Shown here: positions 1 to 64,000 of the stretch, one piece after another | How the letters are laid out: the number at the start of each line of letters is the position of its first letter | How positions within the stretch are numbered: the stretch's first letter is position 1 | Source: a phage | Sequence record: PZ445440.1 | DNA length: 64,000 bases | Reading direction: 5' to 3' (one strand) | Notes under the pieces: model-generated | Databases searched by the model: none | What the model saw: only the letters and a program-made list of their open reading frames with translations | What the model was told of the DNA's origin: nothing | Program-made: the position numbers and the translations under genes

Positions 1-1836
<1,836 letters not shown>

Positions 1837-1866
1837 ATAAAATAAAGCAAATTAAGAGGAATTAAA

Positions 1867-3849
1867 ATGGCACTTCTCTCTCCGGGCGTTGAGCTCAAAG
1901 AAACTACTGTACAGAGTACGGTAGTTAATAACTCCACTGGTACTGCTGCCCTGGCTGGAAAATTCCAATGGGGACCGGCATTTCAGATTAAACAAATCAC
2001 CGACGAAGTTGCGTTGGTTGATATGTTTGGTACTCCTAACACAGACACCGCAGATTATTTCATGTCTGCTATGAACTTCCTTCAATATGGTAATGACCTT
2101 CGTGTTGTACGCGCTGTTGATCGTGATACTGCTAAGAACTCATCTCCTGTGGCAGGAAACATTAATTTTACTATTTCTTCGGCTGGCACCAACTACAGAG
2201 TCGGTGATAAAGTTGTAGTTAAATATTCTACAGATATTATCGAACCGGACGGTGAAGTTACTTCAGTCGATTCTGACGGTAAAATTTTGAATATCTTTAT
2301 TCCTTCAGGTAAAATTATCGCTAAAGCGAAAGAAATCGGCGAATATCCTGAATTAGGTTCAAACTGGACTGCCGAAATGTCTGGGTCTTCTTCTGGCCTG
2401 TCTGCAGTAATTACTATTGATTCTGTTGTAATGGATTCTGGTATTCTGTTGACTGAAGTTGAAACTTCAGAAGAAGCTATTACTTCTCTAACTTTCCAAG
2501 AATCTATTAAAAAATATGGCGTCCCAGGCGTAGTTGCTCTTTATCCTGGCGAACTTGGCGACCAGCTCGAAATTGAAATCGTATCTAAAGCAGACTATGA
2601 CAAAGGTGCTTCGGCCCAGTTAAAAATTTATCCTGATGGTGGTACTCGTGCATCTACTGCTAAAGCAATCTTTGGGTATGGCCCACAGACTGATGACCAA
2701 TATGCAATTATCGTTCGTCGCAACGACGCGGTAGTCCAGAGCGTAGTTCTTTCTACTAAACGTGGTGAACGCGATATTTATGGTAGCAATATCTTCATTG
2801 ATGATTTCTTTGCTAAAGGCGCAAGCAATTATATTTTCGCTACGGCACAAGGTTGGCCAAAAGGTTTCTCTGGCGTAATCAAACTGAATGGTGGCTTATC
2901 ATCTAATGAAACGGTTGAAGCCGGTGATTTAATGGAAGCTTGGGATTTGTTTGCTGACCGTGAATCGGTTAATGCACAGTTGTTTATTGCTGGTTCTTGT
3001 GCTGGTGAATCTTTAGAAGTTGCTTCTACAGTTCAGAAACATGTTGTAGCAATTGGTGATTCTCGTCAAGATTGCTTGGTTCTTTGCTCACCGCCACGTG
3101 CAACTATAGTCGGTATTCCTGTTAATCGTGCAGTTGATAATCTGGTTGATTGGCGTACAGCGTCAGGAACTTACACTGATAATAACTTTAATATAAGTTC
3201 TACTTATGCTGCTATTGATGGTAACTATAAATATCAATATGACAAATATAACGATGTGAATCGTTGGGTTCCATTAGCTGCTGATATCGCCGGTCTTTGT
3301 GCTCGAACAGACAATATTTCTCAGCCTTGGATGTCTCCAGCCGGTTATAACCGCGGACAAATTCTTAACGTTATTAAGCTTGCAATTGAAACTCGTCAAG
3401 CACAACGAGATCGTTTGTATCAGGAAGCTATTAACCCTGTTACTGGTACCGGTGGTGATGGATATGTTCTGTACGGTGATAAAACTGCCACTTCTGTTCC
3501 TTCGCCATTTGACCGTATTAACGTACGTCGTTTGTTTAACATGGTTAAAACGAACATTGGTTCAGCATCCAAATATCGCCTATTTGAATTGAACAACGCG
3601 TTTACCCGTTCTTCTTTCCGTACAGAGACTTCTCAATATCTACAGGGTATTAAAGCTCTTGGTGGTGTATATAACTTTAAAGTTGTTTGTGATACTACCA
3701 ATAACACCCCAGCAGTTATCGACCGTAATGAATTTGTAGCTACTTTCTACTTACAACCTGCCCGCTCGATAAATTATATTACGTTGAACTTTGTAGCAAC
3801 AGCAACTGGCGCTGATTTCGACGAACTGATTGGTGCTGTAGGTGGCTAA
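1867..3849 (+). CDS. 18: Contractile tail sheath protein gp18
   Basis: 660 aa, length and position as T4 gp18; SD AAGAGGA upstream. Confidence 0.95.
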   Translation: MALLSPGVELKETTVQSTVVNNSTGTAALAGKFQWGPAFQIKQITDEVALVDMFGTPNTDTADYFMSAMNFLQYGNDLRVVRAVDRDTAKNSSPVAGNINFTISSAGTNYRVGDKVVVKYSTDIIEPDGEVTSVDSDGKILNIFIPSGKIIAKAKEIGEYPELGSNWTAEMSGSSSGLSAVITIDSVVMDSGILLTEVETSEEAITSLTFQESIKKYGVPGVVALYPGELGDQLEIEIVSKADYDKGASAQLKIYPDGGTRASTAKAIFGYGPQTDDQYAIIVRRNDAVVQSVVLSTKRGERDIYGSNIFIDDFFAKGASNYIFATAQGWPKGFSGVIKLNGGLSSNETVEAGDLMEAWDLFADRESVNAQLFIAGSCAGESLEVASTVQKHVVAIGDSRQDCLVLCSPPRATIVGIPVNRAVDNLVDWRTASGTYTDNNFNISSTYAAIDGNYKYQYDKYNDVNRWVPLAADIAGLCARTDNISQPWMSPAGYNRGQILNVIKLAIETRQAQRDRLYQEAINPVTGTGGDGYVLYGDKTATSVPSPFDRINVRRLFNMVKTNIGSASKYRLFELNNAFTRSSFRTETSQYLQGIKALGGVYNFKVVCDTTNNTPAVIDRNEFVATFYLQPARSINYITLNFVATATGADFDELIGAVGG

Positions 3850-3961
3850 TAAGACGCCTGATGGGCTATTTCGGTAGCCCATATAAATATAACTATATCG
3901 TTTAAAATTAATTCTATGGGCATCTGGTTAATCCTAAGCCCATATTACTACAGAGGCTAAT

Positions 3962-4453
3962 ATGTTTGTAGATGACGTAACTCGTGCCTTCGAATCAGGT
4001 GATTTCGCTCGCCCTAACCTGTTCGAAGTAGAAATCTCTTATCTTGGGCAAAACTTTAGCTTCCAGTGTCGTGCTACGGCTCTTCCTGCTGCGATCGTTG
4101 AAAAGGTTCCTGTTTCTTATATGAACCGTAAAATTAACGTGGCTGGTGATCGTACATTCGATGATTGGACTATTACAGTAATGAACGATGATGCTCATAG
4201 CATTCGTCAGAAATTTGTTGATTGGCAAGGTATTGCAGCAGGACAAGGTAATGAAATTACCGGTGGTAAACCTGCTGAATATAAAAAGACTGCTATCGTT
4301 CGTCAATTTGCTCGTGATGCTAAAACGGTCACTAAAGAAGTTGAAATTGTCGGCTTGTGGCCTACTAACGTCGGTGAAGTATCTCTTGATTGGGATTCGA
4401 ATAACGAGATTGAAACGTTCGAAGTAACTCTTGCTCTTGATTGGTGGGAATAA
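3962..4453 (+). CDS. 19: Tail tube protein gp19
   Basis: 163 aa as in T4; late promoter TATAAATA at 3882-3889. Confidence 0.95.
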   Translation: MFVDDVTRAFESGDFARPNLFEVEISYLGQNFSFQCRATALPAAIVEKVPVSYMNRKINVAGDRTFDDWTITVMNDDAHSIRQKFVDWQGIAAGQGNEITGGKPAEYKKTAIVRQFARDAKTVTKEVEIVGLWPTNVGEVSLDWDSNNEIETFEVTLALDWWE

Positions 4454-4537
4454 TCTGGTTGGGGAGAAATCCCCAGCTTCCCGTGATGACGGAGAAGTCC
4501 ATATAAATATAACTATAATTCCCATTCGGAGAATACA

Positions 4538-6109
4538 ATGAAATTTAATATCTTAAGTTTGTTTGCTCCATGGGCAAAAATGGACGAACGTGATTACAAA
4601 GACCAAGAAAAAGAAAATTTAGAATCTATCACCACACCAAAATTAGACGACGGCGCTAAAGAATACGAAGTATCTGAAAATGAAGCACAGCAAACATATA
4701 ATGCTATGTTTCAGAGAATGTTCGGTAGCCAAGAACCAGGGCTCAAATCAACGCGTGAATTAATCGATACGTATCGAAATTTGATGACGAACTATGAAGT
4801 GGATAATGCAGTCTCTGAAATAGTTTCCGATGCTATCGTATATGAAGATGATACAGAAGTCGTTTCTATAAATTTAGACAACACAAAATTTAGTCCAAAT
4901 ATCAAATCAATGATGTCGGATGAATTTAACGAAGTGTTAAATCATTTATCTTTCCAACGTAAAGGTTCAGATCATTTTAGACGTTGGTATGTGGATTCTC
5001 GAATTTTCTTCCATAAAATTATTGACCCTAAACGCCCTAAAGAAGGTATTAAAGAGCTTCGTCGTTTAGACCCACGTCAAGTTCAATATGTCCGTGAAGT
5101 TATTACAACCACTGAAGCCGGTGTTAAAATAGTCAAGGGTTATAAAGAATATTTCATTTATGACACATCACACGAATCTTATGCTTGTGATGGTCGCATA
5201 TATGAAGCTGGCACAAAAATAAAAATCCCTAAAGCCGCAATTGTTTATGCCCATTCTGGTTTAGTTGATTGTTGTGGTAAAAATATCATTGGTTATTTGC
5301 ATCGGGCTATTAAGCCGGCGAACCAATTAAAACTTCTTGAAGATGCCGTCGTAATTTATCGTATTACTCGTGCTCCTGATCGTCGTGTATGGTACGTTGA
5401 TACAGGTAATATGCCTTCAAGAAAAGCAGCAGAACATATGCAACATGTTATGAATACGATGAAAAACCGTATTGCATATGATGCTACTACAGGCAAGATT
5501 AAAAACCAGCAGCATATTATGTCGATGACCGAAGATTATTGGTTACAACGACGTGATGGTAAAGCAGTAACAGAAGTTGATACATTACCGGGTGCAGATA
5601 ATACTGGAAATATGGAAGATGTACGTTGGTTCCGTAATGCGCTTTATATGGCTTTACGTATTCCTATTACCCGTATTCCAAGTGACCAAGGTGGTATACA
5701 GTTTGATGCTGGTACTTCTATTACACGAGATGAATTGTCGTTTGGTAAATTTATTCGTGAGCTGCAACATAAATTTGAAGAGATATTCCTAGACCCGCTT
5801 AAAACTAATTTAATTCTTAAAGGAATTATTACAGAAGACGAGTGGAATGATGAAATAAATAATATTAAGATAAAATTTCATCGGGATAGTTATTTCTCGG
5901 AATTAAAGGATGCTGAGATTCTGGAGCGTCGTATTAATATGCTTCAGATGGCCGAACCATTTATTGGTAAATATATTTCTCACAGAACAGCTATGAAAGA
6001 TATTCTTCAGATGTCTGATGAGGAAATTGAACAAGAGGCTAAGCAAATTGAAGAAGAGTCGAAAGAGGCTCGTTTCCAAGACCCCGACCAAGAACAAGAG
6101 GATTTTTAA
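4538..6109 (+). CDS. 20: Portal vertex protein gp20
   Basis: 523 aa; strong similarity to recalled T4 gp20; late promoter at 4502-4509. Confidence 0.95.
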
Positions 6110-6345
6110 TGGACGATTTAATTCAAGCTATTAAATCAAACGACCTCGTTGCTACTCGAAAGTTTTTTGAAAGTGCAATGGCAGAAAAAACGGTTCGTTT
6201 GATTGAAGCACGCAAAGCAGAAATCGCTTCTCAATTTTTGATTGAAGGCGAAGAACCTGAAGAAGAAAAGAAAGCTAAAGCTTCGGAAGACGACGCTGAT
6301 GAAGGCGATGACGACGAAGACGAAGATGATGAGGACGATGAATAA
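6109..6345 (+). CDS. 67: Prohead core protein gp67 (acidic C-terminal D/E tail)
   Basis: 78 aa, poly-D/E C-terminus, position between 20 and 68. Confidence 0.8.
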
Positions 6346-6770
6346 TGTATCTTATCCCTGAATCTTATGAATTGGTACTCGAAAATGTCGAAGCACTTAT
6401 TCCTGAAGCACAGGGCCGAATCGATGCATTGTCTTCTGCTCTCGATATTGACGATATAAATACTATTATCGAGAACATGCTTGAAACTGAAACGGATTTA
6501 GCTGTTGCAATGGCTTCCATTATTAATGAAGAACAGTTAAATGAGTTTATCGTTAAACATGTTTCTTCTCGTGGTGAAGTCACCCGCACTAAAGACCGTA
6601 AAACTCGTGAACGTAACGCGTTCCAAACCACTGGTCTTTCTAAAGCAAAACGTAGACAAATCGCTCGTAAGGTCGTTAAAGCTAAAAAAGCTAACCCTTC
6701 AGGCCAAGTTAAAGGCTTGCGTAAGCGTAAAAAGGCTCTTAAACGTCGTAAAGCATTAGGATTAAGCTAA
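6345..6770 (+). CDS. 68: Prohead core protein gp68
   Basis: 141 aa, basic C-terminus, syntenic with T4 gene 68. Confidence 0.8.
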
Positions 6771-7411
6771 TGAATAAACCCGAGTTACTTATTGAAACTT
6801 GGGGTCAACCCGGTGAGATTATTGATGGCGTTCCAATGTTGGAATCTCATGATGGAAAAGATTCTGGCTTAAAACCAGGGCTTTATATAGAAGGTATTTT
6901 TCTTCAGGCAGAGGTTGTTAACCGAAATAAACGTTTATATCCTAAACGCGTTTTGGAAAAAGCAGTAAGTGACTATATTAAAGAACAAGTCGCAACCAAA
7001 CAAGCCCTTGGAGAATTAAACCATCCACCTCGCGCAAATGTTGACCCTATGCAAGCCGCTATCATTATTGAAGATATGTGGTGGAAAGGAAACGATGTAT
7101 ATGGACGCGCTAGAATTATTGAAGGCGACCATGGTCCCGGCGATAAATTAGCTGCTAATATACGAGCTGGTTGGATTCCAGGTGTTTCCTCTCGTGGTCT
7201 TGGTTCTTTAACCGACACCAATAAAGGGTACCGTATCGTGAACGAAGGATTTAAATTAACCGTCGGTGTAGATGCCGTATGGGGACCTTCTGCTCCAGAT
7301 GCTTGGGTTACTCCTAAACAAATATCAGAATCAGAAAATTCGGTGGAAACCACCAAAAACAGTGCTGATGAAGCATTTAAAGCTCTCGCAGAGAGTTTAA
7401 AAGCATTATAA
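6770..7411 (+). CDS. 21: Prohead core protease gp21
   Basis: 213 aa, syntenic; start overlaps stop of 68. Confidence 0.9.
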   Translation: MNKPELLIETWGQPGEIIDGVPMLESHDGKDSGLKPGLYIEGIFLQAEVVNRNKRLYPKRVLEKAVSDYIKEQVATKQALGELNHPPRANVDPMQAAIIIEDMWWKGNDVYGRARIIEGDHGPGDKLAANIRAGWIPGVSSRGLGSLTDTNKGYRIVNEGFKLTVGVDAVWGPSAPDAWVTPKQISESENSVETTKNSADEAFKALAESLKAL

Positions 7412-7444
7412 ATAATAATGTAATCTAAACCACAGGACACTAAA

Positions 7445-8257
7445 ATGATCAAAGAACAACTTTTGAAAGAAGCTCAGAACATCGAGACTTCAGTTGCTCT
7501 TAATAGTGTTTTCGAATCAGTAGAACTGTCTCCGGACGTTAAAGCTAATTTCAGCACTGTATTCGAAGCCACCGTTAAGCAGGAAGCAGTCAAACTGGCT
7601 GAATCTCATATCAAAGCCATCGCCGAAAAGGCTGAAGAAGAAGTTGAAAAGGCCAAAGAAGATGCTGAAGAGAAAGCTGATAAAAAATTGGCTGAACAAG
7701 CTTCTAAATTCCTAGACCATCTTGCAAAAGAATGGCTCGCAGAAAACCAAATCGCAGTTGATAAAGGCATTAAAGCTGATTTGTTCGAATCCATGCTTGG
7801 TGGTCTGAAAGAACTGTTTGTTGAACATAACGTTGTTGTTCCAGAAGAATCTGTAGATGTTGTAGCAGAAATGGAAGAAGAGCTGGCCGAACATAAAGAA
7901 GAAACCGCTCGTTTGTTCGAAGAAGTTACCAAACGTGATGCATATATCAATTACGTTCAGCGTGAAACCGCTATTAATGAAAGCGTAAAAGACCTGACTG
8001 AATCTCAGAAAGAAAAAGTTATTGGCCTGGTTGAAGGTATGGATTATTCTGACGCATTTGGTACTAAGTTAACTGCTATTGTAGAAATGGTTAAAGGTTC
8101 TACTAAAGAAGAAGCCGCTATTACCGAAAGTATAAATACAGTTGACAATGACGCTGCCGGTCTTAATTTTGTTGCCGAAGCAGTTGACACTACCACAACT
8201 CAGGTAGAACAGAATTCTAATGTAAGTTTATATGCGAAAGTCGCATCTCGTTTCTAA
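7445..8257 (+). CDS. 22: Prohead scaffold protein gp22
   Basis: 270 aa, E/K-rich coiled-coil character; late promoter at 7407-7414. Confidence 0.9.
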   Translation: MIKEQLLKEAQNIETSVALNSVFESVELSPDVKANFSTVFEATVKQEAVKLAESHIKAIAEKAEEEVEKAKEDAEEKADKKLAEQASKFLDHLAKEWLAENQIAVDKGIKADLFESMLGGLKELFVEHNVVVPEESVDVVAEMEEELAEHKEETARLFEEVTKRDAYINYVQRETAINESVKDLTESQKEKVIGLVEGMDYSDAFGTKLTAIVEMVKGSTKEEAAITESINTVDNDAAGLNFVAEAVDTTTTQVEQNSNVSLYAKVASRF

Positions 8258-8274
8258 TTTAAAGGTTAACACAA

Positions 8275-9831
8275 ATGACTACTATCAAAACTAAAGCTCA
8301 GCTCGTAGACAAATGGAAAGAACTGCTGGAAGGTGAAGGCCTGCCGGAAATCGCTAATAGCAAGCAGGCTATTATCGCTAAAATCTTCGAAAACCAGGAA
8401 AAAGATTTCGAAGTATCCCCTGAATATAAAGACGAGAAAATCGCTCAGGCATTTGGTTCTTTCTTGACCGAAGCTGAAATTGGTGGTGACCACGGTTATA
8501 ATGCTCAGAACATCGCAGCAGGTCAAACCTCTGGTGCAGTAACCCAGATTGGGCCAGCAGTTATGGGTATGGTTCGTCGTGCTATTCCTAATCTGATCGC
8601 TTTTGATATTTGTGGTGTTCAGCCTATGAACAGCCCAACCGGTCAGGTATTTGCTCTCCGTGCAGTATATGGTAAAGACCCTATCGCTGCTGGCGCTAAA
8701 GAAGCTTTCCATCCGATGTATGCCCCAGACGCGATGTTCTCTGGTCAGGGTGCTGCTAAGAAATTCCCAGCTCTGGCTGCTGACACTACTACTGTTGTAG
8801 GTGATATCTATACTCACTTCTTCCAGGAAACTGGTACTGTATATCTGCAAGCTTCTGCCGTCGTAACACTTGATTCTAGTGCTAAATTAGATGCAGAAGT
8901 TAAGAAACAAATGGAAGCTGGTGCACTGGTAGAAATCGCTGAAGGTATGGCTACTTCTATCGCTGAACTCCAGGAAGGTTTCAACGGTTCTACCGATAAC
9001 CCATGGAATGAAATGGGCTTCCGTATCGACAAACAAGTTATTGAAGCTAAATCTCGTCAGCTGAAAGCAGCTTACTCCATCGAATTGGCACAAGACCTCC
9101 GTGCAGTACACGGTATGGATGCTGATGCTGAACTGAGCGGTATTCTGGCTACAGAAATTATGCTAGAAATCAACCGTGAAGTTGTTGATTGGATTAACTA
9201 CTCTGCACAGGTTGGTAAATCTGGTATGACCCTGACTCCGGGTTCTAAAGCTGGTGTATTTGACTTCCAGGACCCGATTGATATCCGTGGTGCTCGTTGG
9301 GCCGGTGAAAGCTTTAAATCTCTGTTGTTCCAGATTGATAAAGAAGCAGTTGAAATTGCTCGTCAAACCGGTCGTGGTGAAGGTAACTTCATTATCGCTT
9401 CCCGTAACGTAGTTAACGTACTGGCTTCAGTTGATACTGGTATTTCTTACGCTGCACAGGGTCTGGCTTCTGGTTTTAATACCGACACTACTAAGTCCGT
9501 ATTTGCCGGTGTACTCGGTGGTAAATACCGCGTATACATCGACCAGTATGCTAAACAGGATTACTTCACCGTTGGTTACAAAGGCGCTAACGAAATGGAT
9601 GCAGGTATTTACTATGCTCCTTACGTTGCACTCACCCCACTGCGTGGTTCCGATCCTAAGAACTTCCAGCCGGTAATGGGCTTTAAAACTCGTTACGGTA
9701 TCGGTGTTAACCCGTTTGCTGAAAGTTCCCTGCAGGCTCCAGGTGCTCGCATCCAGTCCGGTATGCCGTCTATCCTGAACAGCCTTGGTAAGAATGCTTA
9801 CTTCCGCCGTGTATATGTAAAAGGCATCTAA
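8275..9831 (+). CDS. 23: Major capsid protein gp23
   Basis: 518 aa; T4 gp23-like; followed by strong UUCG hairpin terminator. Confidence 0.95.
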   Translation: MTTIKTKAQLVDKWKELLEGEGLPEIANSKQAIIAKIFENQEKDFEVSPEYKDEKIAQAFGSFLTEAEIGGDHGYNAQNIAAGQTSGAVTQIGPAVMGMVRRAIPNLIAFDICGVQPMNSPTGQVFALRAVYGKDPIAAGAKEAFHPMYAPDAMFSGQGAAKKFPALAADTTTVVGDIYTHFFQETGTVYLQASAVVTLDSSAKLDAEVKKQMEAGALVEIAEGMATSIAELQEGFNGSTDNPWNEMGFRIDKQVIEAKSRQLKAAYSIELAQDLRAVHGMDADAELSGILATEIMLEINREVVDWINYSAQVGKSGMTLTPGSKAGVFDFQDPIDIRGARWAGESFKSLLFQIDKEAVEIARQTGRGEGNFIIASRNVVNVLASVDTGISYAAQGLASGFNTDTTKSVFAGVLGGKYRVYIDQYAKQDYFTVGYKGANEMDAGIYYAPYVALTPLRGSDPKNFQPVMGFKTRYGIGVNPFAESSLQAPGARIQSGMPSILNSLGKNAYFRRVYVKGI

Positions 9832-9855
9832 TCTTAATTGATTAAATCTTATTTT

Positions 9856-9873
9856 GGGAGACTTCGGTCTCCC
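9856..9873 (+). terminator. Stem-loop GGGAGACUUCGGUCUCCC followed by U-run (gene 23 terminator)
   Basis: perfect 7-bp GC-rich stem with UUCG tetraloop, then ATTTTTGG. Confidence 0.7.
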
Positions 9874-9883
9874 ATTTTTGGTT

Positions 9884-10153
9884 TTATTTCTGTGCAATTT
9901 CGATGTAAGTTTTCAAAATATTTTGCCAATTAGGCATACCTTCTTGGACATATGCCGGAGAACCGTCTTTGTTTTTGAATGATGCAAGTTTATCAGTGGC
10001 CCAATAACCTTTAGCTCGAGCTTCAGAATCAACTTTCATCCATACTTTGTTGAAGGCATTACCATTAACTTTTGCACCATATTTTTCTACTAACTTAACT
10101 GCTTCAGCTTCCAGAACTTTTAAAGTATCTCGTAAGAAACGTGCTTTAGTCAT
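9884..10153 (-). CDS. Hypothetical early protein, 89 aa (at the locus between 23 and 24)
   Basis: ORF on opposite strand to flanking late genes; T4-type early promoter at 10184-10213. Confidence 0.6.
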   Translation of the reverse strand: MTKARFLRDTLKVLEAEAVKLVEKYGAKVNGNAFNKVWMKVDSEARAKGYWATDKLASFKNKDGSPAYVQEGMPNWQNILKTYIEIAQK

Positions 10154-10183
10154 TTTGTTTACTCCTCTGTAGTTGATAAGTCT

Positions 10184-10213
10184 ATAGTATCACATACCAA
10201 ATACGTTGTAAAC
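10184..10213 (-). promoter_or_regulatory. T4-type early (sigma70) promoter: GTTTAC -35, 17-18 nt spacer, TGnTACTAT -10
   Basis: reverse complement reads GTTTACAACGTATTTGGTATGTGATACTAT. Confidence 0.6.
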
Positions 10214-10219
10214 AATCTT

Positions 10220-10227
10220 TATAAATA
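10220..10227 (+). promoter_or_regulatory. Late promoter TATAAATA for gene 24
   Basis: exact TATAAATA about 28 nt upstream of the gene 24 start. Confidence 0.7.
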
Positions 10228-10254
10228 ATCTATATCACATAAGGAAAAAATGCA

Positions 10255-11538
10255 ATGAGTAAAATCCAAAAATTATTGCGTGAATCTACAACGTCTACTA
10301 GCAACTCAATTGGTCGCCCAAATCTCGTTGCTTTGACTCGCGCTACGACTAAATTAATATATTCTGACATTGTAGCAACACAAAGAACTAATCAACCTGT
10401 TGCTGCTTTTTATGGTATCAAATATCTTAACCCAGATAACGAATTCACATTTAAAACCGGTGCTACTTATGCAGGCGAAGTTGGATATGTAGACCGAGAA
10501 AAAATTACTGAGCTCACAGAAGAATCAAAAGTCACACTAAATAAAGGTGATTTTTTCAAATATAATAATATCGTCTATAAAGTGTTAGAAGATACACCAT
10601 TTGCAGATATTCAAGAAAGTGATCTAGAATTAGCTCTTCAGATTGCAGTCGTTCATTTAAAGGTACGGTTATTTTCAGATGCAGCGGTAACAAGCAAATT
10701 TGAAAGCTCTGATAGCGAAATTTCTGATGCAAGATTCCAGATTAATAAATGGCAAACTTCAGTCAAATCTCGTAAACTTAAAACTGGCCTCACGGTCGAA
10801 TTAGCGCAAGATTTGGAAGCGAATGGATTTGATGCCCCTAACTTCTTAGAAGATTTGCTTGCTACTGAAATGGCAGATGAAATTAATAAAGATATTCTTC
10901 AGTCTTTAATTACTGTATCGAAACGTTATAAAGTTACTGGAATTACTGACACCGGATTTATTGACTTGAGTTATGCATCAGCTCCAGAAGCAGGTCGTTC
11001 ATTATATCGAATGGTGTGTGAAATGGTATCACACATTCAAAAAGAGACAACTTATACTGCAACGTTTTGTGTAGCCTCAGCTCGTGCAGCTGCTATTCTT
11101 GCTGCTTCTGGTTGGTTAAAACATAAGCCAGAAGATGACAAGTATCTTTCACAAAATGCTTATGGATTCTTGGCAAATGGATTACCTCTTTACTGCGATA
11201 CCAACAGTCCGTTAGATTATGTTATTGTGGGTGTTGTAGAAAATATCGGCGAAAAAGAAATTGTAGGGTCCATCTTTTATGCTCCATACACTGAAGGAGT
11301 AGATTTAGATGACCCGGAACATGTTGGTGCTTTTAAAGTTGTAGTTGATCCAGAAAGCTTGCAACCGTCTATTGGATTATTGGTTAGATATGCTTTATCG
11401 GCAAATCCTTACACGGTAGCAAAAGATGAAAAAGAAGCGAGAGTAATTGATGGCGGGGACATGGATAAAATGGCAGGACGTTCAGACTTGTCTGTTTTAC
11501 TCGGTGTTAAATTGCCTAAAATTATTATAGATGAATAA
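10255..11538 (+). CDS. 24: Capsid vertex protein gp24
   Basis: 427 aa, same length as T4 gp24; gp23 paralog. Confidence 0.9.
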   Translation: MSKIQKLLRESTTSTSNSIGRPNLVALTRATTKLIYSDIVATQRTNQPVAAFYGIKYLNPDNEFTFKTGATYAGEVGYVDREKITELTEESKVTLNKGDFFKYNNIVYKVLEDTPFADIQESDLELALQIAVVHLKVRLFSDAAVTSKFESSDSEISDARFQINKWQTSVKSRKLKTGLTVELAQDLEANGFDAPNFLEDLLATEMADEINKDILQSLITVSKRYKVTGITDTGFIDLSYASAPEAGRSLYRMVCEMVSHIQKETTYTATFCVASARAAAILAASGWLKHKPEDDKYLSQNAYGFLANGLPLYCDTNSPLDYVIVGVVENIGEKEIVGSIFYAPYTEGVDLDDPEHVGAFKVVVDPESLQPSIGLLVRYALSANPYTVAKDEKEARVIDGGDMDKMAGRSDLSVLLGVKLPKIIIDE

Positions 11539-11546
11539 ACGAAAAA

Positions 11547-11562
11547 GGGACCGTAAGGTCCC
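11547..11562. terminator. Bidirectional terminator hairpin GGGACCGUAAGGUCCC flanked by A-run and T-run
   Basis: sits between convergent gene 24 (+) and rnlB (-). Confidence 0.65.
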
Positions 11563-11570
11563 TTTTTTTG

Positions 11571-12569
11571 TTATGATACTAATTCAATCCATGCAGGACG
11601 CAGAACATCTTGCACCATTCGGACTAATTCTTTCTTAACAAGATTCGGATTATCGGATGATGTTAATACAATACCTTCACGAGAAGTTTCTTCCAGAATA
11701 TCTTGAACGGTCAATCCCATCACTTTGCCGAAATCTTTTGGCGTTACAGTCCCAATCTTAGAAATCACATTATTAACACGATTTAATGTAACATAACAAG
11801 CTAGAACATCAAGCAAGTTTTTGTCAATTTCGGTTAATGGAACCTGAGTTTTAATAGGCTTATCAGACTTTTTCTTTTCACTGAATTTAGAGTTCTTGCA
11901 CTTAATAGCTACACGAGTACCGTTTGGCAGCCATTTAGGGAAACAAGGCTTCAGAACATAACCTTCTGCCGTATTATCGCCAATAACATTAGCGTCAAAT
12001 ACACAATTATTTGCTTCTACAAGGTCTTCTGACGCAGTAGCATTATAAGCGGCTAAGACAGAATCAAGGTCATTTGGAATCATGATAAGAGCATCAAATG
12101 TGCCACGTCCAAGCATTGGTGCCATTTTAAAACCGAATTCATTACAGAAATCTTGCATTTCATAATCGGTCAAATACGTATTATCACCACTTTCTGTATT
12201 GATAAGGATATCGAACACATAAAAATCTTTTTCACCGTAGTCAACACCTTTCTGGATTCCACCACCAGCGAATTCACCGAATACTTGATATGATACGGCT
12301 CGAGCTGTGTACATGAATTCCTGAACGGCTTTAATAGCTTTATCATACTTCTTGAGTACGATTTCATAACCATAAAAATCTTCTGCTGGAAGAATAGGGC
12401 CTGTGCGCTTGGCGCATGTGACGTTGTCACGTTCAATTATTAACGAGAAGTTGGTCCCATGGATTTTCTCACGTGCTACCCAAACGCCAGTAGTCAAACC
12501 ATTAGTGTAGAGTTTTTCAATAAACTTAGAGTTGTAGTGGTTTTCAAGACTGCTGTATTTCTTAAACAT
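11571..12569 (-). CDS. rnlB: RNA ligase 2 (Rnl2)
   Basis: 332 aa; N-terminus [21 protein letters not shown] and KIHGTN nucleotidyl-transferase motif match T4 Rnl2. Confidence 0.9.
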
Positions 12570-12660
12570 AAATCACCATTATAAATAATAATATCAAAAT
12601 AATTAGCAGAGACTCTGTCTCTGACCCGATGTTTAATTTGAATGGATAGAACCTAGATTC

Positions 12661-12686
12661 ATTATACCATCAAAAAATGTAAAGCA
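12661..12686 (-). promoter_or_regulatory. Middle promoter (MotA box TGCTTTACA about 12 nt upstream of TATAAT -10) for rnlB
   Basis: reverse complement reads ATGCTTTACATTTTTTGATGGTATAAT. Confidence 0.5.
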
Positions 12687-12688
12687 TA

Positions 12689-12940
12689 TTAGAACTTGAT
12701 TTCTATCCAATGACCATCACGCTGGTCGTGATTAATTTTATACTGAAAGCCATTATCACGTAACCACTGCCCGACTTGCTCAGTGATAGTTAAATCATTC
12801 TTTGATGGATAGTACGTGAATTGTGTCTGGCCTTTATCAGCGGCTTTCTCTGCCATCACAGAGAAGTTAGTAATAAAATCACTCAACAAATTAGCTTTAG
12901 TGGCCAGAGCCCTTTCTCTTAATTCCTGTGCAAAACTCAT
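12689..12940 (-). CDS. Hypothetical protein, 83 aa
   Basis: ORF in conserved position between hoc and rnlB; start overlaps stop of upstream ORF. Confidence 0.5.
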   Translation of the reverse strand: MSFAQELRERALATKANLLSDFITNFSVMAEKAADKGQTQFTYYPSKNDLTITEQVGQWLRDNGFQYKINHDQRDGHWIEIKF

Positions 12941-13143
12941 TTCTTCACCTTTTTGTTAATAAAACGTTTACGGTATACGACTTTTTCTTTTGCTTTAAAC
13001 TTTGACCGAGCTGTCTCGGCTTTAGTCCATAGTAATCCAACTTCTTTAGGTTGTAAACCAATTTTTTGAGCAATTTCTACGAATGAAAATCCCGCCTCAT
13101 GTAATGTATAAACTTCAACTTCAGCTCTCATAATCAATCCCAT
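12937..13143 (-). CDS. Hypothetical small protein, 68 aa, possible HTH, basic C-terminus
   Basis: segment FSFVEIAQKIGLQPKEV resembles a helix-turn-helix. Confidence 0.45.
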   Translation of the reverse strand: MGLIMRAEVEVYTLHEAGFSFVEIAQKIGLQPKEVGLLWTKAETARSKFKAKEKVVYRKRFINKKVKK

Positions 13144-13212
13144 ATTATTTGGTTTGTGCCATTATATACATCAATCTCAAGTTGTGTTTTGTATGCTTTA
13201 AAAACGAAGAAA

Positions 13213-13226
13213 GGGGCCGAAGCCCC
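13213..13226 (-). terminator. Hairpin GGGGCUUCGGCCCC downstream of hoc
   Basis: GC stem with UUCG loop on the - strand transcript, followed by U-rich tract. Confidence 0.6.
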
Positions 13227-13232
13227 TTACGA

Positions 13233-14363
13233 TTATGGATATGTATAGATGATACCAGTTTCCAAAGCAGTTTTATGGATGATGTATCCATTACGTGATT
13301 CTTGAACATCAACTTCTGGATAGTCTTTCATCATCTTCTGAAGAGTGTAACGATGCAGGTAGTATTTACTATCTGGATCTTCAGTTTTCCAATCTTTACC
13401 TTCTTCAGTCATTTTTTGGATTTCATCCATAACCCACCAACCACACCAGATGTAAGCTGAAGTACGATGTGGAAGAGGATGAACATAAGGTAGTTCACCT
13501 TCTGGTTCTGGAGCAACTTTATCAGTTACCTGAACTTGACCTTCTGCTGTAATAGTTTTGCTATCATAGTCATCTGCAGTAACGACGGCAGTCACTTCAA
13601 TAGTTTGACTTCCAATAGATGAGGTATCAACGGTATAAACATTAGTTGACCCTTCTACAGGAGAAGAATCTTTCTTCCATGAATAAGTAATTTGTGCCTG
13701 TTCCGGTGCATCAGTGACATTAGCGGTAAATGTAGCTGAAGCATCTTGCTGAACGTTAATAGAAGGAGGAGTCAATGTAACCTGTGGATTCATTTTCTTC
13801 TTATTAACCGTTAATGATACTTCATTCGAAGTAACTTCCTTTGCATCATAATCTGTCGCGGTTACTTGAGCCACACACTTAATTCTTTTTACCCCGCTTT
13901 CGGCAGGAGTGTAATTGAATGTAGCGTTAGTTGCTTCGCCCACAGGAGAACCGTCAACGTACCATTGATAAGTAGCGTTTGCGCCTGATGGCTGTGAAGC
14001 TAAAGCGGCAGTAAATTCAATAGCTGTTCCGATTACTCCAGCGCCAGGGCTATTAGGAGTTACAGCTAAGGTAGTCGTTTGTGTCTTGTTTTGAACTGTG
14101 ATAGTTGTAGAAGCTTCTGCTGTTTCAGCTTCAGCTTCTGGAACTGTATTTGTTGCAACTACTTTAATAGTCTTTTGACCTGCAGGTCCTTTTAGTACAT
14201 AACTAAAAGTTGCTTCAGCTCCATCTTGCGGAACATCATCTACAGTCCAAGCATATGTAATAGTTCCACCTCCAGTTTCACCACTGGGAGTAGCAGTAAA
14301 CTGCTTAGTCTCATCTATAACTCCAGTAGGGGTTTTAGGAGTTATATCAACTGTAAAAGCCAT
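13233..14363 (-). CDS. hoc: Highly immunogenic outer capsid protein Hoc (Ig-like repeats)
   Basis: 376 aa, same length as T4 Hoc; repeated T/V-rich Ig-like segments. Confidence 0.85.
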   Translation of the reverse strand: MAFTVDITPKTPTGVIDETKQFTATPSGETGGGTITYAWTVDDVPQDGAEATFSYVLKGPAGQKTIKVVATNTVPEAEAETAEASTTITVQNKTQTTTLAVTPNSPGAGVIGTAIEFTAALASQPSGANATYQWYVDGSPVGEATNATFNYTPAESGVKRIKCVAQVTATDYDAKEVTSNEVSLTVNKKKMNPQVTLTPPSINVQQDASATFTANVTDAPEQAQITYSWKKDSSPVEGSTNVYTVDTSSIGSQTIEVTAVVTADDYDSKTITAEGQVQVTDKVAPEPEGELPYVHPLPHRTSAYIWCGWWVMDEIQKMTEEGKDWKTEDPDSKYYLHRYTLQKMMKDYPEVDVQESRNGYIIHKTALETGIIYTYP

Positions 14364-14372
14364 AAGTTATCC

Positions 14373-15041
14373 TTATTTTAATGTTACGAAAGAAGAATTA
14401 CGAGTTTCACGAATTAGAACTGATCCATCGCGATTAATATAATAAATTAAGCTAAATAATGTTTGGTGAGCAGAAGCGTGCACAAAACTGGTTGGGCGAG
14501 ATTTCCAATCTGGAGTTTCGGCTATCCATTGATAAATCCACCAAGGAACAGTAACATATCCTGGGCCTTTGCCTAATTTAATGAGTGTAGGACTAAAATT
14601 TTCAGGCAGAACAAAATTTACTTCTTTATTTACTTCTGGCTCAGGCTCTTTTTCAGATTCAACAACCTGAGTAATTGCTTCTTCGAATTTATCATGGTCG
14701 AATTCTTTTTCTTGTTCGACAACTTCTAATACTTCAACTTGTTCTGTTGGAGAATCAAACAACAGAATAGCTTCTTCTTTAACTTCTTCATTGGTGAAAT
14801 TAACACCGTCCACATCATCTGCGGCAGTAATTAAATCAGTGATAGATAATCCATCAGTTTCAGGTAATGGTTCATCAGCCAGTGCGTTAAGAGCTTCTTC
14901 GATATCAATAACAATATTATCGAATGATTTTGATTTCTTAACACTAATGCCAAATTGTTCCGCGTATTCAAACAGTTTAGCTTTGGCTTCCTTTTTATCA
15001 GAAAGAGCACGTAACTCTTCAATATAGTCTTTATCGATCAT
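14373..15041 (-). CDS. inh: Inh, inhibitor of prohead protease
   Basis: 222 aa; syntenic between hoc and uvsW; acidic. Confidence 0.75.
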   Translation of the reverse strand: MIDKDYIEELRALSDKKEAKAKLFEYAEQFGISVKKSKSFDNIVIDIEEALNALADEPLPETDGLSITDLITAADDVDGVNFTNEEVKEEAILLFDSPTEQVEVLEVVEQEKEFDHDKFEEAITQVVESEKEPEPEVNKEVNFVLPENFSPTLIKLGKGPGYVTVPWWIYQWIAETPDWKSRPTSFVHASAHQTLFSLIYYINRDGSVLIRETRNSSFVTLK

Positions 15042-15054
15042 GATATTTCCTCAT

Positions 15055-15062
15055 TATAAATA
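15055..15062 (+). promoter_or_regulatory. Late promoter TATAAATA upstream of uvsW
   Basis: exact consensus. Confidence 0.6.
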
Positions 15063-15091
15063 TAACTATATTTATTACATGGTAATTTGAC

Positions 15092-16606
15092 ATGACTGAC
15101 ATTAAAGTACATTTTTATGATTTTAGTCACGTGCGCATTGAATGCGACGAAAGTACGTTTTACGAACTTCGTGACTTTTTTAGCTTTGAAGCTGACGGGT
15201 ATAAATTTAACCCAAAATATCGCTATGGGCAATGGGATGGTAGAATTCGACTTTTAGATTACAATCGTTTGTTACCATATGGACTTGTAGGACAAATAAA
15301 AAAGTTCTGTAACAATATGAGTTATTCTGTATGGATTGACCCTAAAATCTTTGAGACTGAAGACCTTACCAGGGAAGATTTTGACGCATGGCTTTCTAAA
15401 CAAGAAATTTATTCAGGCAACGCCAAAATCGAACCGCATTGGTATCAAAAAGATGCAGTATATGAAGGACTAGTTAATCGTCGTCGAATTTTAAACCTTC
15501 CGACATCAGCAGGTAAATCACTAATCCAAGCACTTTTAGCTCGGTATTATCTAGAGAACTATGAAGGTAAAATTCTCATTATCGTCCCTACAACAGCATT
15601 GACAACCCAGATGGCTAATGATTTTGTTGATTATCGCTTGTTTAGTCATTCGATGATTAAGAAAATTGGCGGTGGTGCCGATAAAGCGGACAAATCTAAA
15701 AACGACGCTCCAATTATTGTTGGCACATGGCAAACAGTAGTTAAGCAGCCTAAAGAATGGTTCTCTCAGTTCGGTATGATGATGAACGATGAATGCCACT
15801 TAGCAACAGGCAAAAGTATTTCTTCAATCATCTCAGGATTAAATAATTGCATGTTTAAATTCGGTTTATCCGGCTCATTAAGAGACGGAAAAGCCAATGT
15901 AATGCAGTACGTAGGCATGTTCGGCGAAATCTTCCGTCCTGTTAGCACGTCTAAATTAATGGAAGATGGACAGGTAACTGAGCTTAAGATTAATAGTATT
16001 TTCCTTCGTTATCCGGACGAATTCACCGTTAAATTAAAAGGTAAAACATACCAAGAAGAAGTTAAAATTATCACCGGACTAAAACGACGTACAAAGTGGA
16101 TTGCTCAACTTTCAGTCAAATTAGCTAAGAAAGACGAGAACGCCTTTGTAATGTTTAAACACGTTACGCACGGTAAAGAAATATTTGAAGCTATTAAAGA
16201 GCTTGGATACGAAAAAGTTTATTACGTATCAGGTGAAGTTGATACTGAAACACGTAACGCGCTTAAAGTCATGGCAGAAAATGGTAAAGGCATTATTATT
16301 GTCGCATCATATGGAGTATTCTCTACTGGTATTTCAGTCAAGAATCTTCATCATGTTATTTTTGCCCATGGTGTTAAATCAAAAATTATCGTACTTCAAA
16401 CCGTAGGTCGTGTGCTTCGTAAGCATGGTTCTAAAGCTGTTGCTACAGTTTGGGATCTCATCGACGATGCAGGTGTAAAACCTAAATCATTAAATACTAA
16501 AAAGAAGTATACTCATCTTAATTACTTGTTAAAACACGGTATTGATCGTATCCAACGTTACGCTGATGAGAAATTTAACTATGTAATGAAAACAATTAAT
16601 TTATAA
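15092..16606 (+). CDS. uvsW: UvsW RNA-DNA and DNA-DNA helicase (SF2)
   Basis: 504 aa; near-identical to recalled T4 UvsW; Walker A PTSAGKS, DECH box. Confidence 0.95.
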   Translation: MTDIKVHFYDFSHVRIECDESTFYELRDFFSFEADGYKFNPKYRYGQWDGRIRLLDYNRLLPYGLVGQIKKFCNNMSYSVWIDPKIFETEDLTREDFDAWLSKQEIYSGNAKIEPHWYQKDAVYEGLVNRRRILNLPTSAGKSLIQALLARYYLENYEGKILIIVPTTALTTQMANDFVDYRLFSHSMIKKIGGGADKADKSKNDAPIIVGTWQTVVKQPKEWFSQFGMMMNDECHLATGKSISSIISGLNNCMFKFGLSGSLRDGKANVMQYVGMFGEIFRPVSTSKLMEDGQVTELKINSIFLRYPDEFTVKLKGKTYQEEVKIITGLKRRTKWIAQLSVKLAKKDENAFVMFKHVTHGKEIFEAIKELGYEKVYYVSGEVDTETRNALKVMAENGKGIIIVASYGVFSTGISVKNLHHVIFAHGVKSKIIVLQTVGRVLRKHGSKAVATVWDLIDDAGVKPKSLNTKKKYTHLNYLLKHGIDRIQRYADEKFNYVMKTINL

Positions 16607-16632
16607 GGGCTTCGGCCCTTAGGAGATAAAAA

Positions 16633-16866
16633 ATGGTACTTGAATTTAAACAATTTTTATACGAAGCATCTATTGACGAATTCATGGGTAAAATTGCTAG
16701 TTGTCATACCTTAGAAGGGCTTGAAGAATTGGAAGCTTATTATAAGAAACGTATAAAAGAAACGGAATTAAAAGATACAGATGATATTTCTGTCAGGGAT
16801 GCCTTAGCAGGTAAGCGTGCCGAACTTGAAGGCGACGATGATGAGGATGTGGAAGAAGACTTCTAA
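16633..16866 (+). CDS. uvsW.1: UvsW.1 small acidic protein
   Basis: 77 aa immediately downstream of uvsW, as in T4. Confidence 0.7.
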   Translation: MVLEFKQFLYEASIDEFMGKIASCHTLEGLEELEAYYKKRIKETELKDTDDISVRDALAGKRAELEGDDDEDVEEDF

Positions 16867-16924
16867 TTAAAAAAAGGCCCGACCTTTTTGGAAGGGCCAA
16901 AAACCATAGGCAAAAAAGGTAACA

Positions 16925-17092
16925 CTATAGTAAAAGTTGGGTTTCATTCAATTGCTCTTCTGAACTTTCTGAAACCGGCAATTGTTGGACATAGTTATAA
17001 CAAGGACCAGGATGTGCTGGGCCTTTGTCTGTTTCAACAACCAATGCAGAATCGATTGGAGTTTTACAGACAACACAAATCTTATCTGACAT
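16925..17092 (-). CDS. uvsY.-2: UvsY.-2 homolog, 55 aa, Cys-rich (CxxC...C)
   Basis: hand-translated MSDKICVVCKTPIDSALVVETDKGPAHPGPCYNYVQQLPVSESSEEQLNETQLLL; below the 60-aa cutoff of the ORF track. Confidence 0.6.
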   Translation of the reverse strand: MSDKICVVCKTPIDSALVVETDKGPAHPGPCYNYVQQLPVSESSEEQLNETQLLL

Positions 17093-17121
17093 GATTGCCT
17101 CCTAAGTTGAAATTACATATC

Positions 17122-17129
17122 TATTTATA
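17122..17129 (-). promoter_or_regulatory. Late promoter (TATAAATA on - strand)
   Basis: TATTTATA on + strand, upstream of uvsY.-2. Confidence 0.5.
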
Positions 17130-17349
17130 CAACTCTCATATGCATATCAATGCCCATATCTTTAGAATAAAAATATTCATCAAGATATCCGGCAAATTTT
17201 CCTTTAATATAAAGGACATCTTCGCCACAAGGGTGGTCTGCCAGGATACGAATATCCTGACGACGTAGACGATACTTTTCCATTAAGAATTTAATTTCAG
17301 TTTCAAATTCTTCATCATTATTAAAGGCATCTTCAATTGAATAACGCAT
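17125..17349 (-). CDS. uvsY.-1: UvsY.-1 small protein
   Basis: 74 aa, immediately downstream of uvsY as in T4. Confidence 0.7.
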   Translation of the reverse strand: MRYSIEDAFNNDEEFETEIKFLMEKYRLRRQDIRILADHPCGEDVLYIKGKFAGYLDEYFYSKDMGIDMHMRVV

Positions 17350-17762
17350 TATTGCCCCGCTTCAAATTCTCGCATATCTTGAATATGTTTAAGTGCAAAA
17401 CTACGAGATTTAACTGCGTCAAGTGCACCACTACAGAACTCAAGTAAAATTCCCCAGTATTGTAAAGTAGTCTCTATTTTAAGCACATCTTTATCTGCAG
17501 CCAGGACAGTTTTCATTTCAGATTTCTCGTATCGGTCCATACTGAATTCATCACCGTCACCTCGTCCCGAGTAGTAGTCTAATCTTGCTTTTAGAGCAGT
17601 TTTCTTCTGAGTCTCTATACGCAACATTTCTTTACGAATAAATGAGTGCTTACGTAGCCATTTGCTGTATAACTTAACATTATTCGCTGTCTCATATTGC
17701 AACTTTGTCGTATCAATAGCTAAGTCTGCGTCTAACTCTTCCTGTAAATCTTCCAGCTTCAT
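17349..17762 (-). CDS. uvsY: UvsY recombination mediator protein
   Basis: 137 aa from internal Met (MKLEDLQEEL...); the 164-aa track ORF is an upstream extension. Confidence 0.9.
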   Translation of the reverse strand: MKLEDLQEELDADLAIDTTKLQYETANNVKLYSKWLRKHSFIRKEMLRIETQKKTALKARLDYYSGRGDGDEFSMDRYEKSEMKTVLAADKDVLKIETTLQYWGILLEFCSGALDAVKSRSFALKHIQDMREFEAGQ

Positions 17763-17842
17763 AATATTCTCTCTTTTAACTAATAATCTCCCGGCTGTAT
17801 CGGAAGGACCTAAAACCATTATACATAGGTTGCCTTGAAGCA

Positions 17843-18241
17843 TTACACTCTATTGCTTGATGCTAACTGAAGTTTGATTTGTTCGATATCATCAGGGTTA
17901 TCTACGACCGAAAATCTAATCTCTACTATAACTGTATAGTCATCATATACTGGCGTTACACTTACAGAAAGTTTGTCGATGCGTGGCTCATAGTTACGAA
18001 CAGCTGCCTGGATATTACGCTCAATCGTATCGGCTGTAAGTGGTGTCATGTTCTCGAAAAGTTCATCAACCAAATCGCATCCAAATTCAGGGTCGAAGGG
18101 GCGTGAGCCTTTTCTAGTTGTCACTATACCAAGAAGACTATTTTTAATAGAACGAAGTCCTACAGAACGAGCAACGTCCTTGTTCCAATCCATACGCATT
18201 TCTGGGTCGATATCTGAATAAAGTTTATTGATATTAGACAT
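17843..18241 (-). CDS. 25: Baseplate wedge protein gp25
   Basis: 132 aa, same as T4 gp25. Confidence 0.9.
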   Translation of the reverse strand: MSNINKLYSDIDPEMRMDWNKDVARSVGLRSIKNSLLGIVTTRKGSRPFDPEFGCDLVDELFENMTPLTADTIERNIQAAVRNYEPRIDKLSVSVTPVYDDYTVIVEIRFSVVDNPDDIEQIKLQLASSNRV

Positions 18242-18867
18242 TATAGTAACTCAAAGAATTCTTTGAGGCCTCGTATTGTGTGAACGTGTGACGCCCCACA
18301 TTTGGGACATTTAATAGGGGTTGCCAGATAAATTGATGGCGATACCAAAAGATTTTTAATATTGATCATGTCATCTTCTGTTATAAGGCCGTAAAGGTCG
18401 TTTATTTCTGCTTCAGTTAAATCTTCAACAGGGATGGACTCTCCATTGACAAAAACAGCCTCAATACATGAAGCAATCATTAATGCGATATTTTTATCAT
18501 CAAATAATTTAGGTTGACGGAACTTAATTTTAATACCACTAAACGAATACCAGGGATCGGCCTGTTCATCTAATTGAGTGTGCAATAAATTCATATAGAC
18601 TTGAAATGAATGCCCACAGGAACAATTCCAGGTGTGTTCTTGATTCACTTCACCTAACGAATGTGCCCACAGATTTACCAACAATAACTCGGCTTCTTGT
18701 TTAGTCAAGTTTTTAGCATTAGAGCAATTAGTGATAATATTGTTCACTGTTGATTCAATAGTACCGGTAGCCCGCGCACCTATGAGTCCTAAATATTCTT
18801 TTAAAGTAAAGGCTCTACAATTCACTTCTTTATCGCCTAAACGTACGGTAAACGTATATTTGTACAT
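18241..18867 (-). CDS. 26: Baseplate hub protein gp26
   Basis: 208 aa, same as T4 gp26. Confidence 0.9.
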   Translation of the reverse strand: MYKYTFTVRLGDKEVNCRAFTLKEYLGLIGARATGTIESTVNNIITNCSNAKNLTKQEAELLLVNLWAHSLGEVNQEHTWNCSCGHSFQVYMNLLHTQLDEQADPWYSFSGIKIKFRQPKLFDDKNIALMIASCIEAVFVNGESIPVEDLTEAEINDLYGLITEDDMINIKNLLVSPSIYLATPIKCPKCGASHVHTIRGLKEFFELL

Positions 18868-18885
18868 GTTAACTCCTTTATTGTG

Positions 18886-18897
18886 TATTTATAAATA
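18886..18897. promoter_or_regulatory. Overlapping divergent late promoters in palindrome TATTTATAAATA (genes 26/25 on -, gene 51 on +)
   Basis: TATTTATA 18886-18893 and TATAAATA 18890-18897. Confidence 0.6.
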
Positions 18898-18914
18898 ATA
18901 GAAAAGGAGTAATT

Positions 18915-19667
18915 ATGGCTAATATAATTCGTTGTAAATTACCGGATGGTGTTCATCGTTTCAAGCCGTTCACCGTGGCGGATTATAGAGACTTTTTACT
19001 AGTTAGAAATGATATCGAACATCGTTCACCACAAGAACAAAAAGAAATAATTGCCGATCTGATTGATGATTATTTTGACGAGTACCCTAAAACATGGCAA
19101 CCATTTATATTCCTGCAAGTTTTTGCAGGCTCTATAGGCAAAACAAAAGTTCCCGTTATTTTCACTTGCCCTAAATGCTCTAAAGAAAAAACTGCACCAT
19201 TTGAGATATATCAAAAAGAACTAGTCGAACCTGAACTTGATGTTGCTGGTATAAAAATACGTTTTTCTTTCCCTGAAAAGTTTTATGATAACAAGGCATT
19301 AATGATAAGTGAAAACATAAAAGAAATATATTATAATGGTGAATGGTATCCATGGAATGATTTGACTGAAGAGAACCAAATCCAAGTAATAGAAGCAATA
19401 GACATTGACTCGCTCGAGAAGGTTATTGCTTCTATGAACCCTATTAATTTGACCCTTAGATTAGGTTGTTGTGAACGTCATGTTAAAACATATACTGATA
19501 TCTTAGAGGTTTTTAAATTGTTAGTTAACCCTGATGAGATTTTTACATTCTATCAGATAAACCATTCACTAGTAAAGAGTCAATACACATTGGATTCTAT
19601 TATGCAAATGATTCCTGTTGAACGTGGTATTGCTTTAACATTAGTAGAAAAGGACCATAAAAAATGA
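18915..19667 (+). CDS. 51: Baseplate hub assembly catalyst gp51
   Basis: 250 aa, syntenic. Confidence 0.9.
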
Positions 19668-20836
19668 CAGTATTCCAACGTCCAGGATATCCTAACTTAA
19701 GCGTTAAATTATATCAAGATTATTCGGCTTGGCAAGAAAATAGATACGTTGAACTCGCAGCAACAATAACAACTTTAACCATGCGAGATTCGCTATATGG
19801 AAGAAATGAAGGGATTCTTCAATTTTATGACACTAAAAACATCCACACTAAAATGGATGGTAGACAGATAGTCCAAATCTCTGTTTCAAATTCAAACACA
19901 CCTCTCCAAGTTAGAACTCGAATTTACGGATGTAGACATTATTCTGTGTCTGTGGACTCAAAAGGTGACAATATTATTGCAATTGAGCTTGGAACAATAC
20001 ATTCTATAGAGAACCTTAAATTTGGGCGACCATTCTTCCCAGACGCAGGAGAATCTATACGTGAAATGTTAGGTGTCATATATAAAGACCGTACGTTAAT
20101 TACTCCGCCAATAAACACTATTAATGCTTATGTTCCTGATATTCCTTGGACAAGCACATTTGATGATTATTTGGCATATGTCAGAGAATTAGGACTTGCT
20201 ACAGCGAGTGATAAGTTCGTATTCGTATGGCAAGATATTTTAGGCGTAAACATGATTGACTACGATACTCTTATTGGACAGGAAGGCATTAAGATGATTG
20301 TAGGCGAGCCAAATACCGTAGGTCAGTATATTCAAGAGCTTGAGTATCCATTAGTATGGGATTTCACCTGGATGACTAAAGCTAACCAATTTACAAGAGA
20401 CCCTATTAAAAACGCCACGATATTCGCCCATTCATTTTTAGATACATCTATTCCGGTTATTGTTACAGGCGATGGTGATAATGCTATTGTTGTGTCAAGA
20501 TCCGGTGGATATTCCGAAATGACCTATCGTAATGGATTTGAAGAAGCAAGTCGTCTTCAGACAATGGCCCAATATGACGGATATGCTAAATGCACTACTA
20601 CAGGCAATTTTAACATAACTCCTGCTACTAAAATTATATTTGTTGACCAAAAGAACCAATTCAAATCCGAATTTTACGTGGATGAAGTTATTCATGAGTT
20701 ATCAAATAACAACTCACAAACTCATCTGTACATGTTTACCAACTCAATGGTGTTAGAACCTGTTAACCCAGTTAAGGTTAAAAATGAACTTAAATCTGAT
20801 TCTACCTCTAAAGAAAATAATTCTACCGCAGTCTAA
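19664..20836 (+). CDS. 27: Baseplate hub protein gp27
   Basis: 390 aa, syntenic. Confidence 0.9.
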
Positions 20837-21317
20837 TAAAAAGGTAATGATTCCTAAATTAGGGCTCAAACATTATAATCTTTTAAAGGACGTTAAAGGT
20901 CCTGACGAAAACATGAAAATCTTAGCTGATTCTATTTGTAAAAATATGAGTCCGGCAGATTTTGATTTTGCATGTCTACACATATTGGAATTTAATAACA
21001 AACTTAAGTCTGAAGTTGAAAAAGATGGATTCACTTATAAACTAGATGACGTCTATGTATGCCAACGAACAGAATTCCAATTTCAAGGTAATACTTTTTA
21101 TTTTAGACCCCCAGGCAAATTTGAACAATTCGCTACAATCAGTGAAATGCTATCAAATTGCTTAATAAAAGTTAATGACGAAGAGAAAGAAATTTCTTTC
21201 CTTGAGATGCCTGCTTTTGTAATCAAATGGGCAGAAGACCTTTCGACAACTATTGCTATTCCAGGCCCTAATGGCCCTATTAAGGGTATAGCAGAAATTA
21301 TTGGATTGCTTGAATGA
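20784..21317 (+). CDS. 28: Baseplate hub distal protein gp28
   Basis: 177 aa; overlaps end of gene 27 as in T4. Confidence 0.85.
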
Positions 21318-23086
21318 AACCTGAAGAAATGAAATCCATGCGTAGAAATAAGGTCATTGCCGATAATAAACCACAAAAAGTAGCTGCAACAGCAGCTACC
21401 GATTCATTAGAAGCATTGAATAACATTTCATCAAAACTAGACGATGTCCAAGCCGCGTCCGAACTCACATCACAAAGTGTAGAAGATAAAGGCAATGGAA
21501 TTATTGAATCAATTGGAGACTTAAAGAATTCGACAGATAATACTGCTGAAGGCACAGAGCTTATCGCAGAAGTTATTGAAAAACAAACTGAAGTCACTAA
21601 AAGTATAAACGAAGTTTCTAGTGCAATAAGCTCTAAGTTAGACCGATTAGCTACATTATTAGAGCAAAAATTACAAACATCTACCGCTGTTCAAAATACA
21701 GGAGGCACCTCTCTTGAAGTAATTGAGAACGCTATACCTGTTAAAGTGGTTGAGAATGAAACTTCTGATGAGTTGTTTAAAGCATTACCTACACCTGAAA
21801 AGATTGATAATAAGCCAGACGAAGATTTCTTCCCAGCCCCGGTTCAAGAAAGTGCTAATTCTACTTCCGATTCTAAAGGCGGAATTAGCTTTAAATTGAG
21901 CGATAAAATTGCAATGCTCACCAAAACAGTTCAAACCGGGTTTAATAAATCAATATCAATTTCAGACAGAATTGCTGGAATGCTTTTCAAATACACTATA
22001 ACGGCCGCTATTGAAGCAGCAAAAATGGCTGCGCTTATTCTTGGTATTGTTATCGGTATTGATTTATTGATAGTCCATTTCAAATATTGGACAGACAAAT
22101 TCACTTCTGCCTGGGATTTATTTGATGAAAACTTTACTAAATTCTCCGATGAAGCTAAAGAGTGGGGTAAATTCTTAAGTGATATATTCACTTCTATTGA
22201 CTCGATAAAACAATTGTGGGAAGCTGGAGACTGGGGTGGTTTAACCGTTGCTATTGTCAAAGGTGTAGGAACAGCATTAATGAACTTAGGTGAACTAATT
22301 CAATTAGGAATGGCTAAACTCTCCGCGTCTATATTGCGTGCTATAGGTTTTGGTGATACCGCAGACGAAATAGAAGGACGTGCTTTAGAAGGATTCCAAG
22401 AAACTACTGGGAACAAATTAAAGAAAGAAGACCAAGAGAAAGTCGCTAAATATCAAATGAAACGTGACGATGGGGAATTAGGAACCGTTTCTAAAGGTCT
22501 TGATATGTTACAACGCGGCAAAACATTCGTTACTAACTGGGTTCGTGGTAATGACAATAAAGAAGAGTTTAGTACAAGTGATGAGCGCGCTGCGGAATCA
22601 GCAAAATTAAAAGAGTTACCTGAAGAGGAACGTAAAGAGGCGTACATAAAAGCGAATGAAACTCGTGCTGCACTAGTTAGATTTGAGGATTATATCGATA
22701 AAATCGATATGACTAATCCGGAAAATGCTAAAAACGTCGAGAAGTCTTATGCTGATTTAAGTAAACTTATTAAAGACCCTGAACTTAATAAAACTCCTGT
22801 TGTTAAAAAGGAAATAGATGCTAGATTTGAAAAGCTAAATAATAAAATGGCTGAAGCCAAAAAGACTCAGACAACAGTTAAGCCTGAATCTTCGACTAAA
22901 TCTCCGGAAGCAAAACAAGTTCAGTCAATAGAGAAAGGACGTGCTTCTGAATCTAAACAACAGCAACCGGTAGCGGCGATTAGTAACACAAATAATGTCG
23001 TCAAAAAGAATACCGTAGTCCAGAATATGACCCCTGTAACAAGTACAACGGCTCCTGGAATTTTCCATGCTACCGGTGTTAATTAA
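21314..23086 (+). CDS. 29: Baseplate hub / tail length determinator gp29
   Basis: 590 aa, same as T4 gp29. Confidence 0.9.
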   Translation: MKPEEMKSMRRNKVIADNKPQKVAATAATDSLEALNNISSKLDDVQAASELTSQSVEDKGNGIIESIGDLKNSTDNTAEGTELIAEVIEKQTEVTKSINEVSSAISSKLDRLATLLEQKLQTSTAVQNTGGTSLEVIENAIPVKVVENETSDELFKALPTPEKIDNKPDEDFFPAPVQESANSTSDSKGGISFKLSDKIAMLTKTVQTGFNKSISISDRIAGMLFKYTITAAIEAAKMAALILGIVIGIDLLIVHFKYWTDKFTSAWDLFDENFTKFSDEAKEWGKFLSDIFTSIDSIKQLWEAGDWGGLTVAIVKGVGTALMNLGELIQLGMAKLSASILRAIGFGDTADEIEGRALEGFQETTGNKLKKEDQEKVAKYQMKRDDGELGTVSKGLDMLQRGKTFVTNWVRGNDNKEEFSTSDERAAESAKLKELPEEERKEAYIKANETRAALVRFEDYIDKIDMTNPENAKNVEKSYADLSKLIKDPELNKTPVVKKEIDARFEKLNNKMAEAKKTQTTVKPESSTKSPEAKQVQSIEKGRASESKQQQPVAAISNTNNVVKKNTVVQNMTPVTSTTAPGIFHATGVN

Positions 23087-23094
23087 GGATTATT

Positions 23095-24204
23095 ATGATT
23101 AGTGTAAAAGAAATAGTAGTAGATGCAAAGGATTTAAATAAAGCAATCCCAGTCTCAGAAAGTGCTGGGCAAAGCACTAAAACCGAAACAACTACTAAAA
23201 CTTATGTTGCTCAATTTCCTACAGGAAGAGCAGCCGGAAATGACTCCACAGGAGACTTCCAGGTAACAGACCTTTATAAGAATGGATTATTATTTACCGC
23301 GTACAATATGTCTGCACGCGATTCAGGATCCCTCAGGAATTTACGTCCAGCATACGCCGGGACTTCATCTAACGGTATCATATCAGATTTAACTGATAAT
23401 GTGAAAGATGCAGTGACTAAATTCTCTAATGGGTTGCTTCCTGCTGGAGCTAATAAATCTACCATAAATAAAACTCCTGTTGCTAATATACTTTTGCCGC
23501 GTTCCAAATCTGACGTTGATACAACTTCACATCGTTTTAATGATATCGGTGATAGCCTTATTACTAAAGGTGGAGGTACTGCTACAGGTGTTTTAAGTAA
23601 CATTGCCTCTACGGCAGTTTTTGGCGCATTAGATTCTATTACTCAAGGGCTTATGGCTGATAATAACGAACAGATTTATACGACTTCTCGTAGTATGTAT
23701 GGTGGTGCTGAGAACCGTACTAAAGTCTTTACATGGGATTTAACTCCACGTTCAACTGAAGACCTTATGGCTATTATAAACATTTACCAGTATTTTAACT
23801 ATTTCTCATATGGTGAGACCGGTAAATCACAGTACGCCCAAGAGATTAAAAGTTATTTAGATGAATGGTACCGTTCAACGTTTATTGAGCCTATGACGCC
23901 AGACGATGCAGTAAAAAATAAGACATTGTTTGAAAAGATTACTGCGTCATTAACAAATGTATTAGTTGTAAGCAACCCTACAATTTGGATGGTTAAAAAC
24001 TTTGGACACACATCTAAATTTGACGGGTTAACTGATGTATTTGGCCCATGTCAAATTCAAAGCGTACGTTTTGATAAAACTCCAAATGGACAATTTAATG
24101 GTCTTGCTGTTGCTCCTAACTTACCGTCAACATTTACGTTAGAGATAACAATGCGAGAAATTATTACATTAAACCGTTCTTCACTTTATGCGGGGACTTT
24201 CTAA
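23095..24204 (+). CDS. 48: Baseplate tail-tube cap gp48
   Basis: 369 aa, syntenic. Confidence 0.9.
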   Translation: MISVKEIVVDAKDLNKAIPVSESAGQSTKTETTTKTYVAQFPTGRAAGNDSTGDFQVTDLYKNGLLFTAYNMSARDSGSLRNLRPAYAGTSSNGIISDLTDNVKDAVTKFSNGLLPAGANKSTINKTPVANILLPRSKSDVDTTSHRFNDIGDSLITKGGGTATGVLSNIASTAVFGALDSITQGLMADNNEQIYTTSRSMYGGAENRTKVFTWDLTPRSTEDLMAIINIYQYFNYFSYGETGKSQYAQEIKSYLDEWYRSTFIEPMTPDDAVKNKTLFEKITASLTNVLVVSNPTIWMVKNFGHTSKFDGLTDVFGPCQIQSVRFDKTPNGQFNGLAVAPNLPSTFTLEITMREIITLNRSSLYAGTF

Positions 24205-25166
24205 TGTACTCTTTAGAAGAATTTAATAACCAAGCTATAAATGCAGATTTCCAACGAAACAATATGTTTAGTTGTGTATTTGCTACTACCCCATCGACCA
24301 AATCATCTTCACTAATTTCGTCAATTGGTAGTTTTGCTTATAATAACTTAGGGTTGGATTCTGATTGGCTAGGATTGTCTCAAGGTGATATCAATCAGGG
24401 TGTAACAACCCTGATTACAGCAGGAACACAGAAATTAATTCGAAAATCGGGTACAAGTAAATATCTGATTGGAGCAATGAGCCAACGTACGGTACAAAGC
24501 TTGTTAGGTGAGTTCACGGTAGGAACTTATCTGATAGATTTCTTCAATATGGCATATAATAATACAGGTTTAATGATTTATTCTGTAAAAATGCCTGAGA
24601 ACCGATTATCTTATGAAACGGATTTCAACTATAACTCACCGAACATCCGAATTACCGGCCGAGAAATGGACCCATTAGTAATAAGCTTTAGAATGGATTC
24701 CGAAGCATCTAACTTTAGAGCAATGCAAGACTGGGTAAACTCAGTCCAAGACCCTGTAACAGGTCTTCGCGCTTTACCACAAGACGTCGAAGCAGATATT
24801 CAGGTTAATTTACATGCGAGAAATGGTTTACCACATACCGCTGTCATGTTCACTGGATGTATTCCTGTTAGTGTCTCTTCTCCTGAGTTAACGTATGATG
24901 GTGATAATCAGATAACAGTTTTTGACGTAACATTTGCTTATCGCGTTATGCAATCAGGTGCTGTAAATAGACAGGCTGCTTTAGAATGGCTGGAATCAGG
25001 ACTTATTAGTAGTGTTTCAGGAATGTTTGGAAATAATCAGAATGATTCTGGGCTAGGAAGTGCAGTATCAAGACTTTCTAGATTAGGTGGGACTGCTGGA
25101 GGTGTGTCTAATATAAACACATTGACAGGTGTGGTGAATTCTGCGTCAAGAGTTTTAGGACTATAA
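24204..25166 (+). CDS. 54: Baseplate tail-tube initiator gp54
   Basis: 320 aa, syntenic. Confidence 0.9.
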   Translation: MYSLEEFNNQAINADFQRNNMFSCVFATTPSTKSSSLISSIGSFAYNNLGLDSDWLGLSQGDINQGVTTLITAGTQKLIRKSGTSKYLIGAMSQRTVQSLLGEFTVGTYLIDFFNMAYNNTGLMIYSVKMPENRLSYETDFNYNSPNIRITGREMDPLVISFRMDSEASNFRAMQDWVNSVQDPVTGLRALPQDVEADIQVNLHARNGLPHTAVMFTGCIPVSVSSPELTYDGDNQITVFDVTFAYRVMQSGAVNRQAALEWLESGLISSVSGMFGNNQNDSGLGSAVSRLSRLGGTAGGVSNINTLTGVVNSASRVLGL

Positions 25167-25171
25167 GAAAA

Positions 25172-25188
25172 GGGAGACGTTGTCTCCC
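25172..25188. terminator. Hairpin GGGAGACGUUGUCUCCC between convergent gene 54 and the alt cluster
   Basis: 7-bp GC-rich stem, flanked by AAAA and TTT. Confidence 0.6.
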
Positions 25189-25197
25189 TTTAGTGGT

Positions 25198-25491
25198 TTA
25201 TTTACGGAATGAAAGGAATGCTGGTGCTCGGAACGGAGTATCATCTTTAGAGTATTTAACTAATACGACCATTGGTACCTCTGTTTCTAAATGACCTGTC
25301 ACTACACCGATAAAAATTTGATCAGTGTGCTCAGGATCACGAAAGTTTTTAAGAGGTTCCATAGCAATATGGAATGCACCTGGGAATACTCGATTCAATT
25401 CGTCAATCACAGCTTCGTTAAAAGCATCATCCGCTGGGATAACATCTTCAACTACTAGTTCTTGACCATTAAAGCGAAGCATAGATTTCAT
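25198..25491 (-). CDS. Hypothetical protein, 97 aa (alt-downstream small ORF)
   Basis: start moved to MKSMLRFNG preceded by GAGGA; early promoter at 25521-25550. Confidence 0.5.
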   Translation of the reverse strand: MKSMLRFNGQELVVEDVIPADDAFNEAVIDELNRVFPGAFHIAMEPLKNFRDPEHTDQIFIGVVTGHLETEVPMVVLVKYSKDDTPFRAPAFLSFRK

Positions 25492-25520
25492 AACGTTTTC
25501 CTCATGTTGTTGATGGGATG

Positions 25521-25550
25521 ATAGTATCACACATCCATGTGTTTGTAAAC
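25521..25550 (-). promoter_or_regulatory. T4-type early promoter
   Basis: reverse complement GTTTACAAACACATGGATGTGTGATACTAT. Confidence 0.55.
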
Positions 25551-27637
25551 TATCCTTGGACAAATTTAAACGGAACCGATTCTAAATCCATTAAAGACGC
25601 TAACAATTTCAATCCTTTAGGAGCACTAGTTTTTTCTACAAATGAGGAGAACGATACCGGCTCATCTGATTCGATTTCACCCGTCATAGCAACCACCTCG
25701 CCTGTTTCCATGAGAACATCACCATCGTAAATGACAGCTTCATCCAACTGGTCTGAGGACATAACTTCAGCTTGAATAAATTTAAGGTTAGATTCTAAAC
25801 CTGCACCAGTGTCAGATGACGCATCTGTAATTTTATTTATCTGCAAGAGAATGCCTCTAGGCAAAATAATTTCTTGCTCATTAGGGTGATTACTCAACTG
25901 TCCCGGATAAATCACGTTAACTTTATGAGCGCCATCAATAGCCCATCCAACGTTAACACGGATTTGTTCTGGCGCATGCATAGCTGTTCTTACTTGACTA
26001 GGAGAAATAGTAACACCTTCGTCGTTATTGTCAATGTTAAGCTCTTTGCGAACTTCTTCAGGAGCAAGTCCAAGGGCAACGTTCTCTTTAAACCCGCCGA
26101 AAATAATAGGAGCTAGTGAAGTGGAAACATAGTTTCTGAAGTAGAATACCTTATTTTTAACCATTGCTTCGTAAATAGGCATTCTGATAGACTGAGCTCT
26201 ATATAACGTTAGTCCTTCAGGTAAACGGTCTCCATTTAAAAACGCAGAATCAAGACCATCAATAGCGCGTTTAACTTCATCTTCATCCGCAACATCGTAA
26301 AAATCTGGTTTATAACGACCTAACAACATATTATTGATATCGGTATACGCAGAAGAGGCATATTCACGAATAGCTCGTTTTTCAGCAACAGAGTATTGTT
26401 TAGGGTCCCGATTCATTGTTATATTAAAGGTGCCTCTAGCCGATTCTCGTGCATAAGTATACATCACATTAGACAAGAACGCTGATTTACGTTGTTTCCA
26501 AGTTTTTTCAGATACTTCAGCTAAAACATCGTCGGCCAGTTGGAAATTATCACGTCTAAAATCTTCAAACCATTCGTCTCTAATAGAGTCTGCAATTTCG
26601 TTTGCAGCTTCAACAAAAGCAGCTAATGCTTTAACAGATGTTGTTTTTTCAGTTTTAATTTTCTTAGCAAACTTTTCTAAAGCCGGCTTAATAACACTAC
26701 CATAAGAAACTTCATCAGCAAATCTAAAGGATTCATCAATACGATTATAAATCTTATTTTCGATATCAGCAACTAAAGTGCCTTTTGCTGTGGATGATGC
26801 TTGGGCTAGTACGATTTCATATGCTTCAGGAAGTAATTCGGCTGTAGCCGGGCCACTAACTTCTTTAGCAGAATTTTCGTATTTCTGGAATAACTCACCT
26901 TCTTGGCGGTCAGCTTCTAAAGATTGACTTGCTGCAATAGCACGACGAGAAATTTTAGTACGAGCAATAACAGGCTTATCTTTACGTTTTTCTTCTACAG
27001 CAGCAATAGAACCAGCGATAGCCGTTTCTTTAGTGACTTTTTCGCCGGTCTTTTTACTCACATAAACTTCGCCAACATCAGAATCTACTTTCGCGTACAA
27101 CTCTGTGTTAATGTTAGGGATGCCTTTAATATCTTCAATGTTGGCATTTTTACGAACCATCATCACATAGGTGTGTTTACCTGTGAATTGATACATTGCC
27201 GACAATACTTTAAAACGACCACCGGTTTTAGTAGAAACTAAACGAGCAAGAAGAGTTTGAAGTTGTTGTCCACGTCCTTTCAATTTCTTGGTAGGGAATC
27301 GGAACAGAACCGCATCCATACGAAGAGCTTTAACCTGTTCATATACTGTATTGAAAATGGTGTTGATTGCATCAATAGGAGCAGGACCAAGGCCGTTTTT
27401 CAATTCAGCGAGATTACCCTTTTCAGACAGACTCATAATAACAACATGAGCGTATTTGTCGCCAAGTTTAACTTGTTTTACAGCATCGCCTTCAGAAAGG
27501 TAAGAGAATAAACGAACTACAATATTTGTATCAACATCACCAATTTTCCAGACTTGTGGAACTTTAGCTTTAGGGTTCAAATTGACGACAGGAAGACTGC
27601 CTTCAGATTCAAACACTTCATTTAATTGTTCAGACAT
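25550..27637 (-). CDS. alt: Alt ADP-ribosyltransferase (packaged, modifies host RNA polymerase)
   Basis: 695 aa; synteny with T4 alt; candidate R/S-T-S/E motif around FRNYVSTSLAP. Confidence 0.85.
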   Translation of the reverse strand: MSEQLNEVFESEGSLPVVNLNPKAKVPQVWKIGDVDTNIVVRLFSYLSEGDAVKQVKLGDKYAHVVIMSLSEKGNLAELKNGLGPAPIDAINTIFNTVYEQVKALRMDAVLFRFPTKKLKGRGQQLQTLLARLVSTKTGGRFKVLSAMYQFTGKHTYVMMVRKNANIEDIKGIPNINTELYAKVDSDVGEVYVSKKTGEKVTKETAIAGSIAAVEEKRKDKPVIARTKISRRAIAASQSLEADRQEGELFQKYENSAKEVSGPATAELLPEAYEIVLAQASSTAKGTLVADIENKIYNRIDESFRFADEVSYGSVIKPALEKFAKKIKTEKTTSVKALAAFVEAANEIADSIRDEWFEDFRRDNFQLADDVLAEVSEKTWKQRKSAFLSNVMYTYARESARGTFNITMNRDPKQYSVAEKRAIREYASSAYTDINNMLLGRYKPDFYDVADEDEVKRAIDGLDSAFLNGDRLPEGLTLYRAQSIRMPIYEAMVKNKVFYFRNYVSTSLAPIIFGGFKENVALGLAPEEVRKELNIDNNDEGVTISPSQVRTAMHAPEQIRVNVGWAIDGAHKVNVIYPGQLSNHPNEQEIILPRGILLQINKITDASSDTGAGLESNLKFIQAEVMSSDQLDEAVIYDGDVLMETGEVVAMTGEIESDEPVSFSSFVEKTSAPKGLKLLASLMDLESVPFKFVQG

Positions 27638-27692
27638 AGTGTTTTCCTTTTAGTAATAATTTATATTTATGCCAAAAAGAGCCCGAAGGCTC

Positions 27693-27902
27693 TTAATCCA
27701 CAATCGGGAGCAAAGTACGATAAACTTCAAAATTAGGGCCTTTTTCGTACTTATCGAAATTGTCCATAAAAATATGATAGGAATCGTTATTAGGAAAATC
27801 TAATATAATCTGAGAGCAAGAGGTGGAAACATCTCCACCATCCTTCTTAGCTACAATAACTGTTTCTAAATAAGCTTTCATTATAAACCTGTCTGGGACC
27901 AC
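27693..27902 (-). CDS. Hypothetical protein, 69 aa
   Basis: small ORF between ligase and alt. Confidence 0.45.
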   Translation of the reverse strand: MVPDRFIMKAYLETVIVAKKDGGDVSTSCSQIILDFPNNDSYHIFMDNFDKYEKGPNFEVYRTLLPIVD

Positions 27903-29374
27903 GGTCCAAATACGTCTTCAAACGAATCCGCTTCTGTTTTATCAAAACGGAACCCTTTAATAATTGGGAGGAAAATACCTACAGTGCCTTCACGGCCTTT
28001 AGAATGAACCCAACCATTACATTCACAATCAGCAATACGTCCAATTAATTTACCTTCACGAGCTTCGGTCATTAATCGTTCACGGTCTAAATCATGACGC
28101 TCGTCTAAAGGAATAAGAACCTTTACACCATCAACTGTTTTATGAGTTGTATCTTTAAACCCTGAACCACAATCGGTTGTAATACGACGACAACGTGATA
28201 CGAGTTCGACACCACCTAATTTGTTAGGGTCTTTAGAGTGTTCATAGTATCCTACAACTTCTAAAGCGATATCAATAACTTCTTTAAATTTAATTAGGTT
28301 CTTAGAACGTTTGTTTTCCCAATATGAATCACGGTTTTTAAGGATAATACCTTCAAGACCTTGGTCAACATATTTTTTATAAACCACTTTAGCTTCGTCA
28401 AGATTACGAACTAACTGATTTTCAATTGGCTCAATTCGTTTAAAGCCTTCAGCCATATTTTCAAGAGCAGCAAAACGAACATCATATTTCTGACCTTTAA
28501 TTTTGCCATCAGAATAGACTTCATCTAAAGGAACATAGTCCCAGGCTTGAAGAACCATACCTTCCGCTTCTTTAGGAGAAATAGTCCCTTGAAGAGATTT
28601 ATTTGCTAAACCATTTGAAGTGCTACGGTCTGCAACTTGTACTTCTTCGGATTCTTCATTATCACCAAATAAGAACGACAGGTCATTTCCTGAGCTCACA
28701 GCCTTTTTAATATCAAATGAATGGTAAACTAATTCACCGTCGATTAAAACCCCATTAGGGTGTCTTTCACGAGCTTCTTTAGTCATTTCCATTAGTTCAT
28801 CCGCTAATAGAGTAAGACCATGGTATTCGTTACCGGCACGAGAAAAGAATTGAACACCATCATCGCGAACTTCAGCGAAACAACGAGCACCATCGGCTTT
28901 TAATTGAGCAAATGCGGGCCATTTAATATTTTTAGTAATCAATTTCTCATCGTATGCAGATGCTAACATCTGTGGCTGCAATTGAATAAGTCCAGGCCAC
29001 ACCTTATTCGCGATAGACACTGAAGCACCTACTTCAAGGTCGCGCATCATTACACGACGAAGGACTTCTACATCGTCAGGTTTACCGTCAGCGATATAAC
29101 CCATGAGCTCTTTAATTGCAGCATTACCGGTGAGTTTACGAGTGGCTAATGTGAACTCAATAAAATCCAACATGTCATCTAATTCAAGAAGACCATACGC
29201 TTGAGACCTTTCACCTGGTCCTGGCCATTTCTTAATATAATACTGGATACCGCGTGCATATGTTAAACGATACACACGTTCAAGTAATTTATTGTCCTTA
29301 TTTTTCTTAAGGATTTCTTGTTTTGTTTTAGTAGAACCGATCGCAGCTATTTGGTTTAAAATATCTAAAATCAT
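27881..29374 (-). CDS. 30: ATP-dependent DNA ligase gp30
   Basis: 497 aa; KADGAR adenylation motif; T4 ligase-like. Confidence 0.95.
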   Translation of the reverse strand: MILDILNQIAAIGSTKTKQEILKKNKDNKLLERVYRLTYARGIQYYIKKWPGPGERSQAYGLLELDDMLDFIEFTLATRKLTGNAAIKELMGYIADGKPDDVEVLRRVMMRDLEVGASVSIANKVWPGLIQLQPQMLASAYDEKLITKNIKWPAFAQLKADGARCFAEVRDDGVQFFSRAGNEYHGLTLLADELMEMTKEARERHPNGVLIDGELVYHSFDIKKAVSSGNDLSFLFGDNEESEEVQVADRSTSNGLANKSLQGTISPKEAEGMVLQAWDYVPLDEVYSDGKIKGQKYDVRFAALENMAEGFKRIEPIENQLVRNLDEAKVVYKKYVDQGLEGIILKNRDSYWENKRSKNLIKFKEVIDIALEVVGYYEHSKDPNKLGGVELVSRCRRITTDCGSGFKDTTHKTVDGVKVLIPLDERHDLDRERLMTEAREGKLIGRIADCECNGWVHSKGREGTVGIFLPIIKGFRFDKTEADSFEDVFGPWSQTGL

Positions 29375-29640
29375 TTGATGTCCTCGATTTTGGTTACGGT
29401 TCTATTATAAGCCACTTCATCTAGAAGCGATTTCAGCGTTTTCTGATAAGTGGTAATCCATTTACCAAGCCCTTCAACGTAGTATTCTGAAATGTAGATG
29501 AACCCTTGTTCAACACACTCTTTAAATATTTCTGCGTCTTTTACTGAACGAAACAATGGCCGGTCTCGAAAGAACATGTTAACGTGACCGTAGTCACGTG
29601 TGGTATTTTTGCCATCTGTAATATCATGAACTACAAACAT
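29371..29640 (-). CDS. Hypothetical protein, 89 aa
   Basis: start/stop coupled to ligase. Confidence 0.5.
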   Translation of the reverse strand: MFVVHDITDGKNTTRDYGHVNMFFRDRPLFRSVKDAEIFKECVEQGFIYISEYYVEGLGKWITTYQKTLKSLLDEVAYNRTVTKIEDIK

Positions 29641-29649
29641 AATTAACCC

Positions 29650-30474
29650 TTAACAATTTATAGACCAAGTCCATTTAGACGAATCTAAAGGAAAGTTTTG
29701 AATCGTCCACCACGGCTGCATATCAGTTGGTCCTGGGGTTCGCCAGGTATATGGAGTACGTGTTGTCGAGGGGCCACCAATTTGATTAGGCCATGCGCCT
29801 GGACTTGTTGCACCAGATTCTTTAAGCAAATCAGCCAATCGTTTTAAAAGGTCTTCACGATCTGAATCTGAATTATGCCCAGGTGGAACCAAACGAGATT
29901 CAATATCATCCCACGTGTGTACACGTTGTGCAGTGCGAGGAATATCATCACGTTCACCACGAGCCAACCAATAAATCGGTACATTGAGAATTTCTGCCGC
30001 ATGGTCACAGTGATGAGCTAAATCGTCAACGTAACAAATCACGTTATATTTTGTTTTAGCTAGTTCAAATAATTGTTCCTTTGAAGAATCATGTCCACAC
30101 ATCATTACTTCAGAAAAGGCGCCTGGGAACAAAGCATTCAAATTAAATTGTCTATTCAATCGAGCATCAATTGAATCACCTAGCGCCGTCACGGCTACAA
30201 AATTATAGTCTTCTTTTAGTTTATTGATAACTCGAAGAGCATCCGAATAAGGCGCTAAGTAACGAATAAAATCAGAGCGATTATATTTTTCTATTAATTG
30301 TTTACCAAGGTTATCGTCGGTATTGAACAGTTTACCAGGAGAAATAAATTTTTCGTCCTGAATCATTTTTAAAATATGTTCTAATGGAAGGTTATATTTT
30401 TGGGCAAAATAAGGAAGTCCAGATTGCCAGCTTAAACATACACCATCAATATCAGTCAAAATAGTAGGCTTCAT
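29650..30474 (-). CDS. HAD-superfamily phosphatase-like protein (DxDGV motif I), Trp/Pro-rich C-terminal tail
   Basis: N-terminal ILTDIDGVCL matches HAD motif I. Confidence 0.6.
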   Translation of the reverse strand: MKPTILTDIDGVCLSWQSGLPYFAQKYNLPLEHILKMIQDEKFISPGKLFNTDDNLGKQLIEKYNRSDFIRYLAPYSDALRVINKLKEDYNFVAVTALGDSIDARLNRQFNLNALFPGAFSEVMMCGHDSSKEQLFELAKTKYNVICYVDDLAHHCDHAAEILNVPIYWLARGERDDIPRTAQRVHTWDDIESRLVPPGHNSDSDREDLLKRLADLLKESGATSPGAWPNQIGGPSTTRTPYTWRTPGPTDMQPWWTIQNFPLDSSKWTWSINC

Positions 30475-30938
30475 AGAGAATCTCTTAATAGGTTTAACAC
30501 ATTAATAAATTCAGCTTCGGTTAGTATTGTATCATCTTTTGTTAGACCACTAGCCATGCTGTGCTTCAAAACTTTTCCTTTCGAGGCTTGTAATGCATCA
30601 CGAAAGCCCTTGTTTTGGATCGCTGCTTCAAAATATGCATTTGTGTATAATTCTTTCCACGCTTCGGAGTATCTTGAAAATGGAACTCCTAACCAGAAGA
30701 GAGTCCCACGGTCCTGAGCTCTTGCATAAGACCTTCCAGCTTGTTGGGCGGCAAGCCCAGATAACCCAAATATACGTCTTTGTTGTTCAACATTTTTCAC
30801 CTTGCATCCTTGGAGAAATCCTTCAAGACCTCCAAATTGAATACCATCCATAACGAAAGGCCATTGAGCAAAGTTACTTAATGCACATGACGGCCACTTG
30901 AAATTACTTCTTATTTCTAATTCAGACATCTTTAACAC
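30471..30938 (-). CDS. YbiA/NADAR-like (DUF1768) protein
   Basis: LSNFAQWPFVMDG resembles the FSNFAAWP signature of E. coli YbiA as recalled. Confidence 0.55.
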   Translation of the reverse strand: MLKMSELEIRSNFKWPSCALSNFAQWPFVMDGIQFGGLEGFLQGCKVKNVEQQRRIFGLSGLAAQQAGRSYARAQDRGTLFWLGVPFSRYSEAWKELYTNAYFEAAIQNKGFRDALQASKGKVLKHSMASGLTKDDTILTEAEFINVLNLLRDSL

Positions 30939-31140
30939 TTATAATTTCAACATCAGCCCAATGACCGTATCCAGGTATACGGTCTTCGATAGATAAATTT
31001 CCATCATTTTTAGGCATTTTAATTGACGTAACGTATGGTTCTAAACGGTTTTCTGCATAATATGGAAAAACGTCAGTCACACGATAAGTAACTTCGATCA
31101 TTTCTGTACCAAACAATTTCTGCATCAGTTTCTTAAACAT
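30922..31140 (-). CDS. Hypothetical protein, 72 aa
   Basis: ORF in compact early operon. Confidence 0.45.
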   Translation of the reverse strand: MFKKLMQKLFGTEMIEVTYRVTDVFPYYAENRLEPYVTSIKMPKNDGNLSIEDRIPGYGHWADVEIISVKDV

Positions 31141-31141
31141 A

Positions 31142-31336
31142 TTATCCTCGCTTTAAACATTTGATTACAGACAGTTCTTGGCTCATGCGGACGTCTTCAG
31201 TTCCATCAACCCACAGGACTGCATAGGCTTCTTTAATTACATTACCGTTAATTTTAAAAGCAGGTAAAACCTTTGAAATCATTCCGGGGATACCTATACC
31301 TTTTAACTGGACAGTTTGTGATAAGAATAGTTGCAT
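31142..31336 (-). CDS. Hypothetical protein, 64 aa
   Basis: ORF in compact early operon. Confidence 0.4.
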   Translation of the reverse strand: MQLFLSQTVQLKGIGIPGMISKVLPAFKINGNVIKEAYAVLWVDGTEDVRMSQELSVIKCLKRG

Positions 31337-31623
31337 TAGAACCTCATCTGAAATCCGTGTGATTTAACATTACCGCCATAGATGTCAGAGGTATTGACTT
31401 CACGTGCGGCGCTAGGGTCGATATTAATATCATGGTTGAGCTTAGTGATTGCTAGGGTATCACGACCGTTAACAGTACGGAATTCTACCGGGCACACAAC
31501 ATCAGCATAAGCCTTAATGGATTCACGAGTAGGTTGTTTGTCGACAGGAACGTCTTTACCTGCTTTAGAGAAAACAACTTCACAGAAATTTTTACGGGTA
31601 TCAAAATAAGTGGTCATAAACAT
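31336..31623 (-). CDS. Hypothetical protein, 95 aa
   Basis: start moved to MFMTTYF after GAGGAAAA; longer track ORF would read through hairpin 31639-31654. Confidence 0.45.
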   Translation of the reverse strand: MFMTTYFDTRKNFCEVVFSKAGKDVPVDKQPTRESIKAYADVVCPVEFRTVNGRDTLAITKLNHDINIDPSAAREVNTSDIYGGNVKSHGFQMRF

Positions 31624-31638
31624 AATATTTTCCTCAAA

Positions 31639-31654
31639 GGAGGCCGAAGCCTCC
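31639..31654 (-). terminator. Hairpin GGAGGCUUCGGCCUCC
   Basis: GC stem, UUCG loop; possible terminator or RNA stability element. Confidence 0.5.
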
Positions 31655-31664
31655 ATTTTTAAGA

Positions 31665-32030
31665 TTAGATATCGAATTCGTTCAGAACTACATCAAAGAT
31701 TGCTTCCAGGTGTTCAGGTTTAGCTCGGTTACTCAGGATATGACGAATCCAAGTTTTAACCAGAAGTTTACGATTAACACCGTTCCAGCAAGGATGAGTA
31801 CCTAAATCACGTTGACGGAAATCGTCATCTAATGCAATTTTGAAGTTGGAACCTTCCATCGTGATTGAAACCGTGATGCCATTTTCAAATCGCATATAAA
31901 CGTAATTAGGAGTCATATACTGCTCAATTTCACATACTGAACCATTTTTATGCTTCCACAAACAAACCGTATCGATAGAACCAGCGATACCGTTAGAAAC
32001 GTATTTGCGTTCGAAGTTGGTGTAGTTCAT
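31665..32030 (-). CDS. Hypothetical protein, 121 aa
   Basis: start moved to MNYTNFERKY after GGAGAATAAA; early promoter just upstream. Confidence 0.45.
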   Translation of the reverse strand: MNYTNFERKYVSNGIAGSIDTVCLWKHKNGSVCEIEQYMTPNYVYMRFENGITVSITMEGSNFKIALDDDFRQRDLGTHPCWNGVNRKLLVKTWIRHILSNRAKPEHLEAIFDVVLNEFDI

Positions 32031-32103
32031 TTTATTCTCCAGATGTTTAAGTTGTTTGTTGGTACAGGTATATAATAACATATCCTGTACCAAAGTAAAT
32101 ATT

Positions 32104-32475
32104 TTATTTGATTTTTGTCCACTTAGCTGAATCAATAACACCTTTTGCTTTAATCTTCTCGATTAATGACTCTGCGCGATTTCTGGCATTTTCGTACCAT
32201 ACAACATCTTCAGAGTAACCAGTTTCTTCATCTTCGTAAGTTTTAGAACGAATACAGCCATAAACTGTAGAATTCAGACGGTAAATTTCACCGGTGAAAA
32301 AGTTTTCGATTTCGATATAATAACAAAAATCGTCTGAAGGGCCATCAGGAGTTGTACAATAAACCACATCACCTTGAACTGAACGAACCATCCACTGTAA
32401 CTCGTTAACAACTTGAGATTTATATCCATCATGGTCACGGCATTTAATTGTAGCATTTAAATTGATAATGTTCAT
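32104..32475 (-). CDS. Hypothetical protein, 123 aa
   Basis: GGAGAATAAA RBS; early promoter 32517-32545. Confidence 0.5.
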   Translation of the reverse strand: MNIINLNATIKCRDHDGYKSQVVNELQWMVRSVQGDVVYCTTPDGPSDDFCYYIEIENFFTGEIYRLNSTVYGCIRSKTYEDEETGYSEDVVWYENARNRAESLIEKIKAKGVIDSAKWTKIK

Positions 32476-32516
32476 TTTATTCTCCGGCTGTTTTATTGAT
32501 TAGATGGTACAAGTCT

Positions 32517-32545
32517 ATAGTAACACATCCTACAGGAGAGTAAAC
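32517..32545 (-). promoter_or_regulatory. T4-type early promoter
   Basis: reverse complement GTTTACTCTCCTGTAGGATGTGTTACTAT. Confidence 0.55.
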
Positions 32546-32580
32546 ATCTTTTTAAACTTTTTCTGCCCTAAACGCACAAA

Positions 32581-32598
32581 AGGGAGACCGAAGTCTCC
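32581..32598 (-). terminator. Hairpin GGGAGACUUCGGUCUCCC (RNA from - strand), identical to the gene 23 terminator
   Basis: exact 18-mer repeated at 9856 and 47584. Confidence 0.6.
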
Positions 32599-32604
32599 CT
32601 AAAA

Positions 32605-32784
32605 TTATGCAACAACCTTTCCAAAACGAGAAGCATCATCTCGAAGAACTGCACGTGCTCTGCGCATGATCTTCTCAATGGTTTGATTAATACGAGAGTT
32701 CGACCCACGCTTGTATCCAGCGCGTTTAGAGGTACCATCAACTTTCTTTTCAACTGCTTTCTTTGCTTTAGCTTGTTTTGCCAT
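32605..32784 (-). CDS. Hypothetical small basic protein, 59 aa
   Basis: hand-translated MAKQAKAKKAVEKKVDGTSKRAGYKRGSNSRINQTIEKIMRRARAVLRDDASRFGKVVA; not in ORF track; no clear SD, so tentative. Confidence 0.35.
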   Translation of the reverse strand: MAKQAKAKKAVEKKVDGTSKRAGYKRGSNSRINQTIEKIMRRARAVLRDDASRFGKVVA

Positions 32785-33078
32785 TATAAATTCTCTTTAA
32801 ATGAAAATGCAGGACTTATTGACATTGCCTGCGCAAGCCCTCAAGGGGAACATAGGTTTTGGATATTTAACGACAGGATAACCATAAACCCGTCATCATA
32901 CCAACCACGACTTAGACAGATAACCTTTTTCTGACGCGTGATAGTACAAAATACATTCAAGAGGTACACCGTAAAACTGCCGGGGCCTTAAAACTATAAT
33001 GATTCGCAAATCATTAATCAGACAGTTCGACGGCTCCTCGATTTTCTAGCCGCACTAAGGTAGCGAATCACCTAAAAC

Positions 33079-33327
33079 TTATTTAAGGGTAATAACAAAA
33101 TGACGTACTGCTTTACGAGCTGCAGAAGCCAAAGGCTTAGCATATTTCAGTTCATCTTTTGCTTCCAGTTCAGAAGCCAAAGCTGCCTGTACCGGGTTCA
33201 GATGTTTGAAATAACGCAGGATTTCCAGTGCTTCGGCTTCAACATCAATTGACGCGCCGTAGTTTTCGTGACCGTTATTCCATGCGTTTCGTTGCAGTTC
33301 AAGAGCGTGTTGTAATTGTTTAATCAT
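33079..33327 (-). CDS. rIII: rIII lysis-inhibition accessory protein
   Basis: 82 aa, near-identical to recalled T4 rIII (MIKQLQHALELQRNAWNNGHENYG...). Confidence 0.9.
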   Translation of the reverse strand: MIKQLQHALELQRNAWNNGHENYGASIDVEAEALEILRYFKHLNPVQAALASELEAKDELKYAKPLASAARKAVRHFVITLK

Positions 33328-33451
33328 TTTAAATTCTCAATTCGAGATAATATTTAGTAGCCACGTTCGTCTGAATTTCACCTTCTTTCGACAAGTCTCT
33401 CAGTTGTAGGCTACCGCTTAGAAGAGTGTTCTCTTCATATAGTTATTTATA

Positions 33452-33784
33452 TCACTTATAAAGACACGGAATAGCTTTATAGTGGCATGTTACGAATTTC
33501 TGTTTAATTTCTTTAGGTTGTTTAAGTCCCAAAGCCACAAATGGATGTGGAACATTTCGAATTTGTCCAACTGGTAGTGGAGTCAAATCACCGACTTCAA
33601 CAAAACCTTCAGGAACATCAGGACCTACAGAATGAACTACACATAGTTCAGGAACTTCACCTTGAACACGTTTACCAATCACGAGTCCTGATTCGGTAAC
33701 TTCTTCATCACCTGCTTGAGCGGGTTCAGAAACCAGAATGACATATTCACCAACAGCACGAATTGGGAGTTGTACTTCAGACAT
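33452..33784 (-). CDS. 31: gp31 co-chaperonin (GroES analog)
   Basis: 110 aa, near-identical to recalled T4 gp31. Confidence 0.9.
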
Positions 33785-33814
33785 CTTATTTCCTTGTTGT
33801 TTGACGATAGATTA

Positions 33815-33839
33815 ATAATACCATACTATTCGTAAAGCA
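33815..33839 (-). promoter_or_regulatory. Middle promoter (MotA box TGCTTTA + TATTAT) for gene 31
   Basis: reverse complement ATGCTTTACGAATAGTATGGTATTAT. Confidence 0.5.
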
Positions 33840-33841
33840 TA

Positions 33842-34150
33842 TTACATAAGAAGCAAACGTTCTACCGGAGTACCGTCAACCGAAATTACTTTATCAAGGC
33901 GGAAAGAACGCCACTGACCTAACTTGGTATCGAATGCTCGAACTGATTCACGAGGTTCAGAACGAACTTCTGTTGCCGGATTGTTATTTTCATATTTGAC
34001 TTCAAGTTCATCGCGCGAAGCAAACATAGTGCGTACCTCACCGTTAGCCTTTTCAAATACAACACAATGAACGCCTACAGACAGAATAGTTTTAATACGT
34101 TCACGAAGAACCATAGTTTCTTGTTCAGTTAAAATCATATTATTCACCAC
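33842..34150 (-). CDS. Hypothetical protein, 102 aa
   Basis: ORF between cd and 31; overlaps cd end. Confidence 0.5.
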   Translation of the reverse strand: MVNNMILTEQETMVLRERIKTILSVGVHCVVFEKANGEVRTMFASRDELEVKYENNNPATEVRSEPRESVRAFDTKLGQWRSFRLDKVISVDGTPVERLLLM

Positions 34151-34721
34151 AAAAGTTTCGGATTTGTTCCCAATTCAGAGAACGAAGATTATTACGAGAG
34201 TACTGAATTACTTCAATACCAGCTTGTTTAAGAATGTCTGTCCAATTTTCAGGAGACCGGTCATATAATTCTGCATATACAACCTTTTTAATGCCTGACT
34301 GTGTGATAGCTTTAGTGCAATCAGGACACGGAGAAAGCGTAGTATATAACGTAGCACCTTCAATAGAATTACCTTTACGAGCAGCAAACAAAATTGCATT
34401 CAATTCCGCATGGATTTCGTTATTAGCAGACCATGCACTATGAGCGGCCCGATGTTCTTTAGCCAAAACAAAATTATCTGCCCGTCCAAATGCTGTAGTG
34501 CCTTCTTTATGCCCAGCAACGATGACCGGGCTTGGTTTATTCTTCAACCAACCTTGTTCGGTAGCATGGTCACAACAGTTTGTACCACCTGAAGGAGACC
34601 CATTATAACCCGTAGAGATAATGCGCCCATCTTTTTCAATGACGGCACCAACTTTCCATGAACAACATTTTGATTCTTGAGAAATCAAATAAGCAATTTG
34701 AAGATATGTGCTAGCTTTCAT
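34140..34721 (-). CDS. cd: dCMP deaminase
   Basis: 193 aa; zinc-binding HAE and PCxxC motifs; matches T4 Cd. Confidence 0.9.
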   Translation of the reverse strand: MKASTYLQIAYLISQESKCCSWKVGAVIEKDGRIISTGYNGSPSGGTNCCDHATEQGWLKNKPSPVIVAGHKEGTTAFGRADNFVLAKEHRAAHSAWSANNEIHAELNAILFAARKGNSIEGATLYTTLSPCPDCTKAITQSGIKKVVYAELYDRSPENWTDILKQAGIEVIQYSRNNLRSLNWEQIRNFCGE

Positions 34722-35713
34722 TATTGAACCTTATTAATATAAGTTAACAGCTCTTTAGTTTGTTCCCAACTGATGCACGCATCGGTAACGGAAACGCCAT
34801 AGGACATATTATCAGAAATTTTTTGATTTCCTTCATGTAGGAATGATTCTATCATAATTCCTTTGACCAAATCATTAGCTGCTAAATTTTTACCAATACC
34901 AATTTGATTGCTATAATGCCCATCAGCGTTTGCATGGCTACAGTCAACCATTACATAATGATTCAGACCTACTGCCCTTGCTTTGTTAGAAGCTTCTTGA
35001 ATATCAGAAGAATGATAGTTCGGGCCGTTGGTCCCGCCACGCAATACGATATGCGTATTCTGATTACCTTCAGCTTCAACAATGCCTACAGTACCATCGA
35101 CGTCCATACCCATATACCGATGAGGCCAGGCGGCACTATACATCGCGTCTGTAGCTACTTTAATAGAACCATTAGTTGCGTTCTTGAAGCCTACGCACAT
35201 CGGTAGACCTGAAGCAATTTCACGATGTGTCTGACTTTCAGTCGTACGGGCGCCAATAGCAACCCATGAGAAAATACCAGAAAGATACTTAATCGTGAAT
35301 GGGTCTAATACTTCAGTTGCTAATGGAAGTCCCATACGTAGAAGTTTACGACACAATGTTCGTGCAACTATAAGTCCGTGGTTCATATCAAAACTTCCGT
35401 CAAGATATGGATCATTTACAAGACCTTTCCAACCTACGGTAGTTCGAGGCTTTTCAAAATAAACGCGCATCACTAACAGAACATTAGGAAGACGAGTTTG
35501 AAGTTCAGCCAGACGTTTGCCGTATTCAACAGCAGCAATAGGGTCATGAATTGAACAAGGACCTACAACAATAAGTTTGCGTGGGTCTTCACCGTTCATA
35601 ATCGAATTAACTTGTTCGCGATGAGAAGCCACTTGTGAGGCGTAAGCTTCCGACAAAGGAATAATCTCGGCCAGTTCTTTTGGAGAAATAAGTTTTCCGA
35701 CGACAGGTAACAT
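34721..35713 (-). CDS. 3-deoxy-D-arabino-heptulosonate-7-phosphate (DAHP) synthase, class I (AroF/AroG-like)
   Basis: 330 aa; motifs GPCSIHD, MRVYFEKPRTTVGWKGL, GARTTESQTHRE, VGFKN, VDCSHAN, EGNQ, YGVSVTDACISWE; stop overlaps cd start (TAATG). Confidence 0.85.
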   Translation of the reverse strand: MLPVVGKLISPKELAEIIPLSEAYASQVASHREQVNSIMNGEDPRKLIVVGPCSIHDPIAAVEYGKRLAELQTRLPNVLLVMRVYFEKPRTTVGWKGLVNDPYLDGSFDMNHGLIVARTLCRKLLRMGLPLATEVLDPFTIKYLSGIFSWVAIGARTTESQTHREIASGLPMCVGFKNATNGSIKVATDAMYSAAWPHRYMGMDVDGTVGIVEAEGNQNTHIVLRGGTNGPNYHSSDIQEASNKARAVGLNHYVMVDCSHANADGHYSNQIGIGKNLAANDLVKGIMIESFLHEGNQKISDNMSYGVSVTDACISWEQTKELLTYINKVQ

Positions 35714-35833
35714 AACAATCCTTAGGAGATATAAACAGATTCTGATTCAACAATACCTTTAACCGGATTAGACAGGCTAAGTTGGTAGTGCTCAGATTTA
35801 TGACCATTCTCGATAGTAATGAGATAGCTCTCA

Positions 35834-36070
35834 TTATAGTGTTCCATATACTCGAGTTGCTTCAACAAGACCATCACTGCCTAATTTAAGATTAGTAATT
35901 TGGTCACCATCTTTAGGATTAACGATTATGAGAAAAGAACGTGGAGATTCTTGAATAACTCGTAATGTTGCATCTTGGAAACGTTCAGACACTTTATTGA
36001 TGAGTGCTTGAGCAAATTCTTTTACTTTAATCTGAAATTCGTGTACTGTAATTGGGTTTTCACTTAGCAT
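35834..36070 (-). CDS. Hypothetical protein, 78 aa, first gene after early promoter upstream of DAHP synthase
   Basis: ORF plus early promoter at 36099-36128. Confidence 0.5.
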   Translation of the reverse strand: MLSENPITVHEFQIKVKEFAQALINKVSERFQDATLRVIQESPRSFLIIVNPKDGDQITNLKLGSDGLVEATRVYGTL

Positions 36071-36098
36071 TTCTATTTCCTCATTTGTTGGTAGAGTT

Positions 36099-36128
36099 AT
36101 AGTATCACAACTCTACGGTGTTGTAAAC
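36099..36128 (-). promoter_or_regulatory. T4-type early promoter
   Basis: reverse complement GTTTACAACACCGTAGAGTTGTGATACTAT. Confidence 0.55.
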
Positions 36129-36404
36129 TTAAATTGCAAAACATTTAATTTCTTGTGAATCGAAATCAACTTCGCACTGAATTACTAGTTCAGCATCAAG
36201 TCCAAACACAACAATCACATGAGCCGAGCTGGGCAACAGTGTAACAGACACAGAATCCACTTGGTCAGGCACCAACGTATTCAAAACGTAGAGTAGTTCA
36301 GAGTGGATCTTAAGCTCGGTAGCCGTGTCCAGCTTATCAAAGAAATGATTTGCGATAATCTGACTAAAAACGACCTTTACAATTTCAGAATATTTAGGGA
36401 ACAT
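36129..36404 (-). CDS. Hypothetical protein, 91 aa
   Basis: ORF in pseT-cd interval. Confidence 0.45.
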   Translation of the reverse strand: MFPKYSEIVKVVFSQIIANHFFDKLDTATELKIHSELLYVLNTLVPDQVDSVSVTLLPSSAHVIVVFGLDAELVIQCEVDFDSQEIKCFAI

Positions 36405-36411
36405 AATTACC

Positions 36412-36636
36412 TCAGTGTACAGTATTTACTTTAACACGAACAACAAATTGCTCGGTCGGTTCGCCTACAGGAACAAACTCTACATGATATTCGCCTTTGT
36501 AACGAGTATTCAGGTCGTTACGAATTTCGGTAAGCTTGTTGATTAATGTAGAACTCATATTAAGTCCCACTAGTTTACGAAGCATTTTGTATGCTTCATC
36601 TTCGATTTCATGATGTTTATCGCACATAGTTTTCAT
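36412..36636 (-). CDS. Hypothetical protein, 74 aa
   Basis: ORF in pseT-cd interval. Confidence 0.45.
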   Translation of the reverse strand: MKTMCDKHHEIEDEAYKMLRKLVGLNMSSTLINKLTEIRNDLNTRYKGEYHVEFVPVGEPTEQFVVRVKVNTVH

Positions 36637-36807
36637 TTAACCATTCAATTGCCTGGTCGACGTTATCAAATATACCACCGTCCAAACGTTCTTCATACTC
36701 ATAGTCCAGCACATCAATACCGAACTGTCCATTTACTAAAGGCCAGGCTACAAACAAATATTCTTTATGCTGTTCGATGGCCTCAATCACTTCATATAAT
36801 CGTTTCA

Positions 36808-36808
<1 letters not shown>
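36617..36808 (-). CDS. Hypothetical protein, 63 aa
   Basis: ORF coupled to pseT stop. Confidence 0.4.
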
Positions 36809-37894
<1,086 letters not shown>

Positions 37895-37895
<1 letters not shown>

Positions 37896-38194
37896 TATTT
37901 TATTCCTAAGAAAGTTTCAAGAATACGAATGTTATGCTCGCGCCGGTCTTTATTAATTTCAGCAACGTTTTTATTAATTGACGTACTTCTAACGTTTGAA
38001 GAAATAAATTTAATCATATGACTTTTGAGTTGTTGCAAATCCAACCCTTTTTCTTTAGCAGCTTTACGAAGAGCTTTACCTGCTTCATCTAGTGCCTTTG
38101 CTGCATCTTTGTCATAATTGCCAAGTGACATTCCACGGCAGATATCAATATACTCATCAGACCGTTTGATGTAATTCTCTAGTAATGTTTTCAT
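37895..38194 (-). CDS. Hypothetical protein, 99 aa
   Basis: ORF following early promoter 38223-38252. Confidence 0.45.
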
Positions 38195-38222
38195 TTAGAT
38201 TTCCTCAATTATCCATAGGAGC

Positions 38223-38252
38223 ATTATACTCTGCTCCTGAGAGTTTGTAAAC
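38223..38252 (-). promoter_or_regulatory. T4-type early promoter with consensus TATAAT -10
   Basis: reverse complement GTTTACAAACTCTCAGGAGCAGAGTATAAT. Confidence 0.6.
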
Positions 38253-38476
38253 TATTTTACTAAAGATTCAATATACTCGTGAAGAGCTTTAGTCGCTACT
38301 GCCCACTTATTCTGATATTCATTTTTCAGATTAGCACGAGACTGAACTAACAAGCGGTCATTAGTCGGAGGCAAAGATTCTAATCGTTGAATCTGACGAC
38401 CATAAATCATAGCCGCCATTTCAGAGTCATAGATAAGTCCTTTAAGGTATTCATGCTGTTCTTTAGTCATTGACAT
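38252..38476 (-). CDS. Hypothetical protein, 74 aa
   Basis: ORF downstream of spanin pair. Confidence 0.45.
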   Translation of the reverse strand: MSMTKEQHEYLKGLIYDSEMAAMIYGRQIQRLESLPPTNDRLLVQSRANLKNEYQNKWAVATKALHEYIESLVK

Positions 38477-38757
38477 TTTTCCTCTTTTAAACCACTACGA
38501 TAATAACATAACATAGTCTTCTGGTCATGTACATATCTTTTTACGTCGTTTAACCAGATACGAAATTCTTGAGAGTCTTCAAACGGCATTCCAACCCACG
38601 GATTACCATCAATAACCTTTACTTGCCATTTCTGGTTATATTCAACAATAGATTCAGGCCATTGCGGATGTAAAGTTTCTTTAGGGCTTAAGGGCACATC
38701 CTGGGCACATCCAGCCAAAATGCCAATAGATAATACAACTGCGGTTAATTTAATCAT
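38467..38757 (-). CDS. Outer-membrane spanin (o-spanin, Rz1-like lipoprotein)
   Basis: signal peptide with lipobox LAGC; directly follows i-spanin-like gene; position of T4 pseT.2. Confidence 0.6.
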   Translation of the reverse strand: MIKLTAVVLSIGILAGCAQDVPLSPKETLHPQWPESIVEYNQKWQVKVIDGNPWVGMPFEDSQEFRIWLNDVKRYVHDQKTMLCYYRSGLKEEKCQ

Positions 38758-39110
38758 TCTGAGAGCTTCCTGAGGTCTTCTGCAAAGGAATCGAAGGACC
38801 TGTTGATTTGTTTTTCGACCAATCCTGGCTTACTTGCCACCACGTTCTTCTTCTTCGAATCCTGACGGAGCTTTTCATTTTCGGCCTTAAGTTGGTCAAC
38901 TAAAACACGGTTCTTATAAGTCATTTCTTCGATTGACTGATATTGAACCTTGAAGTCGTCTAATACTTTAGCATTGTTTTTAGCGGTCTCTTTGACAGAA
39001 GCTAATTCAGTATTCAACGAATCAACTTTGTTGTTTAAGACAACTATTGTTACCGTAGAAACTAGAGCAAAAGCTGCTACTATAGCATAAATCGGATTTA
39101 CTTTAAGCAT
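38754..39110 (-). CDS. Inner-membrane spanin (i-spanin, Rz-like)
   Basis: N-terminal transmembrane segment then charged coiled-coil; position of T4 pseT.3. Confidence 0.6.
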   Translation of the reverse strand: MLKVNPIYAIVAAFALVSTVTIVVLNNKVDSLNTELASVKETAKNNAKVLDDFKVQYQSIEEMTYKNRVLVDQLKAENEKLRQDSKKKNVVASKPGLVEKQINRSFDSFAEDLRKLSE

Positions 39111-39598
39111 GTTTTAATAATCTCAATGATTTCATCTCGGGATAATCCATTGATAAGAACGGTTTTCAAACCATCACACTGGATTTTGTACGATTCAAAC
39201 AATACACACAACTCTTCTGCTGTATGATACGGGCTTGAAATTCCGAGGCGGTTGAATTTGTCGGTAAGAGGGTCGCAAATAATGTAGAATTTTATACCTG
39301 CGATATGTACGTTTGGTTGACTAATATTAATGAACACATTAGCGTCGTATTTAGTCAAATTGTTTTGAAGAAATTCTACCATGGCATTAACTGCTTCCGG
39401 CATTGCTTCACGTTTCTCTTCAGCGTATCGGGTGGAATACTCTTTTTGTTTTACTTTCTTTTTAAGATTTTTGGCTAGTGTAACACGTAGGTCAGTAAGA
39501 TAACCAACTGGACGTCCTTTCTTAAAGACTCGGATTCCGTCAGTTGTGTCTCCAAAAGCGGTTACGACCATATCGTTAGTAATCAATTGCATATTCAT
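39098..39598 (-). CDS. alc: Alc, inhibitor of host transcription on cytosine-containing DNA
   Basis: 166 aa, syntenic with T4 alc. Confidence 0.8.
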   Translation of the reverse strand: MNMQLITNDMVVTAFGDTTDGIRVFKKGRPVGYLTDLRVTLAKNLKKKVKQKEYSTRYAEEKREAMPEAVNAMVEFLQNNLTKYDANVFINISQPNVHIAGIKFYIICDPLTDKFNRLGISSPYHTAEELCVLFESYKIQCDGLKTVLINGLSRDEIIEIIKTCLK

Positions 39599-39628
39599 AA
39601 TTTTCTCCTCGGGTTGTTGTTAAAAGCC

Positions 39629-39658
39629 ATAGTAACACCTTCCTTGGTGTTTGTAAAC
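39629..39658 (-). promoter_or_regulatory. T4-type early promoter upstream of alc
   Basis: reverse complement GTTTACAAACACCAAGGAAGGTGTTACTAT. Confidence 0.55.
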
Positions 39659-39660
39659 CA

Positions 39661-40794
<1,134 letters not shown>

Positions 40795-40811
40795 TCAGTT
40801 AGTTTTTTTAA

Positions 40812-40841
40812 ATTGTACCACAATCCTTGTGGTGTGTAAAC
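40812..40841 (-). promoter_or_regulatory. T4-type early promoter upstream of rnlA
   Basis: reverse complement GTTTACACACCACAAGGATTGTGGTACAAT. Confidence 0.55.
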
Positions 40842-41251
40842 TACTTTTTCTTATGTTGGATATTCCAAGGCGGGTTGAACTTTTTGATAAAAAGTGGTTC
40901 TTCAAGGTCCATTGTTGCGATGGTCATTGAACCAAGTTCGTTGGTGACTGAAAGGTCAAAACATTGGCGGGCCCAGAATTCAACCTTTTTGCCTTGCATT
41001 AAGGCATCCAAAATCATAAGTGATTTTCTTGAATCTGAAGTCTGGTCTTTTCGATTTATGGCTGTTCGATAATAGTTAATGCGTTTCTTTAAATTCTTGG
41101 TTTTACCAATATACACAAGTTCGTCATCTATAGCAATAGCGTATATGACATTTTTCTTATTAGGGACATCGACTGTTTTAATTGTTGCATCTTCTAATAG
41201 CTCCAATTCTGTATATTTAATAAAGGAATATTCGGCGGCAATATCTTTCAT
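40841..41251 (-). CDS. denA: Endonuclease II (DenA)
   Basis: 136 aa, same as T4 DenA; GIY-YIG-like YIGKT segment. Confidence 0.9.
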   Translation of the reverse strand: MKDIAAEYSFIKYTELELLEDATIKTVDVPNKKNVIYAIAIDDELVYIGKTKNLKKRINYYRTAINRKDQTSDSRKSLMILDALMQGKKVEFWARQCFDLSVTNELGSMTIATMDLEEPLFIKKFNPPWNIQHKKK

Positions 41252-41259
41252 AATAAAGT

Positions 41260-41273
41260 GGGACCGAAGTCCC
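41260..41273 (-). terminator. Hairpin GGGACUUCGGUCCC between nrdB and denA
   Basis: GC stem with UUCG loop. Confidence 0.5.
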
Positions 41274-41277
41274 GTCC

Positions 41278-42456
41278 TTAGAAATATTTTTTGTATGAAT
41301 TGATTACATTTTGGTCTACATCATTATCAATTTGTGCGACAAGATAAGAACTGATTTCAACTTCCTGAGGAGCTGCTTGAACTAAATCGGAATTCAGATA
41401 TTCACGAATCCATGGAATAGGATGGCGAGTTGATACGTCTTTAAGTGGACAAGGTAGACCACAACTACGCATACGAGATACAGTAAGGTAATCCACAAAT
41501 TCGCTTAGAATTTTAACATTTAGCCCTGGCAGAGCACCATCTTTAAACAAGTGTTCAGCCCATTCTTTTTCTTGAGCATTAACTTCCATAAAGATATCAA
41601 CGGCTTCTTTCTCACATTCTTTTGTGATCTGAACCCACTCATCACCATCTTCACCGTCTTGTAAAGCACGAATAATATATTGAGTGCCTTTAAGGTGAAG
41701 CTGTTCATCACGTGCGATGAACTTCATAATCTTCGCATTACCTTCCATAATTTCCATATTTTTATGGAAGTTGAAAGTACAAGCAAAAGATACATAAAAA
41801 CGAATAGCTTCCAAGGCGTTAATAACATGCAGGCAGAGATAAAGAGATTTCATTAGCTCACGCTTCCAATATGTCTCATGCTCAATAGCATCTTCAATAA
41901 CGTCTTCGTCTGCATTAATTTCTTTTTGGTATTCGATATCAGCTTTAGCATTTTCCCAATAACGAGTTTTAACTAAGACATCGTCGTAATAACGTCCGAT
42001 AGATTCAGCACGTTTCATAATAGCTTCGTCTAATACAATTTCATCAAATACCTTCGATGGATCGGTATAAAGATTTCGCATGATATGAGTATATGAACGG
42101 GAGTGAATAGTTTCACTGAAAGTCCATGTAGCAACCCATGTATCTAATGAAGGGTCTGAAAGCAATGACATAAGTACCGCAGATGGTGCCCTGCCTTGGA
42201 TAGAATCTAATAATGATTGATACTTAAGGTTGTTGGTAAAGATATTCTGTTGGAACTGAGGAAGCTTATTGAACTGGGCTGAATCCAGCATCAGGTTTAC
42301 TTCTTCTGGGCGCCAAAAGAACGAGAGTTGCTTTTCGATAAGCTCTTCAAAAACTTTATGACGTTGGATATCGTAACGTGCAAGACCAAGACCAGAACCA
42401 AAGAACATCGGTTCATTCAAAACATCGACTTGTTGTGTATTAAAAACTGTACTCAT
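41278..42456 (-). CDS. nrdB: Ribonucleotide reductase small subunit NrdB (intronless)
   Basis: 392 aa continuous ORF; di-iron and tyrosyl radical motifs. Confidence 0.95.
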   Translation of the reverse strand: MSTVFNTQQVDVLNEPMFFGSGLGLARYDIQRHKVFEELIEKQLSFFWRPEEVNLMLDSAQFNKLPQFQQNIFTNNLKYQSLLDSIQGRAPSAVLMSLLSDPSLDTWVATWTFSETIHSRSYTHIMRNLYTDPSKVFDEIVLDEAIMKRAESIGRYYDDVLVKTRYWENAKADIEYQKEINADEDVIEDAIEHETYWKRELMKSLYLCLHVINALEAIRFYVSFACTFNFHKNMEIMEGNAKIMKFIARDEQLHLKGTQYIIRALQDGEDGDEWVQITKECEKEAVDIFMEVNAQEKEWAEHLFKDGALPGLNVKILSEFVDYLTVSRMRSCGLPCPLKDVSTRHPIPWIREYLNSDLVQAAPQEVEISSYLVAQIDNDVDQNVINSYKKYF

Positions 42457-42511
42457 TATATTTTCTCACTTAGTTATTAACTCATCCATGAGTAAATTAT
42501 AATCAAAAGAC

Positions 42512-44767
42512 TTAAAGCTTACAAGCAGAACAATCTTCAGCTTTAGGTGTTTCTAATTCATAGTCATCTGTACCTGACCCATCACGGGTGTTATGATAGT
42601 AGAGGTTTTTTCCGCCAAAGTACCAAAAGTAAAGCAGATCGTCAAGCATTACTGACATTGGCACTTTACCTTTCTCAAATACTGCAGGGTCATAGTAAGT
42701 ATTAGCAGAAGCAGATTGGCACACCCATTTCAACATGATAGCAACTTGGGTCAAATAAGGTTTATTACCTTTCTTAGCAAGTTTCCACGCATAGTCGTAA
42801 AGACTCATGTTATGTTCGATATTAGGAACAACCTGTCGGAAGTTGCCTTCTTTAGATTCTTTAATACTTACTGGACCGCGTGGGGGCTCAATCCCGTTTG
42901 TAGAGTTTGATACTTGACTGCTTGACTCACAAGGCATGAGTGCAGACAACGTTGAGTTACGAATTCCATGTTCTTTGAGTTCAGCTCGAAGTTCTTCCCA
43001 GTCGCAGACGTAGTTCGGGGCTGCGATTTGGTCAATCTTTTTATTGTACCAGTCGATAGGTAATTCGCCTCTAGACCATTTAGTGTCTGAATAATACTCG
43101 CAAGGTCCTTTTTCTTTGGCGAGTTTGATTGAAGCTTTGATAAGGCCATATTGCAATCTCTCAAACAATTCATGAGTCAAATCGTTAGCGTCTTCATATG
43201 AAGCAAAGTTAGAAGCTAACCATGCAGCATAGTTCGTCACACCGACACCGAGATTTCGACGCTTTTTAGCTTTTAAAGCTTCTGGAACCGGATAATCTTG
43301 ATAGTCTAACAGGTTATCAAGTGCACGTACTTGTACTTCAGCAAGTTCATTAATTTTATCTTGGTCTTGCCAATCAAATTTATCTAATACAAAAGCAGAT
43401 AATGTGCATAAACCGATTTCAGCATCAGGACCATTCACATCATTAGTTGGAATAGCGATTTCACAACATAAGTTACTCTGACGAATTGGAGCTTTTTCAC
43501 GAATAAATGGAGTGTAGTTATTCGTGTTATCAACAAACTGTGGATAAATTCGAGCAGTACCAGAACGTTCAGTCATGAACAATTCAAAGAGTTCTAGTGC
43601 TTTGATTCTTTTCTTTCTGATTGTTGGGTCTTTTTCAGCTTTCTCATAAAGCTCACGGAATTTATCTTGATCTTCAAAAAACGAGTAGTATAATTCGCCT
43701 GACATTTCGTGAGGGCTAAATAAAGTAATATAATCATTTTTACCAAGGCGTTCCATCATAAGGTCATTAATTTGAATTCCGTAGTCCATATGTCGAATAC
43801 GGTTTTCATCCACGCCTTTGTTATTTTTCAGAACTAATAGGTTCTCTACTTCTAAGTGCCACATCGGATAATACGCTGTAGCAGCACCACCACGAATACC
43901 ACCTTGAGAACAAGATTTTACTGCAGTTTGGAAATGTTTCCAGAATGGAATAACACCTGTATGTCGAACTTCACCCATACCGATCTTAGAACCTTCTGCA
44001 CGAAGCATGCCAACGTTGATACCGATACCAGCTCGTTTAGAAATATATTCAATAATTGACGCCGAAGTTTTGTTAATAGATTTTAACGAATCACCTGCTT
44101 CAATAACTACACAACTAGAGAACTGGCGAGTTGGAGTACGAGCACCTGCCATAATTGGGGTTGGCAATGAAACTTGATGAGTAGAAACAGCATCATAAAA
44201 ACGAATAATATGTTTCAAACGGTCATGAGTTTCGTCTTGATGTAAGGCCATACCAATAGCCATGATAGCAAACTGGGGAGTTTCATAAATCTTACCAGTT
44301 GTTTTATCTTTAACCAGGTATTTTTCTTTAAGCTGCATAGCACCAGCATAAGTCAGGTCAAAATCTCGCTCATGTTTAATCCGAGAATCAAGATAAATGA
44401 TTTCTTCTGCAGAATATCTAGACAACAACTCAGGATCGTATTTGCCTTCATTAACACAGTAAGAAATATGGTCGATAAAAGCAGGCGGTTCAAACTGCCC
44501 ATATACATCTTTACGAAGTGCAAACATTAATCCTTTAGCAGCAACATATTGATAGTCAGGTTCTTCGACAGAAATCGAGTTAGCTGCAACTTTAATACAA
44601 ATCTTCTGAATATCTTTGGTGCTCATCCCATCGACAAGATGGGTCTTAATTTCTTCGTACAATTCATATGGGTCGATTTGTGTTCCTTCACATTGCCAAG
44701 TTAAGACTTGAATAATTTTCTGTGCATCAAAATTTTGGGATACACCACTGCTCTTAGTTACTTGCAT
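42512..44767 (-). CDS. nrdA: Ribonucleotide reductase large subunit NrdA
   Basis: 751 aa; class Ia RNR motifs. Confidence 0.95.
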   Translation of the reverse strand: MQVTKSSGVSQNFDAQKIIQVLTWQCEGTQIDPYELYEEIKTHLVDGMSTKDIQKICIKVAANSISVEEPDYQYVAAKGLMFALRKDVYGQFEPPAFIDHISYCVNEGKYDPELLSRYSAEEIIYLDSRIKHERDFDLTYAGAMQLKEKYLVKDKTTGKIYETPQFAIMAIGMALHQDETHDRLKHIIRFYDAVSTHQVSLPTPIMAGARTPTRQFSSCVVIEAGDSLKSINKTSASIIEYISKRAGIGINVGMLRAEGSKIGMGEVRHTGVIPFWKHFQTAVKSCSQGGIRGGAATAYYPMWHLEVENLLVLKNNKGVDENRIRHMDYGIQINDLMMERLGKNDYITLFSPHEMSGELYYSFFEDQDKFRELYEKAEKDPTIRKKRIKALELFELFMTERSGTARIYPQFVDNTNNYTPFIREKAPIRQSNLCCEIAIPTNDVNGPDAEIGLCTLSAFVLDKFDWQDQDKINELAEVQVRALDNLLDYQDYPVPEALKAKKRRNLGVGVTNYAAWLASNFASYEDANDLTHELFERLQYGLIKASIKLAKEKGPCEYYSDTKWSRGELPIDWYNKKIDQIAAPNYVCDWEELRAELKEHGIRNSTLSALMPCESSSQVSNSTNGIEPPRGPVSIKESKEGNFRQVVPNIEHNMSLYDYAWKLAKKGNKPYLTQVAIMLKWVCQSASANTYYDPAVFEKGKVPMSVMLDDLLYFWYFGGKNLYYHNTRDGSGTDDYELETPKAEDCSACKL

Positions 44768-44854
44768 ATATTCCTCAGTATAGGTTGATAGACATTACTC
44801 CAAACGGGATAGTATTTATCCCGTTAATTTATTATACACTTTTAAACTGAAGCG

Positions 44855-45109
44855 TTAATTATTCTTAGCAATAATTTCTTTGTATTCTTTAGGAGTCAAG
44901 ACTGTGATATCGAAATAAACCATTGGTTCTTTTTCCATACCGTAACCACCACAAAATTCACGATATTCATAAATTCGTTCATGTGAATAACAAACGAATC
45001 GTTCACCTTTAACTGTGATTTCACTATTTGGTGAAGGGATATCTAGTTCGGTAGGATTTTTCATTTCAAAAATTGTGGTGCCATATGAATTAATAAAACG
45101 TAAAATCAT
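44855..45109 (-). CDS. Hypothetical protein, 84 aa
   Basis: ORF between td and nrdA. Confidence 0.5.
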   Translation of the reverse strand: MILRFINSYGTTIFEMKNPTELDIPSPNSEITVKGERFVCYSHERIYEYREFCGGYGMEKEPMVYFDITVLTPKEYKEIIAKNN

Positions 45110-45110
45110 T

Positions 45111-45971
45111 TTATACCGCCATTTTAGCTTTGATAACTGGATGTGATTCGTAATTTTTAAGAACGAAATCAGAATGTGTCATTGTTCCGGTAACCCAGTC
45201 CATTTGGATTTTTGTAGGCCAATTCTCAAAATTACTAGGCCAATTAATTTCAAGAGAACATAACTCTTTAGGTTCACGACGAAGAACTTCTTTGCATTGT
45301 TCTACATGATTGCTGTAGATATGCGTGTTGCCGCCCGAGAACACTAAATCACCCGGGATAAGATTACACATCTTCGCTACAATATGCGTCAAGGCAGCGT
45401 ACGAGGCAATGTTGAATGGCAGGCCCAAGAAAACATCTACACTGCGTTGATACCATTGTAAATCAAGATGCCCATTACGCACATTAAATTGATAGAACAT
45501 ATGACAAGGAGGAAGAGCCATTTGGTCAATTTCGGCTGGGTTCCATGCAGAAACTATTTGACGACGATCATTAGGAAGAGCTTTAATACGGTCGATAGTT
45601 TTGACCAATTGGTCTACACCACCAAAATCACGCCATTGCTTACCATAAATAGGACCAAGTTCACCACTATGATATCCAAGGTCTTTTGCCTGATTTTCAT
45701 AGTTGTCGTCCCAAATAGTTTTACCTTGAATAAGACTACCATGAGTACGAATACGCAAATCATTAACATTGGTAGAACCAGACATGAACCACAGTAACTC
45801 GGCAATACAAGCTTTCCATGCTAATTTCTTAGTTGTTACCGCAGGGAATCCTTTAGTCAGATCCCAACGTAATTTAGTTCCGAACAGGGCAATAGTGCCG
45901 GTACCTGTACGGTCGTCTGTTTCATAACCATTTTCTAGGATATCATTAATCAGGTATTGGTATTGTTTCAT
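45111..45971 (-). CDS. td: Thymidylate synthase (intronless)
   Basis: 286 aa continuous ORF, same length as spliced T4 TS; catalytic Cys region LPPCH. Confidence 0.95.
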   Translation of the reverse strand: MKQYQYLINDILENGYETDDRTGTGTIALFGTKLRWDLTKGFPAVTTKKLAWKACIAELLWFMSGSTNVNDLRIRTHGSLIQGKTIWDDNYENQAKDLGYHSGELGPIYGKQWRDFGGVDQLVKTIDRIKALPNDRRQIVSAWNPAEIDQMALPPCHMFYQFNVRNGHLDLQWYQRSVDVFLGLPFNIASYAALTHIVAKMCNLIPGDLVFSGGNTHIYSNHVEQCKEVLRREPKELCSLEINWPSNFENWPTKIQMDWVTGTMTHSDFVLKNYESHPVIKAKMAV

Positions 45972-46555
45972 TTATATACGCTCTCAGTAATTTCGGTGAG
46001 TTCATCGATTCTGTAGTAATGAGATTCTACCATAGAACGTTGAAGCATAATATCCTGGACGAAATCTTTATCAAGTTGAACATCTGAATTAACACGACAT
46101 TTCTTAATGATTTTAGTCATCACAATTTCATCAGCATAAGGCAATGCTTGTTTAAGTAGAGCAGGACCGCCGATAACAGATACATCAACATGTTCAGTAG
46201 AAAGTTTAAACGGTACGTCGGTTGAAGGGCTAAACAAGTTAATTTCACCACCAGTCACCAAGGTAATAAATTCAGATTGGGTGATATAGAACCGTGCAAG
46301 TTCGTTGGTTTTAGTCCTAGGCAGTTTTCTGGCCATATCAGTGACAACCACATGAGTACGATCTGGGAGTAGACGAGGTAATGATGCAAATGTATTAGCA
46401 CCCATAACCATTACAGTGTTTTTAGTGCGAGCAACAAAGTTACTCATATCTTGTTTGATATGCTTCCATGGAAGTCCATCACCTAATCCAAAAGCATATT
46501 CCAGTTTATCATCAACTGTTTTAGATGGTGCGCATGCGAATACTAATTTAAGCAT
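45968..46555 (-). CDS. frd: Dihydrofolate reductase
   Basis: 195 aa from MLKLVFACAPSK; GLGDGLPW motif; track ORF carries a 28-aa upstream extension. Confidence 0.85.
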   Translation of the reverse strand: MLKLVFACAPSKTVDDKLEYAFGLGDGLPWKHIKQDMSNFVARTKNTVMVMGANTFASLPRLLPDRTHVVVTDMARKLPRTKTNELARFYITQSEFITLVTGGEINLFSPSTDVPFKLSTEHVDVSVIGGPALLKQALPYADEIVMTKIIKKCRVNSDVQLDKDFVQDIMLQRSMVESHYYRIDELTEITESVYK

Positions 46556-46796
46556 TTTTAAGTCCTTTAATAACTTTTTGGATTTGTGATTTAGAAGAAA
46601 CCAAATCAGTCTGGATTTGACAACCATCGGTTGGGTCAAATATTATAACACAAACGCGAGGTTTTGTTGTGTATCGCCCGGACAAATCAAATGCGTCACC
46701 AATGAATTCGGCCAAATCCGGATGGTCTAAATTAACTGAAGTATAAACTTCATATCCGACATCAGCGCCTTGAGAGTATTCAACAACAACATTCAT
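46548..46796 (-). CDS. Hypothetical protein, 82 aa
   Basis: ORF upstream of frd, 8-nt overlap. Confidence 0.45.
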   Translation of the reverse strand: MNVVVEYSQGADVGYEVYTSVNLDHPDLAEFIGDAFDLSGRYTTKPRVCVIIFDPTDGCQIQTDLVSSKSQIQKVIKGLKNA

Positions 46797-46798
46797 AA

Positions 46799-47062
46799 TT
46801 ATTTCCTCAGATTTTTCTTAACAACTTTCCAATCAGCTTTAAACGATTCAACATCAGAGTGGTGAATCCAGAATCCTGCACTTTCACCATCTTCGTAGAG
46901 TGGACATCCATCACATTCTTCGTTCCAACCCATTTCACGTAAAGCTTCTTCAGCTTGTTCAAGGAGTTCAGCGTCTTTACCAGCGATGTTGAAGTACCAT
47001 TTACCTCTAACTTCAGAATCTTTGATGCTCTGGCGTTGCAATCTCATTTTATTCTCCTTCAC
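46799..47062 (-). CDS. Hypothetical protein, 87 aa
   Basis: ORF. Confidence 0.45.
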   Translation of the reverse strand: MKENKMRLQRQSIKDSEVRGKWYFNIAGKDAELLEQAEEALREMGWNEECDGCPLYEDGESAGFWIHHSDVESFKADWKVVKKNLRK

Positions 47063-47108
47063 TTTTATTTGATAGGGCTACTATAACATAGCCCTATCTT
47101 GTTGTACA

Positions 47109-47501
47109 CTACTTTTTAAAAGTTTTTTGCAAAAGTTTGATGATTTCGTCGACGTTGGTTTCATCTACGATACAATGGATTTTTGTTACACCTAAAGTTA
47201 TACCTTCGTTAGTAGGTTGAGGCTTTACTAAATCTACCTCAGTAAAGTATTTGAACTCGTCAGGATAAATCTCAAAATAAGTTTCAATTTCACCACCGGC
47301 AGAACATACAGTACCATCTTCCATAGTTACACTTACTACGTTTGACGTATCGCTATCATAATCAGGTTCCATTCCGTTTACAACAAAACTGGGCCCGTGG
47401 AGTTCAATCAATTTTAACATCTTAGCGTTATTGTGTGGTGCTTCTTGAACAAAGTCGTCTTTAAATAAAGGGTTAATGATATAAGATTTTCCAATTTCCA
47501 T
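47109..47501 (-). CDS. Hypothetical protein, 130 aa
   Basis: ORF following early promoter 47530-47558. Confidence 0.5.
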   Translation of the reverse strand: MEIGKSYIINPLFKDDFVQEAPHNNAKMLKLIELHGPSFVVNGMEPDYDSDTSNVVSVTMEDGTVCSAGGEIETYFEIYPDEFKYFTEVDLVKPQPTNEGITLGVTKIHCIVDETNVDEIIKLLQKTFKK

Positions 47502-47529
47502 TTTGATTTCCTCATGTTGTTGATAGGTT

Positions 47530-47558
47530 CTATACTAACACATCTAGGGAAGAAGTAA
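47530..47558 (-). promoter_or_regulatory. T4-type early promoter
   Basis: reverse complement GTTTACTTCTTCCCTAGATGTGTTAGTAT. Confidence 0.55.
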
Positions 47559-47583
47559 ACAACTTTTTCGACAATTTACAGAT

Positions 47584-47601
47584 ACTCAAAAGGGAGACCG
47601 A
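47584..47601 (-). terminator. Hairpin GGGAGACUUCGGUCUCCC downstream of gene 32 (third copy of the 18-mer)
   Basis: identical to 9856-9873 and 32581-32598. Confidence 0.65.
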
Positions 47602-47615
47602 AGTCTCCCAATTTA

Positions 47616-48518
47616 TTATAGACCAGCTAACAGGTCATCGAGGTCGCCATCATCAGAGGATGAGGTAGAGCTCATGAAGTCATCTTCAGTTTTTGCAGAA
47701 CTAAAGGCTTCCATGTCTTTATCAAAATCGTCAAGGTCAGAAGCAACTTTATCTGCAACAGAAGCTGCTGCGGCTGCTGCACCACCAAGAGCGGCAGTAC
47801 CAAGAACCTTAGCGAAAGATTCATTTAATTTTTCAAAGGATTTGAACTGGTCTTTAGCCGTCAAAGTAGTAAGGTCTACCATCTGGTCATATAGTTCTTT
47901 CTGGAATGCTTCGTCATTAATACGAGGAATTTCAGATTGACCCAAGAATTTAGATTCGTCATAGTTGCTAAAACCGGAAACCTGCTTAGCTTTCAGAACG
48001 AAGTTAGCACCTTCAAATGGGCAAGTAACATCAACTGGAGTTTCACCCATTTCGGTATCAACTGCAATCATTGCATTGATTTTGTCCCAAATCTTTTTAC
48101 CGAAACGATATTTAAATACTTTACCTTCGTTATCTGGAGCTTGAGGGTCTTTAACAACCAGAATATTGGCCCAATAAGAGGTTTTACGTTTCAGTTGAGA
48201 ATATTCAGCTTTGTTGGTATTGTACAGGTCATTTTTACTAATGTACTGACATACAGGACAAGAGTCGTAATCACCATGTGTAGAAGAGCAATTTTCAATA
48301 TACCATTTACCATTTTTCTTGAAACCGTGGTTAACAAGAATTGCAAATGGTAGTGCATCATCAGTTTTTGCTGGCAAGAAACGAATTACCGCTTGACCAT
48401 TACCGGATGCATCTAGCTTCAGCTTCCATTCGCCTTTATCTTCTGAAGAGAAACCTTTGTTACCATTCAGTTTAGCCATTTGAGCAGCGAGGTCAGCAGT
48501 AGATTTACGTTTAAACAT
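47616..48518 (-). CDS. 32: Single-stranded DNA-binding protein gp32
   Basis: 300 aa; essentially matches recalled T4 gp32, including acidic C-terminus. Confidence 0.95.
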
Positions 48519-48640
48519 GGATTATTACCTTTTATTTAGATTATTTAATTTATTTACTTACAGTTGGTTGCTACGACACTTATACCTCGTAGCTGGTATG
48601 ATTTATTTATAAAGTAATTTTAACACACAAGAAATAAAGC
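48519..48640 (-). promoter_or_regulatory. Gene 32 mRNA leader / translational operator region
   Basis: AU-rich tract before the ATG, hairpin GCUACGA...UCGUAGC (about 48570-48595), late promoter TATAAATA at 48604-48611. Confidence 0.55.
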
Positions 48641-49294
48641 TTAATACTTACATGATTTGATTGTTTCTATGAACAATTTCTTAGCAGCATTTCCATCGAT
48701 TTGAAGTATTTTTCGATATGCCTTTAATTTGGTAGAATAATTTTGCCAGACTAAATTGTCAGTAAGTTCATCATGCTTATCTATAATATTCAAGAATGAA
48801 TCCAACAACAAGAAGGTTTCAAACGAAATTATATTGCTTTGTAGCAATTTAAATATGTAGCTCGACTGAACTTTATTATTATAATCAAATATCTCTTGAA
48901 GCGCACTAACTTCCACTTTCTTACTGAAATAGTAGATGTTACGCACATCTTCAGCAAACGTCTCCTTGGCTTGTTTGAGACGTCCAATATATTCCCTATA
49001 GAAAACTAATGCATCAGCGTCTGATATCTCACCAATCCATGCATCTTGGTTAGCAACTAAGTTACTGATGAATATCAAAGTGAGTTCCTTTAACTTATAT
49101 TTCTCTGCTAGTTTCTCAAAGAAATATTTATCTCGGCGTTTTTGATACGCATTATCCGAAACACGCATGCACCAGTTATATTTGATTACGTCATACCGAC
49201 CATTAAAATGTTGTTTGCACATCAAGTATAGTTTGTATACCGATTTTCCATTAATATAACGTTCTCCGTCAGGAGGCATGCGTATTTTAATCAT
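48641..49294 (-). CDS. 59: Helicase loader gp59
   Basis: 217 aa, same length as T4 gp59; strong similarity. Confidence 0.9.
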   Translation of the reverse strand: MIKIRMPPDGERYINGKSVYKLYLMCKQHFNGRYDVIKYNWCMRVSDNAYQKRRDKYFFEKLAEKYKLKELTLIFISNLVANQDAWIGEISDADALVFYREYIGRLKQAKETFAEDVRNIYYFSKKVEVSALQEIFDYNNKVQSSYIFKLLQSNIISFETFLLLDSFLNIIDKHDELTDNLVWQNYSTKLKAYRKILQIDGNAAKKLFIETIKSCKY

Positions 49295-49629
49295 AATAAG
49301 AAATCTAACGTATTAGTTTTTTCACCACGAGCAACTGATGGGCGAAGCATGTTTTCGTCAATTGCTTCGCTTGTAATTTTTTCAACAATTCCTGTAGGAA
49401 TAAATTTAGCAAATTGTGTTTCTGGAATAGAATTTTCTTCCAAGAAAGCAGTTGTTGCTTCTAAATAAGACATACCAAATTGTTCAACCATGGATTCGAT
49501 AATGAATCCGTTTTCTTGTCGGTCAAGCAATTTAGCGATATCATCTTTATCATGTTTTACTGCTAATTCTTGTTCAGATAAACCGGCCTCATCAACCGGT
49601 TTAATATCACTTAGTGAAAACTGTGTCAT
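49291..49629 (-). CDS. 33: Late transcription co-activator gp33
   Basis: 112 aa, near-identical to recalled T4 gp33. Confidence 0.9.
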   Translation of the reverse strand: MTQFSLSDIKPVDEAGLSEQELAVKHDKDDIAKLLDRQENGFIIESMVEQFGMSYLEATTAFLEENSIPETQFAKFIPTGIVEKITSEAIDENMLRPSVARGEKTNTLDFLL

Positions 49630-49876
49630 AAAGCTCGACTACCTCTTCGTTTTCAGCTTCAAATTGGTCACGAGCGTCTTTATGATAAAGAGCCAACAAA
49701 CGATTAAACATTTTTCCATCTACGCCAAGCTCTTCTTTAGCGCGAGTACGAATGTCTTTAATCAGTTCATTATAACCAGAAATTTTAAGTTTGTTATCGG
49801 AAGCTTCCTTGACTAGTTTAGCCAGTTCTTCACCATGCACATCTTGATTAAATTCAACCGCTTCTTTCTTAGCCAT
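49607..49876 (-). CDS. dsbA: DsbA double-stranded DNA-binding protein
   Basis: 89 aa from MAKKEAVEF with GAGG RBS; track ORF extends 6 codons upstream. Confidence 0.75.
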   Translation of the reverse strand: MAKKEAVEFNQDVHGEELAKLVKEASDNKLKISGYNELIKDIRTRAKEELGVDGKMFNRLLALYHKDARDQFEAENEEVVELYDTVFTK

Positions 49877-49883
49877 GTTTACC

Positions 49884-50801
49884 TCAGAATTCATTAATTA
49901 CACTTGTTAATTTAGAAAGACCCGATTTTACAAAGTATGAATAAATCTTGCCTTTAGGTTGTGGTTTATACGAGTTATAATACTCTATAATGGTTGAAGC
50001 AATATTATCAGGGATATAATCAAAATCAATGAGAACCAAATTTTCTTGATACCGTTTATATTCTTCTGCACTTAATAATACTTCAGCTTGAGAACGGTCA
50101 TTGGCAATTGCTTCAATAATCGTTGTTTTCATGCTCGGAGTTCGTTCACCATCAACTCTGGTAAACCAGAAGTCGCCACGAACTCGAACAGATGCAACAC
50201 CATCTTTACGGTCGCCTTTAAGAATTTTAGTCATGCAATCAATTTCGGCAGAACCATTCTTAATTTTAACCCATTTTTTCTGTGGTGGCGACCACTGTTT
50301 AACGTTAGGGTATTTGTGTAATTGTGTAAAGTCGCCATCTGATGCAACAATACACACCTTATGACCAGCTAATGACAAATATTTAGTTAATACACCGATA
50401 TGGTCATCCGCTTCATATTTGTCAATATCCATTACAACGTATGGCATGTATTTCTTAATCTCATCAACAACTTGATGGAGTGCAGTAAAATATCCTTCCC
50501 AATCCCACTTTGAAGCTTCACGATCGGTTTTACGATTTTTCTTGTAATAGTAAGCAAAGTCACGTCGCCAATAACCTGAAGTAGCATTATCCATACACAA
50601 TACAAATTTTGTATAGCCTTGCCTACGGAACATCACTACGTTTTTACGAATTGAATTCAAGATTACATGGCGAACCATCGGAACAGTAATTTTATCGCCG
50701 TCTTCAAAGTTGTTTAATGCGGCTGCCAATGCAATGTTACTAAAGTCGGCAAGCGCAATACCTTCTTTGTAATCTTCATCCAACATCATTTCTAAATCCA
50801 T
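49884..50801 (-). CDS. rnh: RNase H (5'-3' exonuclease / flap endonuclease)
   Basis: 305 aa, same as T4 Rnh; strong similarity. Confidence 0.95.
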   Translation of the reverse strand: MDLEMMLDEDYKEGIALADFSNIALAAALNNFEDGDKITVPMVRHVILNSIRKNVVMFRRQGYTKFVLCMDNATSGYWRRDFAYYYKKNRKTDREASKWDWEGYFTALHQVVDEIKKYMPYVVMDIDKYEADDHIGVLTKYLSLAGHKVCIVASDGDFTQLHKYPNVKQWSPPQKKWVKIKNGSAEIDCMTKILKGDRKDGVASVRVRGDFWFTRVDGERTPSMKTTIIEAIANDRSQAEVLLSAEEYKRYQENLVLIDFDYIPDNIASTIIEYYNSYKPQPKGKIYSYFVKSGLSKLTSVINEF

Positions 50802-50834
50802 ATGAACCTCTTGTTCAGTTAGTCAACTTGGACT

Positions 50835-50864
50835 ATAGTAACATACTAGTTCGAAAGCGTAAAT
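50835..50864 (-). promoter_or_regulatory. Early promoter for rnh
   Basis: reverse complement ATTTACGCTTTCGAACTAGTATGTTACTAT. Confidence 0.5.
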
Positions 50865-50879
50865 AGTCTTTTACTCATT

Positions 50880-50887
50880 TATAAATA
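50880..50887 (+). promoter_or_regulatory. Late promoter TATAAATA for gene 34
   Basis: exact consensus about 35 nt upstream of start. Confidence 0.7.
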
Positions 50888-50921
50888 GTAAAATAGAACA
50901 CATAATGATAAGAGGACTACC

Positions 50922-53900
50922 ATGGTTGACATCAAACGTAAGTTCAGGGCCGAAGACGGTCTTGACGCAGGCGGTGATAAGATAGTTAACGTTGCGCTTG
51001 CTGACCGCACAGTTGGCACCGATGGCGTGAACGTTGACTTTTTGGTGCAAGAAAACACCGTACAGAATTATGACGATACGCGCGCGTATACAAAAGATTT
51101 TATTGTTCTTTATGATAATCGTTTTTATCAAGCTTTAAGTGATATTCCAGCTCCGGCAGGCCCTTTCTCTTTGGCTAAATGGAAGGCAACTCGTACAGAT
51201 GCAGAATGGATTACAGTTCAAGGCGGAGATTTCCAATTATCAGTAGGTAACTCTATTGCGGTTGATACTTCAGCTGGCACTGATATTAATTTCACTTTGC
51301 CTCAAAATCCTTTAGATGGCGATACAGTTATTTTGTCTGATATTGGTGGTAGAGTAGGCTATGTAAAAGTTCAAATTACTGCAGAGGCTCAAAGTATTGT
51401 AAACTTTAGAGGACAACAGGTTCGTTCAGTTTTAATGACGCACCCAAAATCTAAAATGGTCTTCATTTTTAGCAACCGCCTATGGCAAATGTATGTTTCT
51501 GATTACGAACGTAATGCAGTCACAGTAACTCCTGCTACGCCGTATCAGGCGCAACCTAATGATTTTATCATTCGACGTTTTACATCAGCCGCTCCTATTA
51601 ATATTACATTGCCTCGTAATGCTAATAACGGCGATATTATTAATTTAGTGGATTTAGACAAATTAAACCCATTATATCACACAATTGTCAAAACTTACGA
51701 TGAAACAACTTCTATACGAGAAGCTGGTGTTCATGTAGCAGAAGGACGTAATACTGCGGAAGCATTCTTTGTTTATGATTCTGCCAATAGTTTATGGCGT
51801 GTTTGGGAAGGTGACCAGAAATCTCGTTTACGTATAGTTCGTAATGATACTGATTTACGCCCTAATGAAGAAGTTCTTGTTTTTGGAACTAATAATGATA
51901 CAATCTCGACGGTAAATCTTACTTTGCCTACAGATATTTTGTCTGGCGATACTGTTAAAATATCGTTGAATTATATGCGTAAAGGGCAAACTGTAAAAAT
52001 TAAAGCTGCTGAAGGCGATACAATTGCTAGCAGTATTTCTTTATTACAGTTCCCAAAACGTTCGGAGTATCCACCTGATGCACAATGGGTTTCTGTTAGT
52101 GAGCTGGAATTTAATGGTGATACTTCGTATGTACCTGTACTTGAGTTAGCTTATATAGAAGATTATTCATCTGAAACAAAATATTGGGTAGTTCAACAAA
52201 ACACCGTAACCGTTGAACGAGTCGATGCATCGAGCAATACAACTCGAGCTCGTTTAGGTGTTATTGCTCTTGCTTCTCAAGCGCAAGCAAATGTTGATTT
52301 AGAAAATGCTCCTGGTAAAGAACTGGCTATTACTCCGGAAACATTAGCAAATCGTACAGCAACTGAAACTCGTCGTGGTATTGCTCGTATTGCAACAACT
52401 GCACAAGTTAACCAGAATACCGATTTTGCATTCCAAGACGACTTGATTATTTCTCCTAAGAAATTGAACGAACGTACAGCAACTGAAACCCGTAGAGGTG
52501 TTGCTGAAGTTGCAACTCAGGCTGAAACTAATGCTGGAACAGATGATACCACTATTATTACTCCTAAGAAATTGGATGCCCGTCAAGGTTCTGAAGTTTT
52601 ATCTGGTATTGTAAAATACACATCTACGACTGGTACTACAGCTGCTACTATTCGTGGTAATGCTGGGACTAATGTTTATAACAAAGCCGTAGATAATTTA
52701 ACTATTTCTCCAAAGGCTCTTGACCAGTATAAAGCTACCCCTACTCAGCAGGGTGCAGTAATTCTTGCTATTGAAAGTGAAGTTATCGCTGGCGAATCAC
52801 AAGCAGGTTGGGCTAATGCTGTAGTGACCCCTGAAACTCTGCATAAGAAAACTTCTACTGATGGACGTATTGGTTTAATTGAAATTGCTACGCAAGTAGA
52901 AACTAACACTGGAACTGATTATACTAGAGCAGTAACGCCTAAGACGTTAAATGATAGGAAAGCTACGGAAGGATTATCTGGCATAGCTGAAATTGCTACG
53001 CAAGTTGAATTTGATACTGGAACTGATGATACTCGTATCTCGTCTCCACTGAAAATTAAAACTCATTTTGATTCTTCTGACCGTACCAGTGTTAATTCTG
53101 ATTCCGGACTTATTGAAGAAGGAACCTTGTGGAACCATTATACTCTTGATATTTCTAAAGCAAATGAAACACAACGTGGTACACTTCGAGTAGCGACCCA
53201 GGCAGAATCTAATGCAGGAACTTTAGATGATGTTCTTATTACTCCTAAAAAGCTTTTAGGGACTAAGTCCACTGAAACATCTGAAGGCGTAATTAAGGTT
53301 GCTACTCAGGCTGAAACTGTAACAGGAACTTCTGCTAATACTGCTGTATCACCTAAGAATTTAAAATGGATTGTTCAATCAGAACCGTCATGGACTGCTA
53401 CTACGGCAATTCGTGGATTCGTTAAAACTTCATCTGGTTCTATTACATTTGTTGGTAATGATACAGTTGGTTCAACACAATCTTTAGAATCATATGAGAA
53501 AAATAGCTATGCGGTGTCACCATATGAATTAAACCGTGTACTTGCTAACTACTTACCGTTGAAAGCTAAAGCAGCTGATAGTAATTTGTTAGATGGTCTA
53601 GATTCTCTTCAGTTCATCCGTAGAGACATCGACCAGACGGTTAATGGTTCTTTAAGTCTTACTAAACAGACCAACCTGAGTGCTCCTTTAGTATCTACAA
53701 GCACTGCTTCTTTTGGTTCCGAAGCATCTGTTACTCGTAGATTAACTCTTAATGACTCTAGCGGTTCCGAAATAGTTTTCACTAAAGGAACCCAATCTCT
53801 TAGTAATAAAGAGAATTTCGTTGTTAGAGCATGGGGTAATAGCGCTACAGATGGTGCCCGTGATACAGTATTTGAAGCGGGTGACGAAACCGGATACCAT

Positions 53901-54755
53901 TTCTATTCTCAGCGCGCTGCTGATAATAGAGTATCATTTAATATTAATGGAACACTTTATTCAACAGGTATTGTTTCTACAAATGGATTAAATGTTACAG
54001 GTGTTTCTACCTTTACAGGGCCTATTAGTGCTACAGGCGAAATTGTTTCTAGTTCTCCTATTGCATTCAGAGCTATTAACGGTAACTATGGTGTTATGCT
54101 TTATAATGCTGGTAACAGTTCTTATATTGCATTAACTAACTCAGGTGACCAGACCGGGACGTTTAATAACTTACGCCCGATCACGATTAACAACGCCACA
54201 GGCTTAGTTCGTCTTGACAATGGTGTTCAAATCACAAGTGGTGCAACAATAACTACCGGTGGGTTAACTGTAAATAACAGAATTATTTCTAACGGCGTTA
54301 AAACTGCCACTGTTTATACCGATAAACCAACAGCTTCTACTGTAGGTTTTTGGTCTATTGACATTAACGATTCTGCTGTATATAGCCAATTCCCTGGATA
54401 CTGGACGCGTGATAACAAAGGTAACCGTGACCAAGAAATTAAATATCCTGGTACTTTGACTCAATTTGGTAATAGCTTAGATTCGCTTTATCAGGATTGG
54501 ATTTGTTATCCTACAGGTGCAAATGGCGGTAGTATTCGTTATACTCGTACCTGGCAGAAAAATAAAGATGCTTGGACTTCATTTGCAATGGTATTTGATA
54601 GTGGCAACCCACCTTCACCTAGCGATGTCGGTGCTATCCCATCTGATAATGCTGTTATTGGAAACCTTACTGTTCGAGACTTCTTACAATTAGGAAATGT
54701 GAGAATTGTTCCAGACCCGGTTAACAAAACAGTTAAATTTATATGGGTTGAATAA
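50922..54755 (+). CDS. 34: Long tail fiber proximal subunit gp34
   Basis: 1277 aa; repeat-rich; position after rnh. Confidence 0.95.
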   Translation: MVDIKRKFRAEDGLDAGGDKIVNVALADRTVGTDGVNVDFLVQENTVQNYDDTRAYTKDFIVLYDNRFYQALSDIPAPAGPFSLAKWKATRTDAEWITVQGGDFQLSVGNSIAVDTSAGTDINFTLPQNPLDGDTVILSDIGGRVGYVKVQITAEAQSIVNFRGQQVRSVLMTHPKSKMVFIFSNRLWQMYVSDYERNAVTVTPATPYQAQPNDFIIRRFTSAAPINITLPRNANNGDIINLVDLDKLNPLYHTIVKTYDETTSIREAGVHVAEGRNTAEAFFVYDSANSLWRVWEGDQKSRLRIVRNDTDLRPNEEVLVFGTNNDTISTVNLTLPTDILSGDTVKISLNYMRKGQTVKIKAAEGDTIASSISLLQFPKRSEYPPDAQWVSVSELEFNGDTSYVPVLELAYIEDYSSETKYWVVQQNTVTVERVDASSNTTRARLGVIALASQAQANVDLENAPGKELAITPETLANRTATETRRGIARIATTAQVNQNTDFAFQDDLIISPKKLNERTATETRRGVAEVATQAETNAGTDDTTIITPKKLDARQGSEVLSGIVKYTSTTGTTAATIRGNAGTNVYNKAVDNLTISPKALDQYKATPTQQGAVILAIESEVIAGESQAGWANAVVTPETLHKKTSTDGRIGLIEIATQVETNTGTDYTRAVTPKTLNDRKATEGLSGIAEIATQVEFDTGTDDTRISSPLKIKTHFDSSDRTSVNSDSGLIEEGTLWNHYTLDISKANETQRGTLRVATQAESNAGTLDDVLITPKKLLGTKSTETSEGVIKVATQAETVTGTSANTAVSPKNLKWIVQSEPSWTATTAIRGFVKTSSGSITFVGNDTVGSTQSLESYEKNSYAVSPYELNRVLANYLPLKAKAADSNLLDGLDSLQFIRRDIDQTVNGSLSLTKQTNLSAPLVSTSTASFGSEASVTRRLTLNDSSGSEIVFTKGTQSLSNKENFVVRAWGNSATDGARDTVFEAGDETGYHFYSQRAADNRVSFNINGTLYSTGIVSTNGLNVTGVSTFTGPISATGEIVSSSPIAFRAINGNYGVMLYNAGNSSYIALTNSGDQTGTFNNLRPITINNATGLVRLDNGVQITSGATITTGGLTVNNRIISNGVKTATVYTDKPTASTVGFWSIDINDSAVYSQFPGYWTRDNKGNRDQEIKYPGTLTQFGNSLDSLYQDWICYPTGANGGSIRYTRTWQKNKDAWTSFAMVFDSGNPPSPSDVGAIPSDNAVIGNLTVRDFLQLGNVRIVPDPVNKTVKFIWVE

Positions 54756-54763
54756 GAGGTTAT

Positions 54764-55888
54764 ATGGAAAAATTTATGGCAAGGTTTGGACAGGGATACG
54801 TCCAAACGCCGTTTTTATCGGAAAGCAATTCAGTTAGATTTAAGCTAAGTATAGCGGGTTCATGCCCGCTTTCAACAACTAATCCGTATATTTTGTTCCA
54901 AAACGAGCCTTTAGGGTTGCAGTCTTTTGGTATTGGACTAAATGTTAGGGTGATAAATCCGGAAAATGGAACTATAGTTGATAGTAAATTATACAATTTT
55001 GCGCCTACAAATAATGCAACTTCAGCTGCATTTATTTCGTTTGTTAATACATACGCAGATAATTTCATTTTCGCATTTATTTCCAATAACAAATTTAATT
55101 TGCCACCAGAAATAATTGAATGGTTTAAAGCTGCTGGGAGTTCAGTTATACCGTCAATTGAAGTTGCTAGTCTTGTTGATATTTCATATTCAGCGTTTTA
55201 TGTTTCAGGTAAAAATACTATTGCATTAGAACACATAAAATACAGTAATAAGAAAACAATTTCTGATTACGCAACTCCATTAGATATTGTATATGACTCT
55301 ATTGCTGATATAGGTGCTACCGGCTATCCTAGACGTACATATGAAGCTCTAGAAACGTTTTTATCTCCTGTTGGAGGAACTAACAATGAAATAAAAAGGA
55401 TGCCTACGTCATCCCTTGTTACTCCTATCGCAAACTATGGATTAAAGCCTACAGATTTTCTTTATTTGAAATTTCAATTAACGGCTGATGAAGAATTATT
55501 AGAGGAAGGAACCACAAGACTTTCAATTCGTTTCTTTAAGTCTCCATCTAGCTCTCCTATATCATCTAAAGATATAAACTTTGATGGAATTGCCGGGGAG
55601 TGGAAGCTATATGAAGAATACGTTGAAATACCAGCTGAAGCTGATGGCTTTACAGTATATTGTTACCGTACGGCCTCAGTCGGTCAAGGTGGACTAAGAA
55701 ATGTTATTTTCACTGAAGTATCATGTAACGGAAGTATAGCAAAACCCGCTGAGTTTGGTATAAACGGTATTCGTGTTAATTACATTGATGAATCATTAAC
55801 CGGTAATGATATAATGGACTTGCCTACTCAGTTATCTAACGACACAGGTAAGGTATTTGGGCAGGAATTTAAAGAGTACACAGAATAA
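54764..55888 (+). CDS. 35: Long tail fiber hinge protein gp35
   Basis: 374 aa, syntenic. Confidence 0.9.
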   Translation: MEKFMARFGQGYVQTPFLSESNSVRFKLSIAGSCPLSTTNPYILFQNEPLGLQSFGIGLNVRVINPENGTIVDSKLYNFAPTNNATSAAFISFVNTYADNFIFAFISNNKFNLPPEIIEWFKAAGSSVIPSIEVASLVDISYSAFYVSGKNTIALEHIKYSNKKTISDYATPLDIVYDSIADIGATGYPRRTYEALETFLSPVGGTNNEIKRMPTSSLVTPIANYGLKPTDFLYLKFQLTADEELLEEGTTRLSIRFFKSPSSSPISSKDINFDGIAGEWKLYEEYVEIPAEADGFTVYCYRTASVGQGGLRNVIFTEVSCNGSIAKPAEFGINGIRVNYIDESLTGNDIMDLPTQLSNDTGKVFGQEFKEYTE

Positions 55889-55906
55889 AGGAGACTTCGG
55901 TCTCCT
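55889..55906 (+). terminator. Hairpin AGGAGACUUCGGUCUCCU after gene 35
   Basis: UUCG-loop stem followed by TTTT; late promoter at 55914-55921 follows. Confidence 0.6.
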
Positions 55907-55947
55907 TTTCGCGTATAAATACTTTAATATTAATAAGGAGACACGAA

Positions 55948-56604
55948 ATGGCCGATTTAAAAGCCGGAAGTACAGTTGGTGGTTCCGTCATATGGCATCA
56001 AGGCAATTTTCCTTTAATGCCAGCTGGCGACGACATCCTATATAAAACATTTAAATTATACACCGAATATAACAAGCCAAAAGCGGCTGATAACGATTTC
56101 GTATCTAAAGCAAATGGTGGGACATATCTCAAAAAGGTAATCTTTAACGAAGGTATTTCAGTCAAAACAGCAGATGACCAAACGAATGGTATTTTTTCTG
56201 GTGGTGGTGACGCCGCGACATTCGACCAAACAAACATGGATATTGTTTCGTGGTATGGTATTGGGTTTAAATCATCTCAAGGTACAGGTGAAAGAACTGT
56301 TGTAATTGATACTCGCACCGGTAATATAGGTTCTAAAGGCGTTATTGAAGCATCTCAATTCAGAGCCACAACGTTAGCACCTTTAAATAATTACGACCTT
56401 ACTCGCAAAGATTATGTTGATAGTCAAATAAATACAGTTAATGCTAATGCAAACTCTAGGGTATCACGCTCTGGAGATATGATGACCGGCGCTCTAACCG
56501 CCCCAAACTTTTTCTCACAGAATCCTGCATCTCAACCCTCACATGTTCCACGATTTGACCAAATTGTTATTAAGGATTCTGTTCAAGATTTCGGCTATTA
56601 TTAA
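55948..56604 (+). CDS. 36: Long tail fiber distal connector gp36
   Basis: 218 aa, syntenic. Confidence 0.9.
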   Translation: MADLKAGSTVGGSVIWHQGNFPLMPAGDDILYKTFKLYTEYNKPKAADNDFVSKANGGTYLKKVIFNEGISVKTADDQTNGIFSGGGDAATFDQTNMDIVSWYGIGFKSSQGTGERTVVIDTRTGNIGSKGVIEASQFRATTLAPLNNYDLTRKDYVDSQINTVNANANSRVSRSGDMMTGALTAPNFFSQNPASQPSHVPRFDQIVIKDSVQDFGYY

Positions 56605-56612
56605 GAGGACTT

Positions 56613-59600
56613 ATGGCTACTTTAAAACAAATACAATTTAAAAGAAGCAAAACTGCAGGAGCACGTCCTGCCGCTTCAGTATTAGCCGAAGGTGAATTGG
56701 CTATAAACTTAAAAGACCGTGTACTTTTTACTAAAGATGACCAAGGAAATATTATTGATCTGGGTTTTGCTAAAGGCGGTAGTATTGACGGGAATGTTAT
56801 TCATACAGGTAATTATAACCAAACTGGCGATTATACTTTAAATGGCACCTTCACTCAGACAGGTAATTTTAATTTAACTGGTATTGCTCGAGTAACTCGC
56901 GATATTATTGCCGCTGGGCAGATTATGACTGAAGGCGGAGAACTTATTACAAAAAGTTCAGGTACGGCACATGTTCGTTTTTTCGATGGCAATAGCCGCG
57001 AACGTGGAATCATTTATGCCCCGGCTAATGATGGATTAACTACACAAGTACTTAATATCAGGGTTCAAGACTACGCCGCTGGTAGCGAAAGCACTTATGC
57101 ATTTTCAGGCAATGGACAATTTACTTCACCTGAAGTATCGGCATGGAAATCTATGTCAACTCCTCAGATTTTGACTGACAAAGTCATTACAGACGGGAAG
57201 AAGGCCGGTGATTACGACATCTATTCATTAGCAAATAATAATTCTAACACAGATAAAAATAATTTACGTGTCGTACGTACCGACCCGGCGGCCGCAATGC
57301 TCCATGAAATTTGTGAAAACAACGGCATCAGTTGGTATTCTGGTTCAACCCCTACTGATTATATGTTATCTTTTGCTTATTCCGGCGGTTTTCAAGCAGG
57401 CCATTCGATTGCAGTAGGTATGGAATCAGGGCCTATGACATATTCAACCTTAGGTAAAGGTTCTATTGTTCTTGGGGATAATGATACTGGATTTAAATGG
57501 CATCAAGACGGATATTATTTCAGTGTTAATAATGGAACAAAAACGTTTTTATTTGGTCCTAGCGAAACAACTAGCCTAAGAAAATTTGTAGCCGGATATT
57601 CTACTAATGGAACCGATTTAACTACTCCTCCAACTGAAAACTATGCTCTTGCTACTGTTGTGACATATCACGATAATAACGCGTTTGGAGATGGTCAGAC
57701 TCTTTTGGGATATTATCAAGGCGGTAATTATCATCACTATTTCCGTGGTAAGGGTACCACAAACATTAATACTCACGGCGGTTTGTTGGTTACTCCTGGT
57801 AATATTGATGTTATCGGCGGTTCTGTTAATATAGATGGTAGAAATAATTCTTCTACACTAATGTTTAGAGGCAACACAACAGGATACAGCTCGGTTGATA
57901 ATATGGATATTAAAGTTTGGGGTAATACGTTTGTTGATCCAAGCGGAGGTATCCGTAAAAACATTATGGAAATTTCTGATGCAACTAGCTGGATGAGCTA
58001 TATTCAAAGACTTACTACTGGCGAAGTAGAAATGAACGTTAATGGTTCATTTGAATCATCTGGTGTTACTGCTGGAGATAGAGGAGTTCACACAACAGGC
58101 GAAATTTCATCTGGTGCAGTGAATGCTCTTCGTATTTGGAACGCAGATTATGGAGTCATTTTTAGACGTTCAGAAGGAAGTCTTCATATTATTCCAACTG
58201 CTTATGGCGAAGGCAAAGATGGCGATATCGGTCCACTTCGTCCGTTTAGTATGTCTTTAGATACAGGTAAGGTCGTTATTCCTGACCTAGATTTGAGTCA
58301 TACAACTTTTGCTGAAAATGGTTTTATTAAATTCGGTGGGCATGGAGCAGGCGCTGGTGGTTATGACATTCAATATGCTCAAGCGGCTCCTATTTTCCAG
58401 GAAATTGATGATGATGCTGTAAGCAAATATTATCCTATTGTTAAACAGAAGTTTTTAAACGGTAAATCCGTTTGGTCTTTAGGTACCGAAATTGAATCAG
58501 GTACATTCGTTATTCATCATCTGAAAGAAGATGGTTCACAAGGCCATACATCAAGATTTAATATGGATGGTACTGTTAATTTCCCTGATAATGTTCTGGT
58601 CGGCGGTGATATTAACATGAAAGGCGTGATGACTTTTGACGCCGGACGTTTAGGATCACGAGATTATTTTAAATTTAACCATTGGGGTGATAGTAATAAT
58701 GCTCGTGATAACATCATCCAGTTAGAAGATAGTCAAGGCGCTCATTTTTCCACTGAACGTACTTTAGCGACAGGTGCAATTAAAACTCGTTTCTTTGGCG
58801 AAACATTTACTGATGGTACATTATACCTAAATCAGATGAATAATAGCTCTGAACGATTCCATATCAATAATTGGGGAAATTCAGAAGTTGGTCGCGCGGC
58901 GGTGGTGGAAGTCGGTGATTCCAAAGGTTATCACTTCTATACAGAACGCAGGACAGATAACAGTTTGACGTTTGATGTTGCTGGCACTTTTACCGTGCAT
59001 GGATCTAGCGGGATCACTATCAAAAACTCTGCTGGCGCTCGCCGCATCTGGTTTAAAGATGATAGCGAATCGGAAAAGGCTGTTATCTGGGCTACAGATG
59101 AGGGTATTTTACATATACGAAATAATTATGGGGGTTCATTTAGTCATCACTTCCAGGGTGCAATGATTCTAGCGGGAGAGCGTGTTCCATATAATAGTGA
59201 ATACGCTCTTATCCGTGGTAATATTTCCGGTGGTGCATGGGTAGACTGGCGAGATCGTCCGGCTGGATTGTTGGTAGACTGTCAGGACTCACGAAATCAA
59301 GCATATAACATTTGGAAAGCTACTCATTGGGGCGAACAGCACATTGCGGCGATGGGTGTTCATGCTGGTGGTGGTAATCCTCATGTTGTATTGCATGTGG
59401 GTGGGAGTGATTATGCATTTGGATTTAACGGTGATTTTACTGCTGGCGCTGCTGTATATTGTAACGACGTTTATATTCGTTCTGACCGTCGTCTGAAAAT
59501 TAATGTTGAAGACTACGAAGAGAATGCGGTAGATAAGGTAAATAAACTCAAAGTTAAAACCTATGATAAAGTTAAATCTCTTTCTGACCGCGAAGTTATC

Positions 59601-59834
59601 GGCCATGAGATTGGTATTATCGCACAGGATTTGCAAGAAGTATTACCGGAAGCTGTTAGCACTTCTAGTGTCGGATCTCAGGATAACCCAGAAGAAATTT
59701 TAACAATTTCTAACTCTGCTGTGAACGCGCTTTTAATTAAGGCCATTCAGGAAATGAGCGAAGAAATTAAAGAATTGAAAACGCCTCTCTTTACTAAAAT
59801 TGCTCGCAAAATTAGTAAATATTTTAAATTCTAA
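56613..59834 (+). CDS. 37: Long tail fiber distal subunit gp37, T2-type with C-terminal intramolecular chaperone-like domain
   Basis: 1073 aa; N-terminus matches T4 gp37; C-terminus has S-D-R-R-L-K autocleavage-like motif instead of T4 His-box tip. Confidence 0.9.
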   Translation: MATLKQIQFKRSKTAGARPAASVLAEGELAINLKDRVLFTKDDQGNIIDLGFAKGGSIDGNVIHTGNYNQTGDYTLNGTFTQTGNFNLTGIARVTRDIIAAGQIMTEGGELITKSSGTAHVRFFDGNSRERGIIYAPANDGLTTQVLNIRVQDYAAGSESTYAFSGNGQFTSPEVSAWKSMSTPQILTDKVITDGKKAGDYDIYSLANNNSNTDKNNLRVVRTDPAAAMLHEICENNGISWYSGSTPTDYMLSFAYSGGFQAGHSIAVGMESGPMTYSTLGKGSIVLGDNDTGFKWHQDGYYFSVNNGTKTFLFGPSETTSLRKFVAGYSTNGTDLTTPPTENYALATVVTYHDNNAFGDGQTLLGYYQGGNYHHYFRGKGTTNINTHGGLLVTPGNIDVIGGSVNIDGRNNSSTLMFRGNTTGYSSVDNMDIKVWGNTFVDPSGGIRKNIMEISDATSWMSYIQRLTTGEVEMNVNGSFESSGVTAGDRGVHTTGEISSGAVNALRIWNADYGVIFRRSEGSLHIIPTAYGEGKDGDIGPLRPFSMSLDTGKVVIPDLDLSHTTFAENGFIKFGGHGAGAGGYDIQYAQAAPIFQEIDDDAVSKYYPIVKQKFLNGKSVWSLGTEIESGTFVIHHLKEDGSQGHTSRFNMDGTVNFPDNVLVGGDINMKGVMTFDAGRLGSRDYFKFNHWGDSNNARDNIIQLEDSQGAHFSTERTLATGAIKTRFFGETFTDGTLYLNQMNNSSERFHINNWGNSEVGRAAVVEVGDSKGYHFYTERRTDNSLTFDVAGTFTVHGSSGITIKNSAGARRIWFKDDSESEKAVIWATDEGILHIRNNYGGSFSHHFQGAMILAGERVPYNSEYALIRGNISGGAWVDWRDRPAGLLVDCQDSRNQAYNIWKATHWGEQHIAAMGVHAGGGNPHVVLHVGGSDYAFGFNGDFTAGAAVYCNDVYIRSDRRLKINVEDYEENAVDKVNKLKVKTYDKVKSLSDREVIGHEIGIIAQDLQEVLPEAVSTSSVGSQDNPEEILTISNSAVNALLIKAIQEMSEEIKELKTPLFTKIARKISKYFKF

Positions 59835-59840
59835 CAACAA

Positions 59841-59855
59841 GGGGGAAATGCCCCC
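59841..59855 (+). terminator. Hairpin GGGGGAAAUGCCCCC after gene 37
   Basis: 5-bp G/C stem followed by TTTGG. Confidence 0.5.
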
Positions 59856-59870
59856 TTTGGAGTATAAATT

Positions 59871-60650
59871 ATGGCAGTAGTTGGAGTTCCTGGCTGGATT
59901 GGAAGTTCAGCCGTAAATGAAACGGGTCAGCGCTGGATGAGTCAAGCAGCTGGTCAATTAAGATTGGGTGTTCCTTGCTGGATGAGTCAATTTGCAGGTC
60001 GCTCAAGAGAAATAATTCACACACTTGGAGCAGACCATAACTTCAATGGTCAATGGTTCCGAGATAGATGTTTTGAGGCAGGTAGTGCACCTATAGTGTT
60101 TAATATCACCGGAAATTTAGTATCATATAGTAAAGATGTTCCATTATTCTTTATGTATGGCGATACACCAAATGAATATGTTACTTTGAATATTCATGGT
60201 GGAGTTCATATGTGGGGACGAGGTGGTAACGGCACTGTAAACGGAAACCCAGGCACAAATGGCGGCGATGTAATCCAAAATGATATCGGCGGAAGACTTC
60301 GTATTTGGAACTATGGCGTTATTGCATCAGGTGGCGGTGGTGGTGGTGCAGTGTCATTACAGAATAGCTGGGCGCCAAATGCTACAGCAGGTGGCGGTGG
60401 CGGCAGACCATTTGGCCTCGGTGGTGGTGGCGTTAATTGGCCTGGCGGTAATGCTAGTTATGACGCCCCGGGCGGTGCCGGTTACACTTCCCAATTCGGC
60501 GGTGGTAATGGTGGCGATGCTGGGGGTCGGGGCGGAGATGGATGGGGTAATCACTTATCTAGATCTGGCGGTGGTGCTCCTGGCAGAGCAGTATTCGGAA
60601 GTTCACCGTCATGGGGTGCTACAGGCACAATCTACGGCTCCTGGATTTAA
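59871..60650 (+). CDS. 38: Receptor-recognising adhesin gp38 (T2-type, glycine-rich motifs)
   Basis: 259 aa; [12 protein letters not shown]-terminus; multiple GGGGG tracts separating variable segments. Confidence 0.85.
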
Positions 60651-60668
60651 ACGATATTACCTCTCAAT

Positions 60669-60676
60669 TATAAATA
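60669..60676 (+). promoter_or_regulatory. Late promoter TATAAATA for holin gene t
   Basis: exact consensus 20 nt upstream of ATG at 60696. Confidence 0.65.
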
Positions 60677-60695
60677 TTGATAAATGGGAGGTAAT

Positions 60696-61355
60696 ATGGC
60701 AGCACCAAAAGTATCATTTTCGCCTAGTGATATTTTATTTGGGTTGCTAGACCGCATTTTCAAAGATAACGCCTCTGGAAATATTCTTATTTCAAGAGTT
60801 GCTGTTGTAGTTCTTTTGTTCCTAATGGCACTAATATGGTACAAAGGGAATATTTTTATGGATTATTACGTGAGGTCGAAATATGATACTTACACAGAAG
60901 TAATTCAAAAAGAAAGAAATACACGATTTGAATCTGCGGCTTTAGAACAACTACAAATAGTCCACGTCACATCAAGGGCGGATTTTAGTTCGGTGTATTC
61001 TTTCAGACCTAAAAATCTAAATTATTTCGTCGACCTTATTGCGTATGAAGGTAAGTTACCTAGCACAGTAACTGAAAAATCTATGGGAGGATTTCCTGTT
61101 GATAAAACGACAGCAGAATATTCGGTCCATTTAAGTGGACTTCACTTTACTTCTAAAACAGATTTTGCTTTCTTACCTACAAAATCAAAAACTCCGGAAC
61201 TGGTGTATATGTATAGTTGTCCTTACTTCAATTTGGATAACATATATGCTGGAACTGTTTCTATGTATTGGTATAAGGGGTCGGATGTGTTAAATGAAGA
61301 ACGCTTGGCTGCAATATGCAACCAAGCAGCAAGGATATTAGGGCGGGCTAAATAA
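60696..61355 (+). CDS. t: Holin T
   Basis: 219 aa from MAAPKVSFSPSDILFG; strong similarity to recalled T4 T; one N-terminal TM segment. Confidence 0.9.
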   Translation: MAAPKVSFSPSDILFGLLDRIFKDNASGNILISRVAVVVLLFLMALIWYKGNIFMDYYVRSKYDTYTEVIQKERNTRFESAALEQLQIVHVTSRADFSSVYSFRPKNLNYFVDLIAYEGKLPSTVTEKSMGGFPVDKTTAEYSVHLSGLHFTSKTDFAFLPTKSKTPELVYMYSCPYFNLDNIYAGTVSMYWYKGSDVLNEERLAAICNQAARILGRAK

Positions 61356-61628
61356 TTAGTTGTTAGAATACATCGTCAAATGGCGATAAATATTTTCAAA
61401 ACCTTCATTGAATTCACTAATCAGTGTTTTCTTTTCTTCGGCAGTTAAATTTGTAATTAGTTTTCTGAACGAATTCTGATTTAGCTGCCGACCATCTTTT
61501 TTAATTCCAATCTCATTCAAGAATCCGATGAAATTTGCTCGGTCTTCAACAATATCTTCCCTCGAGAATTTAATCAAAATAGAAGCAACCGTAATAATTT
61601 CACGTACAATTTCAATATCTTTATTCAT
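61356..61628 (-). CDS. asiA: Anti-sigma70 protein AsiA
   Basis: 90 aa; near-identical to recalled T4 AsiA. Confidence 0.9.
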   Translation of the reverse strand: MNKDIEIVREIITVASILIKFSREDIVEDRANFIGFLNEIGIKKDGRQLNQNSFRKLITNLTAEEKKTLISEFNEGFENIYRHLTMYSNN

Positions 61629-61674
61629 AACGTTTTATTCATTCCATTTGGTTGATATGAGTATAGTACCATTA

Positions 61675-61890
61675 TCAGTGTTGATTGTAAACAGCTTTTT
61701 CTACACTTTTAACGTAATCAGTGTAGTCTTCCTGTTCATACGAGTGTAAGGCCAAGAACGTGGCTAATAGTTCATTATAGACTAAAGCCTCACGCCCACG
61801 TTCTGCCTCTACTACGTTCTGTAGATTATGGCTCATATCATTCCTTATAACTATCAATGTAGTCCTGTATGTCAAAGAATGACATTTCAT
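61675..61890 (-). CDS. Hypothetical protein, 71 aa
   Basis: ORF in asiA-motA interval. Confidence 0.4.
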   Translation of the reverse strand: MKCHSLTYRTTLIVIRNDMSHNLQNVVEAERGREALVYNELLATFLALHSYEQEDYTDYVKSVEKAVYNQH

Positions 61891-62125
61891 ATTCTAGGAC
61901 ATTAAGAGCCCGTTCTTCAGTATAGTCAGAACCAAATACGATAGTGATTTCACCAGGCTTCATGTGATTGAAATCGACACTAAAAGGAATACGAGAACAT
62001 ACTTCGTCTGCCATATCTACAACAACACTACGATACACTTCTCGGTTAACCTGATAAAGCTCTGCAAGTTCTTCACATCGAATAACAAGTTCAGTGGCAG
62101 GATTTTCTTTGATTTTAGTAAGCAT
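61838..62125 (-). CDS. Hypothetical acidic protein, 95 aa (possible Arn-like; unverified)
   Basis: D/E-rich ORF in the position where T4 carries arn. Confidence 0.4.
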   Translation of the reverse strand: MLTKIKENPATELVIRCEELAELYQVNREVYRSVVVDMADEVCSRIPFSVDFNHMKPGEITIVFGSDYTEERALNVLEYEMSFFDIQDYIDSYKE

Positions 62126-62199
62126 AGTCTTTACCCTTATGTTTTTGTTTGCGTTTAGATTGAAGTTCTGATTTCTTCTTATCCTTATGGACAGAAGCC

Positions 62200-62427
62200 T
62201 TATTGAAATCGTGTTTTGCTACAAGATTGTTCATAATGATTTATAACCTCATTTAAACATTTATCGGTAAAAGAAAACTTTTTAGCCACAGAACATTCGA
62301 TGATGTGTTCTTTCAAATCTTTAGAGTCAGTATAACCCATCTCAGTAATAAAGCGGCGAATTAAAGCTTTATTCTTATCATTAACAGAATTAAAATAATC
62401 TGCTTTAGAATCAATTATTCTCATCAT
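62200..62427 (-). CDS. Hypothetical protein, 75 aa
   Basis: ORF. Confidence 0.4.
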   Translation of the reverse strand: MMRIIDSKADYFNSVNDKNKALIRRFITEMGYTDSKDLKEHIIECSVAKKFSFTDKCLNEVINHYEQSCSKTRFQ

Positions 62428-62692
62428 CTAATTTCCTTAATTGATATTGCAACGAGCTAATAATTTCTTCGTTCATTTTAATATACATGTCACGCAAGAA
62501 AGGTTTTAACCCATCACGAATAATTGCTAATGTATCACCTTTACATAAATTGACCAAATAAGGGTGCTCTAAAGCGTCCCAACCAGGCTGATTAGCATAC
62601 ATACCATAGTTTTCTTCCATCATATGATTAAGACGTTTGATATCTTGGATACGTGATTCAATAGCATCTTTCTGGAGTTGTTTAATATTCAT
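62411..62692 (-). CDS. Hypothetical protein, 93 aa
   Basis: ORF. Confidence 0.45.
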   Translation of the reverse strand: MNIKQLQKDAIESRIQDIKRLNHMMEENYGMYANQPGWDALEHPYLVNLCKGDTLAIIRDGLKPFLRDMYIKMNEEIISSLQYQLRKLDDENN

Positions 62693-63153
62693 TAATAAAG
62701 GTCCTCTGAATAAAGTTCTTTCTCACTTCCACCACGTTCAATACGTACCTGTCCAGCATACGTTGCAATAATCATTGCTTCTTCACGCGTCCAGTAATTA
62801 GAGTATTGGTCAATAAAACCTTGGTCGTCACCACAAACTTGTTGCGAGACTAATTGAGGACCAACTATATCAAGTACTTCAGCCATATCTTTAGAGTAAT
62901 GACGAACTCCAGGAATAACCAGAGTTCCGCCGCTCTTCAATTTAAATCTATTAGCTGCACATACTATAACACGTTGAACTTTTTGGTCATTGTTCCAATA
63001 GCACGTTTGCCAACAGATTTCAGGAACTTCATTCATTATATCATCAGCAGAATAATTATAACCGTAGGACTGGAATTTTTCTGCTAGACTTTCAGGAGTC
63101 TCACGAGACAAGGCCAAATCTAATAGCTCTAAACGTTCTTTAAATGATTTCAT
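62692..63153 (-). CDS. Hypothetical protein, 153 aa
   Basis: ORF, coupled start/stop with neighbours. Confidence 0.5.
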
Positions 63154-63479
63154 TTAAACCATTCCTTAATACGTTGCCAAATAGATTTTTGTGCTTGTTT
63201 ATTTACACCAATCGAACGAATAACCGGTTGTGACTGCTGATATTCTTTATAATCTTCTTTATAGATTTCGTAAGCTGCATCAACAAATGAACTGATCGCT
63301 GCCATATAGTTTTTACGAAGGCCAAATGGCGCATCATTATTTTCACGAATAACCGTATATTGGCCTGCTTTAATCTTTACAATTGTCCCTAAATAAGCCC
63401 CGTGGTACCAAATATCCCATCCTTCCTGAGTAGGTTCTGCACATTTACGAAGTTCGTTAATAATATTCAGCTTATTCAT
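63150..63479 (-). CDS. Hypothetical protein, 109 aa
   Basis: ORF immediately downstream of motA. Confidence 0.45.
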
Positions 63480-63489
63480 TATGTATTCC

Positions 63490-64000
63490 TCACAGTACGT
63501 TAGTTACAAGGGTAATGATTTCTTTGGACACATTAGGGAAGTCAATGTAAGTATATTTACCACCGATCTTAATCTTAACATCATTTTCAAGAGAAGTAAA
63601 CAGCTTTGATTCAGTTTCTGACATGTTGTATGCAAAGATTCTAAGAGCGCCATCTCGTCGAATTTCAATTTGGCGAATACCTAGAACTCGTTTTGCAAAT
63701 CGAACTTCCAAGTTACTACGGTTTTCACCAATTTCTTTAACTTCGACTTTATCTTTAATATTTTCAAAAACAAAGTTTGCCAGTTCATGCATTTCAGGAG
63801 TAACTCCACGGGCTTTTCTGGTGTTACGTTTCTGAAGAAGTTCTGGAGCATTTTCTTGGGCAAAGAGGTCTGCAGCTTTTTGGATAATATCCATTGCTTC
63901 GCCTGTTGCTACAAGTCCATCACCGGATTTTTCGACTAAACCTTTCTTAATCAATACACCAATGTTAGAGTTAACAACCGATGCATTGTATTCTGCTTCC
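63490..64000 (-). CDS. motA: MotA middle-transcription activator, partial (N-terminus beyond window end)
   Basis: reading frame continues to the window edge; VVNSNIGVLIKKGLVEKSGDGL matches recalled T4 MotA; the track Met is a TTG inside the gene. Confidence 0.85.
   Translation of the reverse strand, partial: EAEYNASVVNSNIGVLIKKGLVEKSGDGLVATGEAMDIIQKAADLFAQENAPELLQKRNTRKARGVTPEMHELANFVFENIKDKVEVKEIGENRSNLEVRFAKRVLGIRQIEIRRDGALRIFAYNMSETESKLFTSLENDVKIKIGGKYTYIDFPNVSKEIITLVTNVL

Follow-up and report, generated by a model that had tools for sequence, protein, structure and literature searches.

A small antisense accessory gene with an early-type promoter occupies the slot between capsid genes 23 and 24 of a Mosigvirus phage

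One close described counterpart of the locus considered here is segD of phage T4, which encodes a 223-aa GIY-YIG homing endonuclease and lies between capsid genes 23 and 24, antisense to both. A 2010 review could identify no segD-specific promoter in T4 (PMC2988022), and homing endonucleases are known to mobilize neighboring genes (PMC10448857; PMC13096335). Most phage accessory genes, in turn, are thought to work against the defenses of the host or against other viruses (bioRxiv 10.1101/2023.04.06.535777).

Here we analyze the corresponding interval in a 64,000-nucleotide stretch of phage DNA (sequence record PZ445440.1; hereafter the window), which derives from a Mosigvirus, an RB69-like T-even phage. 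Over 701 nt around the slot between the two capsid genes, no base separates the window from Escherichia phage vB_EcoM_G53 or from phage ChristianSchoenbein (100% identity), and the same 701 nt are found at an identity of at least 99% in about 100 further Mosigvirus records. A first-pass annotation, made from the letters alone, had placed an antisense 89-aa ORF between genes 23 and 24, in the slot that holds segD in T4; the ORF is indeed there, at 9884–10153 on the minus strand, and segD of T4 occupies the same place in the same antisense orientation. The slot and its flanks comprise the following features:

8275..9831, plus strand: gene 23, which encodes the major capsid protein and bounds the slot on its left (ORF list; annotation in the 100%-identical G53)
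9855..9884, plus strand: intrinsic terminator of gene 23, a TGGGAGAC-TTCG-GTCTCCCA hairpin at 9855–9874 followed by TTTTTGGTTT (terminator scan, RNA folds)
9884..10153, minus strand: the 89-aa ORF, a member of PHROG 6003, stop codon included (ORF list; profile match)
10162..10167, minus strand: Shine–Dalgarno sequence GAGGAG, 8 nt 5' of the ATG (read from the sequence)
10184..10213, minus strand: T-even early-type sigma-70 promoter, GTTTACA-17-TGaTACTAT (promoter scan, family of sites in the window, conservation)
10220..10227, plus strand: late promoter TATAAATA for gene 24 (read from the sequence)
10255..11538, plus strand: gene 24, which encodes the capsid vertex protein and bounds the slot on its right (ORF list; annotation in G53)

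The locus resembles that of T4 segD in its position, in its orientation and in having a homologous promoter-like element upstream and a homologous hairpin downstream. It differs in its cargo, which at 89 aa bears no sequence or domain relation to the endonuclease. The first-pass claim that the ORF is unrelated to segD and has no recognizable domain thus stands: neither Pfam nor NCBIfam returned a GIY-YIG match in it, and no other domain family was recognized. In phage F2, a separate 219-aa segD ORF lies downstream of an ORF of the 89-aa type, which makes the two distinct items of cargo.

The capsid proteins that flank the slot share 94% (gp23) and 95% (gp24) amino acid identity with those of T4, and gp24 is 100% identical to that of F2. 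The next gene after gene 24 is rnlB, on the minus strand. Gene 24 is single-copy in the window, T4 and F2; two paralogs stand in tandem in five other loci (L002, L003, L004, L012 and L014), which belong to Dhakavirus, Gaprivervirus and two metagenomic relatives. Farther to the right, a match to the early-type promoter (GTTTACAACC...GGATTACTAT; 13029–13058, minus strand) falls within a 68-aa ORF (12937–13143) and upstream of an 83-aa ORF (12689–12940), and these two ORFs hold the place of T4 genes 24.3 and 24.2.

The 89-aa ORF is a genuine gene under purifying selection as a protein. Its ATG at 10153–10151 is the earliest start codon past the upstream stop, and the AGGAG of its ribosome site is kept in Dhakavirus loci. 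Among unsaturated pairs, dN/dS (Nei–Gojobori) ranges from 0.03 to 0.15. A tblastn search located the ORF in 240 phage records; in 238 of these, a single unbroken alignment took in 80% of the protein or more, and about 120 Mosigvirus records hold it at an identity of at least 95%. Because of this purifying selection and of conservation in about 240 phage records, we consider the ORF to lie beyond chance. Conservation had been set beforehand as the test on which the first-pass proposal could fail, and the dN/dS values speak for the gene. Its G+C content (36%) is in line with that of the genome (38%), and a paralog search of the window found none. The additional places reported by BLAST proved to be look-alike terminator hairpins and promoters; such extra hits in related genomes are explained by near-identical copies of the GGGAGAC-TTCG-GTCTCCC terminator hairpin, which recur in the window at 32570–32605, 47588–47611 and 55890–55905.

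The ORF itself is not new: the genomes that match the window already annotate it as "hypothetical protein", annotations exist in more than 200 genomes, and it belongs to PHROG 6003, a family listed as of unknown function. The match spans the whole profile (E = 2.1e-45; residues 1–89 on profile positions 1–90 of 90). The names gathered in this family are RB69ORF188c/189c, VR7ORF190c, EpJS10_0170 and "hypothetical protein", from Mosigvirus, Dhakavirus and Gaprivervirus, and the ORF of the window is a typical member, lying, as the others named do, between genes 23 and 24 and on the corresponding strand. In Dhakavirus (WG01, VR5) and Gaprivervirus (VR20), this place is taken, on that strand too, by homologs 30–38% identical to it. 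Each homolog tested falls in PHROG 6003, and the remote ones match only phrog_6003, at E ≤ 1e-14. The family is small; an exhaustive HMMER search with its profile against 1.84 billion representative proteins returned nine matches. Two of the nine, the giant repeat proteins P0023 and P0024, were judged spurious because their repeats are repetitive and surface-protein-like, unlike the helical ORF product, and their E-values are sums over 6–11 weak stretches.

Searches of NCBIfam and PADLOC returned nothing for the window protein, and Pfam gave only a sub-threshold match to DUF4859 (17.9 bits against a gathering threshold of 22.6 bits; E = 0.003), which we attribute to chance, as seven other family members do not show it. 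A sequence-profile search of the PDB yielded nothing meaningful, and we found no likeness in sequence or fold to any characterized anti-defense inhibitor. The 90-aa member P0006, on contig L012, is labeled "NADPH-dependent curcumin reductase CurA" in one source, a clear misannotation. In the literature searched, the locus names are not mentioned, searches on the names of BASEL phages gave no gene-level match, and no RB69 or Mosigvirus transcriptome was found.

The first-pass annotation had also assigned the ORF its own early promoter, and this assignment is upheld by the membership of GTTTACA-17-TGaTACTAT in a strand-biased family of early-type sites within the window. In the element, a −35 GTTTACA (10213–10207) is joined through a spacer of 17 nt to an extended −10 TGaTACTAT (10192–10184); it scores 9 of 12 matches plus the TG, with a predicted transcript start near 10177. 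A generic sigma-70 scan of the 700-nt stretch found two sites against 2.0 expected from shuffles and is weak proof by itself, because this number is no higher than in the shuffled sequences. The pattern GTTTAC-N16-18-TAnnnT, by comparison, occurs in the window at 12 minus-strand sites, the slot's included, and at one plus-strand site, and the copies at 25550, 36128 and 39658 have GTTTACAA...TGTGATACTAT in common with the site at 10213. T-even early promoters are defined by a −35 GTTTAC(A), a spacer of 17 ± 1 nt and a −10 TAnnAT preceded by TG, all on the strand of the early genes, and the slot promoter has this sequence. Judged by sequence pattern, it belongs to the phage's own early family, of T4 type and with the expected strand bias.

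Back to back with this promoter, 6 bp from its −35 element, stands the late promoter TATAAATA of gene 24. The block TATTTATA is invariant in the alignment of every slot type, the empty ones included, and the combined early and late promoter block aligns in Mosigvirus, Dhakavirus and Gaprivervirus. In T4, the sequence TTTACA-17-TGaTATTAT is present upstream of segD (L007, NC_000866, 5234–5326, minus strand). This element is a degenerate, promoter-like copy of the slot's early promoter, homologous by position. The homology between the slot's early promoter and the region upstream of T4 segD appears to be undescribed in the literature searched.

At the other end of the slot, the gene 23 hairpin folds with z of about −4.5 against shuffles on each strand (−13.7 kcal/mol and z = −4.55 on the ORF strand), and it is aligned and conserved in Mosigvirus, Dhakavirus, Gaprivervirus and T4. 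The description of the ORF as converging on the gene 23 terminator is accurate as to position, with 9 nt separating its stop codon from the hairpin, but does not extend to termination of its own transcript by a canonical signal. The terminator scan made a call on the plus strand only; on the ORF strand, the hairpin is followed by AAAAUAAG without a U tract, and the combination of G+C-rich hairpin and U tract that defines an intrinsic terminator was not found there. Because AAAAUAAG stands in place of the U tract, the early transcript has no canonical intrinsic terminator in this hairpin. In VR20, a T run does follow the hairpin on the ORF strand. An Rfam search of the interval gave only sub-threshold chance matches on the hairpin.

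Comparison of the 23–24 interval across T-even phages, a check suggested alongside the first-pass annotation, revealed a conserved frame with variable cargo, which takes five states:

State 1, empty except for terminator and late promoter (81–83 nt): T2 and Klebsiella phage PMBT63
State 2, promoter-only relic: dhaeg, dhabil and CLB_P2
State 3, ORF only: the window
State 4, ORF followed on the same strand, 3 nt away, by a 219-aa GIY-YIG segD: F2 and relatives
State 5, segD only: T4 and T6

In the relic state, dhaeg, dhabil and CLB_P2 have lost 294 bp between two TATA microhomologies, from a point just past the −10 element as far as the stop codon, in comparison with JS10, whose flanking DNA is 99.5% identical. 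In dhaeg (L009, 433–555), the deletion has brought the early promoter up against the terminator hairpin. In F2 (L018, NC_054913, 2501–3430), an ORF allele of Dhakavirus type and segD stand in tandem behind one early promoter. The F2 slot is chimeric: its allele is of Dhakavirus type, and the genome's gp24 and gp23 are 100% and 97% identical to those of the window; it possibly arose by homing and co-conversion. In Mosigvirus, Dhakavirus and Gaprivervirus, the ORF is a stable resident of the slot and not a sporadic insertion. It is also not simply an alternative to segD, because both coexist in one slot.

The history of the ORF departs from that of the neighboring capsid gene. Between the window and F2, gp23 is 97% identical and the ORF product 30%; between F2 and WG01, the values are 84% for gp23 and 94% for the ORF. 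The same incongruence is seen between L012 and WG01 (gp23 92%, ORF 27%) and, with gp23 at 82% and the ORF at 61%, between the window and L012. Aligned as DNA, the window and F2 share 95% identity as far as the ribosome site and 92% once the stop codon is reached; the break coincides with the ORF. The incongruence and the loss of identity at the ORF ends point to two allele classes, about 30% identical, that are swapped as cassettes, with the conserved promoter and terminator as arms. In the literature searched, neither this cassette arrangement nor the trading of ORF alleles from one backbone to another appears to have been described.

Outside the T-even phages, remote members of PHROG 6003 have three settings: contigs of myovirus size (up to about 141 kb), where they lie in long same-strand arrays of small ORFs of unknown function; ABPH49, a Vequintavirinae record; and a siphovirus with a distant relationship to Serratia phages, where the member comes after the tail-tip gene. 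The non-T-even neighborhoods examined include no head module. The first-pass view of the interval as a hot spot for accessory cargo thus gains from the five states, from the incongruence between allele and capsid, and from the homologs in unrelated phages.

The ORF is also dispensable, as deletion and frameshift variants occur among sequenced phage isolates. In the RB69 reference (L011, NC_004928, 5292–5532), a +1 and a −1 frameshift leave the gene in two pieces, RB69ORF188c and RB69ORF189c. Of the two, the +1 insertion lies inside a small substitution patch and the −1 deletion about 150 nt further on; the split may be a real pseudogene of the laboratory strain or may reflect old sequencing errors. 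Phage mogra carries a truncated copy, and 310Ecol104PP a shortened copy of 64 aa. The ORF therefore shows what marks an accessory gene, namely variable presence and identity between core genes, horizontal exchange and non-essentiality, and we hold it very probable, close to certain, that it is a real, selected and exchangeable accessory gene with an early-type promoter.

Structure prediction, the other check suggested at the outset, gave confident and concordant AlphaFold2 models for both allele types (pLDDT of 89.6 for the Mosigvirus type and 93.5 for the Dhakavirus type), but no fold match: Foldseek returned zero PDB entries at E ≤ 0.001. The predicted topology comprises a helix (residues 3–25), a loop with an invariant NGNAxN motif, a second helix (31–48), a β-hairpin (56–70) and a third helix (76–88). 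The fold is thus modeled as a three-helix bundle with a β-hairpin excursion and an invariant Asn-Gly-Asn loop. A Foldseek search of BFVD gave one match, an 88-aa viral protein with 31% identity to the query that is probably a member of PHROG 6003, and the best matches to winged-helix proteins reached only E ~0.5 and TM ~0.25. The ORF product has a mass of 10.1 kDa and a pI of 9.6; all 14 members examined have a pI between 8.0 and 9.9 despite identities of about 30%. What stays invariant in the family is Asn, Gly and Gln, not Arg or Lys. We found neither a membrane segment nor a nuclease motif in the product. Its small size and few catalytic-type residues make an enzyme improbable.

We favor the reading that the slot holds an early accessory cassette whose product is a host- or competitor-directed early binder with a host-dependent benefit, and we give this reading a probability of roughly one-half. 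It is favored because the traits of the ORF fit the published description of accessory genes (bioRxiv 10.1101/2023.04.06.535777): like the genes of Silas et al. described there, the ORF is small, fast-diverging, non-essential, variably present and exchanged. It differs from them in that it was not found in the text supplements of that screen or of its follow-up, from which its peptide motifs are absent. The cassette consists of the early promoter, the ribosome site and the 89-aa ORF, and ends at the gene 23 hairpin. Host RNA polymerase would read the promoter, and the ORF is predicted to be expressed immediately early, in the first minutes of infection. Its product may then bind a host (or competing-phage) macromolecule stoichiometrically, a mode suggested by its small size and its lack of catalytic motifs. 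The likeliest effect would be that a host defense is neutralized, or a host function retuned, in a way that matters on some hosts only. Such a host-dependent benefit would explain how the gene can be dispensable in the laboratory and yet intact in nature. In the 23–24 slot of T-even phages of E. coli, the frame of promoter and terminator is conserved and the cargo recombines within its ends; the cargo can also be lost or joined by segD.

A role specifically in anti-defense or host takeover is a more tentative suggestion, somewhat short of an even chance. We draw it by analogy, because of the class of gene only; no tool result ties the protein to a target, and Pfam, NCBIfam, PADLOC, Foldseek and the PDB profile search gave no homology or fold match that hints at a target or an activity. 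The small inhibitors Ocr, Arn, Acb2, Tad1 and Tad2, which have solved structures, fall in a similar size class, and early expression is predicted for the ORF as well; the likeness is one of functional analogy only. The basic pI argues against a protein of the DNA-mimic anti-restriction type, and it fits nucleic-acid binding equally well. More doubtful still is the wider proposal that PHROG 6003 as a whole is an uncharacterized family of anti-defense proteins or defense triggers with an orphan fold, which would be traded as a promoter-to-terminator cassette among T-even, rV5-like and siphoviral enterobacterial phages and, in some lineages, co-mobilized with SegD.

The main rival to the early binder takes up this second possibility: the product could be a small basic nucleic-acid binder that, early on, coats or bends the DNA or RNA of host or phage, a modulator of the nucleoid or of transcription resembling T4 MotB or Ndd and not an inhibitor of a defense protein. 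A positive charge that persists in 14 of 14 members (pI 8.0–9.9) across sequences only about 30% identical would suit such a protein, as would the helical fold with its β-hairpin and the early-type promoter. We nevertheless consider it unlikely, since no helix-turn-helix, winged-helix or other DNA-binding family was detected, the winged-helix comparisons in Foldseek stay at E ~0.5 and TM ~0.25, and the residues held invariant are Asn, Gly and Gln, with neither Arg nor Lys among them. A protein that serves capsid assembly has only the position between genes 23 and 24 to recommend it, and we reject it. The ORF runs on the opposite strand from an early, not a late, promoter, and its siphovirus and rV5-like homologs lie outside head modules. 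T2 lacks the ORF, although the capsid proteins of the window are 94–95% identical to those of its genus-mate T4, and natural deletion and frameshift variants have been isolated as phages.

Other rivals make the protein incidental or direct it at competing phages. The promoter could be the selected unit, with read-through antisense RNA silencing gene 23 early; the minus-strand hairpin is followed by AAAAUAAG and no U run, and the promoter is kept where the ORF has been deleted (dhaeg) and upstream of T4 segD. Purifying selection on the protein sequence (dN/dS 0.03–0.15) contradicts this, however, and T2-type and Klebsiella T-even phages do without such a promoter. Moreover, the T run after the VR20 hairpin on the ORF strand implies that read-through is not conserved, and no capsid gene lies downstream of the homologs in other phages; we judge the antisense reading very improbable. 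The same selection, which is strong, weighs against a functionless passenger of a homing-endonuclease landing pad, spread with segD by co-conversion and kept because deletions are rare. Such a passenger would accord with the shared transcription unit of ORF and segD in F2-type phages, with the allele-swap breakpoints at the ORF ends and with the ability of homing endonucleases to mobilize adjacent genes (PMC10448857; PMC13096335). Yet the ORF is intact in nearly all of the ~120 Mosigvirus records, where the slot holds no segD, and the family also occurs in phages in which segD is no neighbor, so we regard a mere passenger as improbable. Very improbable, too, is a role in competition between phages, whether by exclusion of co-infecting relatives or by modulation of SegD cleavage or marker exclusion at the locus. 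The setting, a homing-endonuclease site with two allele classes that have diverged deeply and substitute for one another across backbones, would favor it; the product shows no membrane segment and no nuclease motif, most carriers have the ORF without segD, and T4 has segD without the ORF.

If the product of the early cassette does neutralize a host defense, the counter-defense repertoire of phages would gain both a fold and a target that are new to it. The carriers of this cassette in Mosigvirus and Dhakavirus are much used in therapy cocktails and in defense-system screens, and nature supplies near-isogenic comparisons, as JS10 has the gene and dhaeg and CLB_P2 lack it. The putative degenerate early promoter before segD suggests an answer to the missing segD promoter of T4 (PMC2988022). 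Whatever the function of its cargo, the 23–24 slot illustrates modular exchange cleanly, with a conserved promoter and a conserved terminator serving as the recombination arms around cargo that can be swapped.

Follow-up and report, generated by a model that had tools for sequence, protein, structure and literature searches.

On its sequence, the minus-strand gene at 30471..30929 of the 64,000-nucleotide window (the whole stretch of DNA that was analysed) is the orthologue of phage T4 gene 30.3, now called adfN, in Escherichia phage ChristianSchoenbein (BASEL phage Bas46, MZ501056.1, genus Mosigvirus), to which the window is 100% identical. We consider it very likely that its product is an anti-DarTG1 guanine-ADP-ribose DNA glycohydrolase like T4 AdfN. 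The anti-DarTG1 function of gene 30.3 is already known, having been published down to the Bas46 phenotype, and no new mechanism is learned from the Bas46 gene. In the explanation that we favour, the host DarT1 toxin would ADP-ribosylate guanines in replicating phage DNA, and AdfN would hydrolyse the N-glycosidic bond between guanine and ADP-ribose on that DNA. This hydrolysis would free ADP-ribose and restore the base, so that replication could continue in hosts carrying DarTG1. The target of AdfN would be the DNA, with no binding to the toxin.

Position of the gene and its homologues

The features referred to below are as follows; positions in the MZ501056.1 record minus 478 give positions in the window.

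30471..30929, minus strand: adfN (gene 30.3 orthologue, bas46_0037), encoding a 152-aa NADAR-family predicted DNA ADP-ribosylglycohydrolase; its stop codon is at 30471-30473
30930..30938, minus strand: the extra codons GTG-TTA-AAG of the 155-aa open reading frame, probably untranslated
30822..30824, minus strand: codon GAA for Glu36, the catalytic glutamate by invariance, alignment with YbiA E48 and the T4 E36A mutant
30801..30803, minus strand: codon AAG for Lys43, the catalytic lysine by invariance, alignment with YbiA K55 and the T4 K43A mutant
30561..30563, minus strand: codon CAC for His123, the phage-NADAR signature residue, replacing the YbiA-type Glu or DarG1-type Asp
30474..30518, minus strand: codons 138-152, forming the alpha-helix at the C-terminus, which the inactive RB69 allele has lost
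29650..30474, minus strand: gene 30.2, HAD-superfamily phosphatase-like with a disordered C-terminal tail (context only)
25550..27637: Alt, 2.8 kb downstream of adfN

The first-pass annotation had described a 155-aa open reading frame carrying an LSNFAQWP...DG segment. Both are real: the minus-strand frame 30471..30938 has 155 aa when counted from GTG, and it includes ALSNFAQWPFVMDGIQF, the segment in question (quoted stretch ALSNFAQWPFVMDG). The start codon is a different matter, as translation is likely to begin at ATG 30929 (152 aa) rather than at GTG 30938 (155 aa). We prefer the ATG because the records MZ501056 (bas46_0037), T4 and RB69 all annotate it as the start, and because no other start suits the published E36/K43 numbering. 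This ATG and the stop codon of gene 30.4 overlap (ATGTCTGA), and at the other end the adfN stop codon overlaps the ATG of gene 30.2 (ATGA).

The homology of this reading frame to a known family is far above chance. The only Pfam match of its product is PF08010 (Phage_30_3, Bacteriophage protein GP30.3), over the full 138 positions of the model with E=5e-69 and a score of 231 bits where the cut-off is 36; the product also matches PHROG 652, a group to which no function is assigned. It shares 148 of its 152 residues (97%) with T4 gp30.3, and none of the four substitutions from Bas46 to T4 (K11R, E89P, M125I and N143D) is catalytic. By tblastn, adfN homologues occur in 1511 phage records; among the matches listed nearly all are T4-like (Straboviridae), with Escherichia, Klebsiella, Aeromonas, Acinetobacter, Vibrio and others as hosts. 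We aligned 91 homologues that are 35-87% identical to the query; E36, K43 and H123 are invariant in all of them, down to 35% identity. The bas46_0037 entry could be renamed AdfN, anti-DarTG1 DNA ADP-ribosylglycohydrolase, as could hundreds of entries in T4-like phage records that are now called 'hypothetical protein'.

Several distant homologues merit a record of their own. Those of Aeromonas phage 44RR2.8t.2 (locus 6001-6450), Klebsiella phage Lion_ER11 (6001-6450) and Ralstonia phage RSP15 (5995-6513), the last a member of another family, Ackermannviridae, lie within a tRNA cluster away from ligase and Alt. In Rhizobium phage AF3 (NC_070887.1 60401-60844) RefSeq annotates no CDS over what is clearly a gp30.3/NADAR homologue (38% identity, E=3e-22). 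The homologue in Klebsiella phage Roth21 (PQ657794.1 65848-66285; 43% identity) is labelled 'anti-CBASS protein acb1', probably a mislabel.

NADAR fold and the evidence for an anti-DarTG1 role

The protein had been called YbiA/NADAR-like at first pass, and a NADAR HMM search had been proposed as a check. Taken at the level of the single sequence that search is negative: Pfam NADAR (PF08719) finds no match to the single window protein at E<=0.1, phmmer of the single sequence against the PDB finds none at E<=10, and the PADLOC and NCBIfam models have no match to the window protein. As the single sequence misses the NADAR models, membership therefore rests on profile and fold evidence, and at this level the search is positive. 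The family profile built from the 91 homologues matches E. coli YbiA (PDB 2B3W) with E=0.0046, hhalign against YbiA gives a probability of 94.3% and E=9.6e-8, and 16 of the 91 homologues individually match PF08719, the best with E=1.5e-7. An AlphaFold2 model made with the homologue alignment (pLDDT 93.1, pTM 0.88) has the YbiA-like alpha+beta fold.

The residues expected of the family are in place. The Glu and Lys of the E-x-[FY]-x-Q-x-x-K motif are present as E36 and K43, aligning with YbiA E48 and K55 respectively, and H123, which lies in or beside strand 120-122 of the model, falls opposite YbiA E125 when one residue is added to the hhalign alignment. Replacement of this Glu by His is described in the literature as a signature of phage NADARs, or gp30.3 proteins. 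The model also has a helix at the C-terminus (138-151), and the protein is full-length at 152 aa. Together these data bear out the YbiA/NADAR-like assignment and support the prediction that the adfN product is a minimal, core-only NADAR-fold enzyme.

What such an enzyme might do is indicated by published work on the T4 protein. T4 gp30.3 was renamed AdfN (anti-DarT factor NADAR; gene adfN) by Johannesman, Carlson, LeRoux et al. (bioRxiv 2024 PMC11257639; Nat Commun 2025 PMC11825919), who traced DarTG1 resistance to the 3' portion of gene 30.3 through crosses of T2 and T4 with RB69. In the same reports T4 AdfN is both required and sufficient for overcoming DarTG1: T4 and T2 without adfN are sensitised to DarTG1 by about 4 logs, and T4 AdfN supplied ectopically rescues RB69 fully on hosts with DarTG1. 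Purified T4 AdfN removes ADP-ribose from DarT1-modified DNA, does not bind DarT1 and does not counter DarTG2 (PMC11257639, PMC11825919); E36A and K43A each abolish its function (PMC11257639). In vitro, T4 gp30.3 hydrolyses guanine-ADPr and not thymine-ADPr (PMC11125620; PMC12945103). A transposon screen found adfN to be conditionally essential on DarTG1 and dispensable on K-12 without DarTG1. DarT1 in uninfected cells is not neutralised by T4 AdfN (PMC11257639, PMC11125620), and it has been proposed in print that full AdfN activity needs a putative Tevenvirinae-specific factor or DNA context.

From the orthology, the fold, the catalytic residues and the C-terminal helix, all of which are seen in Bas46, we infer that the Bas46 protein would act as the T4 protein does. 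The phages Bas35-Bas47, Bas46 included, are all reported to be DarTG1-resistant, Bas46 fully so, and the Bas46 AdfA has been reported as the non-neutralising Arg164 type (PMC11825919). Our comparison confirms this type: Bas46 AdfA (gp61.2 homologue, MZ501056.1 87354-88013, outside the window) is 69% identical to that of T4 and carries Arg at the site of the T4 His (R164 in RB69 numbering). Because its AdfA is this non-neutralising variant, AdfN is probably the principal or sole anti-DarTG1 factor of Bas46. For the same reason Bas46 is a convenient natural test case for AdfN, as the effect of losing adfN should show cleanly. The suggestion that this gene counters DarT-like toxins thus gains support from the T4 literature and from an orthologue with intact catalytic residues, and can be narrowed to DarTG1.

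A different possibility is that the main substrate, or an additional one, is not DarT1-modified DNA, but rather ADP-ribosylated RNA (such as tRNA) or soluble ADP-ribose immune signals, with a role in RNA repair or signal quenching. Iyer et al. 2022 proposed that soluble ADPr derivatives are the substrates which phage NADARs prefer, all NADAR families are reported to remove G-ADPr from RNA in vitro (PMC12945103), and three of the six distant phages that we examined have their gp30.3 homologue within a cluster of tRNA genes. However, the tRNA clusters of T4-like phages are general accessory-gene regions, which makes location weak evidence, the T4 NADAR is not among the enzymes named as reversing cytidine-ADPr (PMC12945103), and the genetics link T4 adfN directly to DarTG1 and DNA ADPr. 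We therefore consider a principal role on RNA or signals improbable. Hardly any probability attaches to a role as a YbiA-type metabolic N-glycosidase clearing reactive riboflavin-pathway intermediates: AdfN and E. coli YbiA have the fold and the N-terminal motif in common, but identity is about 20%, AdfN has His123 in place of the Glu by which the YbiA family is defined, and adfN is dispensable on K-12 that lacks DarTG1.

Gene neighbourhood and divergence from T4

The first-pass annotation placed the gene next to an Alt ADP-ribosyltransferase/ligase module and beside a HAD-type phosphatase, and drew a role in ADP-ribose metabolism from this clustering. The phosphatase is right at the level of the fold. 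By sequence gp30.2 has only sub-threshold matches to HAD models (Pfam, NCBIfam), and its profile against PDB sequences gives only noise; nevertheless D8, D10 and K132 are invariant and T96, D150 and D151 nearly so, corresponding to HAD phosphatase motifs I-IV, and on this combination of fold and motifs gp30.2 has the HAD phosphatase fold. Alt does lie 2.8 kb away, although 'next to' is loose, as four genes (those for gp30.2, gp30.1, DNA ligase and alt.1) intervene.

T4, RB69 and Acinetobacter phage KARL-1 all retain the order 30.3-30.2-ligase-Alt, and adjacency of adfN and 30.2 persists out to Acinetobacter phages. Around the homologues of Aeromonas 44RR2.8t, Klebsiella Lion_ER11, Ralstonia RSP15, Rhizobium AF3 and Vibrio PG216, neither gp30.2 nor Alt is found within 6 kb. 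The arrangement is an inherited ancestral T4 gene order. As it is lost in several lineages, placement is not functional evidence, and we reject a functional cluster of adfN, Alt and the HAD protein as evidence because the order is absent around these five distant homologues. Co-occurrence is equally uninformative: gp30.2 is in 1440 records and AdfN in 1511, with near-identical sets of genera, and since both are near-core genes of T4-like phages this says nothing specific. A scan for sigma-70 promoters and terminators over 27600-33500 gave 21 promoter-like sites against 17.3+/-5.4 in shuffled sequences and so carries no information.

The location near Alt would be explained if AdfN were an eraser for the phage's own ADP-ribosyltransferases (Alt, ModA and ModB), reversing or limiting modification of host protein or RNA. 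In Bas46, T4 and Acinetobacter phage KARL-1 Alt is indeed 2.8 kb downstream, and according to Iyer et al. 2022 the NADARs of T4-like phages sit with ARTs in early regions and are expressed early along with them. Against this, besides the four genes between them, no Alt is present within 6 kb at four of five distant loci with an annotated gp30.3 homologue, and the Alt proteins of Bas46 and T4 share only about 42% identity as against 97% for AdfN, so that Alt and AdfN do not co-evolve. Moreover, reported NADAR activity is on nucleobase-ADPr (guanine in all tested families, that of T4 included, and cytidine in some), and activity on protein-ADPr is not described (PMC12945103, PMC11125620). We find this explanation very hard to credit, and a glycohydrolase acting on DarT1-modified phage DNA remains the reading that we prefer.

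The conservation of adfN stands out from its surroundings. Between Bas46 and T4 (window 30471..30929 against T4 locus 3501..3959) the gene has pN 0.020 and pS 0.22; pS is 0.70 for the flanking genes, whose products have amino acid identities of 73% (30.2) and 54% (30.4), and 0.42-0.52 for other well-conserved genes nearby (gp31, 30.7 and rIII). The 29 nucleotide differences are unevenly spread, with 25 in the first 267 nt and 4 in the last 192 nt. These values fit strong purifying selection on adfN, and they suggest a relatively recent exchange of at least its 3' part between Tequatrovirus and Mosigvirus. T4 is annotated with an internal out-of-frame reading frame, 30.3' (window 30566..30793, minus strand), but in Bas46 a stop codon breaks this frame; 30.3' is thus probably no conserved gene, and because of this stop an overlapping reading frame is unlikely to be the cause of the low pS. 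In a further reading, which we hold to be unlikely, the factor that AdfN is proposed to need would be the translationally coupled gene 30.2, with its HAD fold and intact motifs, and, separately, adfN would be an inter-genus cassette recently exchanged under DarTG1 pressure, which its low pS would fit.

Two further observations concern neighbouring genes. The NADAR homologue of Vibrio phage PG216 (locus 6007-6961) overlaps the beginning of a gene for an NT5C-type 5'(3')-deoxyribonucleotidase of the HAD superfamily, a second and independent adjacency of a NADAR and a HAD protein; apart from motif I, this enzyme is not significantly similar to gp30.2. Within the window, 34721..35713 (minus strand) encodes a 330-aa AroF/G/H-type DAHP synthase (TIGR00034, E=2.4e-128) directly after dCMP deaminase. 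The Bas46 record calls the gene only 'putative aldolase', and T4 lacks it at this position. It occurs in 213 phage records, among them those of Mosigvirus-like E. coli phages and of phages of Klebsiella, Serratia and Proteus, and many records already name it aroF.

Comparison with known NADAR proteins

The cellular NADARs E. coli YbiA (PDB 2B3W) and that of Phytophthora (PDB 8BAU) are 19-20% identical to the Bas46 protein. The conserved Glu of the last strand of YbiA, E125, is His123 in AdfN, and the genomic context and biological role of YbiA and the Phytophthora NADAR are unlike those of AdfN.

DarG1 (the BC4488-type NADAR, for example of Geobacter lovleyi, PDB 8BAT) differs from Bas46 AdfN in several respects. 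Bas46 adfN has no adjacent DarT1 toxin gene, its neighbours being gp30.4 and the HAD-like gp30.2, with no match to PADLOC defence models. The protein lacks the N-terminal basic DNA-binding extension (152 aa as against 219 aa for DarG1), and it has His at the third catalytic position where DarG1 has Asp. T4 AdfN is also no substitute for DarG1 in uninfected cells (PMC11257639, PMC11125620).

RB69, which belongs to the same genus, Mosigvirus, and is more closely related to Bas46 than T4 is, has an inactive allele. Its gp30.3 is 97% identical to the Bas46 protein over residues 1-137, and the nearby genes 30.1, 30.2 and 30.8 are 98-99% identical to those of Bas46. However, insertion of a single T, which is absent from the adfN genes of Bas46 and T4, ends the RB69 protein at residue 137 with loss of the last 15 residues, and hence of the C-terminal helix; this truncation has been linked to the DarTG1 sensitivity of RB69 (PMC11825919).

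T4 differs from Bas46 in its DNA as well as in this protein. The Bas46 record annotates a putative UDP-arabinose biosynthesis enzyme; the DNA of RB69, a relative of Bas46, contains arabinosylated hmC, and that of T4 contains glucosyl-hmC (PMC11257639). The four substitutions that distinguish the Bas46 protein from T4 AdfN are conservative or at the surface. In other respects the two correspond closely, as the genes have the same length and occupy the same place between genes 30.4 and 30.2, and E36, K43, H123 and an intact C-terminal helix are common to both proteins.

What the first reader, a model, noticed from the sequence alone, without database searches (positions are those of the whole stretch)
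32605..32784. Unannotated 59-aa Lys/Arg-rich ORF missed by the ORF track
A minus-strand ORF (MAKQAKAKKAVEKKVDGTSKRAGYKRGSNSRINQTIEKIMRRARAVLRDDASRFGKVVA) ends immediately before the 32581-32598 terminator hairpin. It is highly basic, suggesting nucleic-acid binding. The overlapping 61-aa track ORF in another frame looks less gene-like. No clear SD precedes the ATG, so the call is tentative.
Basis: seen in the sequence. Interest (0 to 1): 0.4.

Follow-up and report, generated by a model that had tools for sequence, protein, structure and literature searches.

The report
Ortholog of phage T4 gene 30.9
The 59-codon reading frame is a real, evolutionarily conserved gene, but it is already known: it is the counterpart of phage T4 gene 30.9, a small, very basic early protein found in about a thousand T4-like phages whose function nobody has determined.

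Summary
The ORF at 32605..32784 (minus strand, 59 aa) exists as described. Codon-level conservation and codon usage show it is the coding frame. The overlapping 61-aa ORF is an off-frame artefact.

It is not unannotated. The window is 100% identical to Escherichia phage ChristianSchoenbein (Bas46, Mosigvirus), where this ORF is CDS bas46_0043. It is about 93% identical to T4 gp30.9 (NP_049823.1) and matches PHROG_1427 (E = 1e-30, unknown function). It sits at the syntenic position: gp31, rIII, spacer, 30.9, terminator, early promoter, 30.8. The first-stage track probably missed it only because it is one residue under a 60-aa cut-off.

Published T4 data class the 30.9 transcript as early. The protein was not detected by tryptic MS, which fits peptides of 7 aa or less. 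Knock-down gave no fitness defect.

The protein has net charge +13 and pI 11.4. It consists of a Lys/Ala-rich tail, a near-invariant SKRAGYKRxSNxR[IV][ND] motif and a confident Arg-rich amphipathic helix. No known fold or family matches.

My best guess for function is a dispensable early accessory factor that binds nucleic acid, at about 0.4 probability. This is inferred, not shown. Verdict: real gene, already known, low interest.

The parts
32605..32784 (-). CDS, 59 aa: orthologue of T4 gene 30.9 (bas46_0043; PHROG_1427). Layout: Lys/Ala-rich N-tail (1-15), conserved SKRAGYKRGSNSRIN motif (19-33), amphipathic Arg-rich helix (30-54).
   Evidence: ORF. Annotated CDS in MZ501056.1. About 93% identity to T4 gp30.9. 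PHROG_1427 E = 1e-30. pN/pS 0.45 with no stops in 11 orthologues. Gene-like codon usage. AF2 helix 30-54 with pLDDT 86-91.
32581..32600 (-). Intrinsic terminator hairpin AGGGAGAC-UUCG-GUCUCCCU, followed by UUUGUG. It ends the transcription unit that carries 30.9.
   Evidence: dG -14.1 kcal/mol, z = -3.74. A terminator is annotated at the same place in phage G53. A hairpin is present at this position in all nine orthologous loci read, with different but complementary stems: GGACUCC/GGAGUCC in T4 and GGGAACC/GGUUCCC in phiR1-RT.
32793..32798 (-). Weak Shine-Dalgarno-like AAAGAG, 8 nt upstream of the ATG.
   Evidence: Read from the sequence. Other genera have GGAAGA at the equivalent position. 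No conserved RNA structure was found around it.
32797..32799 (-). In-frame TAA five codons upstream of the ATG. It excludes the N-terminally extended '11.1 kDa / 97 aa' form once proposed for T4.
   Evidence: Read from the sequence. The extended T4 form is P0005. The extension is not conserved across genera.
32785..33078 (-). 294-nt spacer between rIII and 30.9, a 5' leader or intercistronic region. It is variable in length among genera (148-368 nt).
   Evidence: Spacer lengths. The whole spacer folds no better than shuffles, z = -0.21. There are no Rfam matches of note.
32941..32969 (-). Candidate T4-early-type promoter inside the spacer: GTGTAC-N17-TACTAT. It mirrors the GTTTAC-N17-TACTAT element in front of the next gene and lies partly in a segment of about 50 nt that is absent from T4. 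Inferred only.
   Evidence: Read from the sequence and compared with T4 and with the downstream promoters. It is below the threshold of the consensus scan.
33079..33327 (-). rIII (lysis-inhibition accessory protein), the upstream neighbour. Context only.
   Evidence: Annotation of MZ501056.1 and T4.
32517..32545 (-). Early-type promoter GTTTAC-N17-TACTAT for the downstream gene (30.8 orthologue, 32104..32475). It shows that a new transcription unit starts after the 30.9 terminator.
   Evidence: Read from the sequence. The same arrangement is seen in most of the orthologous loci read, with GTTTAC or GTGTAC followed by a TA-rich -10 element.
32568..32753 (-). Overlapping 61-aa TTG-start ORF in the +1 frame. 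Not a gene.
   Evidence: Codon score -0.38, typical of an off-frame, and stops in 7 of 11 orthologues. pN/pS 1.1. No family hits. It runs through the terminator hairpin.

Best explanation
Identity (shown, about 0.95). The ORF is a real protein-coding gene and the Mosigvirus orthologue of phage T4 gene 30.9. It is the last cistron of a transcription unit that runs through gene 31 and rIII and stops at a UUCG-loop intrinsic terminator directly after its stop codon. A new early promoter then drives 30.8.

Mechanism (inferred, about 0.4). gp30.9 is a dispensable early accessory protein that binds nucleic acid, meaning RNA, the ribosome or DNA. Three elements would work together. The first is a flexible Lys/Ala-rich N-terminal tail. 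The second is the near-invariant motif SKRAGYKRxSNxR[IV][ND], whose single invariant Tyr flanked by Lys/Arg would suit base stacking plus phosphate contacts. The third is a 25-residue amphipathic helix with an Ile/Met/Val/Leu stripe, for self-association or docking, and an Arg-rich opposite face.

Shown: coding status, orthology, synteny, terminator, charge, predicted helix, amphipathicity. Taken from the literature on T4: early transcript, no fitness effect on knock-down. Inferred: translation in this phage, the binding partner, the biological role.
For: The window is 100% identical to MZ501056.1, and the ORF is annotated there as bas46_0043.

T4 30.9 lies at the syntenic position and its translation is about 93% identical.

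The ORF matches PHROG_1427 at E = 1e-30.

tblastn finds it in 1,007 phage records.

Synteny of gp31, rIII, spacer, 30.9 and terminator holds in Tequatro-, Mosig-, Jiaoda-, Dhaka-, Gelderland-, Karam-, Moon- and Tegunavirus and in a Serratia phage.

There is purifying selection only in this frame, and its codon usage is gene-like.

The terminator has dG -14.1 kcal/mol and z = -3.7, with compensatory stem changes across genera.

The protein has pI 11.35 and net charge +13. Helix hydrophobic moment is 1.57 against 0.62 +/- 0.32 for shuffles.

AF2 predicts helix 30-54 at pLDDT 86-91.

The invariant motif is kept even in the most distant homologues found among 1.8 billion representatives.

The T4 30.9 transcript is classed 'early' (PMC9697503 Table S2).

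CRISPRi-ART knock-down of T4 30.9 is 'Not Fit', score 0.04, p = 0.26 (PMC11879866 supplement).
Against: For identity there is essentially nothing against.

For translation, the T4 protein was not detected by proteomics (Class_P = NA), and the SD is weak. The proteomics gap is expected, because every tryptic peptide is 7 aa or shorter.

For the nucleic-acid-binding mechanism, there is no detectable homology to any nucleic-acid-binding family in Pfam, NCBIfam or PDB sequences. There is also no informative fold match. High positive charge alone is weak evidence, and a basic amphipathic helix could equally dock on an acidic protein or on a membrane.
Confidence: 0.85

Rival explanations
1. gp30.9 is a protein-protein effector. 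The invariant linear motif and amphipathic helix would dock on a conserved host protein, for host take-over or to counter a defence system, rather than on nucleic acid.
For: It is an early, dispensable, small gene in a region full of accessory genes, which is typical of T4 host-modulating proteins. A short invariant motif in a predicted disordered stretch looks like a linear interaction motif. There is a weak local similarity of the helix to SlmA residues 122-146, E = 0.14.
Against: No partner is indicated by any search. The SlmA match is not significant and covers one helix only. The extreme net charge of +13 and the Lys/Ala tail are more typical of polyanion binders.
Confidence: 0.3
2. gp30.9 is a peripheral membrane or lysis-timing accessory factor functionally linked to its neighbour rIII. 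It would act through its cationic amphipathic helix on the inner face of the membrane or on the holin complex.
For: It lies immediately downstream of rIII in the same transcription unit in nine of the loci examined. The helix is strongly amphipathic and cationic.
Against: Homologues persist without an annotated rIII between gp31 and the gene in Pseudomonas phage PspYZU05, and apparently also in OP380603.1, where only Pfam labels were available. The hydrophobic face is narrow. The transcript is classed early, not late. From my own knowledge of the T4 literature, no r-type locus maps here.
Confidence: 0.1
3. The ORF is not translated. The conservation would reflect an RNA or DNA element, or the real gene would be the overlapping 61-aa frame or the 97-aa extended form.
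For: The SD is weak. The protein was not seen in T4 proteomics. An old UniProt entry (P17310, 97 aa) proposes a longer product.
Against: The substitution pattern is codon-periodic, with variable columns 29/27/46 at positions 1/2/3. pN/pS is 0.45 in this frame only, and the ORF is open in 11 of 11 orthologues. The alternative frame has stops in 7 of 11 orthologues and off-frame codon usage. The 97-aa extension is closed by an in-frame TAA in this window and is not conserved. There is no Rfam match and no unusual folding.
Confidence: 0.03

Closest known systems
Bacteriophage T4 gp30.9 (NP_049823.1; UniProt P17310; PHROG_1427), 'conserved hypothetical protein'
   Same: About 93% identical overall and 97% in the core. 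Same length (58 vs 59 aa). Same position after rIII and before 30.8. Same UUCG-loop terminator directly after the stop codon.
   Different: One extra residue (Asp16) and a C-terminus of VVA instead of QKA. The upstream spacer is about 50 nt longer and may carry its own early-type promoter. The in-frame upstream extension possible in T4 is closed by a stop codon here.
Basic-region plus zipper-like helix DNA binders (bZIP-type architecture). Analogy only, from general knowledge.
   Same: A basic segment directly precedes an amphipathic helix with a roughly heptad-spaced hydrophobic stripe.
   Different: There is no bZIP signature and no Pfam hit. The helix is only about 25 residues long. Dimerisation and DNA binding are untested.
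Small, highly basic ribosome-associated proteins (bacterial bS21, bL20 N-terminal extension, phage-encoded ribosome binders). Analogy only, from general knowledge.
   Same: Similar size, extreme pI, and a mostly extended or helical shape with little globular fold.
SlmA (TetR-family nucleoid occlusion factor), helix at residues 122-146
   Same: Local similarity between RINQLFERIEAQLRQVLRE in SlmA and RINQTIEKIMRRARAVLRD here.
   Different: E = 0.14, one helix only. There is no HTH and no TetR fold. This is most likely chance.

Membership tests
T4 gp30.9 family (PHROG_1427) | Significant sequence match to the family profile and to T4 gp30.9 | tested here: met
   PHROG_1427 E = 1e-30 over residues 1-57. 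About 93% identity to T4 gp30.9.
T4 gp30.9 family (PHROG_1427) | Conserved motif [SG]KRAGYKRxSNxR[IV][ND] followed by a basic helix containing RARxxL | tested here: met
   S19 K20 R21 A22 Y24 K25 R26 S28 N29 R42 A43 R44 V46 G55 are invariant in 24 sequences. The motif is kept in the distant homologues.
T4 gp30.9 family (PHROG_1427) | Syntenic position: downstream of gene 31 and rIII, upstream of 30.8/30.7, in the cd-to-DNA-ligase region of a T4-like genome | tested here: met
   Distant members lie next to gp31, cd or DNA ligase.
T4 gp30.9 family (PHROG_1427) | Intrinsic terminator immediately after the stop codon | tested here: met
   annotated in G53.
T4 gp30.9 family (PHROG_1427) | Early transcription and dispensability, as reported for T4 | not testable with these tools
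   Only T4 data exist: transcript 'early' and protein not detected, and knock-down 'Not Fit'. No data for Bas46.
bZIP-type basic-region / zipper DNA binders | Basic-region signature and a profile match | tested here: not met
   No Pfam match at E <= 1 other than an irrelevant Tp47 hit. No structural match.
Ribosomal proteins / ribosome-associated small basic proteins | Profile match to a ribosomal protein family | tested here: not met
SlmA / TetR family | N-terminal HTH plus the TetR C-terminal domain | tested here: not met
   Only a 25-residue local match, E = 0.14. The protein is 59 aa with a single confident helix.

The most novel reading that the evidence does not exclude
gp30.9 would be the founding member of an uncharacterised class of T4-like-phage early effectors. 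It would be a 6.5-kDa polycationic protein whose invariant GYKRxSNxR motif and Arg-rich helix bind a conserved host polyanion, such as the ribosome or rRNA, tRNA, or the nucleoid, to tune host or phage gene expression early in infection. Any phenotype would appear only in particular hosts or conditions.
Probability: 0.3. Interest if true: 0.45.

Novelty: already known. Interest (0 to 1): 0.12.

Why it matters
As a gene call it adds nothing new. The ORF is already annotated in this phage, in T4 and in related genomes.

Its residual value is as one of many conserved T4 'hypothetical' early genes. It is kept in about 1,000 sequenced T4-like phages across many genera, with an invariant motif and under purifying selection, yet it has no known function and no lab-condition fitness effect. 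That pattern suggests a conditional role, specific to a host or a defence system, that could be tested cheaply.

It also shows that a 60-aa ORF cut-off loses real phage genes, and that tryptic proteomics cannot see proteins like this one.

Tried and rejected
1. Pfam, NCBIfam and PDB-sequence searches gave no significant family. The hits were Tp47 at E = 0.18, YbaK at E = 0.036 and far below its cut-off, and a SlmA helix at E = 0.14. I treat all three as chance.

3. An exhaustive profile search of 1.8 billion representatives found only 19 hits. All are small phage proteins with the same motif, plus one spurious 617-aa repeat protein. No link to a characterised family emerged.

4. I tested whether the 294-nt spacer is a structured RNA. 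It folds no better than shuffles (z = -0.21), and Rfam gives only sub-threshold noise over the terminator.

5. I tested for a hairpin sequestering the SD, which seemed visible by eye in several genera. RNAalifold predicts no consensus pairs, so I dropped the idea.

6. I checked the longer 97-aa '11.1 kDa' form. It is rejected because of an in-frame stop here and the lack of conservation.

7. I checked whether the 61-aa overlapping ORF is the gene. It is rejected.

8. Literature searches for gp30.9, gene 30.9, P17310 and T4 ribosome profiling found no functional study. One paper, Driukas & Nivinskas 2003 in Biologija on in vivo expression of rIII and 30.9, is cited in PMC9697503's neighbour PMC9409239 but is not in the library.

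Full report
**Observation.** ATG is at 32784..32782 and TAA at 32607..32605. Four bases after the stop lies the hairpin AGGGAGAC-UUCG-GUCUCCCU (32600..32581), followed by UUUGUG. It has dG -14.1 kcal/mol and z = -3.74 against dinucleotide shuffles. The generic terminator scan did not flag it, probably because the T-run is short. Phage G53 annotates a terminator at the homologous place. The protein has 18 Lys+Arg against 5 Asp+Glu, with pI 11.35. The ribosome-binding site is weak: AAAGAG, 8 nt upstream of the ATG.

**Where the window comes from, and whether the ORF is unannotated.** A 1-kb query around the ORF is 100% identical to Escherichia phage ChristianSchoenbein (Bas46, MZ501056.1; Straboviridae, Tevenvirinae, Mosigvirus). 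In that record the ORF is an annotated CDS, bas46_0043 / QXV76887.1, 'hypothetical protein'. In T4 (NC_000866) the syntenic gene is 30.9 (NP_049823.1, 130364..130540), lying between rIII and 30.8. Its product, MAKQAKAKKAVEKKVGDSKRAGYKRGSNSRINQTVEKIMRRARAVLRDDASRFGKQKA, is about 93% identical to the window protein. The protein matches PHROG_1427 ('unknown function') at E = 1e-30. tblastn finds it in 1,007 phage records, and in nearly all of the 50 sampled rows an annotated feature, usually a hypothetical protein, lies under the match. So the 'unannotated' part of the finding is wrong.

**Is it really coding, and in which frame?** I took the orthologues from 11 phages of nine genera: T4, ime09, Bas46, G53, KPN6, Serratia 4S, UGJNEcP3, S16, KaAlpha, CF1 and phiR1-RT.
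- In the annotated frame there are no stops, pN/pS is 0.45 summed over all pairs, and pairwise omega is 0.18-0.55.
- Third codon positions vary most, with 29/27/46 variable columns at positions 1/2/3.
- The five other frames have 6-87 stops and pN/pS of 0.64-1.45.
- Codon usage scored against 36 long ORFs of the window gives +0.43 log2-odds per codon for the 59-aa frame. True-gene chunks score 0.365 +/- 0.147.
- The overlapping 61-aa frame scores -0.38, against -0.326 +/- 0.134 for off-frames. That frame is interrupted in 7 of 11 orthologues, and it also runs through the terminator hairpin.
- The old 97-aa '11.1 kDa' version of T4 30.9 (UniProt P17310; P0005) is an over-extension. Upstream sequences are not conserved at the protein level, and in this window an in-frame TAA sits five codons before the ATG.

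**Genomic anatomy.** The order gp31, rIII, spacer, 30.9, hairpin, next gene is kept in Tequatro-, Mosig-, Jiaoda-, Dhaka-, Gelderland-, Karam-, Moon- and Tegunavirus and in a Serratia phage. The hairpin after the stop is present in all nine loci whose downstream sequence I read. Its stem sequences differ but stay complementary: GGGAGAC/GUCUCCC here, GGACUCC/GGAGUCC in T4 and GGGAACC/GGUUCCC in phiR1-RT. That supports a functional terminator. Downstream of it, most of these loci show a T4-early-type promoter (GTTTAC or GTGTAC, about 17 nt, then a TA-rich -10 element) for the next gene. In this window it is at 32545..32517. 30.9 is therefore the last cistron of its transcription unit. The rIII-30.9 spacer is long (294 nt here, 148-368 nt elsewhere) but shows no unusual folding (z = -0.21), and Rfam gives no meaningful match.

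**What is known from T4.** In the time-resolved T4 omics study (PMC9697503, Table S2) the 30.9 transcript is classed 'early' and the protein is 'NA', meaning not detected. The latter is expected, since all tryptic peptides are 7 residues or shorter. In the genome-wide CRISPRi-ART screen (PMC11879866, supplement) knock-down of T4 30.9 is 'Not Fit', with score 0.04 and p = 0.26. Knock-down of neighbouring gene 31 is strongly 'Fit'. I found no functional study in the library. A 2003 paper on in vivo expression of rIII and 30.9 (Driukas & Nivinskas, Biologija) is cited in PMC9409239 but is not held.

**The protein.** Alignment of 24 family members shows S19 K20 R21 A22 Y24 K25 R26 S28 N29 R42 A43 R44 V46 G55 as invariant. 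An exhaustive profile search of 1.8 billion cluster representatives finds only 19 hits. Apart from one spurious repeat protein and a few fragments or chimeric calls, these are proteins of about 55-97 aa with the same plan: a Lys/Ala-rich N-terminus, [SG]KRAGYKRxSNxR[IV][ND], and a basic helix. Three of the distant ones were looked up. Two lie in T4-like phage contexts next to gp31, cd or DNA ligase, and the third is on a short, uninformative 6.4-kb contig. The Pseudomonas phage PspYZU05 homologue also lies next to gp31 and cd.

Conservation is moderate and mosaic. There are two helix subtypes, and identity to Bas46 is sometimes higher and sometimes lower than for rIII.

**Most likely mechanism.** Shown here: a real gene, orthologous to T4 30.9, that is the terminal cistron of a unit ending at an intrinsic terminator. 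Taken from T4 literature: early transcript, dispensable in the lab. Inferred, at about 0.4: a small polycationic accessory protein that binds nucleic acid (RNA or ribosome, or DNA) through its Lys/Ala tail, the invariant Tyr-containing basic motif and the Arg-rich face of the helix. The hydrophobic stripe would serve self-association or docking.

The rivals are:
- A protein-protein effector against a host factor or defence system (about 0.3).
- A membrane or lysis-timing accessory linked to rIII (about 0.1). This is weakened by homologues in phages where no rIII is annotated between gp31 and the gene.
- A non-coding or alternative-frame explanation (about 0.03), effectively excluded.

**Verdict.** But this is the already annotated T4 gene 30.9 orthologue, a conserved hypothetical early gene. 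Novelty: already known. Interest: low. Its only open question is its unknown function.

Noticed in passing
window 32997..33016 (minus strand): There is a perfect 8-bp inverted repeat TAATGATT-TGCG-AATCATTA about 60 nt downstream of the rIII stop, followed by TAGTTTTAAG. It is identical in T4 and appears in both the MFE and the centroid fold of the spacer. It could be a weak rIII terminator, an RNA processing site or a protein-binding palindrome. A GGAG (RegB-type motif) lies just upstream, at about 33037..33034.
   Followed up: partly
window 32941..32969 (minus strand): GTGTAC-N17-TACTAT inside the rIII-30.9 spacer closely mirrors the early-type promoter in front of the next gene (GTTTAC-N17-TACTAT at 32545..32517). 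It lies partly in a segment of about 50 nt that T4 lacks. The Mosigvirus 30.9 gene may therefore have its own early promoter. The consensus scan did not flag it.
   Followed up: partly
window 32896..33009 (minus strand): A 37-aa TTG-start ORF in the spacer is annotated as a CDS in phage G53 (G53_00216) but not in Bas46 or T4. It is probably a spurious call. I did not test it.
   Followed up: no
T4 locus L004 3365..3700 (minus strand); protein P0005: UniProt P17310, 'Uncharacterized 11.1 kDa protein in Gp30-rIII intergenic region' (97 aa), is an N-terminally over-extended version of T4 gp30.9. The label '11.1 kDa protein' has propagated into several phage annotations (ime09, GiZh, mogra, moskry).
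   Followed up: yes
proteins P0017, P0036, P0051: These are database oddities. The 68-aa Klebsiella phage PMBT63 homologue is named '1,4-alpha-glucan branching enzyme' in UniRef. P0036 is a chimera of a P-type ATPase fragment and gp30.9 on a 570-bp contig. P0051 is a frameshifted gp30.9 filed under Shigella flexneri.
   Followed up: no
loci L007 (UGJNEcP3) vs window: Evolution here is mosaic. rIII of the Dhakavirus UGJNEcP3 is 92.7% identical to Bas46 rIII, but the adjacent gp30.9 is only about 72% identical. The S16, KaAlpha and CF1 phages carry a second helix subtype (…RINPLADQLASRARKVLAHDAAFGNPRKKA). This suggests recombination between rIII and 30.9.
   Followed up: partly

Follow-up and report, generated by a model that had tools for sequence, protein, structure and literature searches.

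A type I-alpha DAHP synthase with a rebuilt, putatively deregulated feedback-inhibitor site, carried beside dCMP deaminase by the Mosigvirus phage Bas46

The window, by which we mean the whole 64,000-nucleotide stretch of phage DNA that was analysed (sequence record PZ445440.1), carries on its minus strand a gene for a DAHP synthase (DAHPS) that lies between cd.2 upstream and cd, the gene for dCMP deaminase, downstream. Positions 33400-37800 were 100% identical to Escherichia phage ChristianSchoenbein (Bas46, Mosigvirus), whose bas46_0048 encodes a protein 100% identical to the window ORF, and phage Shf125875 has the same gene at the same locus. The features of the locus were as follows.

34721..35713, minus strand: coding sequence of the DAHP synthase, 330 residues, start codon ATG (open reading frame, Pfam/NCBIfam, phrog_5045, 6AGM, structure model and GenBank annotation)
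35719..35723, minus strand: Shine-Dalgarno AAGGA, 5 nt before the DAHPS ATG and overlapping the stop of the cd.2-remnant ORF
34140..34721, minus strand: cd (dCMP deaminase, Pfam PF00383), of Kanagawa/Marfa type, in translational overlap with DAHPS
35722..35847, minus strand: the 41-residue ORF bas46_0049, which fills a 120-nt "spacer" and is apparently what is left of a foreign cd.2 of Kanagawa/Marfa type (its 3' half)
35834..36070, minus strand: resident cd.2 (DUF7320), the upstream neighbour, of T4-like type
36099..36127, minus strand: candidate sigma-70-like promoter motif TTTACA-17-TACTAT, the nearest upstream of DAHPS
37091..37115, minus strand: candidate MotA-box-like middle-promoter motif inside pseT, a possible start for read-through
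34721..35833, no strand assigned: 1,113-bp segment absent from RB69-type Mosigvirus (alignment with mar005P1 and T4)

The translation of the ORF contained every motif of the class I DAHP synthase signature that an earlier, sequence-only reading of this DNA had quoted (GPCSIHD, KPRTTVGWKG, GARTTESQTHRE, VGFKN, VDCSHAN, EGNQ and YGVSVTDACISWE). Profile searches, which that reading had suggested, matched DAHP synthase models far above their cut-offs: Pfam PF00793 at 252 bits (E = 5e-75; curated cut-off 25.5 bits), the NCBIfam aroFGH equivalog TIGR00034 at 428 bits (cut-off 173) and NF009395 at 455 bits (cut-off 343). The ORF scored below the cut-offs of the isozyme-specific NCBIfam models for AroH (386 bits; cut-off 463) and AroG (363 bits; cut-off 568), no KDO8PS model was among its NCBIfam matches at E <= 1e-3, and it has the DAHPS-type KPRT motif. 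The PHROGs profile phrog_5045 matched over the full length (E = 3e-182), and the AroF structure 6AGM matched at E = 5e-105. Identity to E. coli AroF, AroG and AroH was 51, 47 and 43%, respectively, in agreement with the divergence from these paralogs that had been claimed.

The four metal ligands that the sequence-only reading had listed were all present, AroG C61/H268/E302/D326 corresponding to C53/H260/E289/D311 in the window, and were invariant in full-length homologues. Also invariant were the PEP and erythrose-4-phosphate (E4P) ligands R92, K97, R99 (KPRT motif), R165, K186 and R234 (AroG numbering), such that ten catalytic or ligand residues were kept in 123/123 full-length homologues. 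The AlphaFold model (pLDDT 91, pTM 0.91) had a (beta/alpha)8 barrel with a beta6a/6b hairpin insertion formed by extra strands at 198-203 and 209-214, and superposed on solved type I-alpha DAHP synthases of N. meningitidis, E. coli and F. tularensis with TM scores of 0.94-0.96 and an rmsd of about 1.5 A. The ORF is a type I-alpha DAHP synthase in which the catalytic residues are all in place, and the predicted enzyme is probably active.

Phage DAHP synthase is already known: it is annotated in GenBank and catalogued in PHROGs, and the literature has treated it as an auxiliary metabolic gene (AMG). The novelty that the sequence-only reading had implied for the gene did not hold. A homologue was found in 213 phage records among those searched, many of them annotated as DAHP synthase, although the GenBank product name of bas46_0048 is "putative aldolase". 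Proteins 100% identical to the window ORF occur in Shf125875, phiC120, O157 typing phage 6 and others, and an intact ORF stands at this locus in five other genera as well as in 140 Mosigvirus-type records. A few of the database matches labelled as phage are really bacterial contigs (Salmonella AGRM01000002, Acinetobacter MD-2021a). PHROGs places phrog_5045 in the category "moron, auxiliary metabolic gene and host takeover", and the paper on the Kanagawavirus KLB31 proposed DAHP synthase as an AMG for the supply of aromatic amino acids. The phiC120 paper also mentions the gene, and brings in lipopolysaccharide because PF00793 also covers KDO8P synthases. We found no enzymatic, genetic or expression experiments on any phage DAHP synthase in the open-access literature, an absence that is weakly established. 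What is new here, from sequence comparison, is the rebuilt feedback-inhibitor site of the phage enzyme; we also add its membership of a single phage clade in a fixed slot and its apparent phage-to-phage arrival in Mosigvirus together with cd.

As the sequence-only reading had noted, DAHPS and cd overlap in the sequence TAATG, here on the minus strand: a single base belongs both to the DAHPS stop codon TAA (34721-34723) and to the ATG of cd (34719-34721). The assignment of the gene to a nucleotide-metabolism operon was also supported: DAHPS stands in a minus-strand block with cd, pseT, nrdAB, td and frd, and no late-promoter motif was found on that strand across 33452-48603. Between the sigma-70-like motif at 36099 and DAHPS there was no promoter-like or terminator-like site on the minus strand, no terminator-like site was found on that strand in 33300-38300, and neither a sigma-70 scan nor the MotA-box pattern located a promoter for DAHPS in the spacer. 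The sigma-70-like motifs in the region were no more numerous than in shuffled sequence, and the promoter calls are motif matches; the MotA-box pattern, expected 6.5 times in the window, occurred 18 times. We rejected a structured RNA in the spacer, as the fold was not significant (z = -0.93); all that stood out there was an 8-bp hairpin with perfect pairing, located at the cd.2 stop. Based on this arrangement, DAHPS would most likely be transcribed within the predicted prereplicative pseT-cd unit; its own Shine-Dalgarno would serve its translation, and that of cd would be coupled to the DAHPS stop. No other shikimate-pathway gene is annotated in the genome, and thus any benefit of DAHPS to the phage would depend on the downstream enzymes of the host.

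The cd.2-DAHPS-(cd.1 or homing endonuclease)-cd slot is shared by Mosigvirus, Kanagawavirus, Marfavirus, Winklervirus, Gualtarvirus, Bragavirus and a metagenomic T4-like contig, and two deep-branching members of the family (P0020 and P0022) likewise sit on T4-like contigs. The window ORF is a member of the six-genus family known as phrog_5045 or, in GenBank, "phospho-2-dehydro-3-deoxyheptonate aldolase", and occupies the same slot. Whereas the Mosigvirus gene is preceded by the cd.2 remnant and overlaps cd by TAATG, the other genera have a gap of 0-43 nt upstream, and some have a cd.1 homologue or a homing endonuclease between DAHPS and cd. In T4 the slot holds the unrelated cd.1 and the locus gave no DAHPS match, consistent with the gene having been described as absent from the T4 set.

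All trees were built by neighbour-joining. In the phylogeny, another analysis that the sequence-only reading had suggested, the phage-type enzymes formed a single clade (bootstrap 200/200) that grouped with AroF-like enzymes, not with AroG or AroH. The clade fell outside the enterobacterial AroF, with a sister-group bootstrap below 0.2, and its members were at most 54% identical to any bacterial protein. A recent capture from the E. coli host was rejected because of this monophyly and low identity, together with the weak sister-group bootstrap; one ancient capture of an AroF-like enzyme is the best explanation of the clade. Across genera, the identity of DAHPS to that of the window tracks the identity of cd. 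The gene is under purifying selection, with a dN/dS of 0.14-0.33 in between-genus pairs and 0.145 in the only unsaturated pair (dS 0.71); within Mosigvirus the dS of 0.01-0.03 leaves dN/dS without power.

The short ORF bas46_0049 gave an indication of how the gene reached Mosigvirus. It matched positions 44-76 of the 77 in phrog_1504, the cd.2 family (E = 1.8e-5), and was identical at 20/31 residues to residues 45-81 of the CIP9 cd.2 (z = 11.5), compared to 10/31 for the phage's own cd.2 (z = 2.2). The 140 records with this ORF are those that carry the Mosigvirus-type DAHPS. An alternative, that an insertion had left part of a cd start behind the cd.2 stop (TAATGAGAGCTA...), was rejected because the whole spacer is better explained as the 3' half of a foreign cd.2. 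In the cd tree Mosigvirus joined Kanagawavirus and Marfavirus (300/300), discordant with the pseT and gp31 trees, and cd was probably transferred together with DAHPS. These comparisons suggest that DAHPS came to Mosigvirus from another phage, with cd, that bas46_0049 is the scar left by the transferred module, and that the RB69-type genomes lost DAHPS later.

In the RB69-type Mosigvirus the cd.2 stop overlaps the cd start, and this DAHPS-less junction was intact in 11 records. The 1,113-bp segment that these genomes lack carries ATAATGA(G/A)AGC repeats at both ends, owing to which its boundaries are ambiguous by about 10 nt, and the repeat may have mediated the RB69-type deletion. The gene is missing from T4 and other genera and, closer to Bas46, from RB69 and six other Mosigvirus-type phages, and is therefore dispensable. 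The relatives without it include moha and JK42. Of the earlier proposal that DAHPS is a co-evolved operon member and not a recent host pickup, the second half stands on the monophyly and low identity; the first half does not, since the DAHPS-cd module appears to have entered Mosigvirus from another phage, leaving a scar, and the gene can be dispensed with.

We then compared the phage enzymes with bacterial DAHP synthases along the alignment, and located the changes in the window at two places.

35273..35293, minus strand: codons I141-K142-Y-L-S-G146-I147, the remodelled core of the inhibitor site (AroG P150, Q151, D155, L156; from alignment, with AroG roles from PMC9529685)
35201..35203, minus strand: codon P171, in place of the inhibitor-contacting serine (AroG S180/AroF S181; from alignment)

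Only nine of 325 alignment columns were conserved but different between phage and bacterial enzymes, and six of these nine coincided with inhibitor-site positions, of which 11 are published (Fisher p = 2.4e-8). None of the nine was a catalytic residue. The phage-clade substitutions were, in AroG numbering, P150I, Q151K (K/R), D155G, L175I, S180P and F209Y. In addition, only 8-12 residues precede the column of AroG P19 in the phage enzymes, compared to 16-31 in the bacterial ones. The combination of a short N-terminus, Q151K/R and S180P was found in 26 phage-type sequences and in 0/98 bacterial-type sequences, and the phage DAHP synthase does not have the canonical inhibitor pocket with a full-length N-terminal segment. 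The published AroG variants P150L, S180F, L175D and F209A/S are feedback-resistant, Q151/Q152 and S180/S181 touch the bound inhibitor, and D155 gives a stabilising salt bridge (PMC9529685). Since six of the nine switches lie in the inhibitor site and the N-terminus is shortened, the phage enzyme is probably not inhibited by aromatic amino acids.

A simple loss of regulation would predict drift, whereas among the phage-type sequences, from genera 55-77% identical overall, conservation was higher at the inhibitor site (0.96) than elsewhere in the protein (0.74), and so the site may keep a function, either in responding to a new effector or in the structure of the dimer interface. The short N-terminus is itself conserved in sequence (M-L/R-P-x-V) in four genera. 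The phage enzyme also keeps D146 and the beta6a/6b hairpin, and has the Tyr-type state, glycine, at the AroG-211 position, from which some residual binding of Tyr may persist.

The closest characterised likeness is to the Tyr-sensitive E. coli AroF (6AGM/6AGL), with which the phage enzyme shares its 51% identity over the full length, the (beta/alpha)8 fold, the Cys-His-Glu-Asp metal site, the PEP/E4P ligands and the glycine at the Tyr-type specificity position. It differs from AroF in being about nine residues shorter at the N-terminus and shorter also at the C-terminus, in two shorter loops (AroG ~283-290 and ~313-316), in carrying P151I, Q152K, D156G, S181P and F to Y (AroF numbering), and in being encoded by a phage, outside the TyrR-regulated promoter context. 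The altered positions and N-terminus are those of engineered feedback-resistant enzymes (AroG P150L, S180F, L175D and F209A, and AroF N-terminal mutants); in contrast to these, the phage changes are natural, clade-wide and combined, with at least six positions and a truncation, and the resistance of the phage enzyme is predicted. Like other phage AMGs at rate-limiting steps, such as the T4-like nucleotide-metabolism genes, DAHPS is a single enzyme at a committed, regulated step in a lytic phage. Shikimate-pathway genes are reported from ocean viromes, as cited in the KLB31 paper; the case here differs in that the gene is in an enterobacterial T4-like phage, not a marine virus, with a predicted role.

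Based on these data, we moderately favour the view that Bas46 carries, as an AMG, a competent type I-alpha DAHP synthase with a rebuilt and putatively deregulated feedback site. The enzyme could instead be an ordinary AroF-type isozyme, still regulated by Tyr, that replaces host enzyme lost to host shut-off. Its nearest solved and E. coli relative is the Tyr-sensitive AroF, it retains D146 and the hairpin, and N. meningitidis S213G entries in the PDB, one titled "without Tyr bound", fit a role for the residue at AroG-211 in setting Tyr specificity. Against this, every phage-type sequence has Lys (K/R) and Pro in place of the residues that hold the main chain of the inhibitor (Q151/152 and S180/181). 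Changes are also present at P150, L175 and F209, each a position at which one substitution in AroG is enough to abolish inhibition; the D155 salt bridge is gone, and the enzyme lacks the N-terminal segment that precedes the first strand. We consider continued Tyr regulation unlikely. We give a similarly low probability to a pocket re-targeted to another small molecule (a nucleotide, a folate or a chorismate-pathway intermediate) or to a phage or host protein. Such a change would account for the near-invariance of the switched residues across divergent genera, their absence from the bacterial-type sequences and the conserved short N-terminus, and DAHPS travels with cd, a nucleotide-metabolism enzyme. 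However, the sequence suggests no ligand, the same residues lie at the tight-dimer interface, where their conservation may be purely structural, and the link to cd may be mere adjacency.

A change of substrate, with PEP condensed to another sugar phosphate for arabinosyl-hydroxymethylcytosine DNA modification or a sugar pathway (compare KDO8P synthase and arabinose-5-P), seemed to us very improbable. The inclusion of KDO8P synthases in PF00793 and the annotation of a putative UDP-arabinose pathway and a phosphosugar isomerase in the same genome had prompted the idea of a link to an arabinosyl-hmC pathway, which we judged unlikely: the NCBIfam matches were to DAHP synthase models only, including one at equivalog level, there is no variation in the KPRT(T) motif that binds E4P or in any E4P/PEP ligand, 0/9 clade-specific switches are catalytic, and RB69 has the same locus without DAHPS. 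We know of no shared arabinose modification in the other DAHPS-carrying genera. That the gene is a decaying passenger, or host DNA or an assembly artefact with no function in the phage, might be thought from its dispensability in some close relatives and from the few bacterial contigs among the matches. This is effectively refuted by the intact ORF found at one locus in five further genera as well as in 140 Mosigvirus-type records, by the purifying selection and invariant catalytic residues, and by the lack of any bacterial protein more than 54% identical.

Returning to the favoured view of a competent, putatively deregulated enzyme, the phage DAHP synthase would condense PEP and erythrose-4-phosphate; its gene has remained between cd.2 and cd in many T4-like genera, and would move between phages with cd. 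Tyr, Phe and Trp would no longer inhibit it, and carbon flow into shikimate and chorismate could be sustained while the host isozymes are feedback-inhibited and no longer resynthesised. The end-product from which the phage gains may be the aromatic amino acids, or else cofactors made from chorismate, for example folate/pABA or quinones. The more specific proposal, of a natural T4-like phage DAHP synthase that is deregulated or under a different signal, whose clade-defining changes are confined to the allosteric pocket and which travels as a unit with dCMP deaminase, is one we put forward tentatively, at somewhat less than an even chance.

As a discovery the gene is ordinary, and its value is modest, as a testable case. 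It concerns one enzyme at a committed, feedback-controlled step that is kept by lytic enterobacterial phages in at least six genera, and whose sequence differences from its cellular counterparts cluster at the regulatory site. Natural presence/absence pairs in Mosigvirus (Bas46 vs RB69 and moha) and a tractable BASEL phage ease experiments. If the insensitivity is true, strain engineering would gain a naturally feedback-resistant DAHP synthase that is ready for use, and the enzyme would be a clean example of a virus overriding host metabolic feedback. If it is deregulated or answers to a different signal, it may sustain folate/pABA for the synthesis of dTMP and hydroxymethyl-dCMP, or aromatic amino acids, despite the shutdown of the host isozymes by their end-products, and could respond to a new, infection-specific effector.

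34721..35713, minus strand: DAHPS, the 330-aa ORF with an ATG start, from translation
34140-34721, minus strand: cd, dCMP deaminase, the next gene after DAHPS (Pfam PF00383, E = 2e-26)

The sequence-only reading had identified the DAHPS ORF as a DAHP synthase from a set of motifs, every one of which is present in the 330-residue translation, and family-profile searches upheld that identity. The protein matched Pfam DAHP_synth_1 (E = 5e-75) and scored above the curated NCBIfam thresholds for both the TIGR00034 "aroFGH" equivalog (428 bits, cut-off 173) and NF009395 (455 bits, cut-off 343); it was below threshold in the AroG- and AroH-specific NCBIfam models. Its closest solved structure was the E. 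coli Tyr-sensitive AroF (6AGM, E = 5e-105). A Shine-Dalgarno sequence, AAGGA, lies 5 nt ahead of the start codon, and the TAA stop codon at 34721-34723 has one base in common with the cd ATG (34719-34721), producing the TAATG overlap previously described.

Aligning the protein with the three E. coli isozymes AroG, AroF, and AroH showed that the metal ligands C61, H268, E302, and D326 (AroG numbering; C53, H260, E289, and D311 in the window protein) are invariant, so that all four ligands claimed from AroG were found. The PEP/E4P ligands R92, K97, R99, R165, K186, and R234 were also invariant, and both sets were kept in all 123 full-length homologues examined. An AlphaFold2 model built from a 36-sequence alignment (mean pLDDT 91, pTM 0.91) had a single very low-confidence stretch, the KPRTTV loop at residues 89-94, and matched solved type I-alpha DAHP synthases with TM 0.94-0.96 and an rmsd of about 1.5 Å. 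Between genera dN/dS was 0.14-0.33, including 0.145 for CIP9 and PEi20, the only pair with unsaturated synonymous divergence (dS 0.71); the Mosigvirus alleles were too alike for a within-genus estimate. Together, these data support an active-looking DAHP synthase, and from the conserved residues and the model we infer that it would be catalytically active.

The gene and its proposed role as an auxiliary metabolic gene (AMG) are already known, and the claim of novelty fails, as DAHPS had been deposited, annotated, and catalogued as an AMG, and its role hypothesized in print. Positions 33400-37800 are 100% identical to Escherichia phage ChristianSchoenbein (Bas46 in the BASEL collection; Straboviridae, Tevenvirinae, Mosigvirus phapec2), whose record lists the ORF as bas46_0048, "putative aldolase". 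PHROGs v4 assigned the protein to phrog_5045 (E = 3e-182; "moron, auxiliary metabolic gene and host takeover"). By tblastn with the protein, homologues were identified in 213 of 50,697 phage records, 140 of them at least 95% identical, and a few of the weakest matches were bacterial contigs or unrelated gut-phage contigs. These rows of the search (H37-H40) include the bacterial contigs Salmonella AGRM01000002 and Acinetobacter "phage" MD-2021a, as well as human-gut "Bacteriophage sp." contigs whose homologues are just 35-52% identical and could be independent acquisitions. A DAHP synthetase domain was remarked in an identical protein of phiC120 (PMC8022965), and a Kanagawavirus homologue was proposed in a 2025 study of Klebsiella phages to be an AMG feeding aromatic amino-acid synthesis (PMC11845039), the same hypothesis as that of the sequence-only reading. 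Our limited search of the open-access literature found no experimental work on a phage DAHPS.

In T4 the unrelated cd.1 lies between cd.2 and cd, and there was no DAHPS match in the T4 locus, confirming that the gene is absent from T4 at this position. It is likewise absent from the cd.2-cd locus of Dhaka-, Gapriver-, Karam-, Teguna-, and Jiaodavirus. The same slot, after a cd.2-like ORF and before cd, holds DAHPS in Mosigvirus, Kanagawavirus, Marfavirus, Winklervirus, Gualtarvirus, Bragavirus, and a 29-kb metagenomic T4-like contig; a T4 cd.1 homologue separates it from cd in Winkler- and Bragavirus, and a homing endonuclease does so in Gualtarvirus. Neighbor joining of 76 sequences placed all 25 phage-type proteins in one monophyletic clade (200/200 bootstraps), which sided with AroF-like proteins, not AroG or AroH, with support below 0.2 for any bacterial sister. 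No bacterial protein exceeded 54% identity to the window DAHPS, and the nearest bacterial-type match sits in an ordinary bacterial context, beside metH and nifU. The monophyly of the phage clade and the low bacterial identity indicate one old capture maintained in T4-like phages, and the view that DAHPS is not a recent host pickup was upheld.

A comparison of 124 homologues (26 phage-type and 98 bacterial-type) revealed a difference at the feedback-inhibitor site. A short N-terminus, Q151 to K/R, and S180 to P occurred together in exactly 26/26 phage-type and 0/98 bacterial-type sequences, with 8-12 residues before the AroG-P19 column in the former versus 16-31. In AroF, N-terminal changes (N8K, deletion of Ile11) make the enzyme insensitive to Tyr. 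An unbiased scan for columns conserved in both groups yet carrying different residues yielded just nine of 325: A73G, P150I, Q151K, D155G, L156I, M/L175I, S180P, F209Y, and T223A. Of these, six are among the 11 inhibitor-site positions of PMC9529685 (Fisher one-sided p = 2.4e-8). According to that study, AroG P150L confers complete resistance to Phe inhibition and S180F, L175D, and F209A/S are likewise feedback-resistant, while Q151/Q152 and S180/S181 bind the inhibitor main chain and D155 makes a stabilizing salt bridge. Based on the switched residues and the short N-terminus, the phage enzyme is predicted not to be inhibited by aromatic amino acids. The remodeled site is better conserved than the remaining protein (0.96 versus 0.74), which simple loss of function would not predict; the pocket might be held in an active state, have a part in the dimer interface, or bind something new.

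Three observations point to DAHPS having moved between phages, and one of them concerns the following feature.

35722-35847, minus strand: bas46_0049, a 41-aa ORF in the 120-nt "spacer" upstream of DAHPS, the remnant 3' half of a foreign cd.2

A 1,113-bp segment that lies between cd.2 and cd in the window is missing from RB69-type genomes, where the stop codon of cd.2 instead overlaps the start of cd; this junction is intact in just 11 records (RB69 (2), mar005P1 (5), JK42, moha, ECO111 5-P, and JK36), versus 140 with the gene. The annotated "hypothetical protein" bas46_0049 matches positions 44-76 of 77 of the cd.2 family phrog_1504, and is closer to cd.2 of Kanagawavirus CIP9, in its C-terminal half (20/31 identical, z = 11.5), and to Marfavirus cd.2 (18/30, z = 8.6) than to the phage's own cd.2 (merely 10/31, z = 2.2). 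Its stop is 8 nt before the DAHPS ATG, and intact Kanagawavirus cd.2 ends 9 nt before DAHPS. It has its own PHROG (phrog_15876) and is 95-100% conserved in 138 of 140 Mosigvirus-type DAHPS-carrying records. It is a leftover of a Kanagawa/Marfa-type cd.2 and probably not an independent gene. In addition, Mosigvirus cd, from genomes with and without DAHPS, grouped with Kanagawa- and Marfavirus cd (300/300 bootstraps), whereas Mosigvirus pseT (36808-37707) grouped with Gapriver-, Tequatro-, and Dhakavirus (support 0.90) and gp31 (gene 31, 33452-33784) with T4 (support 1.0). This discordance implies replacement of a cd-containing module in the ancestor of Mosigvirus. The simplest reading of these neighbor-joining trees and the one scar is that a [cd.2 3' fragment]-DAHPS-cd module would have entered that ancestor from a Kanagawa/Marfa-like phage, and that RB69-type genomes would then have deleted 1,113 bp, perhaps between the terminal ATAATGA(G/A)AGC repeats. 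This reading corrects the description of DAHPS as a co-evolved operon member: phages have carried the gene for a long time, yet within the present lineage it is a mobile, dispensable module.

Homing endonuclease genes occur in or beside the pseT-cd locus of several genera, and in Providencia phage PSTRCR_121 DAHPS and cd have such a gene directly between them.

L011 (PSTRCR_121 stretch) 3490-4056: homing endonuclease gene
L011 296-1012: homing endonuclease gene
L023 (SP18 stretch) 1616-2341: homing endonuclease gene

Endonuclease-driven co-conversion could move the DAHPS-cd module between phages. Elsewhere in the locus, cd.3 (DUF7355, 36129-36404) is just 66-67% identical to cd.3 of Shf125875 and mar005P1, although the genes around it are each 93-100% identical, and it appears to be another small mosaic patch. 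Shigella phage JK45 (NC_054940), whose taxonomy line reads Tequatrovirus, has the Mosigvirus-type cd.2/remnant/DAHPS/cd arrangement at 98.5% protein identity, probably because the record is misclassified or the genome is mosaic.

By annotation, DAHPS lies within a long minus-strand block with pseT, cd, nrdA/B, td, and frd. There was no late-promoter motif TATAAATA on the DAHPS strand in 33452-48603, no terminator-like site on the minus strand in 33300-38300, and no promoter-like motif in the spacer upstream of DAHPS; candidate sigma-70-like and MotA-box motifs occur upstream of the gene. This motif-level evidence would fit prereplicative read-through transcription. Across the whole window, MotA-box-like middle-promoter patterns (18 versus 6.5 expected) were nearly all on the minus strand and late-promoter motifs (18 versus 7.6 expected) mostly on the plus strand among structural genes, an enrichment as expected for a T4-like genome. 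A hairpin was also identified.

35817-35836, minus strand: perfect 8-bp hairpin UAAUGAGA-GCUA-UCUCAUUA, beginning precisely at the stop codon of cd.2

Its sequence is the same in six Mosigvirus genomes, and the overall structure of the 141-nt region was not significant (z = -0.93).

No other shikimate, chorismate, or aromatic-amino-acid genes are annotated across the 169-kb genome; the phage supplies just the committed, regulated step, with host enzymes downstream. The product that matters could be aromatic amino acids, to support a large burst of phage protein synthesis, or cofactors made from chorismate, such as the folate used to make dTMP and hydroxymethyl-dCMP. The joint transfer with cd hints at the cofactor option but may reflect adjacency alone. 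Outside the window, at 72-100 kb of MZ501056 (L027), the annotation of the same phage lists a putative hmC-arabinosyltransferase along with two enzymes of UDP-arabinose biosynthesis, a phosphatase, and a phosphosugar isomerase. A link between the arabinose genes and the DAHPS/KDO8PS family was judged unlikely, since RB69 shares this cd.2-cd locus but lacks DAHPS.

The DAHPS locus is a tidy case of module exchange at a plastic T4-like locus, and the clade-wide, natural rebuilding of an allosteric site implies deregulation or re-targeting of the enzyme, a sharp and cheaply testable prediction.

Follow-up and report, generated by a model that had tools for sequence, protein, structure and literature searches.

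The phage gene described here encodes a protein that we read, with a probability of about 0.65, as a catalytically competent type I-α DAHP synthase (DAHPS) of Tyr-type (AroF-like) descent with a dismantled site for feedback by aromatic amino acids; such an enzyme would probably run unchecked during infection. DAHP synthase acts as the valve through which carbon enters the shikimate pathway, and it is controlled mainly by feedback inhibition. The window, that is, the whole stretch of 64,000 nucleotides that was analyzed (record PZ445440.1), is 100% identical to Escherichia phage ChristianSchoenbein (Bas46, MZ501056.1; Straboviridae, Tevenvirinae, Mosigvirus), where the gene carries the annotation bas46_0048, "putative aldolase" (GenBank MZ501056.1). 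The gene and the features at its 5′ end are as follows:

34721..35713, minus strand: coding sequence of the type I-α DAHP synthase (3-deoxy-7-phosphoheptulonate synthase), 330 amino acids, assigned from Pfam, NCBIfam and fold.
35620..35713, minus strand: shortened N-terminus, codons 1 to 31, MLPVVGKLISPKELAEIIPLSEAYASQVASH; its first position falls at about AroG Arg9/Ile10 in alignments.
35555..35557, minus strand: codon of Cys53 in the GPCS motif, a metal ligand and the counterpart of AroG Cys61 by alignment.
35719..35723, minus strand: Shine-Dalgarno sequence AAGGA, 5 nt 5′ of the DAHPS ATG, overlapping the stop codon of the preceding small open reading frame (ORF).

The small ORF in front of the gene ends 8 nt upstream of the DAHPS ATG. 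No alternative in-frame start (ATG, GTG or TTG) is present between the upstream stop and this ATG, the AAGGA sequence is a good ribosome binding site, and the aligned start position is identical in all 25 homologues of the phage clade introduced below; the short N-terminus is therefore genuine, and a start-codon artefact is ruled out as its cause.

The protein is a member of the type I-α DAHPS family, and every defining feature that we examined was found in it. It matches PF00793 (E = 5e-75, 252 bits, cut-off 25.5), TIGR00034 aroFGH (E = 2e-128, 428 bits, cut-off 173) and NF009395 (455 bits, cut-off 343), and its best match among solved structures is E. coli AroF (6AGM, E = 5e-105). Scores against the AroG model NF006723 (363 bits, cut-off 568) and the AroH model NF009396 (386 bits, cut-off 463) stay below threshold, and no AroF-specific model was among the NCBIfam output for the protein. 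With these sub-threshold scores, and with the regulatory features of those enzymes missing, the protein lies outside the regulated AroG and AroH equivalog groups. An AlphaFold2 model (monomer, from a 49-sequence alignment) has a mean pLDDT of 90.9 and a pTM of 0.91, and Foldseek superimposes it on type I-α DAHPS structures at TM 0.94 to 0.96 and rmsd ~1.6 Å, with enzymes from N. meningitidis, E. coli (including the Phe-bound 1KFL) and Francisella among the matches (4HSO, 1KFL, 8E0X). The model is a (β/α)8 barrel with an N-terminal helical extension (helices 11-17 and 22-39) and the inserted β6a/β6b hairpin (strands 198-203 and 209-214).

A close examination of the active site was made by aligning the window protein and seven diverged phage homologues with AroG, AroF and AroH of E. 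coli MG1655. All 16 catalytic and substrate-binding positions are identical to the three host enzymes in each of these phage proteins, namely, in AroG numbering, the metal ligands C61, H268, E302 and D326, the KPRT motif residues K97, P98, R99 and T101, and R92, E96, E143, G163, A164, R165, K186 and R234. [quoted passage not shown]

By tblastn, 213 of 50,697 phage records contain the gene. Its place is the same, with pseT (polynucleotide kinase) on one side and cd on the other, in six Straboviridae genera of T4-like Enterobacterales phages (pseT … DAHPS - cd in Mosigvirus, Kanagawavirus, Kagamiyamavirus, Marfavirus, Winklervirus, and Bragavirus). When 5.8 billion proteins were searched, there was a sharp break: on one side stands a phage clade of 25 proteins (one of them a fragment) with at least 55% identity and lengths of 319 to 343 aa, while the matches below ~55% identity are all bacterial and 341 to 388 aa long. 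Two clade proteins with intermediate signatures are also encoded on T4-like contigs, and identity among the phage-clade proteins is 53 to 77%. The neighborhood of the gene in the window comprises the following:

34140..34721, minus strand: dCMP deaminase (cd), whose ATG shares base 34721 with the TAA stop of the DAHPS gene (TAATG).
36808..37707, minus strand: pseT, the gene for polynucleotide kinase, which bounds the conserved pseT … DAHPS - cd arrangement on its upstream side.
36099..36127, minus strand: promoter-like site TTTACA-17-TACTAT, TG-extended, which by consensus match only is a candidate for an early promoter of the T4 type.

The DAHPS gene thus lies just upstream of cd, within a minus-strand run homologous to T4 early genes (nrdAB, denA, rnlA, alc, pseT … cd, gene 31), and the promoter-like site is upstream of the two small ORFs that precede it. 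Since stop and start overlap as TAATG, DAHPS and cd are probably co-transcribed and translationally coupled, and early co-expression of DAHPS with enzymes of nucleotide metabolism is likely from this gene order.

The preliminary description of this DNA had placed the GPCS cysteine at about residue 53, as against 61 in AroG, had put the protein at about 20 aa shorter overall, and had taken the shortening at both ends as a hint of altered regulation. Position and length are as it stated: the cysteine is residue 53 by alignment, against C61 in AroG, C62 in AroF and C60 in AroH, and 330 aa compare with 350, 356, and 348 aa for the same three enzymes, a difference of 18 to 26 aa. The shortening is spread over several places. 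The N-terminus lacks 7 to 9 residues relative to AroF, AroG and AroH, a deletion has removed five residues from the stretch that links the metal-binding His268 and Glu302, leaving 29 where no bacterial relative has fewer than 34, the Glu302-Asp326 segment is 2 to 3 residues shorter than in the host enzymes, and the C-terminus is 4 to 9 residues shorter. The hint from both ends holds for the N-terminus, where a cap motif is missing, and fails for the C-terminus: the tail past the last metal ligand has 15 to 24 residues in the phage clade, inside the bacterial range of 13 to 42, and the tails of some bacterial clades (341-342 aa) are shorter still. C-terminal shortening is therefore uninformative and was ruled out as a regulatory feature. 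The only length changes specific to the phage proteins are the shortened N-terminus, which puts the cysteine at residue 49-53 and not at 59 or beyond, and the internal deletion of five residues.

The missing N-terminal piece corresponds to a motif, [T/L]-[E/N/D/Q]-[N/D]-[L/V/I]-[N/R/H]-[V/I], which is located 9 to 14 residues before a conserved proline (AroG P19) and is near-universal in 98 bacterial relatives. The position of AroG D7 is N, D or E in 98/98 of them, the next position is L, V or I in 97/98, and V or I stands two positions further along in 96/98; in AroG the motif reads D6-D7-L8-R9-I10. At least 16 residues precede the conserved proline in the 98 bacterial proteins against 8 to 12 in the phage clade, and the motif is missing from all 25 phage-clade proteins, whose N-termini are too short to hold it. 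What the window protein does retain, MLPVV…, aligns to AroG I10-K14, which we take to be the β0 strand needed for the tight dimer; the AroG N-terminus is reportedly required for dimer formation. It seems that selection removed the regulatory cap and kept the structural part of the N-terminus. In AroF, N8K and deletion of Ile11 reportedly confer feedback resistance. That the extreme N-terminus contributes to the inhibitor site, as the preliminary description had stated, agrees with the AroG structure 1KFL, where Asp6 and Asp7 help to form the Phe site (PMC6520568). Variants at D6/D7 keep more than 80% of their activity at 0.5 mM Phe, a concentration at which the wild type is almost inactive (PMC6520568). 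The alignment proposed earlier as a check on the regulatory N-terminal residues thus finds them absent from the phage DAHPS, not conserved.

The second part of the feedback site is the pocket itself, which in the window is encoded by three segments:

35273..35305, minus strand: β3-α3 pocket wall, D137-I147 (DPFTIKYLSGI), with I141 (AroG P150), K142 (Q151), G146 (D155) and I147 (L156).
35201..35203, minus strand: codon of Pro171, in place of AroG Ser180 / AroF Ser181 by alignment.
35072..35122, minus strand: β6a/β6b pocket hairpin, H198-A214, with Y200 (AroG F209), G202 (AroG S211) and A214 (T223), from alignment and model.

Published inhibitor-site and feedback-resistance positions include AroG D146, M147, P150, Q151, D155, L175, L179, S180, A202, F209, S211, V212, K214 and V221 (PMC9529685). 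Among these, AroG Q151 (AroF Q152) and AroG S180 (AroF S181) provide contacts to the main chain of the inhibitor; feedback resistance is described for AroG P150L, S180F, D146N and variants at Q151, and Gln151 reportedly contributes to inhibition by Phe (PMC9529685). In 81 non-redundant bacterial relatives these residues hardly vary (Q151 in 81/81, S180 in 80/81, D155 in 79/81, P150 in 76/81, F209 in 80/81). In 18 non-redundant sequences of the phage clade, position 151 is K or R (18/18), 180 is P (18/18), 155 is G or N (18/18), 150 is I (17/18), and 209 is Y (18/18).

A scan of the whole alignment for positions conserved inside each group and different between the groups, with the 25-member phage clade set against 98 bacterial relatives, returned only seven such positions: P150I, Q151K, D155G, L156I, S180P, F209Y, and T223A in AroG numbering. 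Five of the seven fall within a list of 14 pocket positions that we drew up from the literature (Fisher p = 1.2e-6, phylogeny-uncorrected), and the other two adjoin it. On this alignment, nearly all of the functional divergence that separates the phage enzymes from the cellular ones falls in the feedback site. Not everything in the pocket has changed, and D146, the proline at AroG position 147 (= AroF P148), Y152, L179 and the glycine at the specificity position are retained in the phage proteins.

We also noticed that loss of the cap and change of the pocket go together beyond the phage clade. Among 104 single-domain representatives taken from a library of 1.84 billion proteins clustered at 50% identity, a non-canonical pocket occurs with 17/19 short N-termini against 38/85 long ones (p = 3e-4, phylogeny-uncorrected), and this family-wide covariation between the length of the N-terminus and the type of pocket suggests that the two elements, cap and pocket, are lost jointly. 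When a profile of the phage clade was run against the same library of representatives, the phage pocket signature was found in 0 of the 150 matches listed, presumably because clustering at 50% merges the clade with bacterial proteins; the top two profile matches are tandem double-DAHPS proteins, whose two domains inflate the scores. One unrelated phage, Aeromonas phage HJ05 (79 kb), encodes a distant DAHPS with S180P, Q151H and no cap motif. It was the only usable further phage, as unverified, unannotated human-gut "Bacteriophage sp." scaffolds were left out. Contigs labeled "Acinetobacter phage MD-2021a" were discarded as sources of a phage DAHPS: their genes adjoin cobS and phpB, and they look bacterial.

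These observations lead us to the following mechanism. In the bacterial enzymes the inhibitor sits at the tight-dimer interface, where the first residues of the partner subunit (AroG Asp6/Asp7) form a cap over it and Gln151 and Ser180 hold its main chain. In the phage enzyme the cap is deleted up to the junction with the rest of the N-terminal extension, and Gln151 is replaced by Lys, Ser180 by Pro, Pro150 by Ile and Asp155 by Gly, which puts a bulky aliphatic residue at position 150, as in the resistant P150L allele. Because the cap and both side chains that hold the inhibitor main chain are gone and position 150 is bulky, binding of Tyr, Phe or Trp by the phage enzyme is not expected, and we infer from sequence a loss of inhibition.

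A supply of aromatic amino acids leads in the host both to feedback inhibition of its DAHPS isozymes and to their repression by TyrR/TrpR. The phage encodes a homologue of Alc, an inhibitor of host transcription, and so the infected host presumably cannot re-induce its own isozymes. Given the position in an early-gene run, the probable coupling to cd and the apparent deregulation of the enzyme, the phage DAHPS would be expected to keep carbon entering the shikimate/chorismate pathway when aromatic amino acids inhibit the host isozymes. The benefit to the phage, we infer, would be a supply of aromatic amino acids and/or of chorismate-derived cofactors (folate, quinones).

The rewritten pocket is better conserved than the remainder of the protein: within the phage clade, 54% of pocket positions are invariant against 35% for the protein as a whole, with a mean entropy of 0.49 against 1.03. 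This argues against passive decay, and simple decay of an unused pocket is unsupported. Such conservation would fit a structural role of the pocket at the dimer interface, or a new ligand. The second of these leads to the alternative that survives best, although we consider it unlikely: allostery may have been re-tuned, so that the rewritten pocket (Lys142, Tyr200, Pro171, Gly146 and no acidic cap) binds a different effector, for example an anionic intermediate of the shikimate pathway or a metabolite linked to phage nucleotide metabolism, and the enzyme answers to a signal useful to the phage. Its appeal lies in a pocket that is fixed among proteins only 53 to 77% identical, in the direction of the changes, with positive charge gained (Q151K) and acidic groups lost (D155G; D6/D7 deleted), and in the location of the gene among those of nucleotide metabolism (pseT, cd, nrdAB, td, frd). 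The conservation is equally well explained by the role of these residues in the tight-dimer interface and by their proximity to active-site loops, and removal of the cap would expose the cavity to solvent. I141, K142, G146, I147, P171, Y200, and A214 are fixed across at least six Straboviridae genera. That the old amino-acid pocket has been converted to a site for a new effector, or to a permanently "on" latch formed by Lys142, is a tentative idea of low probability; if it is true, it would be a virus-specific rewiring of a control point of the shikimate pathway.

The possibility that this is an ordinary Tyr-regulated, AroF-like enzyme, with neutral lineage drift at the N-terminus and in the pocket and with the phage simply adding normally regulated DAHPS activity, appears more doubtful still. 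The closest solved relative is indeed the Tyr-sensitive AroF, D146 and P148 (AroF numbering) are retained, and at the Tyr/Phe specificity position (AroG S211) the phage protein has G202, the glycine found in Tyr-type enzymes. Against such drift, the inhibitor contacts Q151 and S180 are essentially invariant in bacteria (81/81 and 80/81) and are both replaced in the phage, changes at P150, S180, Q151 and D6/D7 each give feedback resistance in AroG singly, and the differences between phage and bacterial enzymes cluster in the pocket, a pattern that drift would not yield.

Very improbable, finally, is a non-aromatic role, in which the enzyme would act on another aldose phosphate or would drain E4P and PEP so as to redirect pentose-phosphate flux to UDP-arabinose for arabinosylated cytosines: the E4P- and PEP-binding residues are all identical to those of genuine DAHPS, and the argument from an E4P drain is weak on textbook stoichiometry, as E4P is an intermediate of the non-oxidative branch and not a by-product, so that draining it would not raise the yield of pentose. 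The idea has its origin in the finding that Bas46 and its relatives arabinosylate their DNA, a process proposed to tap the pentose-phosphate pathway for ribulose-5-phosphate (PMC13326640), and the DNA-arabinosylation cluster is present in the genome (record 93-100 kb). DAHPS and an arabinose-5-phosphate isomerase co-occur in Mosigvirus, Kagamiyamavirus, Winklervirus and Kanagawavirus, but the two genes part company elsewhere, with Klebsiella phages contributing 25 DAHPS records yet fewer than three records in the isomerase search, and Acinetobacter (57 records) and Yersinia phages carrying the isomerase without DAHPS.

We therefore return to a dismantled feedback site as the preferred reading. 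The preliminary description had suggested that a phage enzyme of this kind may escape feedback by Phe and Tyr. At the level of sequence this is borne out by the lost cap and by the replacement of Q151, S180, P150 and D155; the part of the argument that was built on the C-terminus does not stand, and a conserved pocket would allow for a change of effector. The escape reading is thus supported in part, because the C-terminus is uninformative, the loss of inhibition is a prediction, and the conserved pocket permits an effector change. The clade is, as far as its sequences tell, a phage-specific subfamily of type I-α DAHPS in which the feedback site appears either dismantled or rewritten.

If the enzyme is naturally insensitive to feedback, it would clearly exemplify how a virus can override a metabolic checkpoint of its host, here by removal of the regulatory site from an enzyme that it has borrowed, and a dismantled site would agree with what is generally expected of metabolic enzymes carried by phages, namely that they lose the regulation of the host. 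It would also imply a need of these phages, in the latent period, for products derived from chorismate (aromatic amino acids, folate, quinones). For metabolic engineers, the same enzyme would offer a naturally evolved, compact, deregulated type I-α DAHPS in which the changes have already been tested together by evolution.

Among known enzymes, E. coli AroF (Tyr-sensitive; 6AGM/6AGL) resembles the phage DAHPS most, with 51% identity, the same fold, metal ligands and substrate-binding residues, the β6a/β6b hairpin, and glycine at the Tyr/Phe specificity position. The phage protein differs from it in being 26 aa shorter, in lacking AroF residues 1-9 including the N7-N8-V9-H10 portion of the cap motif, in the exchange of AroF P151, Q152, D156 and S181 for I, K, G and P, and in the loss of five residues from the segment that connects the metal-binding His and Glu. 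E. coli AroG (Phe-sensitive; 1KFL with Phe) is the next comparison, at 47% identity and TM ~0.95. [quoted passage not shown] The KLB31 report contains no analysis of regulation, and our literature search found no paper on regulation of a phage DAHPS, on the missing cap or on the rewritten pocket.

The engineered AroG alleles (D6G-D7A, P150L, S180F, Q151 variants, D146N) offer a parallel of another kind, as the phage naturally combines changes at four positions that engineers mutate singly; in function its enzyme would resemble such feedback-resistant AroG and AroF alleles. The substitutions themselves are not the same, with I instead of L at 150, P instead of F at 180, K at 151, and D6/D7 deleted, not substituted. 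PhzC, a type II DAHPS for phenazine synthesis, is without an allosteric element and is reported not to be feedback-sensitive (PMC8772962). It belongs to another sequence family than the phage enzyme, its missing element is a loop and not an N-terminal cap, and its setting is a bacterial biosynthetic cluster and not a lytic phage, but the logic would be the same: an extra copy of DAHPS, without its allosteric element, supplies chorismate for a dedicated purpose.

Two of the seven fixed differences that separate the phage DAHP synthases from their bacterial relatives lie next to the feedback pocket for aromatic amino acids (residue numbers of E. coli AroG in brackets):

Window 35273-35275, Ile147 codon (AroG L156 to I), one of the seven fixed phage-versus-bacteria differences
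Window 35072-35074, Ala214 codon (AroG T223 to A), Thr in 81 of 81 bacterial relatives

Both positions border the pocket on its flanks and may be part of a signal path or of the dimer interface. A published role for either AroG substitution was not found in the literature.

A further homologue was recovered from Aeromonas phage HJ05, whose 79-kb genome is unrelated to that of the window phage:

L014:2899-4062 (OQ594355.1), DAHP synthase homologue of 387 aa, 37% identical to AroG

Its N-terminus is His-rich and does not contain the cap motif, the N-terminal region that in AroG lies over the inhibitor pocket, and its pocket carries the changes Ser180 to Pro, Gln151 to His and Asp155 to Pro. Judged from its sequence, this protein may be a second, independent instance of a phage DAHP synthase with a non-canonical allosteric pocket. 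Short N-termini (catalytic Cys at residues 50-55) together with non-canonical pocket residues are also found in ten cellular and metagenomic type I-alpha representatives (P0148, P0151, P0155, P0178, P0191, P0199, P0220, P0222, P0229, and P0246), some of them from contigs 0.5-5.9 Mb long and another from a Psittacicella MAG; the natural occurrence of cap-less, pocket-altered enzymes is therefore not restricted to phages. The aroF-bearing contigs filed under "Acinetobacter phage MD-2021a" (L016, CAKLQH020000056.1), in which aroF adjoins cobS and alpha-ribazole phosphatase genes, look like bacterial DNA wrongly named as phage.

The representative library also contained two tandem double-DAHP synthase proteins, P0121 (799 aa) and P0122 (730 aa). 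Both halves of P0122 are degenerate, with GPVSAHD and GPEAIHD in place of GPCSIHD and with KPRT absent, which suggests that its duplicated domains are catalytically dead.

DAHP synthase and arabinose-5-phosphate isomerase occur together in four Straboviridae genera, namely Mosigvirus, Kagamiyamavirus, Winklervirus, and Kanagawavirus. In phages of Klebsiella, DAHP synthase is found largely without the isomerase; those of Acinetobacter and Yersinia carry the isomerase but no DAHP synthase. The window phage has an arabinosylation cluster outside the window:

MZ501056.1 record 93189-99738 (L020:13190-19739), UDP-arabinose/cytosine-arabinosylation gene cluster

At window position 34721, the TAA stop codon of the DAHP synthase gene overlaps the ATG of the dCMP deaminase gene as TAATG, an arrangement suggestive of translational coupling between an aromatic-pathway enzyme and an enzyme of nucleotide metabolism. 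The small ORFs ahead of the DAHP synthase gene have a promoter-like site upstream of them:

Window 36099-36127, minus strand, TTTACA-17-TACTAT with TG extension

This site, a candidate by consensus match only, resembles a T4-type early promoter.
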